Positions 1-64,000 of a stretch of DNA of 64,000 bases are shown one piece after another. The notes under the pieces were generated by a model, which worked only from the letters and a program-made list of their open reading frames with translations, did no database searches and was not told the DNA's origin. Both the position numbers and the translations under genes were made by a program. How positions within the stretch are numbered: position 1 is the first letter of the stretch; each line of letters starts with the position of its first letter. This DNA is from Macrostomum lignano (Eukaryota), in contig NIVC01001224.1 of assembly GCA_002269645.1 (NCBI GenBank), forward strand, positions 16,932 through 80,931. Direction: 5' to 3'.

Positions 1-104
1 TTGGTAAGGTTTCTTAATTCACGATTTTGCGTCATGCTACTTAAAGTAAGAGAAACGATTTCTACAAATATTAAATGTCTGCAAACCACAAAACATTTCG
101 CCAG

Positions 105-1707
<1,603 letters not shown>

Positions 1708-2156
1708 CCTCATAGACGCAGTGCTGTTTGAAATCTAAAAAAATTGACCAGGCCTACATTTTACTAAGTAGCATGTTTAGTATATAACACTATTTTTTGT
1801 ACAAAATGAAATCACAGGAGATTCAGTCTGTTTAGACCGTCTGTGCTTCCGTGTCGCGGCCACTTTTATGCCTAGCAGCTTGTTACCGCTCTTTAACATT
1901 TTACATATACAAGCGTATGCAGTTTTATTAGCTGATTTTCAGCGCGACAACCAAATTAATTGCGCAGTACGCAGTAGAGAGCGGTAAATTTTTTACTTGT
2001 GAACATATAATCCGCATCATTTTCTGATAATTATACTAGGTGTAAAAAATATAATTTTACCGATGCCAAACTCACTGTGAAGTGAAGTGCCACTTTTAGC
2101 GGCATACCGTGATGTTTTAAAATTTATGACCGAGGGCCTGGACCAAAGATCGTGCC

Positions 2157-2230
2157 ATTTTGAAGGCCTGTTTCCTGGAAAAAATACACTGCGGAGATAG
2201 GAAAATTACTTTTTTCATCACAAAATCAAT
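2157..2230 (+). mobile_element. Fragment of the fold-back MITE family at 28251-28938
   Basis: tttgaaggc...gaaaaaatacactgcggagatagg...ttttttcatcacaaaat resembles the MITE left arm (ttttgaaggcac...gaaaaatacactacggagatag...ttttttcagcacaaaaat). Confidence 0.6.
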
Positions 2231-2559
2231 TATTTTATTTGATCTATTCTTTAAATTCTTTAGTTAATTTAGCATATACAGCGCATGTTACGAGCTACTA
2301 AAAATGAAAAAATGTTCATAATGTTCTTAACAATCTTCACTGCCCAGATCAAATGCAATCGTTGATTTTATAGCTTAGAAAGAAAGGCCTCCAAAAGTGC
2401 ACGATCATAGTTTGACATTTTATACTACGAGTACAGTGGTCCTTGTTTATGACCTTGCGTGGTTTAGATTACTGGTTTGATTACGCTAAGAACTCGGTAT
2501 GCCTTGCTAGGATATCGTTGGGATATGTTCCTTGGGTGAATTTAGTATTAAATAATGGG

Positions 2560-2782
2560 CTCACGACTGAAAAGTCGGGGGTTCGATTCTCGACCCAACT
2601 CGGAACAATTTGTGTCCTTGAGCAAGACACTTAGCTCTGCATTGCTTCAGTTCACCCAGCTGTAAAATGGGTGCCAGCATTAGCTGTGGTAATTGAGGGT
2701 GGCGACCCCCCCCCTCCCCCGGTCCTTGGACTGAACAGCCGTACGCAGCCTTCAGATGCGCCGCACAATGGCTGCGGCTGAG
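2560..2782 (+). mobile_element. tRNA-derived CORE-like SINE, 5'-truncated copy 1
   Basis: B box ggttcgattc, then gtgtccttgagcaagacacttagc...cccagctgtaaaatggg; near-identical to the copies at 44943 and 62483. Confidence 0.8.
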
Positions 2783-4053
2783 TTTCCATTGAAGCAGATT
2801 AAACCACATCTCCCTATGTATAGTGAAGCTGGCCTCCCATCAGACAGTTACCAGATTTAGGCTAGGAAAAGCTCGAAATTCCCATTTCAACTAAGACTTT
2901 TGAAGCTCTGCTCTTGGAGCACGGGGAATTTCATGGCCTGCAACTCTACAGGTGAGAGACTGGCCAAGCCAGCTCATGCAGTGTTGATCCTGCCTTCGAT
3001 GCTTTCGCTTTTCTCACTGTCTCCCTCTTTGCTCTGCTGTCTCTGTTCTTTGTCGTTCTTCTTTCAATTGCCACACACGTAGTTTTTGCGCGACGAGCCA
3101 GCGCTTCATTGCCTGCGCATAGCAACCCCCCCCCCCCGCCGCTGCCATGCTGTGGAACTCGCAGCCAGTAATACTGGGCAAACACTGATTCTCTTTGTAG
3201 GCGAGACTTCAAGCAAGAATTGTATAAAAATGCTATCTGTACTCTACCGAAACTGCAACACTCCTATAGCTATGAATTGAGTGGAATTCATTTTATGTTA
3301 GTTCATAGCTGCAATTTTAGAATTGGAAATGGTGAGTTACGATAAAATATCTTGCTATTAAATGATTTGGGCATTGCATGTGCTCAATTAGACTCGTTGA
3401 ATTTCAGGTTAAGACCGTGCTCAAATCCGAAATACCCCCTTCTCAATACAGATAAGAGTCAGATAGCAGTGTTGCACATGGACAGCTGTACGATTTTCAA
3501 CTAAATAAGTAACTGAAAAAGAATTGCGTTTTTATCGCATAGAGCTACTGAATCCGCAGAAGAATAACAAATTAGTATTGCCTCGGATTATTTATTAGCT
3601 GATGGGAAGATTATGGAGAGCATAGAGGAGTGGCAGAGGAAGAGAGGTTGGGACAGGGAGAGAGAGAGAGAGGCTACAGCTCCCTGCAGACCAATAGCAG
3701 TTTAGACTTCAAGGCCTTGCACGTGCCTTGACTGTGCACTGTTCTTGTTGTTGGGCGGAGACTATACTCAGCCTGCCAGCACGGAGTGTGCGCTTATTGC
3801 TCATGCGGACACTGAAGTTTCTCAGTGCAGCGACCGAGGTACAGTGCCGGATCAATACCACTGGCTGTACAGTTACTGATGGCGACTGCGAGGGGGGATT
3901 TTTCAGTATTTGCGACAGCTATAGAATAGTATAGCGTTGCTCCTCCTCCCAATGCGGTTAGCGCCGCCAGCCAGCTAACTGAATTGGCGTTTGGGGAAGC
4001 CTTGGAATAGCTACGCTCGTATTTGGTATCAAGTTCATCCATCTCTGTCGGCC

Positions 4054-4141
4054 TATATAAGGACCCGGCATCTAATTAGCTGCTCTAATACTTTTTCATC
4101 TATACTCCCAGTCGCGGCCCTCACACGCAGCTCATACAGGC
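4054..4141 (+). promoter_or_regulatory. TATA box plus probable non-coding first exon of the CAP gene
   Basis: TATATAA at 4054-4060, then an ATG-free segment ending at the canonical donor c|gtaagt (4142). The next acceptor is tgcag at 5610, just before the CAP coding region. Confidence 0.5.
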
Positions 4142-4250
4142 GTAAGTGACCGAAATTTAATTTATTTTGGGTTTGTGTCAAAATATTTGATTGAATTCTA
4201 TTGATTTTTTGGATTTGAGTAGTTGAGTATTTATGAGTGAGGCTCACTGT

Positions 4251-5538
4251 CCCTCGGTTTGAGAACCGCATGTAGAGTTACCTCTCAGTTTGAGTATCGC
4301 ATGAAGAGTTACCTCTCGGTTTGAGTATCGCATGTAGAGTTACCTCTCGGTTTGAGTACCGCATGTAGAGTTACCTCTCGGTTTGAGTATCGCATGAAGA
4401 GTTACCTCTCGGTTTGAGTATCGCATGTAGAGTTACCTCTCGGTTTGAGTACCGCATGTAGAGTTACCTCTCGGTTTGAGTATCGCATGAAGAGTTACCT
4501 CTCGGTTTGAGTATCGCATGTAGAGTTACCTCTCGGTTTGAGTATCGCATGAAGAGTTACCTCTCAGTTTGAGTATCGCATGTAGAGTTACCTCTCGGTT
4601 TGAGTACCGCATGTAGAGTTACCTCTCGGTTTGAGTATCGCATGAAGAGTTACCTCTCGGTTTGAGTATCGCATGTAGAGTTACCTCTCGGTTTGAGTGC
4701 CACATGTAGAGTTACCTCTCGGTTTGAGTATCGCATGAAGAGTTACCTCTCGGTTTGAGTATCGCATGTAGAGTTACCTCTCGGTTTGAGTGCCACATGT
4801 AGAGTTACCTCTCGGTTTGAGTATCGCATGAAGAGTTACCTCTCGGTTTGAGTATCGCATGTAGAGTTACCTCTCGGTTTGAGTGCCACATGTAGAGTTA
4901 CCTCTCGGTTTGAGTATCGCATGTAGAGTTACCTCTCGGTTTGAGTACCGCATGTAGAGTTACCTCTCGGTTTGAGTATCGCATGTAGAGTTACCTCTCG
5001 GTTTGAGTACCGCATGTAGAGTTACCTCTCGGTTTGAGTATCGCATGAAGAGTTACCTCTCGGTTTGAGTATCGCATGAAGAGTTACCTCTCGGTTTGAG
5101 TATCGCATGAAGAGTTACCTCTCGGTTTGAGTATCGCATGTAGAGTTACCTCTCGGTTTGAGTATCGCATGTAGAGTTACCTCTCGGTTTGAGTGCCACA
5201 TGTAGAGTTACCTCTCGGTTTGAGTATCGCATGAAGAGTTACCTCTCGGTTTGAGTATCGCATGTAGAGTTACCTCTCGGTTTGAGTGCCACATGTAGAG
5301 TTACCTCTCGGTTTGAGTATCGCATGTAGAGTTACCTCTCGGTTTGAGTGCCACATGTAGAGTTACCTCTCGGTTTGAGTATCGCATGTAGAGTTACCTC
5401 TCGGTTTGAGTGCCACATGTAGAGTTACCTCTCGGTTTGAGTACCGCATGTAGAGTTACCTCTCGGTTTGAGTGCCACATGTAGAGTTACCTCTCGGTTT
5501 GAGTGCCACATGTAGAGTTACCTGTCGGTTTGAGTATC
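4251..5538. repeat. 31-bp tandem repeat, ~41 copies
   Basis: Unit gcatgtagagttacctctcggtttgagtatc with variants gcatgaagag and gagtgccacatgt. Confidence 0.97.
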
Positions 5539-5622
5539 GTGTGGGCACTTGACAACTGACTTTTATTATCACATCACATCGCCTTCCACCTGGTACTTTC
5601 CAATATGCAGACCAAAGCCAGG

Positions 5623-6364
5623 ATGGAGCAGTTCATCAAGGAGATCCTGGACTCGCACAATGCTTACCGGAAGCGGCACCAGGCGCCGGCTCTGCGACTC
5701 AGCCAGGACCTGACCGAGTCCGCCCAGAGCTGGGCTGAGCATATTGCCGGCAACGACAAGCTCGAGCACGATACCCAGTGCCAGAAGGACAAAATTGGCG
5801 AGAATGTGGCCATGAAGTACAGCTCCGTACACAGCGACTTTCCGGGTTAGTTAACTTGCGCTGATAGCTACTAACAATAGTAGAGTGTGTGCTAGATTCA
5901 TATGACTTTCTATGCGAGCAAATGTTAACATTCTCAGGCAACCTGTTTACCGACTATTGGTACCGAGAAATTGAGGACTACAATTTTGAGGGGAATGTCG
6001 AGGACCAGATTCAGTGCGGTGAGTGCTCGGAGGCTGGGAGGGAGGATCTGGGAGGGCGGCAGCGGCCCACCAACTGAGGATCTGGGAGGCTGGCCCAGCA
6101 ACTGAGGATCTGGGAGGTTGGCGGTGGGATGGTGTCACATTTAATTACAACCGGCTGCTCTCCATTCTTACGACAGGCCACTTCACCCAGGTGGTGTGGA
6201 AAGCCTCAGAGGAGGTCGGCTTTGGCCGGGCCGTGTCCAAATCTGGCCGAGTGTACGTGGTTGGCCGCTACCGGCCGGCCGGAAATTACATGGGCGAGTT
6301 CGGCAAGAACGTCCTGCCGCCGGCTGATGGCAAGATCGTGCTGCCCGAGACGGAACAGGGTTAG
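5623..6364 (+). CDS. CAP/SCP-domain protein, GAPR-1/GLIPR2-like (no signal peptide), ~163 aa
   Basis: Exons 5623-5845, 5938-6018 and 6177-6364 are phase-consistent (492 nt). Motifs: HNAYRKRH, LTESAQSWAEH, LEHD, GENVA, WYREIEDYNF, GHFTQVVWK, VGFG, VVGRYRPAGNYMGEFGKNVLPP. The ATG at 5605 overlaps the acceptor at 5610, so 5623 is preferred. Confidence 0.9.
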
Positions 6365-6431
6365 TGCGGTCAGCCTGTTGGCTGTCAGCAGTGAACCAGC
6401 ATTGTACTTTTAAAATTCAAACTCACCGATG

Positions 6432-7066
6432 TCTCAGCATCCCCTATACTCTCTCAGCATCCCCTATCCCCTCTCAGCATCCCCTATCCCCTCTCAGCAT
6501 CCCCTATCCTCTCTCAGCATCCCCTATCCCCTCTCAGCATCCCCTATCCTCTCTCAGCATCCCCTATCCCCTCTCAGCATCCCCTATCCCCTCTCAGCAT
6601 CCCCTATCCCCTCTCAGCATCCCCTATCCCCTCTCAGCATCCCCTATCCCCTCTTAGCATCCCCTATCCCCTCTCAGCATCCCCTATCCCCTCTCAGCAT
6701 CCCCTATCCCCTCTTAGCATCCCCTATCCCCTCTCAGCATCCCCTATCCCCTCTCAGCATCCCCTATCCCTCTCAGCATCCCCTATCCCCTCTCAGCATC
6801 CCCTATCCCCTCTCAGCATCCCCTATCCCCTCTCAGCATCCCCTATCCCCTCTCAGCATCCCCTATCCCCTCTCAGCATCCCCTATCCCCTCTCAGCATC
6901 CCCTATCCCCTCTCAGCATCCCCTATCCCCTCTCAGCATCCCCTATCCCCTCTCAGCATCCCCTATCCCCTCTCAGCATCCCCTATCCCCTCTCAGCATC
7001 CCCTATCCCCTCTCAGCATCCCCTATCCCCTCTCAGCATCCCCTATCCCCTCTCAGCATCCCCTAC
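6432..7066. repeat. 20-bp tandem repeat, ~31 copies
   Basis: Unit ccctatcccctctcagcatc, 3' of the CAP stop codon. Confidence 0.97.
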
Positions 7067-7462
7067 ACTACACTAAGGAGCGAGGCAACACCTACACTAA
7101 GGAGCGAGAGACAACCAGCACTGTGCAAGATGAATAAAGGCAATTTGGCAACCATACTGATTCAAGAGTATTTGTCATTTAAATTGGCGCCGAAAATTTG
7201 TTAGAAGTTAACCAGCTTATTTGGGCATGGGCGATGCTGACTATTATATTGGATAAAATTTCCTACATAAAATTACTTTACTATAGTATACGAGCTAGAA
7301 ACCGCTTTTACTGCCTTGCTTTTTACCTAGATATTTTTCGTAGCCAAAATATTGATTATGGCTTAGTCTACATTAGTCAATTGGCCTTTCAATAGAGTTA
7401 CGATTTTTACCATAAACTGTTAAAATACGTATAGGATTCATTTAGTGTGTATCTAAGGTGTG

Positions 7463-8093
7463 GTTAGAGTTTAGGTTAGGGTTTAGGTTAGGGTTTATGC
7501 TAGGGTTTATGCTAGGGTTTAGGTTAGGGCTTAGGTTAGGATAAATTTTTAGTTTAGGGTTTAGGTTTAGGTTAGGGTTTAGGTTTAGGTTAGGGTTTAG
7601 GTTTAGGTTAGGGTTTAGGTTTAGGTTAGGGTTTAGGTTTAGGTTAGGGTTTAGGTTTAGGTTAGGGTTTAGGTTTAGGTTAGGGTTTAGGTTTAGGTTA
7701 GGGTTTAGGTTTAGGTTAGGGTTTAGGTTTAGGTTAGGGTTTAGGTTTAGGTTAGGGTTTAGGTTTAGGTTAGGGTTTAGGTTTAGGTTAGGGTTTAGGT
7801 TTAGGTTAGGGTTTAGGTTTAGGTTAGGGTTTAGGTTTAGGTTAGGGTTTAGGTTTAGGTTAGGGTTTAGGTTTAGGTTAGGGTTTAGGTTTAGGTTAGG
7901 GTTTAGGTTTAGGTTAGGGTTTAGGTTTAGGTTAGGGTTTAGGTTTAGGTTAGGGTTTAGGTTTAGGTTAGGGTTTAGGTTTAGGTTAGGGTTTAGGTTT
8001 AGATAAGGGTTTAGGTTTAAATTTATTGTTTAGGTTTAGGTTAGGGTTTAGGTTTAGATAAGGGTTTAGGTTTAGGTTAGGCTTTAGGTTAGG
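7463..8093 (+). repeat. Interstitial telomere-like array with 18-bp unit TTAGGG-TTTAGG-TTTAGG
   Basis: Essentially perfect period of 18 from ~7553 to ~7998, with degenerate TTAGG(G) flanks. Confidence 0.95.
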
Positions 8094-8800
8094 ATTGGGG
8101 TCGGCAGTGTGGCTGACAGTAAATTGCCGCAGACCCATATTTTAATTTTGTGTCTAGTTTAGGTTTTTTCAAATTTGATTTACTTTATTTTATTTTATTC
8201 CAACTGCACGAATTAAATCCCTTATTTATATGTGCTTTATTAGTGGCCTTGCTTTGATGGTGTACCTTTCAGTAATTAAATTTCTATGAGGTGTGAAATC
8301 TACTAATTTTACAACTCTTATTCCCACGCAGATATGGCAACGATTAGGATTTCCGATATTCGCAACGAATCGCTTACCAACTGACTCTGCCAAGTTTTTC
8401 CACCCGTTTATCTCTATTATTGCTCCGATGTAAAAACTGTTTATCACCGACAAACATTTTTTCTTTGCGTTCCAGCTAAATAGAACTGCAAGTAGTCTTT
8501 TGATTGATAGCTAATATTTTAACTCTGCAAGCTCAGCAATTAGTTGCAAAAAATAAATATGACTGTCACAAGTTTATTGCTTAGTGGCTGGCTATCTTAA
8601 AACTGCGAATTATCATGACATGTGAGCAGTTGTGTTATTGATCTTATTGGCCTTAGCACTAGCAATTTAATATACAATAATTAATATGCAATTTATTATA
8701 CACTAATTTCCGGAGCACGAGAGTTTCCTACAGCCGAGTTTCCTGTGAAATATTCCCCAGGAGGGTTTCCCCATATGAGGCTTTCTTCGTAATAGGGTTT

Positions 8801-9165
8801 CTCGGCAGGGAGGGTTTCCCCGCAGGGAGGGTTTCCCCGCAGGGAGGGTTTCCCCGCAGGGAGGGTTTCCCCGCAGGGAGGGTTTCCCTGCAGCAGGGTT
8901 TCCCCGCAGGGAGGTTTCCCCGCAGGGAGGGTTTCTCGGCAGAGAGGGTTTCCCCCAGGGAGTGTCCCCGCAGGGAGGGTTTCTCGGCAGGGAGGGTTTC
9001 TCGGCAGGGAGGGTTTCTCGGCAGGGAGGGTTTCCCCGCAGGGAGGGTTTCTCGGCAGGGAGGGTTTCTCGGCAGGGAGGGTTTCTCGGCAGGGAGGGTT
9101 TCTCGGCAGGGAGGGTTTCTCGGCAGGGAGGGTTTCTCGGCAGGGAGGCTTTCTCGGCAGGGAGG
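8801..9165. repeat. 17-bp tandem repeat, ~21 copies
   Basis: Unit cagggagggtttctcgg / cagggagggtttccccg. Confidence 0.93.
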
Positions 9166-9778
9166 GTTGCACAGGGGTTTCCGCAGGAATATTTTCTTTA
9201 TTTGCCTGCGATTTGGACCAAACACATTGGTTTAAAAGCTTAAACGTTGAAAACAAATTAGTCTCAATGAAATTGAATCTTCAACATCAAGCTTCAAAAC
9301 CTTTGCCCCGTCGCCTTCCTCTCGCTGTCGGCGACCCCTGTCAAACAAATTCAGAAAATTCTCAATTCACCTGAAAAAACCAATTCCTGCAATCTCAGCA
9401 ATTTTACCTGCAGTATTCTCGGGTGAGCCAGCTGAAACTCTGCGTGCAAAGTCAAGCAAACAAAGGCTTGGATTGTCACAATGTAAAATCCAACAGAAAC
9501 TTTCTGACGCCGTGTCCAGAGCGCTATGGAATCGGCAAGCAGAAAAGCGGTGCTCAAGTCAGCTGACCATCGATCCCCGAGCAAACACCGGCAGTAGCCA
9601 TGAGCATCAATTTGCGCACCTGCTGGTTGCCAACAAATTCTGTTGCCAAATGTTTGAACGCCGAGTTGCCAGGTGGTCAAGCAGTCCAGGTGCATAAAAA
9701 GCACCCCTGGCCAGCGACCAGAGTCCATCAAGTCCACTCGATTTCTCACTGCCGGACATCCAGACTCTCTGACTCAAG

Positions 9779-10447
9779 ATGAAGCTGCTGCTGCTGCTCA
9801 CCGCCCTGGTGGCCACCGCCCTGGCCTGCGAGAACCCGCCCAGAGAGGGAGCCATCGGAGTGGCCGGTCTCGGCTACCACAACGGCACCTACCTCAAGCT
9901 GCTGGGAGGCATCGCCGGCTCCAAGGAGAAGAAGAAGGTGGCCGCCTACTTCAAGGTGAAGTCCCAGAACTACTCCGGACACCACTACACCATGTTCGAC
10001 TTCGAGGCCGGCGTCGGCTACTACGCCTGGGGCACCAGCGCCGCCAACGCCCGGTGCGTGAAGATCCCCGTGAGCCACGCCAAGTACTTCCTCACCCTGT
10101 GCCCCAAGATGTGGCCGAACAACCGCGTGGTGGCCCGCTCCACCGTCACCAGCCGCAAGGTGCCCATCAGCGTGCACTGCGGCCGCATGACCAAGGGTGA
10201 CCTCTCCATCAAGCTGGGCGGCGTCATCGATGACCGCTGCGTGCCGATCCTCATCAAGAAGAAGTACAGGAAGAACGGCCAGTGCTCCGGCGGTATTCTC
10301 TTCTTCTTCGGCTTCCACCAGCCCAAGGACAAGTACTTCGAGCTGCCCGAGCTGTGTGCCAGCGCCAAGTTCTACAAGCCGAAGCGCGGAGAGGGCAGAA
10401 AGCCGTGCAGCGAGAAGACCAAGGGCCTGCCGACCCCCGACAGCTAA
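9779..10447 (+). CDS. Secreted ependymin-related protein (EPDR family), intronless, 222 aa, strongly basic
   Basis: Hydrophobic signal peptide MKLLLLLTALVATALA and near-exclusive C/G third codon positions. Ependymin-like motif order: C..P...G; DFEAGVGYY...CVK; CVPI; F.LP..C. TATA-like cataaaaa at 9693 and aataaa near 11080. Confidence 0.7.
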   Translation: MKLLLLLTALVATALACENPPREGAIGVAGLGYHNGTYLKLLGGIAGSKEKKKVAAYFKVKSQNYSGHHYTMFDFEAGVGYYAWGTSAANARCVKIPVSHAKYFLTLCPKMWPNNRVVARSTVTSRKVPISVHCGRMTKGDLSIKLGGVIDDRCVPILIKKKYRKNGQCSGGILFFFGFHQPKDKYFELPELCASAKFYKPKRGEGRKPCSEKTKGLPTPDS

Positions 10448-12070
10448 ACTGCTGGACTGACCTTGGACTGGGGATTTTCCACTGCAGCAATGCTGAGTAC
10501 CGGCGTATGGCTGGTTAACTAGCAGAAATACACGAGACCTGCTGCTGCAGCTGCGAACCGCATTTGCACCATCGTGTTGCCTGAGTTGTCTTTGCCTCAT
10601 TTTGCTCAACTCTGCTGCTCATCATGTGGCAGTGTTTTGGGATTGCTTGAATCTGACAGAGCATAGTCGAAAAGTTTTACTGCCAAAAATTTCTTCTACA
10701 TATCCCTGATGTAAATTTCCGACCGAAAAGTTGATTTCAAAGCAAACTGGATCGCTGTCTCTCTCTTTCGGTCTTCTTCTGCGTATGAAAGGTCTAGCAC
10801 ATGTACTCTTACATGTAGTACAGATAATTCTTTTCGAGCGAAGCGGTGGGGATCATATGTAGGTTTGGCCATAGACACTTTGGCTCTGACTGAATTCAAA
10901 AGGTTCTGTTAAATAGAAAAGGGAGTGTCTTAATTGAATCTCTGCAAGCCTTGCAGGTGCAGCACAGACATGTCACTCAGCAGCAGTCTATGCTGCATTT
11001 TGCTTGCAGAAAATTAATCAAGGCAAACAAACACCCTTACGTCTGAATCAGTGTCTGAATTGGTGTGTCCGCTTGTTTGAATAAAAGGGGAGTTTGTTCA
11101 AAATAGGAGGTAAAAGGTGTACACAAAGGCATCGTAGTGCAGTCTTCAATTGTATTGTCCACGCAAAAACTTGTCAAGGTCTCGACTGTGGCGCATCGAC
11201 AAATGCAGTCAATACAGAATCACGTTGATGGTTGTTTAAACTAATCTCGGATATAAAGCTCTAATTTATGATTACTACCGTAGATACTCTGTTGAGACTG
11301 TTTACAGGTAGATGCGACCATTTGATTAGAACCATAGCTGTGTAGTGTGTTTATAACTTATATAGAATTTACGTGTAATAAAAGTACTTCTAAGCTTAGT
11401 TTATGGCTTTAAATTCCCTAAAAAGTTCTATAACACGACTGTTTCATATTAGTCTATGGGATTCACCCAGTCAATCCATGCAGACGGAAGGACTAACTTG
11501 TTCCTTTCTGTCTGATCTATTTCATTAACACCTGCCGTTTAGTCCAGGAAACATCTACGAGTATAAAGAATATTTAGTATACGTTTTTGCTTCTAATGTG
11601 GTTTTTACTGCGTCCAATTTGGTGCGTCGCAATTAAGTGCTCAGCAGAGTTCATGTTCACCATAGACAAAGAACTGAAATCACCATTTGGTTCATTTCAC
11701 GAAGTTTAAACTCCAAACCAACAGTCATGTATGCATTCACTGTCCTCTCTCTGTCCCTGCACCAGACTATAATTTCAGAACATGGGTCCTCTCTGCTGCG
11801 CTATTCTTTACAGCTATACCTTCCAGCTGTACATATGTAGCTCCAGCTGTAGTTAAAACTAGATTGATTCCGTTGTCTGTGGCTTTTTGTGATTTGTCTA
11901 GATGTACGAGTATTCTAAAATCTCTGTTACGCTGCTACGTCAACGGCCACACACCCATTGAAATGAAAAAAAACCATGTAACTAGCCGAAATAGGTATAT
12001 ATATCTCAACCACCATTACATGTAGACATACGAGCGTATCCTTAGACACGCGGCTCCGGGATTTATAAAC

Positions 12071-12143
12071 AAGAATCGCCTGATACGAGGAGATGAGCCT
12101 CGGAGATTCTTTACGGCTCATCTCCTCGTATTAGGCGATTCTT
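12071..12143. other. 73-nt hairpin: 29-bp stem (one G:T) and 15-nt loop
   Basis: aagaatcgcctgatacgaggagatgagcc (12071-12099) pairs with ggctcatctcctcgtattaggcgattctt (12115-12143). Confidence 0.85.
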
Positions 12144-14307
12144 TGAATGTAATCCACGGCCTGTGCGACTCGAATATAATGAGTTATCTCCGCTTTCCAT
12201 GTCTGGCGCGGCTGTCTATGGTGCCAACCCTCTTCGGATTCCAAGGGTGCCCAGTAGAATTGTTATATCGCTGAGACTGAGGCTTACGATGGTCTCAAGG
12301 CGAGCTCGAGTCATATAGTCGAGTCATAAAATCCAGATTTAGATTACCTTTGGTTGAAGCTAATTGATCAAACTGTTATTTGCTATTATCTTAATTATTT
12401 GCTATTTTTGTACGAGCTATTAAATACATGTATGCCTTCTGAAGACACTTTTGCTTTACGTTACTTAATTTACGAAATGGTGCATCATATATGCAAACAA
12501 GCCCATTATCTATATAATGGTCCTGACAGCAAGCCCATTTTCTAGATAATGGTCCAGTGATACCTGAGTGTGGTCATAGACAAGCCTATTCCCGAAAAAT
12601 AAGTGGACCATTATGTACGAGCTTTTAATTTTGGCGTAAGTGGAGTTTACAGTAGTTTAATTGGTTAGTCTACGGTTTTTTGGTCGGTAGATTTAATCAG
12701 CACCGAATTTAAACCTATAGAATTTTTTCTCTATCTCGCTAAAATAGTCTATAGCCTAATCCGAGTCAACACATATCTCCAAGAAACAAAGCTCCACCTT
12801 GTTAGTGTAGCGAAAAAGCCCTTTGGTGAAAAGCCTCGTTCTTCTGCTAAAGTAATATTACATGTAATTCATGTAATTTAATTCAATTTCAAATTCATGT
12901 AATTCTACTTCACCAGATCTGGGAGCAGCCAAAGTTCTAAGCACTGTTGGGAGCTGTTATAGCTGGTATTTGAGGATTGAAGAAGCAAATGAAATCAGTC
13001 TCAATCCCCAGGCAATAATTTTCCAGTCTTTCTGGATATTCTATCTTATAATATTCTGTAAAGAAGCTTGCTAAAATATGATAAATATCTATGCTACTGT
13101 ATCTCTCCGAGTAATGTCTTTAATTAAAAAGTTTATTTTATCACAGCGAAAACTTAAAATGATGTGAAGGAATGGATTCAAAAAACTAAAAGACACCGAT
13201 TTTTCTTAGAACTGCGCTTTAAAGTTTCGTTGTCCTATCCTATCGCTTATCGCTATCGGTTGATTGACGTTTGTTTATTATTACTGGTAAGCCTAATCCT
13301 GATAACATTAACCTGCTTCACACAAGCTTAGGCCTATAGAGATCGCTCACTGAAGTTTAGGCTTACGAGTATTATCCTTTTAGAAACATGACTAAATTGG
13401 TATGACTGGTTAGAATGTAAATGTAACAATCGATAGGTCCATTTTTATTTAAAGCTTGCACTCACTCACTAGTAGGATTTTAATAATCAAGAATTAGGCC
13501 TAACGCCTAACATGCAAAGAACACATGCAAACACTGTCATGCAAACACCCACCTCAGTTGCGACTTGCCCAAGAACAAAACCGAGATAAGATTGATTTGT
13601 TGATTGATTGATTGATTGAAAAGTAAATTGATGTTAAATTAATAATAGAATATTTGTTACTGTATATTATACTGTATAAGTGGTCAGCAAAAAAATCTTA
13701 ATAATAGACAGTAGACCATTTAATGCTAGGGCCTAATACTATTAGTTAATACACTTATGGCAGACAATGGATGACATATATGACTTATTAATGCATTGCA
13801 TATAGGACCTTTAAGTTTAAGTGGCAATGATACTATGACTAAAAGGCCAAGTTTTGTTTTAAAAATTATATAATTTCCTTTATAATGTTATATTATTGCT
13901 ACAGTTTAAAAAATTGGCTACCTTCTAATAGCTAAGCTAGGCCCCACTGTTACTTTAGGCCTTATCTTTATGTTTTATTAAATCTACAAAGATTCATTGC
14001 TATCATAATCATGCCTAACTTCAAAGTTTCACCTAGTCTTAGCTGTGTGACTTACTTTTTGACCAAAAATGCAACTTAATTACCTATCAAAGAACCCTAA
14101 AGCAAAGATTAACATAAATTTAAGTAAATTGAAAGATTAATAATAATTTCATTGCAAAGGCTAAATCAAATGTTTTGTTATTTAAGTAGTACTATGCATG
14201 TATTTTTTTGTCAGTAACTTGCAACTTACCTTGGCTAGAACTCTTGCCACCTAGTCAAATTGGTTAGGTTAGCTGGTTGTTAAGCATAGGGCCTATATGA
14301 TTGCTAT

Positions 14308-17300
14308 CCCTATGAAAAATTGGCCCGAATTTTCGCCCGAAAACATATGAAATTGGGCCCGGAACTTTAAATTTGCGGGTGAAAACTAAAAAGCGGTCGA
14401 TTCACCCGGAAAGCACGCCGACAAAACGGTTGAAACTAAATCGGGCGAAAAAGCGGGACTCTCGCCCGGAAAGCGGGGAAAGCAGAAACGGCCCAGACGT
14501 GCGGGTCTCTAGCCCGTTTTTTTCTAAAAGCGTGTCCTGAGGGACTTTGACGTGACGATGCAGATTAAAAATGGGTTTAAATCAATATAGCTAAACGAGT
14601 AGGAAGCTAGGTGCCCAGGTTCCAAGATTCAACCGTACATGTATGTTTATTATTTTAAAAAGTACTATTATAGGAGTTTATATATCGATCACAAATGGTG
14701 GGAAATAATGTGTCGAAATCATTACTTCCATGCCCTTTTGGGGAATCTTTTTGCATGCTAATCTTTAATTTTTTACACGAGCTGCGTCTGGGGACTGCGT
14801 TTAAAATTTTGACGCGGCTGAGATGCGGCTGGCGACATGGAAGTGAAATCATTTACAATCGCTTACTATAAATACCTGTTTCTGAATAAGCTATTCACTG
14901 GCTAAAATCTATTTTTATTAAGTATTTGCTGTGCTTTTCACTCTTTCATTGCGCTGACCAATGTGAAAAAAAGCTAGGAAACTATTTTGTTTGTTTTTGT
15001 TACTCGAAAAATATTTAAATTTCAGACGCCACGTTTTCAGAACTTCGATATTTTATGTGCTAGCTAGTGAAGCGTGTTTTGTTACTTTTGTATTAATTTA
15101 TCATAATCTAACAGACAAAGTTTATTTAACTTCAAAAATAGTCAATGTGAATTATTTCACTAAATGAGTCAATAGCAAGGACTGACCCCTGCCCCTGCCC
15201 TGGTTCAGGAATTGGCAGTCACATAGTTAATTATAATTTAATTAAGTCCAGTAATTAGCCTATTTATTTATTTCTTAAAGTTAGTAAAAATAGAAAATAA
15301 TTTAGAAAACTTATCCTGATTAATATTTCACCTATAATGAAGATAGTATTGTATATGAGCACAGAGAGCTTGCTGAATGGTAAAAAGTTTTAGAACATAA
15401 GTAACAAATCAATTTAAAAAACCATTTATAAAGTCCAAATATAGCTCGTAAAACTCTGAGTAGCATTAATATAATTTTTGCTTTTTCAAGTTTGTATAGT
15501 CTATATAGTACTTTTTAGAAAGCTATGTATTCACATTATTTTTTAATCTGTATGCTTTTTGTATTTTATTTAATATAATTTTGATAACTTATTATATTCT
15601 AAGGGAACCTAAAGCCTAGAACTGAGCATTTTTCAAGGAAGCTAATAACTTGAAAAAGTTTTGCAATTTAACATATTCCCAGAGATAAAGGCCCTTTATA
15701 TCTTATAAATAAGCCTTCTTTTTGCTCTTATATGAATGTTTTAGATCTAATAATCTGAATATGTTTTGTAGAATAAACATTTACCATCAGATTTAACATT
15801 CCAAGCACTGTACTTATACCATTATAATTAAAGAAAAATTATTAATAATCAATTTTGTTGCCTTTTAATTTAGGTTTAGATTTTATTGCTCAATAAACAG
15901 AATTTTAGCATCATCATACCATGCTCCTAAGTCATTTATGCTATGTATACATGCCCCTCAGCCAAGTTTTCCTCTGGCCATTAATGTCTGATGACATTGG
16001 ACTGCTAAGCATCGTCGCCGGGATTATGCCGTGCACTACAGGACTGGTGTTAGGCGACATACTCCAGCCCAAACAGTCTATTTTAAAGTCATGTAAAATC
16101 ACAAAATCCGAGCTGCAGTGTGCCTACTCCCGATGCCGAGAGGGCCAACTACCGAGAAAGACCAGCGTCGCTAGAAAGGCGACGAAGACCAAACCAGGTG
16201 ATGTTTTCATTTTTTTGTATTGTAGTGTTGTTTAAAACGTTATTTACGCTTTTCTGCAACTGCGCCCCCTTCTACTCCAGGTGCGCTGCTTCGATTAGCT
16301 GGTGCTGCAGCATCTCAGCTGCCAGAATCTGCTGTTACGCCACCCAGCACCAGGCTCACAACCAGTGACACTGCTAACATGTTCAATCAAGCGCAGTATC
16401 GCATCCTGTCGCTCGCTGAGTTATAAATCTATACCTAAACTTTGAACTTATGAATTTCTATCGCATTTGCTTTTGTTCTACACTGATTTGTTTTTTTCAT
16501 TGCTTCGTAATGTGGCTGCGACTGGGAGGGAGGGATCTCGAAGTCACCTTAATTTGCACCAGACCCCATTACTGATCTCGGTTCTTCCTATCCTTCCGAA
16601 TGTTGCTATTTCCCCCTCACATCGTTTCTCTCCTTTCTCCGTGGTCGCGCTAATACTTTCCCTATCTTAGCTATTTCACATGTGCATTCTGTGTGCACCC
16701 CTCTCCTTGCACTCTGTGCCTTAGATCTACCTCTTTTCAGTTGCAAACGTACTAGTATATTTGGTTATTTCTTAGCTGCAAATGCCCTATAAATAGTTAG
16801 TTATTTCTCCTTTTTATGGTTTTCTTCAGAATTTCTCTACGTCAAGCCCCTTCATGTTATCTTCTTTACAACTTTGTTTGTTTCTGTTTCGATTCTTTTC
16901 TTAACCCTCCTTTGCTTTTACTACTTTAATGCTTTAATGCTTTTGTTTACTGAACGTATTGAATGCATACATTAAATATTTAAATAAACTATCGCTCACA
17001 CTTTTTCTTATTATGTGGCCAAGCTTAAACATTTCTATCTAGATCTAGATTTCTTATTGAATCCCTCCAGAATTGCCTTATTTTTCTTCTCGATACATGT
17101 AGCTCTCTTGGAGGGGGTCATTTAGCTCGTACATGCAAAATCTTCCTATTCAACTAGATACAAGTTTTATTACAGTATGAAAAGTGGCAGTCACCGTAAT
17201 TAAGTTTATGCCCTCTAAAAACTTACTATAATATCGTGCACTATCACTAAGACCAAAAGCAGGAAATATGACCAGCTCTTCGGGCCGGATTTGCAAGCAA

Positions 17301-17522
17301 AATATCGGTTAACTGGCCCGGATTTTTCGGCGCAAAATAATTCTGGGTGAATCGCCCGTAAATATTCGGGTATAAATGCGGTTGCATGCACGGGTGCATC
17401 GCCCGAAAAACGAACTTTTCGTAACGATTCCGGGCCAGTAGCCCGGCAATTTTTACACCCGCAAAGTGCTGACGATTTCGGGTGAAGAGTAGGGTGAAAA
17501 TTCGGGCCAATTTTTCATAGGG
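14308..17522. mobile_element. CMC (CACTA/EnSpm-like) DNA transposon, apparently non-autonomous, 3215 bp
   Basis: Perfect 27-bp TIRs CCCTATGAAAAATTGGCCCGAATTTTC at 14308 and, inverted, ending at 17522. Flanked by AT/AT (alternatively a TA TSD with T-starting ends). The CCCTA terminus fits the CMCWR consensus; GC-rich subterminal repeats (gcccgaaaa, cccggaaag) occur at both ends. No transposase ORF seen. Confidence 0.75.
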
Positions 17523-18521
17523 ATAGAAAATGTTTTAGATATATAAATAAATTAGCTGGGCTATCTTGTAGCATTTTGCATAAATCTTTCTTGTTTAAAA
17601 TTTTATTTAAAGAATCTAAAAAGCTTACTAGAGAACTATTAAAGCATTCAAACAGAAGAACAGAATTCACCATCTTAGTATATTATAGCATTATAAATAT
17701 GTTATAATTTAGCCTATTTTTGTTCCCAGGTTAGTTGATAAGGTACCTACTATCTAATAGGCTAAAATCTTGCTTAGATAAAGCTAAACCATAGCTAGCC
17801 TAGTTGGGAAAGTGGTTTAGCACATGTTGAAAAAATTTAAAAGGATAATGTAAATAGTCTCACATTAGTATTTAGTCTATTACATTAAAATAACTATGTA
17901 GTATGATATAAACCTTGACTATAATTGATAATTAGTATAAAACAGTCTAGTGCATAGCATAGATTCAATTTTATAGAGCCTAAAGAATTGTTCTAATGCA
18001 TATTTTAATTTTTAACTTTAAAAAATGCTAGCTGGTATCCTAAATTTGGACTCAGGGTACCAAATTGCTCTATTATTTTGATTTTTGGAAACAATATTTT
18101 GAATTTTATGTATCACAACTTGGGAAAATAGGCTAAATATACCATCAAGCATTTTTTATATAGTACTGACTATATAAAAGTTGTATTAGCAAAAAGTTAT
18201 ATAACCACTTATGGCAAGATTATGTCTATCATATTTCTTTGTATATCTTTATAAAAACATTTAAAAATTACTAGAGTAATACGAGCGTACATTATGTTTT
18301 TGTTAGTCAAAGTTGTCTAGATATTCATCTAAATATAGAGGATACTGTTTTAAAGTATGGTCTCATTGTTATACAAGCATATAATGCAGTGCAAAGCAAA
18401 AGCTTGATCTGTCTGTCATTTGTTGATATTTTTGGCAGAAACTCAGACAATTCAAATGGATTATTTAACTTGGACTCTATTCACTGTACCAAACTTGCAG
18501 TAGCCAGCAGCTAAGGGGCTA

Positions 18522-21500
18522 ATGGACGCATTCTCAGTTGACCTGGATGCCGCCCTGGACCAGCTTGAGGCTGAAATGGCTGGAACCAATCAACAGCCTA
18601 TGCAATCAATGCTACTAGATAGTAGTACAAGCCGCGAATTGTCTTCTGATGCATCAAAGTTTCCGACTGCTTCCAGTTCAAATTCTGCTAGCGCAGCCAA
18701 TGGAGACTGCAATGGACAGGCCCATAGTGCAACCAGTGCCACCATAGTTTACGCCCAGCAACCAACAGGTAAATTTTCTTGCGGGCTTAAGAGCTCTTTG
18801 TTTGTCAGTGTAGCGGAAAGATGACTTCCATCCTTTTTACAGTATAGCTTAAGCTTTGGAAGCCTTTGTATGCACAGTGCAATATTCTCAATCCTTTTTG
18901 CTATCTTATTTTCAGCCTTGCCAAACAGCAGTGACAATAGTGTACAGCAATGGCAACCTGAAATTAGATGGCCTCAAGCCGTGCATTCGCAGTCTAATAC
19001 ATTCGACAGTTTTTTAATGGACTCAGCACCGGTTAGTGAGCCTGTGGATTCAGCACCAGTCAGTGAGCCTGTGGACTCAGCACCGGTCAGTGAGCCTGTG
19101 GATTCAGCACCAGTCAGTGAGCCTGTGGATTCAGCACCGGTCAGTGAGCCTGTGGATTCAGCACCGGTCAGTGAGCATGTGGGTGTGGATTCAGCACCGG
19201 TCAGTGAGTCTGTGGATTCAGCACCAGTCAGTGAGCCTGTGGATTCAGCACCAGTCAGTGAGCCTGTGGATTCAGCACCAGTCAGTGAGCCTGTAGAGTC
19301 AGCACCGGTCATTGAGCATGTGGGTGTGGATTCAGCACCGGTCAGTGAGTCTGTGGATTCAGCACCAGTCAGTGAGCCTGTGGATTCAGCACCGGTCAGT
19401 GAGCCTGTGGATTCAGCACCGGTCAGTGAGCCTGTGGATTCAGCACCGGTCAGTGAGCATGTGGATTCAGCACCAGTCAGTGAGCCTGTGGATTCAGCAC
19501 CGGTCAGTGAGCCTGTGGATTCAGCACCGGTCAGTGAGCATGTGGGTGTGGATTCAGCACCGATCAGTGAGCCTGTGGATTCAGCACCGGTCAGTGAGCA
19601 TGTAGGTGTGGATTCAGCACCGGTCAGTGAGCATGTGGATTCAGCACCGGTCATTGAGCGTGTGGATGTGGACTCAGCACCGGTCAGTGAGCATGTGGAT
19701 TCAGCACCGGTCATTGAGCGTGTGGATGTGGACTCAGCACCGGTCAGTGAGTCTGTGGGCTTAGCACCGGTCAGTGCCCTAACCAGTGACATAGCTCCAG
19801 TGGATTCAGCACCGGTCAGTGCTCCTGCCTATTCAGCACCGGTCAGTTCTCCTGCCTATTCAGCACCGGTCAATGCTCCTGCCTATTCAGCACCGGTCAG
19901 TGCTCCTGCCTATTCAGCACCGGTCAGTGCTCCTGCCTATTCAGCACCGGTCAGTGCTCCTGCCTATTCAGCACCGGTCAGTGCTCCTGCCTATTCAGCA
20001 CCGGTCAGTGCTCCTGCCTATTCAGCACCGGTCAGTGCTCCTGCCTATTCAGCACCGGACAGTGCTCCTGCCTATTCAGCACCGGTCAGTCTTGCGAATT
20101 CAACAGCCGTCAATGCCTTAGTGAGTGCTCCAATGGATTCGTCACTGCTCAGTGATCCTGTGTCTACATCAGTGCCAAATGCTTCAGCCGGCGCACCTGC
20201 CGAGGAAGAATCAGCATTAAACAATAATTTGGCAGCCCCAACGAATACCAGCAAGGCAATTAATAACCCGGCGAACTCTGCAGCTGTTGCCAGTCCTTCC
20301 ACCAGTGCTTCTAACAGTATAGCTGAAGCATCGTCGAATCCAACTTCGCTAGTGTCTTCTATTCGATTTGCCGACCTGGCCAAGGGCCTGCCAGAGCTCA
20401 CCGAGGCCGATCTTGAGCTGATACTTGAGCAGGAGCCTGCGCAACCTACTCAGCAATCAGCAGTTCTGCAGTCTCAATGGTCTAGATCTAACTACCAAGA
20501 CTACGCGGAACAAGACGAGCAGACTAGCAGCTTCAATCCAATGTACGGTCTAGTTGGCGGCGCCGGTTGCTTAGCAACTGAGGCCGCCGTTTCGTCGTCT
20601 CAAATTGCCGATTCGAACCCCGGCATTGTTGGCGGCGGAGGCGGTTTGAACCCGATGTACAGTCTGCAGGAGGAGCGGCAGCAGCCGGCCAGTCTGGGCG
20701 CCACTGGCGGCGGTGTGACGTCGCCTCCCAGTCCGCCGCCGCCGCCGCAGCAGCTGACGGACGCCGCGGAGTCGGACGCGGAGGCCGAGCTGCAGACTGA
20801 CTTGCCGTCTCAAAATGACGTTGCGGAGGACGTCGCGGAATCCGAGACTCCGCCGCAGCAGCAGCCGCTTGGCTGGGTAAAGCCGGCTTGGATTCCCGAC
20901 AGCGAAGCGCCAGTTTGCATGCAGTGCGAAGCTCGCTTCACCGTGCTGCGCCGGCGGCACCACTGCCGCGCCTGCGGCCGCGTGTTCTGCGCTAACTGCG
21001 CTGCCTACACTGCCAGGCTGGCCTTCTTAGACAACGACAAGGCGCGAGTGTGCGCCGTCTGCTACCAGGAGCTGATCAGGCTGGAGTCCAATCCGGAGGC
21101 TCGGTCCGTCAGTCAGCAGCCGCCAGTCAGTGTGCTGAAGTCGACGAGGTCGCAGGGTGAGACCAAAATACTTTGGCCTGTTTTTAATATGGACGAAAGT
21201 TTTTCTATCAGATGCTTGATTTTTAGATAAGGCTCAGTTGCTTCCAAGGAAACGCCTTGATTTCCTAAACAAGGCTTGGCTGTCTCCTAGAAAATGATTA
21301 ATTGGAAGGCTTGTCTGTTTCCTAGAAAATGGTAAATGGAAGAGGCTTAGCAGTTTCCTAGAAAATGGTTATTGGAAGAGGCTTGGCTGTTTCCTAGAAA
21401 TGGTAAATGGAAGAGGCTTGGCTGTTTCCTAGAAATGGTTATCGGAAGAGGCTTGGCTGTTTCCTAGAAATAGTTAACAGAAAAGGCTTGGCTTTTTCCT

Positions 21501-24500
21501 AGAAATTGTTAACAGAAGAGGCTTGGCTGGTTCCTAGAAATGGTTATTGGAAGAGGCTTGGCTGTTTCCTAGAAATGGTTAACAGAAGAGGCTTGGCTGT
21601 TTCCTAGAAATTGTTAACAGAAGAGGCTTGGCTGTTTCCTAGAAATTGTTAACAGAAGAGGCTTGGCTGTTTCCTAGAAATGGTTAATTGAAAAGGCTTG
21701 ATTGTTTTCTAGAAAACGATTGATTGAAAACGCTTTGTTTTTCCTAGAAATCAGTTGATTGACAATGCTTAGTTGTTTCCTAGAAAATGGTTCATCGACA
21801 ATGCTTAGTTGTTTCCTAGAAAACTGCTGATTTCCCAGACAAGATCACAGATAGTTCACTCTTGTTTAGATTTTTGCAACTACTCTTTGCTTAGTAGCGT
21901 GAACGAACATGGATGCATCAAACAGCAGTGCCTTGCGTCAAAATTAATTTTTGGAGCAACTAGCAATTTTTCTTGCCATGCGCACGCTGACGCTCACCCA
22001 AAGAGTAGACACTTTTTTAAGCCATAGACTATAACACAAAAATTGCTTAACTCAATGCATAGTGAAATATCTAGTGTTTTATTATCTGTGGACAAGATTT
22101 AGTTGCTTCCTAGAAAAATATTCTTTTTCTTTGGTTTCTTTAATAAGTTTTTTTAACCTAGTTTTTTTTTTGTTAAGGCATGCTTTTTTCTATACAATCA
22201 GAGTCAAAGCATATTACTCTTCTATATATGAAGTTCTCATGTACACAATTAACCCGCAAAGCTATATAGCAGATATATAATCTGTTTGAGAATTTTAGCT
22301 GGAAGTCCAGGAAAAAGAAAGGGTCTTTCGCTGCTACGTAGTCTTAAAGTCACTAACAAATAGGTCATTTTCATATCAGAAATCGATGTATTTTTCTTTT
22401 ACTAAGTTGGGTTCCTTAGTAAGGAACGAATATGGGTTAGGATTTTCTTAGAACTACATGTAGATACAGATTTCCTAGAAATAGACTCGAACTTCCTCAC
22501 TCCGCAGTTGTTCGCAGTCGATCGGTCGTATTCAGCGACGGCATCCGTCCTGGCGGCGATCTTCTCGAAGATAACGCGGGTGACGCCGACGATTTTCAAG
22601 TCAACGACAGCACAGTCGGAGGAGTCGCCGCCGCCGCCGCGGTCTCGTCTTTTCCTGCCGAGTCGTCTTCGTCGTCATCCTCGCTTGAGCCGAGCCTGCT
22701 ACCGGCCGACTGGGAGAGATACCCGCCGCACGAGCCTCTGCCAACCGACGATAGCAACTCCGGCGCCGTCGCTCTGTCGCCTGAAGCTGCTCTGCGGAAC
22801 GGTGGATCGGTCAGTGTGTTCGTTTTTAGTGGAGGGGATCTAGAAGGGATATCACAATCCCCCTGCGGGACTGTGATCCCTTCTAGATCCCCATGTGGGA
22901 CTGTGATCCCTTCTAGATCCCCTGTGGGCCCCCTGTGCGACTGTGATCCCTTCTAGATCCCCCTGTGGGCCCCCTGTGCGACTGTGATCCCTTCCAGATT
23001 CTGTAGTACGACTGGGTAGTGGTTAGGACGATGTGGCCTGTCAGCTGGGTGTCGCCGACGGCGCGACGGACCAGGCCGGCGCAGCGATATAGCGCCGTGT
23101 TTAGACACTGGACCTCGTTGTCGATCTTGAAAGCGGCGCGCAGCCTTCGACACCCTATATCAGTGTCTAACACTTCTGTGTTGCTGTTTGAGTACTAGTG
23201 ATCCAACTATTGCCATAGTAGTCTATCCCACCATCAACAGGTAACCTACCAGGTGACGATGAACATCTCTGCTCAATGCCGCTTAGTCAGTCTGCCCTGC
23301 TGCGGCCATCCGTCAGCCTGGCTGCTGGTCACCCGCGGCCTGGACTCGGTTGGTCAAACCGATTTGCTGCTGCTGCTCAGCCGCCGGCCCCCGGCCATTG
23401 ACGGCACCGACGAATCCATTCTGCCACCGTTGCACCTGTTGCACCTGGTCTACGCCGTGTACGAACGCGCCTACGCCGGCTCCTGGGCTCGGCACCTGTC
23501 ATTTGTTGGCTGGCACGCCGGCCGGCCGTTGCTAGGCGACCGTAGCAACGCCGGCTGGTTATTCTTCCGGCCAAGCCGGCTGCACTGCCTCCAGAATTTG
23601 GGCATGGAGGCTGACTTGGTCTGTCGGCAGCTTCTCTGCGGATTGCTAGTGCTCAGGTATGCGGCTGTTATTGTGGGCCACTTGCCACACTGGCAAGTCC
23701 ATACAGATCCCCATGTTAGACTGTGATCCCATCCAGATCCCCACGTTAGTCTTTGACCCCATCCAGATCCCCACGTTAGTCTTTGACCTCATCCAGATCC
23801 CCACGTTAGTCTTTGACGCCATCCAGATCCCCACGTTAGTCTTTGACCCCATCCAGATCCCCATGTTAGACATTGATTCCACCCAGATCCCCATGTTAAA
23901 CTGTGATCCCATTCAGATCCCCATGTTAGACTGTGATCCCATCCAGATTCCCATGTTAGACTGTCATCCCATCCAGATTTCCATGTTAGACTGTCATCCC
24001 ATCCAGATTCCCATGTTAGACTTTTATCTCATCCAGATCCCCTTGTTAGACTGTGATCCATCCCATCCCAATGTTAATCGATTAGGTCTATCTACGAGTA
24101 GATCCTCAATTTCCATTCGATTTCCATCTCAATTCAACAACAAATCGCAGATGGGAAGCGCCCTGGGCCGAGCTGTTCCCCGAGCGCCTGTTGCTGCGCC
24201 TTGGCTCCGAGAGCCGCCTCTACCCATCGCCGCTGGTCTCCGTGCGCGACCGGGCGCCTGTGTTTGGCGAACTCGGCCGCTCTCTGATTGGCCTGCTGGC
24301 CGATTTCCGCAACTTCACTTACACCCTGCCTGCCCCGCCCGGCCTGCGCGTCCATCTGCGCGCCGGCTGCACCTCGGTGCTGTGCCCGACCGCCTCCTAC
24401 GCCGCCGTGCAGAAGGCGCTGGCCCAGTGCCAGCCGGACGCCAAGGTGCTGGCATTCGGCGCCGAGTTCAGTCCCTCTGCCGACGCCCATCTGGTGTGCC

Positions 24501-25934
24501 ATCAGAATATGGAAACTGGTGCGGGTGCCGCGGTTTTGTGAACTTTACTTTGGGTATTAGGGTATTCTTGGGAATTTACATTGCGAATCTCATCTATTTA
24601 TGGAATGTCTCATGTAGATTTAAAGATCCAAGACATATTTAGATATTATAGATCCCAAGTAGATCATTGAGATCCCATGTAGATCATAGAGATCCCGTGT
24701 AGATCATAGAGATCCCGTGTAGATTATTGAGATCCCGTGTAGATTATTGAGATCCCGTGTATATCATTGAGATACCATATAGATCATTGAGATCCCACGT
24801 AGATCATTGACATCTCGTTTAGATCATTGAGATACCATATAGATCATTGAGATCTTGTGTGGATCATTGAGATCCCATGTAGATCATTGAGATCCCATGT
24901 AGATCATTGAGATACCATATAGATCATTGAGATTCTGTGTGGATCATTGAGATCCCATGTAGATCATTGAGATCCCATGTAGATCATTGAGATACCATAT
25001 ATATCATTGAGATTCTGTGTGGATCATTGAGATCCCGTGTCGATCATTGAGATCCCGTGTCGATCATTGAGATCCCATGTATATCATCTACAGATATCGG
25101 CTATCCTGTTTATTTACCCGTAGATGTTCAGAATCCGTAGTATGCCCCACACGCCCGTCCCGAATCCCAGGCGACTACTCAACCGAGGCTGTCAGCGCGG
25201 AGAGCCGCCAGCTGGCCACCACGGCCGGCCTGTTTGTTGTGTTCAACGCTGGTGGCTTCGCAGCCAGCAGGGCCAGCATTGTCGAAGACGGCGTCATGGT
25301 GCAGCTGACGGACGCCCAGCTGACCCAGCTGATGGACTCGCTGAAGGCCATGCGCAACTGGTCGGCCGTCTGCCAGCAGCCGCAGGCGCAGGCCTCGCTC
25401 GGATTCTCGGCTGTACCCGACGGCAGCGAATTGATCGAATTCCGCTGGCTAGACGACGACGAGACGGACTTCGACGGCGATGACGCCGATGTCAGTCCGA
25501 TTGATGGCGCCCCGCTGACTGGCGCCGGGCGCCAGGCGATGCCCATAGCGGCCGGCCAGCAGCAGCGGCAGCGGCAGTCCTGCAGGCGGATCCGGTGGAC
25601 CCTGGCCAGCCTGCTGCGCGACGCCGACCAGACCGATGGCACCCCGGCCGACAGTCTGCGCATTGCGGGACACCTGGCCGGTGCCGTCTGTCAAGCTCTA
25701 GATGGGTGCGCCCCGGAGCTCCTGGCCTACGGTCAGCGGATTCTGGCCGTCCGAGCTCGCCTTGGCCCGGACAGCCTGCACTACGAGGCGGCAGCCAGCG
25801 GCGGTGCCACCCTGCTGGCCGAAGGAGCCGCCGAACGGCTCGACCAGGCGCTTGTGCCGGCGCTCAGCGAGCTGGGCCGCGGCCTGCGATCCGAGCTGGC
25901 GCTGGAGCTGCGCTTTGTCTGCCTGTACGCGTGA
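18522..25934 (+). CDS. ZFYVE9: SARA/endofin homolog (ZFYVE9/ZFYVE16 family): FYVE finger plus C-terminal SARA domain
   Basis: Exons 18522-18768, 18916-21156, 22508-22809, 23241-23656, 24151-24518 and 25171-25934 are all phase-consistent. Motifs: N-terminal DLDAALDQLE; FYVE WIPD...CMQC...RRRHHCRACGRVFC...RVCAVC; VVFSDGIRPGGD; RWEAPWAELFPERLLLRLG; LLADFRNFTYTLP; SIVEDGVMVQ; SPIDG; RWT; LELRFVCL*. Confidence 0.9.
19020..20090 (+). repeat. Coding minisatellite (27/33-bp units; VDSAPVSEP then APAYSAPVS) in SARA exon 2
   Basis: Core tcagcaccggtcagt; unit lengths are multiples of 3 and the frame stays open into the FYVE domain. Confidence 0.85.
21270..21830. repeat. ~35-bp degenerate intronic tandem repeat
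   Basis: Unit gaagaggcttggctgtttcctagaaatggttaaca. Confidence 0.9.
22842..22998. repeat. ~30-bp intronic repeat, ~5 copies
   Basis: ctgtgatcccttctagatcccc(a/c)tgtggg units. Confidence 0.8.
23700..24062. repeat. 30-bp intronic tandem repeat, ~12 copies
   Basis: Unit atccagatccccacgttagtctttgacccc. Confidence 0.92.
24645..25085. repeat. 20-bp intronic tandem repeat, ~22 copies
   Basis: Unit agatcattgagatcccatgt. Confidence 0.92.
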
Positions 25935-26074
25935 TGGACTATCGTTGGATGTCTTTGTTAATGGCTGCTAGCCATCTCGAACCCGAAATTTCTTATCCCA
26001 GATTGTCATTCTGATCCTTGCTATCAACCTGATCATAGATTGTAATTATCATCTCATATTCCTACCCAGTCCTT

Positions 26075-26915
26075 CAGATTCTGACTTAGATCCCAGATGC
26101 CGATCCAGATCCCAGATTCTGACCCAGATCCCAGATTCTGAATTTCTGGCCCAGATCCCAGATTCTGACCCAGATCCCAGATGCTGATCCAGATCCCAGA
26201 TTCTGACCCAGATCCCAGATGCTGATCCAGATCCCAGATTCTGACCCAGATCCCAGATTCTGAATTTCTGACCCAGATCCCAGATTCTGACCCAGATCCC
26301 AGATGCCGATCCAGATCCCAGATTCTGACCCAGATCCCAGATTCTGACCCAGATCCCAGATTCTGACCCAGATCCCAGATTCTGACCCAGATCCCAGATT
26401 CTGAATTTCTGGCCCAGATCCCAGATTCTGACCCAGATCCCAGATGCTGATCCAGATCCCAGATTCTGATCCAGATCCCAGATTCTGACCCAGATCCCAG
26501 ATTCTGACCCAAATCCCAGATTCTGAATTTCTGACCCAGATCCCAGATTCTGACCCAGATCCCAGATTCTGAATTTCTGACCCAGATCCCAGATTCTGAC
26601 CCAGATCCCAGATGCTGATCCAGATCCCAGAATATGATCCAGATCCCAGATTATGATCCAGATCCCAGATTCTGATCCAGATCCCAGATTCTGATCCAGA
26701 TCCCAGATTCTGACCCAGATCCCAGATTCTGACCCAGATCCCAGATTATGATTCAGATCCCAGATTCTGTTCCAGATCCCAAATTCTGACCCAGATCCCA
26801 GATTATGATTCAGATCCCAGATTGTGATCCAGATCCCAAATTCTGACCGAGATCTCAGATTCTGACCCAGATTCAAAATTCTGACCCAGATTACAGATTC
26901 TGACCCAGTTCTCAG
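26075..26915. repeat. 19-bp tandem repeat 3' of the SARA gene
   Basis: Unit cccagatcccagattctga with periodic tgaatttctg insertions. Confidence 0.93.
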
Positions 26916-28250
26916 ATTCGAGAGATTTATCCTATGTCAAGTAACACTGACCTCGAAACTTAAAAGAGATTTTTTTCGTTTTTCTTTTGTTTCTTTCACT
27001 TTTCCTTTGCTATTGCCTGTTGATTTTGATGTCTTTTTAAAACCATAAAAATTATCATAAATCAGTTATATTTACCCTGTGTCTTGCAAAATTAGGATCA
27101 CATGTACAAGATCATTGGTCTCACTGTATTCTAGCATTGACTAGATGAATGACCTAATTAACTCATTCAAATTAATTAACCATCGCATCCTTCCACTTTT
27201 TAGGTATACGCGTCATTTTTGTTTTATTTATTTATACGGGCTGGATAATTTATTTTTATAACGGTGACAATGGTTATAACGATGCTAAGATAACAATTTT
27301 GAAGTACAAGTACACTGCGTCATTCTATTCCGACACTGAAATAGATAATAGGTTGACTTGACACATCTCTAATGACAAAATATTTGATTTAGGGAATCAT
27401 TGATTTATTTCCATGCTTTGTTTTAATTGCCAGCCAACCTTCTTCGACATCATGTACATGCACATGCGCAGTATGATCGGGAGTTTACACTTGCTCAATT
27501 CTGTTGGGTCTAGATATTGTCTTATTCATTTACTATCTATGTCTTGTGTTGTCCTTTACAGTGTAGAACTGATTATTTTGGTCGCGGTATTACATGTATG
27601 TAGACTTTGTCGATCCGTGGGTTTGTAAATTTTTGTAAATTTAATTCGGTTATCATTACGTACATTTAATAATCAAGCGTTTTGAAATATTTTTCCAAAT
27701 ACATATGATTGCCACACTTTAGCTAACAGATTATTAAAGCGGAAATTTCTTAACTGCGCGTCACTTGCGTTTATTTTTACTACACTGGATCGATCTTTAG
27801 CATCCAACTAAAGTGGGTCGTTTTTGTTTAATTAATTTGACGTCATGGTTCTTATTTTTTCGCTCTAGGAAAGTGTGATTCATAATCTTATTAAATCCAT
27901 CAAATCGATCCGACCCCTCACCCCTGGTTACAACTAGTTTATTTATGTTTATCAGGATACTTTCAAATGATTAATTTATTAATGTTGACAGACATGAGTC
28001 ATTAAGTTATTTTCGAATCTTGATTTATTGACAATCGAGTGCACACTGACATTAATTAATGTTGGTGCCTTGCATTATAACTTGAATCTGTGACCCAGAA
28101 GTCGCAGATTTATTTTTAATGAGTATCAAATAAAATCCAAATATACTAAATATCTAAGGTTTGTACAAAGTATGTTTGAATGTCCATAACGCTCTAGTCA
28201 AACATTCTAAATGCAAATTTTAGTAACGGATATAAGAAGCGAATTATACG

Positions 28251-28938
28251 CAAGGACGACTTAAGTAGAAGGACGGGAAATCTCGCTTCTTAGAAAAGTT
28301 TTGAAGGCACTTTTTTCCCGAAAAATACACTACGGAGATAGTTTTCATTTTTTCAGCACAAAAATTGTTATTGCGTTTGATAGGAGGCAGATCCTGTGTT
28401 AATCTTTTGATATGTTGTGCCTTTTTATTGCTCTATCGATATTTATAAAGCTTTTCGTTCAGAAAATTAGGATTCTATGTTAATTTTTTATTCTAAGTAT
28501 ATTTCCTGTATCTACAAAATCACAAAAATGCATGACACAGCTCCAATATTTGGTTTTATGAACCTATTTTATCATCTCTGTTACAAATATTTGCTACACA
28601 GTCGGGTAAGAATGATAAAATAGACTCATGAAACCAAAGAGCCGAGCCGTGGCATTCTAATGTATTTCAAGCACAAGACACGCGAAAATATACGGAAAAT
28701 AAAAAATTAACATAGAATCCTAATTTTCTGAACGAAAAGCTTTATAAATATCGATAGAGCAATAAAAAAGGCACAACATATCAAAAGATGAACACTCCTG
28801 TCTCCTATCAAACGCAATAACAATTTTTGTGCTGAAAAAATGAAAACTTCCTATCTCCGTAGTGTATTTTTTTCGGGAAAAGTGCCTTCAAAACTTTTCT
28901 AAGAAACGAGGTTTCCCGTCCTACTTAAGTCGTCCTTG
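28251..28938. mobile_element. Fold-back MITE, 688 bp, 8-bp TSD (hAT- or P-like termini)
   Basis: Ends are caaggacgacttaagtag and ctacttaagtcgtccttg, with the direct repeat attatacg on both sides (28243-28250, 28939-28946). The arms are inverted copies of each other over most of the length. Confidence 0.88.
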
Positions 28939-29270
28939 ATTATACGATGCAAGATATTTAGATCGTGTAAGCCTTTAATAAATGCGATTCTACTAATTAT
29001 GAATGTGTTTAAAATTGGCATTTTTATTGTAAAATTACACTAAAGCAGTAATATTACATTAACTGCTTAAGTAAATGCTATTTAGTTCAAACTATTGTTT
29101 TATTTTATTTTCCACGACTTTTGACGAGTATGAACTTCCTATCATTTCTTGGAAAAATCAAAAGATCGACCGACCACCAAAGAGGATCAACTTGTAGTTG
29201 ATACTTGGTCACAGCACTTGAGCCTACTCATTTTTTATAATTAATTATTATTTATATTGTCATTCAGAGA

Positions 29271-32200
29271 ATGGAAGCCCTTTTTAGTTTGCCTTTCCAA
29301 GTTTTCATATGCCCAAATCTAAAATTACGCAAGCCATCATGGCTTAAAACGCCATCTCCAATGTTTGTCTTCGCGCTTATCTTGGTGTCATACTTTCTTG
29401 TAACTGGAGGTAAGTTTGTAACTTTAAGTGCATATTTAATTGCTGAAACAATGGCATAAAGGGTTTTAAGATGTTTCAGTGCTCGATTTTTTTGTTGTGC
29501 GCGTTTTCATTCGTTTTGTATTATTAATTTATTAAATTTAGTTCTAGCCTAGGAAATGATTAAGGCAATGTCAGAATGCTAGCTAGTCCCATGCCGAAAA
29601 GCTTTGAAACGGAAACCATATAATTCTCATTTAATATCTTAGCAGTCAACCTAAAGGTAGATCTAAACTCATTGAATACCTAAATTGGCTAAAATAGATA
29701 ATATCTTATAATTATAGGATGTAGACTGGCGAAATTCAAAAATTGGGGGCAAGTTTTTAGAAAATTATTTTTTCCTGCATATATGCCACAATGATACATA
29801 TTTTTAAAGTATAATTTCATTGTTCTTTGTTGCTTAATAAGCATATAGTAAATATCTAATTTGGAAGCCAGGTAACACATTGGAACCATAAGGATCAGAA
29901 AATTGTGTTTTACTTAGCTTCTACTAAAGCAATTTGGAAAATTCTTTTTTTTCCTGTATATGCGCCGCAATGATATATATTTAAGTGTATTTTCATTGTT
30001 TCAGTGTAATTGCCACATAAGCCTACAGAAAGGATTTGATTTGGATGCCAGGTTCATATTTTGTGGTACCATTTTTAACCAAAAATTTTAAGTCTAAATA
30101 TAGGCATATTTCATACACTAATACCATACAAGTTGATATTTAAATGAAAGAAAACAACTTAAAGATTATTTTGCAACAAGGAAGTAGTGGTATATTTACT
30201 TTTAGAAAAAGATGTTTGCTGGCAAACTTTGCACTTTAAATTAGTATGAATTTTTGAAACTTTATATGGTTTTAGAAAAAATTAAAATCATTAGAAATCC
30301 TTAATCTTTTTGAATAAAATAAAAAGTAAAACACCAAATACTTTCTGTTTTGTTGTGGTTTCTTGATGTTTTTTTCTCATGTATTCAGTAATGTAAAGCA
30401 GGAAAACAATAGTTTTTATCTAGAACTATTTTTCAAAGTCTAATCTATCTTTCAAAAAGCTTTTTTTAGATACATTACCTTCCATCAAATGTCCACAGAT
30501 TTGTTTTACCATTTTATCCCATGTTTTTGGATTTCTCCAGACTGTATAATTATTTTTTGTAAAAATATAAAATGAAATTTAAATAAATTTTAATTTAAAT
30601 AGACTATAGAATGAAATCATTATGCACTAAGAAGAAACTGGATAATATATAGCTTTTTTGTTATTAGGTAATGCAAGCTTTTATGGGCTAAAAGTAAAAT
30701 AAATGATGTCAGTATTAATATTTTTATATAGTTCAAGCTTTGCCTTAGGTTAAATTGTACAAAACAATTATTTTTTAGAAGACCCTAAAGACTGTTTAAA
30801 ATTTATTTTTAGCAATTATTATTATTCAATAATAGAAGTTTAAATCTTTTTCAAGTTTAAAGTTCTTTTTTAAGAATTTAAAGAATTTGAACCATTTTTT
30901 ACTTTGAATTAACAATAAATAAATAATAGTGCAATAGGGGCCTATGCATAAAACTTAGTATTTTATAAACAAAAAGCATATTAAAAATAATTTTAGCTGA
31001 CAAAGGTGTTCCTTATATATTAAAATTATAAGCATTTTCTACATCTAAACATTGGAATTTTTCTAGATTTTATACAAAGCAGTTTTGTAATTATTTATTA
31101 ATTACAAATGTATATACAGTGCCATAAACAGAAAAATTACCTTTTTCATAGAAAAATTATAGTGCAAAAAGGTGTTGCACATATATTTTGCTAGTATATT
31201 TTTGCATATTAGCATGTAGGCTAAGTTTGGAACACTATATATATCTTAGAAAAAAAAGAGGAACTACATTTTTTATATATGCCAATATAGTACCTTATGC
31301 AAAGCTGTAAATTTGTCAGTCTTGAAATGTTTATATTAGACTAGTGATTTTTATATTAAATTTCAATTAGACAAAGTCTATATACTAAAAATTGGTTTGT
31401 CAATATCTAGGTAGGTAAAGGTATATGATTGATTTCAGAAAGAAACTGCTCAACCAATTTTCTTTGAACCTTAGAAACTAAAATAGTAGTTATATTTATA
31501 TAATGCTTCATGTATAATGTATATAAAGAACAAAATCAAAATTTATATTTTCGTTAGAAATTCATACCTTTATCTTGTAAAAAAACAGAAATTAGTTTTG
31601 CATTAATTAGTTATCAAAATTTATGATTATAAATGCATAGACAACTGTTGTGACAATTATTGATAATGTAATTGGCCAATAACTAGCCAATATAATTGGC
31701 CAATGTGTATACCAAATACTTAAATATACCCTAGAAGTTTTTAGCATATATGCCTTTTTCTTGACAAGGAAAAAAATTAACACAGTATGGAACAAGACAA
31801 AAAATCAGTGCAATTTGGTATAGGATAAGATATTTTAGTTTGACAATATTTTTGCTAATAGAAAATATATTGACTGCTTTTTTAATTAAAATATATCAGT
31901 ATTATAGTTTCTATAAAACATATTTAAAAAACATAGGAAAATGTACATAGGAAATGAACAGAAAAATATATCCACAATTGTTTTTTGTTTTTTAAATAGA
32001 AATTATATTAAAATATGTTTGCTAAGATTTGCAAAAACTTGTAGTACCTCCTTTGCAATAGCTTTGGCACCTGTGAAAATGCACTATAGTATATCATTCC
32101 TTGATAGCATTCTTTGGAAAAGAAAAAAACTAGTCCAAAAATGTACCCTTGCTATGGTGCTATTTAGATAACATTGAAGTCCCTTTAAATGATAGTCCCT

Positions 32201-33809
32201 TTAAAAGTCCCTTTATATTCTTATTGTTTTATTGATAGATTTTAATCTAATTTACAAGCATAATGTTACCAATGTTTATTGTTTGAGAACTGAATATTTC
32301 TTAGTCGAAAAAAAACTTGATGCTTAGTAAATAGTAATGCTTATTATTGAACTAATACTTATTAACAGACTATTTTTATGGCTAATTATTTTATTAGTTT
32401 TGTTAGTTAAACCTTAGATAACAAATTTGCTTAATTGCAAGTCTATAAAAACTAAATCATAATAAATCAACTACAATTATGTGAAAATATAATCACTATT
32501 TGCTACCAAATCTATACCTTAGAAGGTTTTAGTATGGGCTTAAATATGGGCTATATTACAGTAATCTAATCTATGTCACTATTTGTACTATCTGTAGGTG
32601 TCATCTATGATGTAATTGTTGAGCCACCATCAATTGGATCAACTACAGATGCCAATGGCAAGAGCAAGCCTGTAAGTTAAAATCTAATGCATAAGTTATC
32701 TGCTTAAAGGTTAATATTTTTTACTCTTAAATTACTTCTTATTATTATTTATCCAGGTTGCCTTCATGGCTTACCGTATCAATGGCCAATACATCATGGA
32801 GGGTCTGGCCTCCAGCTTCATGTTTCTGCTTGGCGGCTGCGGCTTCATCATTCTGGATCAGACTAACAAGCCTAGCCTGCCTAAGCTGAACCGGATTATC
32901 CTATTGGCTATTGGCCTATTGGCCATCCTAGTTGGATTCTTTGTTAGCCGGGTGTTTATCAAGTTCAAGCTGCCGTAAGTTTATTGAGGCTTGTTGAGCT
33001 TGGCATTGGTAGGATTAAGGATAGGATTATGACAATAAACTGAAAGAAGCATTTACTGGCAAAGGCCCATAAAGATCCCGGTTATCCTAATATGGAATCA
33101 AAATATCCTATTCGTAATCTAGCATCCCATTCTAATCTAGAATCCCACTATCCTAAACTAGAATACCAATATCCTAATCTAGAATACTAATATCCTAATC
33201 TAGAATACTAATATCCTAATCTAAATATACTAAATCTCTAAGGTTTGTTTGTATGCTTGAATGAATGTCCATAACGCTCTAGTCTAGAATACTAATATCC
33301 TAATCTAGAATACTAATACCCTAATCTAAAATCCCAATATCCTAATCTAAAATACTAATATCCCAATCTAGAATCCCAATATCCTTGTCTAGAATTCCAA
33401 TCCTTATCTAGAATACTAATATCCTAATCTAGAATCCCAATATCGTAATCTAGAATCCACCATCCTAATCTAGAATCCTAATACCCTAATCTGGTCTAAT
33501 ATCCTAATCTGGAAGTTCAATATCCTACTCTAGAATCCTAATATCCTAATTTGGAATCATAATATCCTAATCTGTTGTTCTAATATCCTAATCTGGAAAT
33601 TTAATGTCCTAATCTAGAATCCCATCATCCTAATCTAGAATCCTAATGTCCTAATCTAGAATCTCAATATCCTAATCTGTTATTCTAATAAACTAATCTG
33701 GGATCTTTAATGTCCTTATCTGGAATCTCAATATATCCTAATATAAAAAAGAAAACCATTTTTACAATATTTACCTCATCAAATTTCCAGATCGTACCTG
33801 GGCAACTGA
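29271..33809 (+). CDS. OSTC: Oligosaccharyltransferase complex subunit OSTC/DC2, 149 aa
   Basis: Exons 29271-29409, 32598-32671, 32757-32974 and 33791-33809 total 450 nt. Sequence includes [60 protein letters not shown] and KLPSYLGN*. Confidence 0.96.
33105..33725. repeat. Degenerate ~21-bp intronic tandem repeat
   Basis: tatcctaatctagaatactaa-like units in OSTC intron 3. Confidence 0.85.
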
Positions 33810-34439
33810 TTCATGCTTGGCTGCACCAGCATCATTATTTGCATCCTATGGATCAAAATTTCCGACAATTGCTCTGCTTTAAGACTTCAAACTAACTAGT
33901 TGGTTATCTTTATATTTAACTTCAATAGTTTCCATTGCTATTGCAGATTTGCAAGCTTTAATTTAATCTGCATATTACTTGTCAGTGGCGGACTAGCAGC
34001 GGTTTCGGGTCATTGTTATCACAAAAGTAGCAGATCACACAGCAGTCACAATAGAGTTTTTCTTCTGTTTGTTGAGTTTTTTTTAATCATTTTGCAATTC
34101 GGTGTATTTCCTGTGTCAACATTTTCCTCTCTCCTGCTCTGAATGATTCTACTATTCTCAAGCCCTTTTTGATTTATTATTCGCGTTATCAGTTAAAAAT
34201 GCTATTTGGGTATTTGTATTTCTCTAGCCTTTTTGTCAAATTAGACCATTAGTTTTGCGTACATAGAATTGTTGCTGTGTCTCAGACGTTAAAAATAACA
34301 ATAAATGAAGCTACGATTTTGTGTGTCCTTGGACTGCCACTACTCACAGTCTGGGCATGAAGTAATTTAAATAATTTCAATGCTTCTCAAGTTACTTACT
34401 ACAGGAATTCAGTTGCTCGAAATAAGAACTCAAATTAGA

Positions 34440-34780
34440 GAAAGTTGTTGCAAGCCTCTTGACCTCTTGACGCACCAACTTGCGAAGGCCGTCCATCGAA
34501 GAAGCTTATTGGTGTAGTCATGCGTTCATCTTGTGTTTCACCTCAGTCAGGCTGGTAAAATAGTGACCGAAGGGATCCAGACGATCGGTTGAGGCCGGGC
34601 ATTGTCACTGTGGAGAAGCTGCCCCGATTATGCATGAGCCCGAGCTTTCCAGGCCGTTTCTCAGCTATAGTTTTTGTGGCGAATTGGCCCGCCTGAGTAG
34701 GTCAGCGTAATAGACGGCGTTTGATCGATCTGTCTGATACGCGGAAGTCAATGTGGATCACCCAGGGAACAGTATGGGCC
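34440..34780 (-). pseudogene. Decayed mariner (Tc1/mariner) transposase fragment
   Basis: Minus-strand pieces in shifting frames: VIHIDF, (S)INAVYYADLLRR, IAEKRPGKL, LLHSDNARP (second catalytic Asp motif DNARPH) and DGLRKLVRQ. Stops and frameshifts present; SPDLAP motif missing. Confidence 0.65.
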
Positions 34781-36439
34781 TTGACTGGGTAGCCTGGGTA
34801 GTCTCCGGGAGAGCTGACAACCTACTGGGCTAGCTGACAACCTACCGAGCTAGCGGGATTGTTCATTTTTGGTTCTGGTTGGCGACCATACTGCAACCAT
34901 CGGGTAAAATCTTTTATTACATGTAAGACAATTAATAAGCATGGGGGGCAATGCAGACAAGATCTGCCGCGTGGCTAATGCGCTACAGGAAAAAGCATTG
35001 CGGGCAAACCTCCGCGGGAAAAGCTCGGCGGACAAATTTCGACGGGCAATTCTCATTGACCCCTTCCTGGCTTGATCTCTTCCTGTCAGAGAAAGAACGT
35101 GCACATGATGGCTTCGTTGGGTATTGTTAGCAGTTTGCATTTCATATAAAAATGAAGCTTACAGAATAGATAGAACGTAATTAGCCAGATGGATTCAAAA
35201 AATGAATATATACTCGGCAACATTGAAAAGTCGCCACTCTATGCGCCCGTGAGCAATTTCTCTTGGACTATTCTGAACTAAAAGATGCCAGAAAACTGAT
35301 CGGGGTAGCTTTTATCAGTTCAACCCTGGCACACCGCTCTCCGCCCAACTTCATTCTTCAACCCAAGTAGCTAAGTTGCGTCACTCGCAAAGATTGAGAG
35401 ACTTTACCTGCACTCTCAATAGTGGCGACCACAGACGAAATCTTTTGTGATGGCGACTTTTCGATGTTGCTGAGTGTACTCGTTAATAATTGTGTTCGAA
35501 ATTTCTATGCAAAGGGCCGGGAAAAAGTACTCGTAATATGGCTAAAGGTCTCGGAAACACCCTCCTACATTGTACATGTAGTCTACAGAAGGGATCTTTT
35601 GGGCACCGCCAAAAATCGAGCTGCGATCGACAGTCGCATTATCCCAAATGAAATTACTGTCTACATATGTTTATATATGCTAGCTTGCTGATAAGAGTAA
35701 TGAATGATGCAACTGCAGTGCACTTTGTTTGGCCGAGGGCGTCTGCGTACATGGAGCGTATCGTGCGTGTGCGACGTGCGTGCATGATCGGGTATCATGC
35801 AGCGGAATTGGGCATAAAAACTGCTTTGCAACCTCGGTGGCGGCGCGCACCCATGGCCGATGAATTACACGACAATATTAAGCCCCAGCAGGACAATTTT
35901 CGTGTAAGAGGCAAATATTAATGTTGCCGCGAACGGAATCGAATCCATCAACTTAATTCGGTACGTGTGAGAGTCGTTCAGTAAATCGTTGTTCAATACA
36001 AAGCGTGTGTACGAATTCCGCCTCCAGGGGCTTAGAGAATATTTTCTAATGGGAGGTTTCGATGCGCAACTAAAACCGCTTATTGTGTACTCATATTTTG
36101 CATCTATACATGTAGAAAGTAGCTAAGATTTAGTCGTACATCGCTCTGTTTGTAAATCAATCGTCCGTATAGTTCATTGGATAGTAAAAAAGCTGCAATA
36201 CGCTCGACGCTCGTACACTGATAGGAGCTAATTAATTACATTTTCAATCATCAGTTACCATGCACAATCATCTTTGATAATTTTTGGGGACCAACTATAG
36301 ATACGACTACTGGGGAAAGTTAAAGTAGTGATTTATAAAAAAGCTAAGAGATTGATTCTCTAGATTTTTTGCTGATGTGATACAAGGACTACTCAAGTAG
36401 TAACATATATATAGGACGCAACACTCGAAATCTATGGTA

Positions 36440-36680
36440 AATGTTTTGAAGGCAACTTTTCGCCGAAAAATACACTACAGAGATAGGAGGTTTTAATTTT
36501 TTCAGCACAAAAATTGTTATTGCTTTTGATAGGAGGCAGATCCAGTGTTCATCTTTTGATATGTTGTGCCTTTCTTATTGCTCTATCGATATTCATAAAG
36601 CTTTTCGTTCAGAAATAGTTTTAAAGGCAGGTTTCACCGGAAAAATACACTACGGAGATTGGAAATTTCACGATTTTCAA
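36440..36680 (+). mobile_element. Two truncated left-arm fragments of the fold-back MITE family
   Basis: ttttgaaggcaac...aaaaatacactacagagatagg...ttgctctatcgat...gcttttcgttcagaaa matches 28300-28465, then the arm restarts at ~36618. Confidence 0.75.
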
Positions 36681-37930
36681 CACTTAAACAGTGATTGGGT
36701 CTCTTAACAGTGTCAGAGAAAGTCCTAATCACACTATTTTGTGTCTCACATGCTGCTCTAACAACGCATTGATTGATTATTCATGTTAAATTGGTCTTGT
36801 CATTATTTTAGACGTTTTTTTCAAGTAAATCGATTATTTCGCATAAATCACAACTTTGCAATCACGATTAGTTTACCTTTCTCAGCATTCCGTTTTCCCT
36901 GGATATTTTACCGCTGACATCGACGCGCATGTAAATTGCGACTCATTAGGAATTAGGGTACATTGAAGACCGAAATCACCTAATACGCCTTGCCATCCGT
37001 TATTATGCCGTCTTCACTGTTAACAATAAAAATATAACTTAAATAATATTTAAAGCATATCGAAATAAAATTCGCTGTACGTGTTTTACAAAGGTAATTT
37101 AGTTAAGCATGCCTACAAAGGTTGGTTCAAACTTTGTTATAATTTTCATCGATAAAATGTAAAGGACTTTTTTAAACTTTCTCGATACATCCTTGCATTA
37201 AGTCTACAAGTACGTAGAAGCAGCAATGCTCCCTTGCCTAAAAAGATATTTGACAGAAAACGAGAAGGAAGCACTCAATTTTTTTCTAATTGCAAAGAAC
37301 GGTTTGCTGCGCAAATGTCAATGTGACAGTCAATACAGTGGAGGCAGATAGTAACATAATTTCATTGTAGAATTTGTTCATACGACCTAAAGTTTTTTGC
37401 AACGGTATAAAAAAGCATCATAGGATAACAATACTAAAAAAATTCAAACAACAAGACATCTCACTGTTTCCCCCAGGAATTGGAGTCTGGTAAGTTGCAT
37501 TTAAAAATGCATGTACATTGTAGCATTTACATGTATAGCATGCAGATTATATGTAACTAACTTTTGAATGGCCGAAACAGAAATGTATTCATTCCTGGGT
37601 GAAAAAACAGTTTAAATAAAATGTCAGTTGTTGAATATTGAGGTGCTACTTATAGAGTTTGTGAGTTTTGAGAAATATTTTCATGGAAATTTTTTCTTAA
37701 AATTGCTGCTTAAGTAAGATATGTTCATAGTATATATTATTGTATGGTTTCCATTTTAAACTATAGAATTTAGCAATTATTATTTTACTGTTTAGTTTTT
37801 ATAAAAAAAATTAAATGAAGAATAATGCACACAAAGAATAATATACTGGCATTTTATTAGTTTATTTTAGCGGTATAATTCTATATAATTTTAGACAAAT
37901 TATCCGGCTTGCATCAGCCCCCATCGGCCC

Positions 37931-40184
<2,254 letters not shown>

Positions 40185-40324
40185 CGACCTGGTGCATCGG
40201 TCATAATTCAAGCTGTATTTCTGCAAGGACTACTAAATAACAAGGACGCTGAACTCCAAAACTTTGTTTTTATAGTGGAGTCGTTTTTTGTTTCTTAAAT
40301 GCAATAGCAGGAAAGCGCTGTTGT

Positions 40325-40765
40325 TGGGGACGGGTGTTTGTGGGGTGTGCGTTGATGGGAGATGGGTGTTTGTGGGGTGTGCGTTGATGGGAGATGGGTG
40401 TTTGTGGGGTGTGCGTTGTTGGGGGATGGGTGTTTGTGGGGTGTGCGTTGTTGGGGGACGGGTGTTTGTGGGGTGTGCGTTGATGGGAGATGGGTGTTTG
40501 TGGGGTATGCGTTGTTGGGGGACGGGTGTTTGTGGGGTATGCGTTGTTGGGGATGAGTGTTTGTGGGGTGAGCGTTGATGGGAGATGGGTGTTTGTGGGG
40601 TGTGCGTTGATGGGGAATGGGTGTTTGTGGGGTGTGCGTTGATGGGGAATGGGTGTTTGTGGGGTGTGCGTTGATGGGGAATGGGTGTTTGTGGGGTGTG
40701 CGTTAAGTTGGGAAACGGGTGATTGTGGGGGTTGGTGTTTGTGGGAGTGGGTGTTCTTGGGGTGA
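40325..40765. repeat. 32-bp G-rich tandem repeat
   Basis: Unit gggtgtttgtggggtgtgcgttgatgggagat. Confidence 0.93.
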
Positions 40766-41314
40766 AGTTTTTGGGGGTGGGTGTCCCTCTGCGTGTCGGT
40801 CTGTTTTAAAATTTGGACGATGGTCCAAATTCCATGAACTGCGGTAGTCCACGACAGGCATGCTTTTCCCGTGCATTCGCGAGATACCGATAAAAAATAA
40901 AATTACATGAGTTTTGTGAACATTTATGACAGTCCTTCATAAACTTTTTCACGATTTTAGAACCTCGCACTCATCGATTTTGTAATGATATTTTCATAGT
41001 TTCGAAAAGCTTTGCAAATAGAAATACATTTTAAAGTTTCAATTCTGTCATAATCATTGATGCCGTCAAATGGAATGCTGTCTCATTTAATTTACATTTA
41101 ATACTGAGTTCTGTGTCCCATATTTTGCTTGTGTTGTGTATAAAATTTGTTCTAACTTTCATCTGTGCATTTTCATTTTTCACTATTGTGCATATGGTAA
41201 GCGTGCTCCTTGTTTGTAATCAATTGTTTTACTGATTTGTGCACTTTCAGAATGTTCTTGTCTATTAGGAACCAATATTATTTCTGATAAATTCTACATG
41301 TGCAAATCAGAGTC

Positions 41315-41660
41315 CATCTCCAGATTCTGTGATTAGAGCTCCATATTTTCTGCGCCCAGGTAACCTCTCCAGATTCTATGATTAGAGCTCCATAATTGTT
41401 TATGCCAGTTTGCCTCTCCAGATTGAATGATTAGAGCTCCATAATAGTTTATGCGCCAATTTACCTTCTCCAGATTGCATGATTAGAGCTCCATAATAGT
41501 TTATGCCCCAGTTGGCCTCTCCAGATTCTATTATTAGAGCTCCATAATGGTGTATGCGCAGTTTACCTCTTCAGAATCATCATGGCTTAGTTAGGGCATC
41601 GCCACTTCTTCTCTCCAGAATCTATGACTTGAGCTCCATGATTTTAGAGATTAGACTAGC
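41315..41660. repeat. Degenerate ~60-bp repeat, ~5 copies
   Basis: Recurrent ctctccagattctatgattagagctccata. Confidence 0.7.
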
Positions 41661-42274
41661 TCTCCTCTCCAGATATACTGTCACTATCAGTTGTCGGAGC
41701 ATAAATCCTAAAAAATAGTAAATTCATTTTTAAATTCAATCTTTAGAAGTACAGGCAACTCTTTAAAGAAGAACTCTTAAAAAAATTGATTGTTGTAAAT
41801 CATTAATTGACTTATATTGTATTTTAAAAATGTATTTCCCTATATTATCATTTATGAATTCTACTAAAATAGCTTCACTTAGTACCAACTCTTAGTTTTG
41901 TCAATTTTTACATTAGTTAAAATTTATATGATCGAAAAGTGCATAACAGTACGGTATTTCTATTGCAGAGCCTGGCCACAGGTAAGCGGTGATGACGCAA
42001 AGTGCTCGATCTGTGCTGGCTAGAGCTTTTGAGTCTATACTATTGACTCTGTTTGAGCTGAGCACGGATAAACTGAGATTTGCTGGCTGCACACATTAGC
42101 TAAAGCCCTCCCATCCATGCCTGCTTAAAGCAAACAGTTAGAGCTACAGGCACTGATAAGACTTGGCAGTAAGCCTTTCAAGCCTTCAGCCTTGGCCCTT
42201 TCAGTCAAATTCGCGTAACAACATCATGCTCGGTGGAGTTGTCACGCGGCCTCTCATTGGCCTGATTTTAGTCT

Positions 42275-42950
42275 CTCTAGAGTCTCTCTTCATGAGAACA
42301 CCATCCCTGAGAGTCTCTCTTCATGAGAACACCATCCCTGAGAGTCTCTCTTCATGAGAACACCACCCCTGAGAGTCCCTCTTCATGAGAACACCATCCC
42401 TGAGAGTCTCTCTTCATGAGAACACCATCCCTGAGAGTCTCTCTTCATGAGAACACCACCCCTGAGAGTCTCTCTTCATGAGAACACCACCCCTGAGAGT
42501 CTCTCTTCATGACAACACCATCCCTGAGAGTCTCTCTTCATGAGAACACCATCCCTGAGAGTCTCTCTTCATGAGAACACCATCCCTGAGAGTCTCTCTT
42601 CATGACAACACCATCCCTGAGAGTCTCTCTTCATGACAACACCACCCCTGAGAGTCTCTCTTCATGACAACACCACCCCTGAGAGTCTCTCTTCATGAGA
42701 ACACCACCCCTGAGAGTCTCTCTTCATGAGAACACCATCCTTGAGAATCTCTCTTCATGAGAACACCATCCCTGAGAGTCTCTCTTCATGAGAACACCAC
42801 CCCTGAGAGTCTCTCTTCATGAGAACACCACCCCTGAGAGTCTCTCTTCATGAGAACACCACCCCTGAGAGTCTCTCTTCATGAGAACACCATCCCTGAG
42901 AGTCTCTCTTCATGAGAACACCATCCCTGAAAGCCTCTCTTTATGAGAAT
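42275..42950. repeat. 31-bp tandem repeat, ~21 copies
   Basis: Unit ctcttcatgagaacaccatccctgagagtct. Confidence 0.95.
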
Positions 42951-43789
42951 TATTGACGAAAAGTCTCAACCTGAGAATTTCGTACTTTCATCGTCCTGGG
43001 AGAATATTTATATTGATAATCTCATCCTGAGAATATGTGCGGCAGCAGTTGTTATATTTTAAGATTGCGCCCTCAGCATTAACCAGGTTCAGTCGCATAA
43101 CTGCTGAGGTTCCAGCGGTTTGAATGGAAAAGATCCGATCAAAGAAGAGGCTGACAGATTTCCATACAGTAGCAACCGATTGACAGGGCAGATGTCTGAA
43201 AACTGCGCTGGCCTACATACGGGATACGAGATTAGCATAGCTGAGTAAGGTAAGACTGTCCTATTAACTGCACAATACTGACTCATTTATCCTGTTTGCC
43301 GGGCGCGCCTGCGGACGCATAAATAATCAGTCTTAATCGAGCCTCTACATGCGTTTGCACTGGAAAGATTTAGGGCCAGTGAGAGAAATATGCCTGTAGT
43401 CAGCAGCATGAGCCTGCGGGCCTGAACTCAACCCAGATTCTCATACCGGTTAATTTCATAATGAAATGGAGGGAACGATCGCGTATGGAAAGATGGGAGG
43501 AATACTTTGCAAATTTCATTAGCTTAGGTAGCTGCTGGTCATAATAAGTAGGGTTGGAGTCCTATGAGACTATAAAACTGTCGCTGACTCAAACACTGCC
43601 ATTATTAATGGGTAGTCTGGGTTGCACTTATTATGTGCTATAAACTATGCATGCACGTTCAGTTTAAAATAAAACATAATTCCCAATGCATAAATTTAGA
43701 GAGTTTTGTTTTCTAAACGGATTTTGCAAAGATCTGTGCTTTTGTTTAACCTCAACATTTTTGGTATAATAAGAATTGAGATGCGTCTT

Positions 43790-44385
43790 AGGACACCCTC
43801 CACCTCAGCCTTGCGACACTCTCCACCTCAGCCTTGAGACATCCTCCACCTCAGCCTTGCGACACCCTCCACCTCAGCCTTGAGACACCCTCCACCTCAG
43901 CCTTGAGACACCCTCCACCTCAGCCTTGCGACACCCTCCACCTCAGCCTTGGGGCACCCTCCACCTCAGCCTTGAGACACCCTCCACCTCAGCCTTGAGA
44001 CACCCTCCACCTCAGCCTTGAGACACCCTCCACCTCAGTCTGAAGACACCCTCCACCTCAGCCTTGGGGCACCCTCCACCTCAGCCTTGGGGCACCCTCC
44101 ACCTCAGCCTTGAGGCACCCTCCACCTCAGCCTTGCGACACCCTCCACCTCAGCCTTGCGACACCCTCCACCTCAGCCTTGAGACACCCTCCACCTCAGC
44201 CTTGAGACACCCTCCACCTCAGTCTGAAGACACCCTCCACCTCAGCCTTGGGGCACCCTCCACCTCAGCCTTGGGGCACCCTCCACCTCAGCCTTGAGGC
44301 ACCCTCCACCTCAGCCTTGCGACACCCTCCACCTCAGCCTTGAGACACCCTCCACCTCAGTCTGGAGACACCCTCCACCTCAGCA
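43790..44385. repeat. 23-bp tandem repeat, array 1
   Basis: Unit caccctccacctcagccttgaga. Confidence 0.95.
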
Positions 44386-44942
44386 CATAACTACGACTTT
44401 AGTTGCTTGTTTGTCTCAGTGTGCCAAAAATGGAAAAGCTTTATGGCGACAAGGGATATTCAGTCAGCCGCTCGCAAAGCTTGCGAGTGCTTTAGCTGTC
44501 CATGCCGGGACAAGCTCTCATTCAATACATGTTTATGCAACACCCATAAATGGAGCTATCACGTGACTTTTGAAAGTACACAGGTGCTTGAGCTGGCTGA
44601 TAGAGCAGTTTACTTGGCAGTGCGGAGGTTCTAGATGGATCAGTCTTGTGTCATATGCAGGTACCAGCACTTTGATGGGGTATTTATCAGTCTCTGGAAA
44701 TTTCTAGAAAAGCCTGTTTGCCTGTTTACAATTGAAAACAATTTTTGAGTACTAATAGTAAAAAGAGTATTTTAAGTACTGAAATCAATAAGTAAAATAA
44801 ATATTATCTAGATATTATAGAAAAAATGAGGCAGGGCAACTTAGTGGTAAACGCGTCTGACTTGTGTCACACCAAGGCACACAGAGTGTACATGCCTGAC
44901 CAATTAGAAAGTCAGGGCCACTGTACGTGAGCGTGTGTTTAT

Positions 44943-45235
44943 AGCCTAGTGGTTAGAGCGTCGGACTTACGACTTGATGGTCCGGGGTTCGATTCCCGAT
45001 CCCACTGGAACAATTTGTGTCCTTAAGCAAGACAACTAACTCTGCATTGCTTCAGTTCACCCAGCTGTAAAATGGGTGCCAGCATTAGCTGGGGTAATTG
45101 AGGGTGTGTGGTGACCCCCAACAGCCGTACGCAGCCTTCAGATGCGCCGCGCAATAGCTGCGGCTGAGCTGTCGGTTGCGCATCTGCCCAATAGGGCAGG
45201 TGTAATCAATTATTATTATTGATTAATAATTAATT
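44943..45235 (+). mobile_element. tRNA-derived CORE-like SINE, copy 2
   Basis: A box tagtggttagagc, B box ggttcgattcc, CORE-like segment, 3' hairpin ctgccc-aata-gggcag and (att)n tail. Confidence 0.85.
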
Positions 45236-46169
45236 AAGTGCTTGTGTACAGTATTGGCGCGCTTGCAGGTGCTCGGGAGTCAGCGGAATGGGCTGAATTG
45301 CCTCAGCGCTGGTTGTGGAACCACGTCGCCAAGGCGTTGCGCCAGGGTGCCCTCAGCCCTCCGCAGGTAAAAAAAGGTGTTTATAAGGCCAAAGATTCAA
45401 AACTCGTCTTCAATTCTGTCTGTTTAAAACTTAAGTTGTTCTATTATAAAAAATAAATAAACAGAAGTGGGAGATGGCATTTAAACATGTGAGTTAAGGA
45501 ACTCAGTTGATTTTTCATAAAAATCATTTATTATTCAAAGCCAACTTTTAGTTTAACGTCATCAAGTGGATACAAAAATTTTATATTAAAAACCTTTTTA
45601 TGATCTACGCTACTGAAAGTAGCGCTCTCGCATATTGTTGCGAAACAAATGAAACAAGCGGAAACAGCTTAGAGACAGTTTTCACCATAGATTAAATTTT
45701 TCGAGGTGAGCACACCCGTGTCTATCCAGCAACTAGGGGCAGGTTACTTCATACATGTACATGGATCTTTGCACTATAAAAATGTGTAGAGCTAAATTGT
45801 TATCACAAAATTTGATGGCAAATAATTGGCTGATTAAAGTTTATGCATGTACCAATAGGCAATCAAGCTAATAGGTTTATAAAAACAGATTACGTTAAGG
45901 GGTTAGAACAAAAATATTAATAAATTCCAGTAAAGTATCAATAATTGTCTTGAAATATTACTTCAGACTGTGGTTTCTGCCACTATTTATTAACTTTCTG
46001 CGTTGCTCCAGCAGACTTAGGAGGTGACTTTGATGTCGTCTGAAATAATGAAGTAATGCCTCAACTTCAAGATACACATAATAAACGAAATGAGACACCT
46101 GCTTCAGAATTTGGACACATTCAGGCTCGATAGACGAGCTAATCTTTTTAGCCTGTGAGGCACCTTTGG

Positions 46170-47450
46170 ATTCAGCCTTGCGACACCCTCCACCTCAGCC
46201 TTGAGACACCCTCCACCTCAGCCTTGAGACACCCTCCACCTCAGCCTTGAGACACCCTCCACCTCAGCCTTGAGACACCCTCCACCTCAGCCTTGAGACA
46301 CCCTCCACCTCAGCCTTGAGGCACCCTCCACCTCAGCCTTGCGACACCCTCCACCTCAGCCTTGAGACACCCTCCACCTCAGCCTTGAGACACCCTCCAC
46401 CTCAGCCTTGAGACACCCTCCACCTCAGCCTTGAGACACCCTCCACCTCAGCCTTGAGGCACCCTCCACCTCAGCCTTGCGACACCCTCCACCTCAGCCT
46501 TGAGACACCCTCCACCTCAGCCTTGAGACACCCTCCACCTCAGCCTTGAGACACCCTCCACCTCAGCCTTGAGGCACCCTCCACCCCAGCCTTGCGACAA
46601 CCTCCACCTCAGCCTTGAGACACCCTCCACCTCAGCCTTGAGGCACCCTCCACCTCAGCCTTGCGACACCCTCCACCTCAGCCTTGAGACACCCTCCACC
46701 TCAGCCTTGAGACACCCTCCACCTCAGCCTTGAGAAACCCTCCACCTCAGCCTTGAGACACCCTCCACCTCAGCCTTGAGACACCCTCCACCTCAGCCTT
46801 GCGACACCCTCCACCTCAGCCTTGCGACACCCTCCACCTCAGCCTTGAGACACCCTCCACCTCAGCCTTGAGACACCCTCCACCTCAGCCTTGCGACACC
46901 CTCCACCTCAGCCTTGCGACACCCTCCACCTCAGCCTTGAGACACCCTCCACCTCAGCCTTGAGACACCCTCCACCTCAGCCTTGAGACACCCTCCAACT
47001 CAGCCTTAAGACACCCTCCACCTCAGCCTTGAGACACCCTCCACCTCAGCCTTGAGACATCCTCCACCTCAGCCTTGAGACATCCTCCACCTCAGCCTTG
47101 AGACACCCTCCACCTCAGCCTTGAGACATCCTCCACCTCAGCCTTGAGACATCCTCCACCTCAGCCTTGAGACATCCTCCACCTCAGCCTTGAGACACCC
47201 TCCACCTCAGCCTTGAGACATCCTCCACCTCAGCCTTGAGACATCCTCCACCTCAGCCTTGAGACATCCTCCACCTCAGCCTTGAGACACCCTCCACCTC
47301 AGCCTTGAGACATCCTCCACCTCAGCCTTGCGACACCCTCCACCTCAGCCTTGAGACACCCTCCAACTCAGCCTTAAGACACCCTCCACCTCAGCCTTGA
47401 GACACCCTCCAACTCAGCCTTGAGACATCCTCCACCTCAGCCTTGAGACG
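46170..47450. repeat. 23-bp tandem repeat, array 2 (~55 copies, same unit as 43790-44385)
   Basis: Unit caccctccacctcagccttgaga. Confidence 0.96.
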
Positions 47451-47466
47451 CCTCTTCTTTAGCCAT

Positions 47467-50400
47467 CTAGCACCCTCGGCCCTTCGTTTTATCAAGAGAC
47501 ACGACCCACCACCCCGATACCAAGCAGAACACCCGCCGCAACCTACCCATGCTGATGCTCTTAGTCGGATATCCGCCAGACGCGATGTTCTGATCCTCAG
47601 CAGATGAAGATTTCTCCCTGCTCACCCGGCAGACTTGCACCACTTTGCGCACATACAGACACAGCAGCACTGCCCCGGCGGCTACCAGGTTAGCAACGAA
47701 GATGGCCGGATCGCGCCACTTATAGCCGGTGAGGGTGGACACGCAGCCCCAGCACAGCTGAGCACCTGCGCAGAACAGCAGGCCGAGGGCCACCTGACGC
47801 GAGTCGGTCAAATCGGCGTCCCAGCTGAGCAGCGAGTACACCACGGCAGCCACCAGCAGGCCGGCCGGGTACAGGCAGCTGAGCGCCAGGCCTTCGTCGT
47901 AGAAACTCGACGGGCTGCAACGGCTCCAGGCGACGCCTTCGTAAGCGACCAGCTCGACGCTGTCCGGCCGCTGCAGGATCAGCCACTCGGTGCCGAGCAT
48001 GGCCGACACCAGGCAGATGCAGATGGACAGGCCCAGCAGGCTGACCGGGTGGCTCAGGCCGGTGAAGGATGGACCTTCGCCTGGGGAGCCGGCCGCCCTG
48101 TAGATGGTCCAGTTCACCACGCTGCGCACCAGCAGGCTGGCGTAGACGATGCAGTAGACCAGGGAGAGGCCGAACCGCCGGATGGTGCACACCACCGGGG
48201 TGGCGTGGGCGATGAACGCGATGTTGATGGCGAAGATGAGCAGGATGCCGACTAGGCATGCGAAGCCGAGATAGTTGGTGCCGGCCGTGCCCTGCACTTT
48301 GCGGGGAAACGCGTAGGCCAAGAAGCCGATGGCGACCAGGGTCACCAGGGCGCCAAGGGTGGTCAGCGCCAGCAGCACGGCGCCCCACGGGGTTCGAGCC
48401 CGGTCCCACACGTCCGGCTTGGGCAGCAGGGCCAGTGGGTCGCCTGAGTCGCCAGGACAGCCGCAGTCAACGCCGGTCGGACAGGCGGACGACGGAGTGG
48501 CGGCCAGCTCGCTGCCATCGGGACCGTAGGTGGCCAGGCTGAAGAGTGCGGTGAGGGCACCGATATGTAGCGATGCTGATAGTGTGTCTCAATAGGCTGA
48601 TAGTGTGTCTCAATATGCTGATAATGTGTCTCAATAGGCTGATAGTGTGTCTCAATATGCTGATAATGTGTCTCAATATGCTGATAATGTGTCTCAATAT
48701 GCTGATAATGTGTCTCAATATGCTGATAATGTGTCTCAATATGCTGATAATGTGTCTCAATATGCTGATAATGTGTCTCAATATGCTGATAATGTGTCTC
48801 AATATGCTGATGGTGTGTCTGAAAATGCTGATAGTATTGAATGGCAGGATTGTTCGCTGGGGTCGGAAAATTCAGGCTTCGTGAGGCGAGATTAGAATTC
48901 CGTCAGCCAATCAAAATCTAGATAGAGGGAGTGAGGTGGGTGAATGTACAGGGCAGGGAGGGGCATAATGTCGAAGTGACGTAATCACGGAATTCTAAAA
49001 ATAGAATCGTACTCACCTCTGGCCAGCTTGAGGCACGTATCTATTGCGCCAATAGCCAATTTTATTATAGACATATCCGGAGCCCGACCGGACAAAATTG
49101 AGCACATCGTAGCCCCGATCTCCGTAGCCATCTGTAGTGAACCGGAACAGCAGGCTGTCGTTGCCTAGCCGGCCCTGCAGCACCCGCCACTGCGCGTTGC
49201 TAATATAGCGGTAGATAGTTGCCAGGCGAGTGGCCGCCGGCATCCGGTACAGGCACACATCCGTTGCCGTCGTGCCGCATTCAGCCCGCTGGAAATCGGC
49301 GACACCTTTGGCGGCGATGAATGCGGACAGGATGGTGGAGTAGGTGCCGCCGTTCTGGGTCAGCGCGCCCGCTGGCAGGCTGCCGCTCGGGTCGCAGACG
49401 GTGGCGTACTGAGTCTGGATCACCGAGCTGCCCGTGAGACGGCACTTCAGCGTGTGCTGCCAGAATTCCTGTGGTGAGCGAGAGAGTTCAGTGTGGGCGT
49501 TAGGGTTAGGATTCTCCAAGATTGGCAGAGCCCATTCATGTATACTCGTGGCGATTGAGGAGAAAAAATTGCCATTTAATACTAGTTGGGATTTTGGCTC
49601 TCAATGAGCTCTGCCTCTCCCCTATCAGCCTCTCTTTTTCCTCCCTCCCTCTCCCCTATCTACCTCTCTCTTTCTCTCTCCCCTCTCTCTCTCTCCCGTC
49701 AGCCAATTAGAATCAAGATTGATGGAGTGAGGTGGGTGAATGTACAGGGCAGGGAGGAGCATAGCAGGGAGAGGCATAGCCCCTCTCTTTCTCTCTCCCT
49801 CTCTCCTCTCTTCCTCTCTCCTTCTCTCTCATCTTTTTCTTCTGTATCACCCTACACCTATCCCCTGTAAGTTCTCACTTCTACCGAGAGAGAGAGAGAG
49901 AGCGGTCTGGTAGAGACCCCACACGCTTGAAACCGGATGCCTTTGAAAATTTAATCTTTTTAAAAAAATGCAACTTTGACACATCGTGACCTCCTCCCTC
50001 ACCTCCAGCCAGTCCACCGGGATGCCCTTCCGTCTGGCCGGCGCCAGTCCGATCTCGGCCACCCAGCGGTCCAGATCGGGTACAGTGAAGTAGGTCTGGC
50101 GCAGGGTCACGGCTCCCAGTGCCGCCGACTCCAGTCCTTGCACCACGGACATCTTGTCCGCCCAGCTGTCCAAGCCGAGCAGTACAAATCGGCCCTGCAG
50201 GCCGAGCTCGCGCACCGCGGTCAGCAAGGTGCGCAGGTCCTGCTCGGGCAGGTAGGCGATCAGCGCGTTGACGTACGCCATCCGGCTTGCCGACTGCAGC
50301 GCCGCTTTGGCCTCGGCCAGGCTGATCGCCGATCCGGCAGCGCCGGCGCCGATGTACTTCATGCAAACCGACTGGCTGCCGTTGCGACGGGCGATCGCCG

Positions 50401-53400
50401 CTTCGAAGGCCGCCTTGCCGGCCAAGCCGAACGGGGTGGTGTCGTGGATGAGGGACACCACCGACCAGTTGTAGCTGCTGGCCACGTCTAGGAGGGCGTC
50501 GATCTGGCGGTTGGCATTGGGGATGTGGGTGAGCAGGTGGTTGAATGTGGGTGAGCAGGTGGTTGAATGTGGGTGAGCAGGTGGTTGGATGTGGGTGAGC
50601 AGGTTGTTAATGTGGGTGAGGAGGTTATAAATGTGGGTGAGCAGGTTGTTGGATGTGGGTGAGCTGGTTGTTAATGTGGGTGAGGAGGTTATAAATGTGG
50701 GTGAGCAGGTGGTTGGATGTGGATGAGCAGGTGGTAGATTTTGAGACAGAGGTTAATGAAAGTGCTTATGTAGACTACTTTATCGCTAATCTCGACTACT
50801 TCTAGTATAAGAATACGAATATTATGACCCGAAAAAATCGCTCCTTACCTGCACACTATCCGGCGGCACCACCCGCAGGAATCTCGGGTAAAATGCTCGA
50901 CTGCTCAATGAAATCGCGGTGGCATCCGGCGACACCACGGTGGAGTCTGGCACGACGGTTGCCAGTCTGGCGCTGACCGCCGAACCGTCGGTGAGATAAG
51001 CGACGGCGGTCAGCGGGCCGACAAGTTCGGTGAAGCCGGCGTAGCCGCAGATGCCGGTGCCGGACGTGTAGGAGAAGGCGAAGGTGGCCGCCCGAGCCTC
51101 CGACTGGCAGACATCGATGCTAAGGCCGCCGAATTTGAAGCCGGAGACGTCGGGGTCGCTGTTGTTGTTGATGAGGTCGATGGCGTAGTGGAAGGCCAGG
51201 AGGTTGTTGAAGCCGGACTGCAGGTTCATGGGGCCGCACAGGGATGCGGACCGGCTGCCGTGGACTGACAGGAACTGCACGAGGTTCAGGTCCATGCTGC
51301 TGGAGTTCACCTGCATGTACACGGAGCTGGCGGCGGGGTGAGGGTTGGTCTGAATAAGATGGGCGTGATTCAGATAGCGGTAGATATCCAGATTGACATC
51401 TGATGGCATAAGGTGTCTGCCGGTTTTTCAAGATGTCAGTTTGGCGGTGTATGATGTCAGTGGGGGTGTATGATGTCAGTGGGGGTGTATGATGTCAGTG
51501 GGGGTGTATGATGTCAGTGGGGGTGTATGATGTCAGTGGGGGTGTATGATGTCAGTGGGGGTGTATGATGTCAGTGGGGGTGTATGATGTCAGTGGGGGT
51601 GTATCATGTCAGTGGGGGTGTATGATGTCAGTGGGGGTGTATGATGTCAGTGGGGGTGTATGATGTCAGTGGGGGTGTATGATGTCAGTGGGGGTGTATG
51701 ATGTCAGTGGGGGTGTATGATGTCAGTGGGGGTGTATGATGTCAGTGGGGGTGTATGATGTCAGTGGGGGTGTATGATGTCAGTGGGGGTGTATCATGTC
51801 AGTGGGGGTGTATGATGTCAGTGGGGGTGTATGATGTCAGTGGGGGTGTATGATGTCATTAGGAGTTGTATGATGTCAGAGAGTGATGTAGGATGTCAGT
51901 GGGTGGTGTAGGATGTCAGTTGGTGGTGTATGATGTCAGTGGGTGGTGTATGATGTCAGTGGGGGTGTATGATGTCAGTGGGTGGTGTATGATGTCAGTG
52001 GGTGGTGTATGATGTCAGTGGTGATGTAGGATGTCAGTGGGTGGTGTAGGATGTCAGTTGGTGATGTAGGATGTCAGTGGGTGGTGTATGATGTCAGTGG
52101 GTGGTGTATGATGTCAGTGGTGATGTATGATGTCAGTGGTGATGTAGGGTGTCAGTGGGTGGTGTATGATGTCAGTGGTGATGTAGGATGTCAGTGGGTG
52201 GTGTATGATGTCAGTGGGTGGTCTATCCACATTCTTATAAATTCCCCATAGCAACCAATTAGACGGGAGTACTCACAGGTTGCGCCCCAGATTCGGGCAG
52301 ACGGTGTCGCAGGAGCCGGCCAGGCTGCAGTTGCTGGTCCAGGCCAGGCTGAAGTCGCTGCGCAGTTTTAGCAGTGCCGTATCGTTGTAGGCGCCGACGC
52401 TGGAATAGAAGAAGCCCGATGATGTGGTGCGCAGCTCGTAGATGTGGTAGCCCCGGTTGCTGTCGCCGGCCGCGTTGACGGTGAAGTTCAAATTGGTGGC
52501 GTCGACGAACACGGCCGACCGGATGCCGCTCTGCACCCACTGGCGCTTCTCGCCGGAGCCGTAGAAGTCGCTGCAGATGCCGTTGTAGTCCGGACCGCAG
52601 ATGCGCAGCAGAGCCGTGTGGATGCCCAGCGCGGTGGAGTAGACAGCGTTCACAACATAGAGGGCCAGTGAGTCCTGCGGGTGTCCACGGCGGGGCGGGG
52701 ATTCTTTTATTTCTTTTATTCGCAATTCCTTTCAATCAAAAAAGTTTACAGCTCTTTCAAAATGGCATCAGTTTCTTTCAATTTGTTTTCGGTAAATAAA
52801 AAAGTTGAAAATGAGCCGACAATTGGATGTTGTCGATATCATACCCAGTTTAACGTGTTAAAGATCAGACACAGAACTCCAAATTCTCCTAAGCTTTTGA
52901 AGACAAGATCATAAACTGTATGTTTTAAAAACTCTCTCTAGGACTGCCGTCTAGAGTAATGAACTGCAGTTCCGTGAAGTCTGTTAATTCAATCGCTCTT
53001 TAGACTTGGAGGAGGAAGATGACGTAATGTGAGGGCTGTCACTGACTATTAAACTTCAACTCACCTTGTGCCCTGCTTAACGCGCAAAATGTGCATCTCA
53101 CTTATGCATACATCATGTACTTTCTACCCAAACTTTTACCAATCGCTCAAATATCGTTTTATACCATTTAGTATTTAAATACTTGTATCTCTCTAAAACA
53201 AGTCTTAACGGTGTCGCGTCACCCTTTTCGAACAAACGTTCAATTGCAGATCCAGGAGAGGGTCACAAAAAGGTCAGCTGACCCCCTTGCCGGGAAAAAT
53301 CCTAGATCAGCCCGTACAAACTTTGAGATATTTATTGAAGCAACTTTGGGTTTGATATCAATATATGACACTAGAATGACAAAATGGGTCGTTGTGTTGA

Positions 53401-56400
53401 GCAGGGCTGAACACCTGCATGAAAGAGCCCTAGTTACAAGATTTTTACAGCATCTCATGTGCTCTTATGAAGCTGCCTTGGTTCTAGCGCTCACCTGTGA
53501 ATAGTTTCTAGAATCCGTGAGCGACATTGTAGACGAGCTGCATCTTTTACTGTAGTAGGGCGAACTGCTGGACAGGGTGCACTGGAACAGGTGCTCATAG
53601 TACTCATTGAACCAGGGATTCACTGAAGCGTAACTTGTTGGATTCTTTGACAGCAGGTAGCTTCGCTCGAAGTCAGTGAGGTCGGCGGTCTCGAAGCCGA
53701 ACGTGATGGCTCGAGGATAGCGGCCGTTGGTGATTTTGCTCAGCACAGTCTTGCTGTTGCCCCAGTAGGTCGTGCCTGGTTTGCGAGTGAGGTGGGGTTG
53801 GTAATGTTGGAGAGCTGGTGTAAGCTGGAGACTGAGATGAGCGACTGGGAGATGCTGCAGGCAATGTTTTTTTCTAGTGTATCTCCTTTGCAGACCAACA
53901 CTAATCCTGTTGCTTCCGGCACTACTAACTTCTTCCAGTACTATCGGTGCTTCCTGTACTACCAGGTGCTTCCGGCACTACTAACTTCTTCCAGTACTAT
54001 CGGTGCTTCCGGTACTACCAGCTGCTTCCGGTACTATCTTTGCCTCCGGTACTATCGTTGCTTCCGCTAACTACAGTTATTCCCTGTACTTGCAAGTTTT
54101 ACAACCACTTATTTTCGGCTAGTTTTACTTGCTTGAACTACTTGTAATAATGTTCTACTGTCTGTCTGACTGTCTCAATTCTTCTCACCCTGGCCTCAAC
54201 TAGGCAAGCACCTGAATGACCTTGTTGTCAACGAAGTTCGCTTACCAATAAACAGGAACCGATCGTATGTAAGATTATTTCGCGACACGGCGCCAAGAAG
54301 TTCAGCGAGGTCGTTAGACTGCAGGAAGGTGACAATCACAGTTGACTGGGGCCTCTTCAGCAGCTCGGAGGCCACTTGATCGGCGTTAACAGCGGTAAGA
54401 CCGGTGCGGTTCACCTGTGAGAGTCAATGGCAGGGCCCAGTTGAAACTTTTATTTAGATTTAATTGGCTTTTTCCTTGCTTGTACAGTGCTGAGATTTAA
54501 GCATTTAGTATATGGACTAGCATTCAATGACCCCCCTGTGGGGGCACCTTTTAAGCTCCCCGAGCTACATATGCACGTACAGTATACATGTACGAGACAC
54601 CCCTTGTCGTCTTGATCCCATCTCTGTTTGAGCAGAAAATCTACCTGTAGAGTGTGACTGATGCAGATGCCTTCGTTAGCGATGGCTCGCTGAACAGACT
54701 GCAATCCGCTAGATCCGTAGGCGCCGGGAGACAGCACGAATTGTACATTGGTGAGGCCGTAGCGCTTCAGGAAATCCACAATAGCGTAGGCCACCTTGTC
54801 GTCGCTGGGCACCGTGCGCGAGAAATACGGATAGAGCTGCTTGTTGCTAAGGGAGCTCATGGTGGCCGCGTAGGAGATCACGGGCACCTGCACCACGTTG
54901 GTTACCTGTAAAGGTGGGCAGGGGCGAGTTGAGTTGGTAAAGAAACCACGTCGTAAAACTTTTGTACCAACGTAGCCGGATGACCTATGCTCGATTCCTG
55001 GAGACTACTCATATGAGTGATTCCTGTGGCTGGCCTGTGAGAGCATCGAGTCTCGAAATAAAATTGAATGATTCACTTGATTACCTAATATACCGGTACA
55101 TATGAACACCGTTAAGGAGTCCCTAGTTCCTAGAAGCATAAAGTAGCTAGTGAATTTAGTATATGGACAAGTAATCTACGACCCCCTGGGAGGCAATTAA
55201 CAAAAGTCCAAAAATTGCTTAACTCGATACTCATACTTTCGGGCAATAGCCCGAAAAATCACACTCATACTACTCCAGGTACTTAGCATTTATCAGCTAA
55301 ACACCAATAGGCTGTCGGTTTAACAATTCCCCTATCACCGCCAAGCGTGGGATGAACAGGTAATTAACTAAGTAAAAACCCACCCTAGACAGTTGATCTG
55401 CCATCTCGGATGTGGAGGCAGCCACGTAAGCCATGACCTTTTCCGGGTCAATTCGGTTCAAGCTGGAGTCCCTGAGCACGATGGAGCCCGAGTGCAGATT
55501 GGCCACCAGGCTGTCCGTGCGCACAGCTGACGAGCAGGTGTCCATGACGATGCCGCCAACCTTAACGCCGCGAAGTTTTCCAGAGAATATCGGACTGGTT
55601 TGGATGGACTCGATGGCGTATTTGAAAACCTCCGTCAGAAGGAAGCCGTTCTGGCCGTTGACTCTGCCGCAGCTGAACGGCACAGAGCCGGAATAGTGCA
55701 CATCGAAGAGGCCTGCGGGTGAGGAGTGAAAGTATATCTTCTCTCTAACTTTATTTTTTCTTCATCCTCTCTCAAATAAGTCCTTTTTGTTCATTGATTT
55801 CTTAACCTACTGGGCGCCCACCTCACTCCGTTTCTATTTATTTTGCCCCCATTGGCTGTCAACAGCTTTCCTGCCCCACTGGGCACCCACCTCACTCCAT
55901 TTCTATTCACTTCACCCCATTGGCTGTCAGCGGGTTTCCTACGCCACTGGGCGCCCACCTCACTACATTTCTATTCGCTTCACCCTATTGGATGAAAGCC
56001 TAGCTTCCGATAGGAAGCACGAGATCTCTTTCAAACAGATTTCACACCCATTCAGTTTAGATAAAATGCATCACCTCGCACCTTCATTATTACGAGTAGA
56101 CTTTAGACAAATGCTTTCGCTAGCTAAATTACTCACCACCAATCAGCAGCTGGCCGGGCACATAGAGAAACTTCTCCGTCCTATCCAGCGATTTCGGACA
56201 GTTGGTGCAATCGGCACAGGCGGCTGGCACTGAGCTGTACACGGAGCTGCGGCTGGGGAACGCAGGCAGATCGCTGAGCACGCTGAACATGTACCTGCCT
56301 ACTGGAAGGTAGTCCGGGCCCACCCGGTTTAGCGCCAGCCAGCCCATGTTGCCATCGCGATTGGAACGGAATTCAAAACTGCTGCCGCCGAGAGCTAGGA

Positions 56401-59400
56401 ATTTGACAGCAGACAGCCTGTCTGCCAGCTGTCCGTTCAGTCCGGGGTTCAACCAGAAGTTCGGGCAGACGGCTAGGTGGGGTGCAGTGCGAGTGCAAGT
56501 GTAGCCAATTCATCGTAATTGTTGCTTTGCGCTGATCATTTTGAAACTTCGGAATTCAAACACCCCACCTCCCTGACTGATTCTCCATATAAACACCCCA
56601 CCTCCCTGACTGATTCTCCATATAAACACCCCACCTCACTGACTGATTCTCCATATAAACACCCCACCTCCCTGACTGATTCTCCATTTAAACACCCCAC
56701 CTCCCTGACTGATTCTCCATATAAACACCACCACCTCCCTGACTGATTCTCCATATAAACACCCCACCTCACTGACTGATTCTCCATATAAACACCCCAC
56801 CTCACTGACTGATTCTCCATATAAACACCCCACCTCACTGACTGATTCTCCATATAAACACCACCACCTCCCTGACTGATTATCCATTTAAACACCACCA
56901 CCTCACTGAATGATTCTCCATTTAAACACCACCACCTCCCTGACTGATTATCCATTTAAACACCACCACCTCACTGAATGATTCTCCATTTAAACACCAC
57001 CACCTCCCTGACTGATTCTCCATATAAACACCACCACCCCCCTGACTGATTCTCCATATAAACACCACCACCTCCCTGACTGATTATCCATTTAAACACC
57101 ACCACCTCACTGACTGATTTTCCATTTAAACACCCCACCTCACTGACTGATTCTCCATTTAAACACCCCACCTCACTGAATGATTCTCCATTTAAACACC
57201 TGCTACCGGCTCAAACAGTCGTCACAATCGGCCCGTATTCCGTGACTCACAGGTGTAGGAGCTGTTGCAACCAGCGACCAGCATATCCGCATAGGCTTTG
57301 GCAATGCTGAACAGCGCATTGGTGGTTGTCATCATGAACAATCCCGGATAGAACTGCGGCGAGGCAGCCATTGGCCAGCTGTTGTTGCAGCGGGAGCTGT
57401 AAGCCAAACTGCCCGTGGTGCTGCAGTTGAACAGCGCCTCGTAGTAGGGCACCAGCCACGGGTTGTCGATGCTGCTGTCAGCCGACAGGCCGCTCAGGTG
57501 GGCCGTCACTCCGGCAACGTCGGGCGAGTTCACCTGCATCACCCAGCTGTTGTTGGCGCCCGGCCCCAGGCCGCTCAGGGCGCTGTCGCGCGTCATTTCG
57601 CCCCAGTAGTTGCTGGCGATGAACACGAGGCCGTTGTTGTCGGCGGTCAGCTGGACGAGGTCGGCCGATTTGTCCGACAGCACCACCACTACTCGGGTCT
57701 TGGAGATGTCGACTGTGAAATGAAGCCGGTTGAAATTGAGATTTGAAGTATCGAAATACTAAGAAAAATGTCTGTGTACTGGGGCGCTGCTATTGTAACA
57801 TGCAACTCGCTGACAACTCTCACTCTGTCTTCCAACTGCAGCTCAGGGCTGCTGCCAACTAACCGCGACCGACTCTGCTTAACTCTGCTTCACTCACTCG
57901 GCTGGGTACCCTTTTGAAACCATTACTATGCTCGTTAATCGGCGCACTTTAATGCACTTTATTCACATTAACGTGATTCACAAGTCTTAAATAGAAAATT
58001 GATTTTGAGCCAAAAGCTGAGATTTTCACCAACTTGCTTCTCACGCATCAGTCAGTTTATACAAAATTTGAAATTAAATCCTCTGCAGTATAACTCACGG
58101 ATAATGTTCGACAGGATGGAGGCCACCGAACCGTCTGTGCCGACCTCAAGGCAGCGTGGCACGCAGATTCCCTCCCGCAGAGCCTGCACTCGGAACTCAG
58201 TAGCCAGCCGGTTTCCATAATCATTGTTAGAGTACACCAGCTGGACGCACTTCCAGTTGAACTTGTTGATGACGGCGATGATGGCAGACACCTGCGACAG
58301 GCTGGCTGGTACGGTGCGGAAGACGCCCAGGGCCGTCAGGCCGTCGGAGCTGGCCGACGGGCTGACCAGCGGAACGCCGCCGAGGTCACGCAGCACCGGA
58401 GCCAGCGCTGTCGTCACGGCGTCGCCGTAGCTGACCCAGCTCCGGATCTTTGACGCGTCGATGTTGGCACCAGTCGACCTGTCGGGTAGCAGCAGGGTGC
58501 CCTGAGAGATGGACGTCACCAGGCTGATGGCCACTGATGAGGAGCCGCAGACATCCAAGATGAGGGCGCCCAGCTTCACGGAACCGCCGAAGCGCACGTC
58601 TGACTTGTTCCCGCCGTTAATGTAGTCCAGCGTCCACCTAACGGCCTCGGTGTAGCCGAAGCCTTCACCAGTTTTGACCGGGCCGCAGGCACCGCCGGAG
58701 CTGCCAGGAGAACGAACGTTGACCAGAACACCGACAAGGATGTCGCCCGGTAGGTACAGGTAGTTTGGCGTGCCAGTGAAGTACGGCGCGCACTCGCTGC
58801 ACCGGGAAGTGTCGCCGCACGAAGAGGAAAGCGTGGCGACGCCGTGAGCGAGCTGCAGCAGGCCGGTGTCGAGGCTGAAGGCGGGCACCGTGGCTCCCAC
58901 GGCCTCGTAGGCGGCGCTGCCGTTTTTCACGTTGTACACAGCCAAGCCGAAGGTCGGCACGGAGCGATCAGCAAAGGTAAAAGTCGAACCAGTCGATGGG
59001 TCGGTGAACCTGCCGTCCCCAAGCTGAGCAATCAGGTCGGCCTGCAGCCCAGTTCCGGTGCCGTTTCCGGCCGGGGAGGCGAACCAGAACGCGGTGCAGA
59101 CGCCGCCGCTGCCGCCTGTGCAGACGCGGCTCAGGCGGGTTGAAGCGGCCAGCGCGTAGCTGGCCGACGCTCGCAGCACAGAGGAGGTGTAGGCGGACTC
59201 AGTGTACCTGGCCGAGGCTGTCAGGCTGTGCGAGGCGGCGCCAGAGCACAGAGTTGTGTAGCCGCGCATGCTGGCAGCGGACAGCGAGCAGCTGTTCAGG
59301 GACTCGTACCACTCCGAGTACCAGGGGTTCGCGGCTGTCTCGTTTGCCAGCTCGCGAGTCCGACCAGCCCAGGTCTGGTAAGGCGTAGCGGAGGCCGGGC

Positions 59401-62400
59401 GCGGCTCACCGACTGTGATGACGCCCTGCGATTGGCTGACGCTGGTGGCAGTCAGCGCCGATTGGCTGGAGCCCCAGGCGACACCGCCGACCAGCTGGAC
59501 TGGCGCCGTCACCTGCGGCAGCAGTTGGGCCGCGTCGCTAGCCGTCACCAAGGCGACAACTACGGCTGCCGAGGTGCGCGTTTTCACCTGGGCCATCACC
59601 TGGGCGTGGGTGCCGTTGACGCCGATCACGTAGGTGGCCGAGACGCAGATGCGCCGGGAGCGCGCACCGGCAATGAAGAGGCGCGCAATCTCCTGGTTGG
59701 CGGCGTCCGGTGAGCAGACCAGCTGGACGTAGTTGACGGACAGAGACGCCAGGGTGGACAGCAGAGCCTCGGCTTCGGCGGACGCGGAGGCCACAGTCTG
59801 GTAGAGATAGGGACTGGAGGTCAGAGCGGCTGGCCTGAAGGAGATCAGCGATCGCCGCTGGGCCGCCAGCAGCTGGGCGATGCCGTCGGTGCTGCTGGCG
59901 CTGCCGGAGCCGACCACGCCGATGATGCGGCTGGGATCGAGGCCGGCGATTCTCCGGGCGCCGCTCAGCAGGGAGTCGACGAGGTCCTGGCCCAGCACGG
60001 AGCTGCCGCAGTCGTCGATTGCCACGGCGCCAATGAGGTCGGTGGCGTTCACCAGGGAGTTGGCCTGGCTCACGGAGTACAGAAAGGCGTCCAGCTCGCT
60101 GCTGCCATCGAGGCTGACGGCGCCGCAGCTGCGCGGACTGGAGCCGGGCGAGTGCACGGAGAACACGCCCAGCAGGTAGAGCTGGCCGGGCACGTGGGCG
60201 AATTTGAAATCCGGCGCGGCGGCCAGGCAGCCGGAGCAGGGCGCCGCAGGGCAGGCAAACTGGGGCAGCGGGATCACGGCGTCCCTGCGCGATGGTGAGT
60301 CGATAATTCTTAGTGTTACTAATAGTAGTGGTGACTTTTCGATTAGCTAGCTGCATTAAAACCTTTGCATCGTTTACGGAGCAGTTGAATAGACAGGTAC
60401 AAGTAGACAGGTGGGTATAGAGGTAGACGACGGGAGGCATGTAGGTAGACACAGTAGATATATTGGTCGACAGGTAGGTAAACTGGTAGACAGGTAGGTA
60501 TATTGGTAGGCATGTAAGTATTACAGGTAGACAGGTAGGTATACTGGTAGACAGGTAGGTACACTGGTAGACAGGTAGGTATATTGGTAGGCATGTAAGT
60601 ATTACAGGTAGACAGGTAGGTATACTGGTAGACAGGTAGGTACACTGGTAGACAGGTAGGTATACTGGTAGACAGGTAGGTATACTGGTAGACAGGTAGG
60701 TAATATTGATAGACAAAGTAAGCATAAGGGTAGTCAGACAGGTATAGACAATTAGACAGTCCATATTCAATCTAAGTAATAAAATATAGCTGCCAGTGCC
60801 TGCAACGAATCGCTATGAGCCTCACCTGGCCGAGTTGTACACATTCACGCTGCCGGACCGCCATTCAGAGAAGGTACCAGCCAGACGAACCCCCACACGG
60901 ACGTAGGCAAAGGCTGTGCCGTTCTGCCGCAGGTTGTGCACAAAGTAGTTGGTCTCGTAGGGTTCGCCGGTGTCCGTGAGCCGCAGCTGCTTCACCCGCC
61001 GGTCTGGCTCGCTGCTCGCCGTCGAATATCTGCCGGGGGAATTCGATTTTCGTAAGACTGGACCGTTTGAGCATCTCAGTGTGAGACTAGACCATTTGAG
61101 AATCTCAGTGTGGGACTAGACCATTTGAGAATCTCACCGTGAGACTAGAATATTTGAGCATATCCCCATTGAGACTAGACCATTTGAGAATCTCACCGTG
61201 AGACTAGACCATTTGAGAATCTCATTGTGAGACTAGACCCTTTGAGCATCTCTCCATTGAGACTAGACCATTTGAGAATCTCATTGTGAGACTAGACCAT
61301 TTGAGAATCTCATTGTGAGACTTGACCGTTTGAGCATCTCACTATGAGACTAAACCATTTGAGCATCTCACCGTGAGACTAGACTAGACCATTTTAGGCA
61401 TCTCAGTGTGAGACTACATGTAGACCATTTGAGAATCTCCCCATTGAGATTAGACCATTTGCGAATCTCACTGTGAGACTAGAATATTTGAGCATCTCAT
61501 CGTGAGACTTACAGTAGACCATTTCAGCATCTAACAATGAGACTAGACCACTTGAGCATCTCAATGTGAGACTAGACCGTTTGAGCCTCTCAATGTGAGA
61601 CGAGACCATTAAAGCTACCTCAGAGAGCCATAGAGCCTCTCACCTGGCAATCCGCTCAGCGGCCGTATAGCTAAAATCGGTCGCAGCCACCGCCGCGCTC
61701 AGCTCAGCATAGGTGGCGCCGCGCAGAGCCGCGCAGACCCGCGAGCCCCGGCGCATTTTGTCTGCCAGAGTGAGCGCAGCGCCCTGGCGTAGGCGAAAGC
61801 GGCATCGATGGCCGGCTCGACCAAGCGGTTCTGTTGGTACTGGGCGGTGGCGGTGGCCATGTTGAAGGCCGGACAGGGGGGAGCTCCGGGATTGGCCAGG
61901 TTGGTGCCGCCGGACAGGGTGCAGTTGCGGGTCTGCATGAACCACTGCTGGAAGGCGGCGTTGCCACTACTGGCCACGTTGGACAGCTCGTTCAGGTAAA
62001 ACGTCTCAAAAGCGTCGTTCGTTCGGTAGCCGAGACTCACGGAGGTCAGGCCGCGGGCGTTCCTGACGCTGAGCAGGGCGGCCGGATTGCCGAACGAGTC
62101 GGACATGATCCACTGGAAGGCGCTGGACGCCGGGTCGTTGAACAGTGGCGCGAAGTCGGCCAATGAAACGACGGCCACCACGGCTCGAACGCCGGAGTCG
62201 CGCAGGCGGCCCAGAGCGGACGAGATTTCCGCTGCGCTTGGCGCAACGCTGATGGCTGACGCCTGGGCTACGCAGATGCCCAGGGAGGCGCTGAGGCTGA
62301 CCAGGGCAGACTGACCGGCGGTGCCGTACGCGTCCGTGGTGTACAGGATGCCGATGTGAGTCCAGTTGTACTGCTTGAGCACAGCCCCGATTGCCTGCAA

Positions 62401-63465
62401 AAGTGTTGGCAGTGGTCTTCGCATGGCAGTAATAGTTGTGACAAAGGGGGTTGTAGCCTAGTAAGGGGGTTGTGGCCTAGTTAGGGGGTCGTAGCCTAGT
62501 GGTTAGAGCGTCAGACTCACGACTTGAAGGTCGTGGGTTCGATTCCCGATCCAACTGGAACAATTTGTGTCCTTGAGAAAGACAACTAACTCTGCATTGC
62601 TTCAGTCCACCCAGCTGTAAAATGGGTGCCAGCATTAGCTGGGGTAATTGAGGGTGTGTGTGGCGACCCCCCAGTCCTTGGACTGAACAGCCGTACGCAG
62701 CCTTCAGATGCGCCGCGCAATAGCTGTGGCTGAGCTGTCGGTTGCACATGTGCCCAATAGGGCAGGTGTAATCAATTACGCTCGTATTATTATTACAACA
62801 ATAATTCCAGCCTATAAACTACTGGCACCCGATGCATCCTGTTGAATTTTAGAATATTGATGAAGTTCAAGCATCGCACCGTGAACTCACATCAAACTGG
62901 GCGGTGTCGCTCGGGATGGTTCGGAAGAAGTTCGGATAGGCCGAGCGGTCGCTCAGGCCGGGCCCGCTGGCCGAGTAGGAGACCAACGGGATGCCGAAGT
63001 CGTTGAGCAGCGGCGCGAGCGACACGGCCGAGTCGGTGGTAGCTGGGCCGATGACGCCGGGCACCAGGGTCTGGTTGGCTGAGCAGGAGGCTGCGGTGGA
63101 CACCAGCTCGGGAAGATGGAGTCCAGCAGTGAGTCCGTCACCTGGCGCCTGCCGCAGGTGTCGTGAACGCTCAGCACTGCGGATGCAGGTGTTCATTTGA
63201 GAAATTATTCTCAAAAGCCCATTTTTAATGTTTCTCAATCCGCTGACTCAACCTTGCTACTCAAAGCTCATGCACTTTTACAGACCACTGACTCAACCCT
63301 GCTACTCAAAGCTCATGCACTTTGAGACGCCGTGAAGCCACAATTACTCACCGAACTTCACTCCGGGAATGTAGCTGTCATTTATTGCCAAGCCGGCTTC
63401 CGTTCCAGAATCCTTATTTAACAGATCGAACGCCCATTCCAACGCTTTGATGCTTGGCCAGGCGT
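47467..63465 (-). CDS. Giant class C GPCR (mGluR/CaSR-like) with at least five tandem Venus-flytrap modules plus 7TM; N-terminus outside the window; two 1-nt frameshifts
   Basis: Minus-strand exons, 5' to 3': 63465-63352, 63176-62891, 62394-61644, 61029-60826, 60284-58099, 57712-57251, 56472-56137, 55712-55384, 54905-54645, 54414-54246, 53775-53495, 52674-52277, 51326-50849, 50503-50003, 49468-49017, 48538-47547. The last exon either continues to the TAG at 47467 or splices at the donor after 47547 to an unlocated exon. All junctions are GT/AG and phase-consistent once one base is restored at 63110-63112 and at 61738-61740. In-window length ~2730 aa. Confidence 0.88.
47625..48390 (-). other. 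Class C 7TM domain
   Basis: PW before TM1; seven hydrophobic segments; TM3 VCTIRRFGLSL..YASLLVRS; TM4 EWL; ECL2 Cys (RCS); TM6 start TDSRQV; TM7 end LYVRKV. Confidence 0.85.
48575..48832. repeat. 21-bp intronic tandem repeat
   Basis: Unit gtgtctcaatatgctgataat. Confidence 0.93.
49030..51326 (-). other. Venus-flytrap module 5 (membrane-proximal)
   Basis: LCGPM, LAFHYAIDLINN, GFKFGGLSIDVC, VVSPDATAISLSSRAFYPRFLRVVPPD, YNWSVVSLIH, LGLDSWA, WLEEFWQHTLKC, FTTDGYGDRGYDVLNF, YNKIGYW. Confidence 0.85.
50522..50735. repeat. 22-bp intronic tandem repeat
   Basis: Unit gtgggtgagcaggtggttgaat, abutting the acceptor at 50504. Confidence 0.9.
51430..52222. repeat. 19-bp intronic tandem repeat, ~40 copies
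   Basis: Unit gtatgatgtcagtgggggt. Confidence 0.95.
52370..56165 (-). other. Venus-flytrap module 4
   Basis: PGQLLIGGLFDVH..CG, EVFKYAIESI, GVKVGGIVMDTC, PVISYAATMSSLSNKQLYPYFSRTVPSD, GAYG, GICIS, NPWFNEYYEHLFQC, VVNAVYSTALGIH, YSSVG. Confidence 0.88.
56290..58760 (-). other. Venus-flytrap module 3
   Basis: PGDILVGVLVNV..CGPV, EAVRWTLDYIN, KLGALILDVC, PLVSPSASS, FRTVP, FNWKCVQLVYSNNDYG, GICV, NPWLVPYYEALFNC, YLPVG. Confidence 0.85.
56556..57200. repeat. 33-bp intronic tandem repeat
   Basis: Unit aaacaccccacctccctgactgattctccatat. Confidence 0.93.
58850..60195 (-). other. Venus-flytrap module 2 (most degenerate)
   Basis: PGQLYLLGVFSVH..CG, DAFLYSVSQAN, GAVAIDDCGS, IIGVVGS, YLYQTV, ICVS, NPWYSEWYESLNSC, YEAVG. 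Confidence 0.8.
60390..60712. repeat. ~20-bp intronic tandem repeat
   Basis: Unit ggtagacaggtaggtatact. Confidence 0.88.
61065..61610. repeat. ~29-bp degenerate intronic tandem repeat
   Basis: Unit tgagactagaccatttgagaatctcattg. Confidence 0.88.
62483..62800 (+). mobile_element. tRNA-derived CORE-like SINE, copy 3 (apparently full length, antisense in a GPCR intron)
   Basis: gggggtcgtagcctagtggttagagcgtcagactcacgacttgaaggtcgtgggttcgattccc head, CORE-like body, 3' hairpin and (att)n tail. Confidence 0.87.
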
Positions 63466-63717
63466 CTGTGGAAAGAAATTGCATTTCATTTTAGCTCGTA
63501 CTTTACATTACATTACATTACATTACATTTTTCCAGTGGAAAGTCGAATCAAGTAATTAATTTCTTACAGTTTACAGTTCTTACAGAAAGTAAATCTTTA
63601 TTGGAATAACCAAGCTATTGAACCCATGCTTTTCATTGTCTATGGTCCAAAGGAGATCTAGGGAGCAAAAAATTCGAAAATTTTAGCGCGCGGTTTCATC
63701 AGTTGTGCAACAACTAC

Positions 63718-64000
63718 TTTGGCGCTGGCGCCAATCCGGTGCTGGCGCCGTATTGGTGCTAGCGCCGCTTTAGTGTTAGCGCCATATTCGTGCTGGCGCC
63801 GCTTTAGTGTTAGCGCCGTATTCGTGCTGGCGCCGCTTTGGTGCTGGCGCCGCTTTGGTGCTGGCGCCGTATTGGTGCTGGCGCTGCTTTAGTGTTAGCG
63901 CCGTATTCGTGCTGGCGCCGCTTTGGTGCTGGCGCCGCTTTGGTGCTGACGCCGTATTGGTGCTGGCGCTGCTTAGTGTTAGCGCCGTATTCGTGCTGCC
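63718..64000. repeat. 17-bp GC-rich tandem repeat running off the window
   Basis: Unit gtgctggcgccgctttg / gtgctggcgccgtattg. Confidence 0.92.

What the first reader, a model, noticed from the sequence alone, without database searches (positions are those of the whole stretch)
47467..63465. Giant class C GPCR with at least five tandem Venus-flytrap domains on one 7TM
Seen: 16 phase-consistent minus-strand exons (~2730 aa) repeat the Venus-flytrap motif series five times (PG.l.lgglf.vH, eAf.yAi..IN, G..i.DtC, pliSy.at, F.RtvP, nW..v.....YG, giCi, NPW..e..e..f.C, Y..vG; the first motif of module 1 lies outside the window) before a single class C 7TM. Known: canonical class C receptors (mGluR, CaSR, T1R, GABA-B, V2R) carry one flytrap per chain and signal by dimer rearrangement of that domain. 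Inference: this is a multi-sensor receptor with a long ectodomain. It could integrate several ligands, form intramolecular flytrap pseudo-dimers, or act partly as an adhesion or mechanical rod. More modules may lie upstream, because module 1 is cut by the window edge. I do not know of a functionally characterised receptor with this architecture.
Basis: partly seen in the sequence, partly recalled or inferred. Interest (0 to 1): 0.93.

Follow-up and report, generated by a model that had tools for sequence, protein, structure and literature searches.

The report
Five-flytrap class C receptor gene
A flatworm gene really does encode a giant G-protein-coupled receptor with five glutamate-receptor-like 'Venus flytrap' sensor domains in a row, and this design is conserved in many invertebrate phyla, yet I found no published description of it.

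Summary
Sixteen GT-AG exons on the minus strand (63465-47467) encode 2759 aa. They comprise five complete Venus-flytrap (VFT) modules, each passing Pfam ANF_receptor on its own (E 6e-15 to 2e-42), followed by one 7tm_3 domain (E 2e-24). The window is Macrostomum lignano: the model is identical to two truncated UniProt models. One of these supplies a signal peptide about 50 aa before module 1, so there are exactly five modules, not more. Two 1-nt frameshifts in module 1 sit in homopolymer runs and are probably assembly errors.

The architecture is not unique. A profile search found 5xVFT+7TM proteins of 2730-2872 aa in a nemertean, bivalves and gastropods. Versions with 2-4 VFTs occur in octopus (truncated models), brachiopod, chelicerates, crayfish, a hemichordate, a crinoid and amphioxus. 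All the 3-5-VFT models looked up are labelled 'uncharacterized' or 'hypothetical', or auto-named mGluR3-like (octopus). Two uninterrupted contigs of about 9-10 kb, apparently transcripts, encode the whole protein.

Modules are orthologous position by position. Every VFT is followed by a C-x(n)-C-x2-C linker instead of the nine-cysteine domain. None keeps the glutamate-selecting residues. Only V1 and V5 keep the mGluR dimer-loop cysteine.

Seven literature searches found no description. I rate it a real, conserved, unstudied variant of class C GPCRs whose mechanism is only inferred.

The parts
63352..63465 (-). Exon 1 in the window (module 1, motif eAf.yAi..iN). It starts in phase 1, so an earlier exon lies beyond 64000.
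   Evidence: Acceptor cacag|AC and donor TCG|GTGAGT. Identical to P0001/P0151.
62891..63176 (-). Exon 2 (module 1: DTC motif, GVIG, SYSAS, FFRTIPSD). Contains frameshift 1.
63105..63106 (-). Frameshift site 1: one base is missing in TTCCC^GAGCTG relative to the annotated proteins (..SIFPELVSTAAS..).
61644..62394 (-). Exon 3 (module 1, lobe 2 and return to lobe 1). Contains frameshift 2.
61745..61746 (-). Frameshift site 2: GGG in the window where the annotated proteins imply GGGG (..CAGARGVCAAL..).
60826..61029 (-). Exon 4 (C-terminal strands of module 1).
58099..60284 (-). Exon 5. One 2186-nt exon holding linker 1 (CPAAPCSGC), all of module 2, linker 2 (CGDTSRCSEC) and the first ~230 aa of module 3.
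   Evidence: Continuous ORF. Pfam gives two ANF stretches.
57251..57712 (-). Exon 6 (module 3).
56137..56472 (-). Exon 7. Holds the end of module 3, linker 3 (CADCTNC) and the start of module 4 (FLYVPGQLLIG) in one exon.
55384..55712 (-). Exon 8 (module 4).
54645..54905 (-). Exon 9 (module 4).
54246..54414 (-). Exon 10 (module 4).
53495..53775 (-). Exon 11 (module 4).
52277..52674 (-). Exon 12 (end of module 4 plus linker 4, CSLAGSCDTVC).
50849..51326 (-). Exon 13 (module 5).
   Evidence: The acceptor is supported by the orthologue motif RYMQ / VYMQ.
50003..50503 (-). Exon 14 (module 5).
49017..49468 (-). Exon 15 (module 5). The junction DWLE|EFWQHTLKC matches the orthologue consensus DWFEEFWQ..HKC.
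47467..48538 (-). Exon 16: stalk, linker 5 (CPTGVDCGC), 7TM domain, short tail and stop codon (47469-47467).
   Evidence: Pfam 7tm_3, E 1.9e-24. AF2 predicts seven helices.
60254..63463 (-). VFT module 1 (aa 1-462 of the window model; its first ~76 aa lie outside the window).
   Evidence: ANF_receptor E 8.6e-37. mGluR6 VFT E 6e-30.
58820..60226 (-). VFT module 2 (aa 472-940), intronless, with the most degenerate binding pocket.
   Evidence: ANF_receptor E 5.6e-15. mGluR2 E 2e-15. Pocket columns.
56219..58789 (-). VFT module 3 (aa 951-1419).
   Evidence: ANF_receptor E 2.7e-20.
52330..56197 (-). VFT module 4 (aa 1427-1908), the most conserved and most mGluR-like module.
   Evidence: ANF_receptor E 2e-42. 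mGluR3 VFT E 1.2e-54. Conservation.
48484..52296 (-). VFT module 5 (aa 1920-2421), membrane-proximal.
   Evidence: ANF_receptor E 3e-22. mGluR5 E 9e-34.
47623..48390 (-). Seven transmembrane helices: TM1 48390-48310, TM2 48282-48211, TM3 48198-48091, TM4 48048-47974, ECL2 hairpin 47964-47914, TM5 47901-47827, TM6 47805-47731, TM7 47724-47623.
   Evidence: AF2 secondary structure mapped to the genome. mGluR2 7TM E 1.3e-11.
47545..47547 (-). Possible alternative donor G|GTAGGT. If it is used, the last 26 codons of the model are not coding and the tail continues downstream.
   Evidence: Read from the sequence. Not tested.

Best explanation
SHOWN. This is one real protein-coding gene of the flatworm Macrostomum lignano. 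It encodes a class C (glutamate-family) GPCR of about 2835 aa. The order of parts is: signal peptide (outside the window), five tandem Venus-flytrap modules V1-V5 of about 470-510 aa, each followed by a three-cysteine linker C-x(2-8)-C-x2-C, then one mGluR-like 7TM domain and a short tail. It belongs to an old orthologue family. The five-module form is shared by flatworm, nemertean and molluscs with one-to-one module orthology. Forms with 2-4 modules occur in arthropods, a hemichordate, an echinoderm and amphioxus.

INFERRED. It most likely works as a dimeric class C receptor. The membrane-proximal V5 would be the transducing flytrap. It keeps the dimer-loop cysteine, the lobe-2 cysteine that in mGluRs bonds the cysteine-rich domain, and the alpha-amino-acid core residues. 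V1 keeps the same features and would form a second, distal ligand-binding and dimerising head. V2-V4 lack the dimer cysteine and would act as spacer, auxiliary or allosteric sensors. V4 is the most conserved module. The ligands are probably amino acids or similar small molecules but not glutamate, because no module keeps the residues that bind glutamate's distal carboxylate. In the nemertean all five pockets, and in one bivalve four of the five, keep the amino-acid core. Multi-site sensing was therefore probably the ancestral state, with degeneration in particular lineages (V2 and V3 in M. lignano).
For: Gene structure:
- 16 GT-AG exons give one frame.
- The V2>V3 and V3>V4 junctions lie inside single exons.

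Domains:
- Five independent ANF_receptor hits and one full-length 7tm_3 hit.
- All best PDB matches are mGluRs: V4 1.2e-54, V5 9e-34, V1 6e-30, V2 2e-15, 7TM 1.3e-11.
- An AF2 model of V5+7TM (pLDDT 78.6) matches full-length mGluR chains at E about 1e-39 over about 835 columns.

Identity and N-terminus:
- The model is 100% identical to M. lignano A0A1I8I1E6 and A0A1I8IKL0 outside the two frameshift sites and two stretches (about 25 and 12 aa) where one or the other annotated model departs locally.
- A0A1I8I1E6 begins with a signal peptide.

Family:
- A profile search of 1.84e9 representatives lists ten 5xVFT+7TM architectures and seven 4xVFT+7TM architectures among the top 150, one of them this gene's own truncated model.
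- Pfam confirms 5 ANF + a C-terminal 7tm_3 in Tubulanus and Physella, and 4-5 ANF + 7tm_3 in Saccoglossus, Anneissia, Centruroides and Lingula.
- End-to-end collinear alignments show 27-32% identity.
- An NJ tree of 63 modules gives position-specific clades.

Transcripts:
- Logan contigs of 9030 nt and 10192 nt carry uninterrupted ORFs of 2802 and 2730 aa.

Mechanism clues:
- The dimer-loop Cys is present in V1 in 11 of 14 proteins and in V5 in 6 of 6, and absent from all V2-V4 modules (0 of 37).
- The lobe-2 Cys is present in 59 of 63 modules, and the glutamate-selecting R/R/K triad is absent from every module.
- The three-Cys linker follows nearly every VFT.
- The TM3 and ECL2 cysteines and the RRF motif are invariant.
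Against: No transcript, expression or protein data exist for M. lignano itself. The two UniProt models are truncated before V5. The window copy carries two frameshifts in V1, so this particular copy could be a pseudogene. AF2 does not predict ordered linkers: pLDDT is below 50 at 491-505 of V4-V5 and at 523-533 of V5-7TM. The two-module pTM is only 0.54, so there is no structural support for a rigid relay or for a linker-to-lobe-2 disulfide. The V5-to-TM1 stalk varies from about 25 to about 90 aa among orthologues, which argues against tight mechanical coupling. Pocket residues were read from a MAFFT alignment of about 25%-identical modules and may be misassigned. In arthropod forms the last VFT lacks the dimer cysteine. 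The M. lignano 7TM has substitutions at class C micro-switch positions (K3.50 to R, E6.35 to D, P of PKxY to Y), read by eye.
Confidence: 0.8

Rival explanations
1. This genomic copy is a decaying pseudogene. The two frameshifts in module 1 are real, so the locus makes no full-length receptor, although intact homeologues or alleles may exist elsewhere in the M. lignano genome.
For: Two frame breaks in exons 2 and 3 give premature stops if read literally.
Against: Both breaks are single-base contractions of C or G homopolymers, the typical long-read consensus error. Two independent annotated proteins read through both sites. One of those models carries its own local frameshifted stretch, so indel errors seem common in these assemblies. 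The remaining ~2300 codons have no stop or shift, and the sequence is otherwise identical to the annotated proteins.
Confidence: 0.12
2. The five flytraps are a gene-prediction illusion. On this reading the locus is a tandem array of separate class C genes or gene fragments that only look continuous.
For: Such fusions do exist. The Polypterus 'CASR protein, partial' models carry 9-10 ANF domains, NCD3G, and a 7tm_3 in the middle.
Against: The 16 kb holds only one 7TM. Two inter-module junctions lie inside single exons with no stop. The same five-module order and length recur in more than 8 species. Two uninterrupted contigs of 9-10 kb encode the whole chain. Module trees are position-specific.
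Confidence: 0.02
3. The ectodomain is mainly structural: an adhesion or mechanosensing rod tens of nanometres long (my estimate). Most flytraps would no longer bind small ligands, and the 7TM would report tension or contact rather than chemistry.
For: M. lignano V2 and V3 keep only 1-2 of the 5 amino-acid core residues. AF2 suggests independently folded beads with flexible linkers. A recent paper reports ligand-independent mechanical activation of GABA-B (PMC12595035, abstract seen).
Against: Tubulanus keeps the amino-acid core in all five modules and Sinanodonta in four of five. M. lignano keeps it in V1, V4 and V5. V4 is as conserved as the 7TM. Both patterns fit retained ligand pockets better than passive spacers.
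Confidence: 0.15
4. Flytraps pair within one chain: the chain folds back so that V1 and V5, or neighbouring modules, form mGluR-like pseudo-dimers. One polypeptide would then carry its own 'dimeric' sensor.
For: Exactly two modules per spiralian chain (V1 and V5) carry the cysteine that makes the inter-protomer disulfide in mGluRs.
Against: The V4-V5 model gives no confident packing (pTM 0.54). Arthropod 4-VFT forms keep the V1 cysteine but lack one in the last module. Known class C G-protein activation uses two 7TM domains (established knowledge).
Confidence: 0.1

Closest known systems
Metabotropic glutamate receptors (mGluR2/3, mGluR4/6/7/8, mGluR1/5)
   Same: Every module and the 7TM find mGluRs as best solved relatives. 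Both share the VFT fold, the lobe-2 'giCi' cysteine, the dimer-loop cysteine (V1 and V5 only), the TM3-ECL2 cysteines, and the overall protomer fold.
   Different: This protein has five VFTs instead of one. It has no NCD3G nine-cysteine domain, only a C-x(n)-C-x2-C linker after each VFT. The glutamate-selecting residues (equivalents of mGluR3 R64, R68, K389) are absent from all modules.
Predicted 5xVFT+7TM proteins: Tubulanus polymorphus XP_074641006.1, Sinanodonta woodiana KAL3856574.1, Argopecten irradians XP_069135753.1, Physella acuta XP_059178375.1, Babylonia areolata XP_076434694.1, Bulinus truncatus KAH9515187.1
   Same: They share the architecture, similar length (2772-2872 aa), the linkers and the module order. 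They are collinear at 27-32% identity (Bulinus about 26%, in two blocks). These are orthologues.
   Different: They are only computational models labelled 'uncharacterized' or 'hypothetical'. The stalk before TM1 is 40-70 aa longer in molluscs. Pocket residues differ by lineage.
Forms with 2-4 VFTs: Saccoglossus XP_002735016.2, Anneissia XP_033109263.1, Centruroides XP_067137488.1, Ornithodoros XP_064461074.1, Procambarus XP_069175470.1, Branchiostoma XP_035691717.1 (3 VFT) and XP_035696128.1 'mGluR3-like' (2 VFT)
   Same: Tandem VFTs with three-cysteine linkers on one 7tm_3. Arthropod V1 groups with spiralian V1, and the arthropod last module groups with spiralian V5.
   Different: They have fewer modules. 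Orthology of the internal modules to V2-V4 is unresolved in a crude NJ tree.
GABA-B receptor subunits
   Same: Class C receptors whose VFT joins the 7TM through a short stalk without a nine-cysteine domain (PMC12716839).
   Different: No GABA-B chain appears among the 7TM or VFT hits at E <= 1e-3. GABA-B has one VFT per chain and no three-cysteine linker.
BvgS-type bacterial sensor kinases
   Same: The only described signalling receptors I found with tandem VFTs in one chain. They are dimeric, with a mobile distal VFT1 and a closed proximal VFT2 that set the state of the transmembrane output (PMC4352136). This is a useful working analogy.
   Different: They have two bacterial periplasmic-binding-protein VFTs and a histidine-kinase output. 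They are not homologous in the output domain, so this is analogy rather than membership.

Membership tests
Class C (glutamate-family) GPCR | 7tm_3 heptahelical domain | tested here: met
   PF00003 E 1.9e-24 over profile 4-247 of 251. AF2 predicts seven helices plus an ECL2 hairpin.
Class C (glutamate-family) GPCR | Extracellular Venus-flytrap (ANF_receptor) ligand-binding domain | tested here: met
   Five independent PF01094 hits above the gathering score.
Class C (glutamate-family) GPCR | Conserved TM3-ECL2 cysteine pair | tested here: met
   C612 (PVVCTIRRF) and C702 (WSRCSP) are invariant in 16 family members.
Class C (glutamate-family) GPCR | Overall protomer fold like solved class C receptors | tested here: met
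   Foldseek: full-length mGlu2/3/5/8 chains at E about 1e-39 with about 835 aligned columns. TM-score is 0.44-0.49 because the domain orientation differs.
Class C (glutamate-family) GPCR | Constitutive dimer; G-protein coupling | not testable with these tools
   Only indirect evidence: a dimer-loop Cys in V1 and V5.
mGluR / CaSR / T1R / V2R group | Nine-cysteine NCD3G domain between VFT and 7TM | tested here: not met
   No PF07562 hit in any segment. A C-x(2-8)-C-x2-C linker stands in its place.
mGluR / CaSR / T1R / V2R group | One VFT per chain | tested here: not met
   Five VFTs per chain.
Glutamate-binding mGluRs | Residues that bind glutamate's distal carboxylate (mGluR3 R64, R68, K389) | tested here: not met
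   No multi-VFT module carries the triad, while most single-VFT mGluR-like controls do.
Amino-acid-binding VFTs (8-residue motif of class C) | Core S/T, T, D, Y, D that hold the alpha-amino-acid moiety | tested here: inconclusive
   M. lignano scores V1 5/5, V5 5/5 (Y to F), V4 4/5, V3 2/5 and V2 1/5. Tubulanus scores 5/5 in all modules. Assignment depends on the alignment.
Conserved 5xVFT+7TM orthologue group (spiralians) | Collinear full-length similarity and position-specific module orthology | tested here: met
   One HSP spans q3-2717 against s71-2755 of the Tubulanus protein (31.8% id), and similarly for six others. V1-V5 form clades in the NJ tree.
Conserved 5xVFT+7TM orthologue group (spiralians) | Three-cysteine linker after each VFT, including before TM1 | tested here: met
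   CPAAPCSGC, CGDTSRCSEC, CADCTNC, CSLAGSCDTVC and CPTGVDCGC. The same pattern occurs in all nine spiralian proteins.
Conserved 5xVFT+7TM orthologue group (spiralians) | Expressed as a single mRNA | tested here: met
   Met for two unnamed orthologues: contigs L001 (9030 nt) and L002 (10192 nt) carry uninterrupted ORFs, which I take to be transcripts because they are intronless. Not tested for M. lignano.
BvgS-like tandem-VFT sensor kinases | Histidine-kinase output; bacterial PBP-type VFTs | tested here: not met
   The output is 7tm_3 and the VFTs are ANF_receptor type. Analogy only.

The most novel reading that the evidence does not exclude
This is an ancient bilaterian class C receptor type, lost from vertebrates, insects and C. 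elegans. Two chains would form a long dimeric stalk latched by disulfides at both ends (V1:V1' and V5:V5'). Up to five amino-acid-type pockets per chain would be read out together. The closure state of distal flytraps would pass through serial VFT-linker units to a single 7TM pair. That activation mode is not covered by the current one-VFT-dimer model of class C signalling.
Probability: 0.3. Interest if true: 0.85.

Novelty: new variant of a known kind. Interest (0 to 1): 0.7.

Why it matters
Class C GPCR activation is understood as the rearrangement of one flytrap dimer passed through a cysteine-rich domain to a 7TM dimer. This conserved family stacks two to five flytraps in one chain and replaces the cysteine-rich domain with a three-cysteine linker, so it challenges how general that model is.

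The family appears to predate the split of protostomes and deuterostomes. It has apparently stayed unstudied because the standard model animals do not appear among its members found here. It offers natural material for testing how serial flytraps communicate. It also offers candidate chemosensory or nutrient receptors in molluscs, flatworms, ticks and crustaceans, and a eukaryotic counterpart to bacterial BvgS.

For annotation, it separates genuine multi-VFT genes from fused tandem arrays. Genuine genes have a single C-terminal 7TM, no NCD3G domain and position-specific modules. It also shows that the two M. lignano UniProt models are truncated halves of one gene.

Tried and rejected
1. The search for homologous proteins returned nothing with either the 741-aa ORF or V5+7TM. 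Identical M. lignano proteins are in that collection, so the word filter probably saturates. I used the exhaustive profile search instead.

The four-module profile was accepted.

3. I considered tiny introns to explain the two frame breaks. The only GT..AG pairs near the breaks (13 nt and 51 nt at the exon 2 site; none at the exon 3 site) are too short or do not restore the frame, so I rejected this.

4. No NCD3G domain was found.

5. Seven full-text literature searches on multiple or tandem VFT or ANF domains in class C GPCRs found nothing relevant. Checks of the amphioxus, flatworm and choanoflagellate GPCR repertoire papers also found nothing. The only related result was bacterial BvgS.

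6. AF2 of V4-V5 was meant to test inter-module packing and linker order. The result was uninformative or negative: pTM 0.54 and linker pLDDT below 50.

7. The N-terminal 76 aa of A0A1I8I1E6 are not encoded anywhere in the window.

8. ARAGORN found no tRNA in the SINE-like repeats.

Full report
**1. What is in the sequence**

The region is eukaryotic. On the minus strand, 16 stop-free segments lie between 63490 and 47470. Enumerating GT donors and AG acceptors that keep the frame gives one best chain of exons, mostly with GTGAGT donors. The exons are 63465-63352, 63176-62891, 62394-61644, 61029-60826, 60284-58099, 57712-57251, 56472-56137, 55712-55384, 54905-54645, 54414-54246, 53775-53495, 52674-52277, 51326-50849, 50503-50003, 49468-49017 and 48538-47470, with the stop at 47469-47467.

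The spliced product is 2759 aa. Literal translation breaks twice, both times in module 1. In exon 2 the frame shifts between ..DSIFP and LVSTAAS... In exon 3 it shifts between ..QTKCAG and VCAALRG... No plausible intron repairs either break. Inserting one base at each site restores a single ANF_receptor match of 127 bits across module 1.

**2. Domain content**

I cut the product at the short cysteine motifs between modules. Each of the five units then passes Pfam ANF_receptor independently: E 8.6e-37, 5.6e-15, 2.7e-20, 2e-42 and 3e-22. The C-terminal exon matches 7tm_3 almost end to end (E 1.9e-24). No NCD3G domain is detected.

The modules are 23-29% identical to each other, so the duplications are old. 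Module 2 used as a query finds no further copy elsewhere in the 64 kb.

Against solved structures, every part finds mGluRs first:
- V4, 1.2e-54 (mGluR3)
- V5, 9e-34 (mGluR5)
- V1, 6e-30 (mGluR6)
- V2, 2e-15 (mGluR2)
- 7TM, 1.3e-11 (mGluR2)

CaSR and T1R appear only as far weaker VFT hits and not at all for the 7TM. No GABA-B chain is listed for the VFTs or found for the 7TM.

An AlphaFold2 model of V5+7TM, built with 16 family sequences, has mean pLDDT 78.6. It shows a Rossmann-like alternating beta/alpha flytrap, seven long helices and an ECL2 hairpin. Foldseek aligns about 835 of its 851 residues to full-length mGlu2/3/5/8 chains at E about 1e-39.

**3. One chain, not several genes**

- Exon 5 is a single 2186-nt exon. 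It carries the V1/V2 linker, all of V2, the V2/V3 linker and the first part of V3.
- Exon 7 carries the end of V3, the linker and the start of V4.
- Exon 12 carries the end of V4 and its linker.
- Exon 16 carries the last linker and the 7TM.
- There is only one 7TM.

**4. Source organism and gene ends**

The exhaustive profile search returned as best hit a Macrostomum lignano protein, UniRef A0A1I8I1E6 (1866 aa), with cluster mate A0A1I8IKL0 (1919 aa). My model is 100% identical to both, apart from the two frameshift sites and one local defect in each annotated model. The window is therefore M. lignano (Platyhelminthes). Those independent predictions also corroborate my splice junctions for exons 1-12.

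Both proteins read through the two frameshift sites (..SIFPELVSTAAS....CAGARGVCAAL..). The window therefore has CCC for CCCC and GGG for GGGG. Homopolymer contractions are typical assembly errors. One annotated protein has its own out-of-frame stretch elsewhere.

A0A1I8I1E6 starts MAVSWLSVSLSLVLLAVFRPASAA. About 50 residues later it continues into the window's first exon. Those 76 residues are not encoded in the window. V1 is therefore the first module, the receptor has exactly five flytraps, and its length is about 2835 aa. Both UniProt models stop inside or just after V4, so they are truncated models of this gene.

At the 3' end a good donor (G|GTAGGT after 47547) could remove the last 26 codons. 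A 23-nt minisatellite begins 18 nt after the stop.

**5. The architecture is conserved**

The profile search found 9754 proteins at E <= 1e-3. The top of the list is filled with proteins of 2730-2872 aa that have five matched stretches. A local domain census of the 150 listed representatives found ten with V-V-V-V-V-7TM and seven with V-V-V-V-7TM, plus V3+7TM and V2+7TM forms.

Names and sources:
- Five VFTs: Tubulanus polymorphus (nemertean), Sinanodonta and Argopecten (bivalves), Physella, Babylonia and Bulinus (gastropods).
- Multi-VFT, but incomplete gene models (five or more VFT stretches): Octopus, Lingula (brachiopod).
- Three or four VFTs: Centruroides (scorpion), Ornithodoros (tick), Dinothrombium (mite), Procambarus (crayfish), Saccoglossus (hemichordate), Anneissia (crinoid).
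- A messier, doubtful model: Romanomermis (nematode).
- Three and two VFTs: Branchiostoma.

All the proteins with three to five VFTs that I looked up are labelled 'uncharacterized' or 'hypothetical', carry only automatic domain-based names, or (octopus) are auto-named 'metabotropic glutamate receptor 3-like'. The 2-VFT amphioxus proteins are also labelled 'metabotropic glutamate receptor 3-like'.

Pfam confirms 5 ANF + a C-terminal 7tm_3 in Tubulanus and Physella. It confirms 4-5 ANF + 7tm_3 in Saccoglossus, Anneissia, Centruroides and Lingula.

By contrast, the Polypterus 'CASR protein, partial' entries have 9-10 ANF domains, NCD3G, and a 7tm_3 in the middle. They are fused tandem-array models.

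The window protein aligns end to end and collinearly with the five-module proteins. Identity is 31.8% over 2787 columns with Tubulanus and 27-30% with six others.

An NJ tree of 63 modules gives clean position-specific clades for V1, V2, V3, V4 and V5 across spiralians. Arthropod V1 joins spiralian V1, and the arthropod last module joins spiralian V5. The five-module state therefore predates the flatworm-nemertean-mollusc divergence. A multi-module state probably predates the protostome-deuterostome split, although the tree is crude.

**6. Transcript evidence**

Two unnamed family members sit on Logan contigs of 9030 nt (SRR25726911; ORF 118-8526, 2802 aa) and 10192 nt (SRR32835171; ORF 306-8498, 2730 aa). 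Neither ORF is interrupted. I interpret these as assembled transcripts because an intronless gene of this kind is unlikely. If so, a single mRNA of more than 8 kb encoding five flytraps and the 7TM exists in at least two species. No such data were reachable for M. lignano.

**7. Clues to mechanism (inference from alignments)**

(a) Linkers. Every VFT, including the last one before TM1, is followed by C-x(2-8)-C-x2-C. This holds in nine spiralian proteins, the deuterostome forms and most arthropod junctions. The repeated unit is therefore VFT plus a three-cysteine linker.

(b) Lobe-2 cysteine. The cysteine of the 'giCi' motif is present in 59 of 63 modules. From established mGluR literature, cited from memory, this is the mGluR2 C234 equivalent, which bonds the cysteine-rich domain. 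Together with the three linker cysteines it makes four cysteines per unit, enough for one intra-linker bond and one VFT-to-linker bond. This pairing is hypothetical. AF2 gives the linkers pLDDT below 50.

(c) Dimer-loop cysteine. In the loop that carries the inter-protomer disulfide cysteine of mGluRs (again cited from memory), a cysteine is present in V1 of 11 of 14 multi-VFT proteins and in V5 of all six spiralians scored. It is absent from all 37 V2, V3 and V4 modules of the multi-VFT proteins. All four single-VFT mGluR-like controls have it.

(d) Binding pockets. No module has the basic residues that hold glutamate's distal carboxylate. The alpha-amino-acid core (S/T, T, D, Y, D) is complete in M. 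lignano V1 and V5, 4/5 in V4, 2/5 in V3 and 1/5 in V2. Tubulanus keeps it in all five modules and Sinanodonta in four of the five.

(e) Conservation. V4 is the most conserved flytrap, at 38% mean pairwise identity. The others are at 28-31% and the 7TM is at 39.7%.

(f) Flexibility. The V4-V5 model folds both flytraps confidently (pLDDT 80.8) but has pTM 0.54. This fits flexible or unresolved inter-module geometry. The stalk to TM1 varies from about 25 to about 90 aa among orthologues.

**8. Most likely function**

I propose a dimeric class C receptor for amino acids or similar small molecules, not glutamate. V5 would act as the canonical transducing flytrap. V1 would form a second ligand-binding and dimerising head. 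V2-V4 would be auxiliary sensors or spacers whose pockets have decayed to different extents in different lineages.

The closest described working analogy for serial flytraps is bacterial BvgS. There a mobile distal VFT1 and a closed proximal VFT2 in an intertwined dimer set the output state (PMC4352136).

The rivals are scored separately: a pseudogene copy, mainly mechanical or adhesive use, and intrachain V1-V5 pairing. The fused-gene artefact is effectively excluded.

**9. Novelty**

Seven full-text searches, plus inspection of GPCR-repertoire papers for amphioxus, flatworms and the relatives of animals, found no description of class C receptors with more than one flytrap. Recent reviews of the family list only ANF+NCD3G, ANF alone and Cache+EGF ectodomains.

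The proteins themselves have been in public databases for years as uncharacterised predictions. The gene is therefore not new as a sequence. What I found no description of is the family and its architecture. The library searched omits most subscription journals, so an earlier mention cannot be excluded.

**10. Verdict**

I rate it a new variant of a known kind, with interest 0.7.

Noticed in passing
Not in the window; proteins P0039, P0044 (Lingula XP_013382567.1, XP_013389729.2) and more than 30 other representatives: A separate family with a signal peptide, two ANF_receptor flytraps, a single hydrophobic helix at about aa 1000-1060 and an unannotated cytoplasmic tail. It has no 7tm_3 domain. 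It looks like a double-VFT single-pass receptor family, and I did not find it described.
   Followed up: partly
Not in the window; Polypterus senegalus KAG2462797.1, KAG2462629.1, KAG2463186.1, KAG2462795.1, KAG2462627.1: The 'CASR protein, partial' models of 2249-3927 aa carry 5-10 ANF stretches. The one scanned with Pfam also has NCD3G and a 7tm_3 in the middle. They are probably fused tandem-array gene models, not true multi-VFT receptors.
   Followed up: partly
window 63105-63106 and 61745-61746: Two single-base homopolymer contractions (CCC for CCCC, GGG for GGGG) relative to annotated M. lignano proteins. One of those annotated proteins has its own out-of-frame stretch at window aa ~221-245. 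Indel errors seem frequent in assemblies of this genome.
   Followed up: yes
window 46172-47449 and 44000-44384: A 23-nt minisatellite (TCAGCCTTGAGACACCCTCCACC, 55.6 copies) begins 18 nt after the receptor's stop codon. The same unit recurs 1.8 kb further on.
   Followed up: no
window 48573-48833, 50521-50732, 51432-52218, 56554-57200, 60403-60744, 61055-61610, 63719-63998: Six of the 15 introns (3, 4, 6, 12, 13, 15) and the sequence upstream of exon 1 hold a different minisatellite each, with units of 17-117 nt.
   Followed up: no
window 62480-62818 (intron 2) and 45026-45222: A dispersed repeat whose translation ends ..ESNPRPSSRESDALTTRLRPPN, resembling a tRNA-derived SINE tail. ARAGORN calls no tRNA there.
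   Followed up: partly
window 47545-47547: A consensus donor (G|GTAGGT) lies inside the last exon. The final 26 codons (RLRRVFCLVSGWWVVSLDKTKGRGC) look non-coding, so the true C-terminal tail may lie in an exon beyond the minisatellite.
   Followed up: no
window 50-490(+), 6023-6361(+), 18825-21227(+), 37895-38401(+): Open frames that, read by eye without a Pfam check, resemble other genes: a protein-kinase fragment, a CAP/SCP-domain exon, a FYVE zinc-finger protein with a long low-complexity N-terminus, and an N-myristoylated neuronal-calcium-sensor-like EF-hand protein.
   Followed up: no
UniProt A0A1I8I1E6 and A0A1I8IKL0 (P0001, P0151): Both public M. lignano models of this gene are truncated. 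They end at the exon 11 and exon 12 boundaries and lack V5 and the 7TM. They should be merged and extended.
   Followed up: yes
Family alignment (nine spiralian orthologues): V4, not the membrane-proximal V5, is the most conserved flytrap: 38% mean pairwise identity against 28% for V5. It is also the most mGluR-like (E 1.2e-54). No explanation so far.
   Followed up: partly
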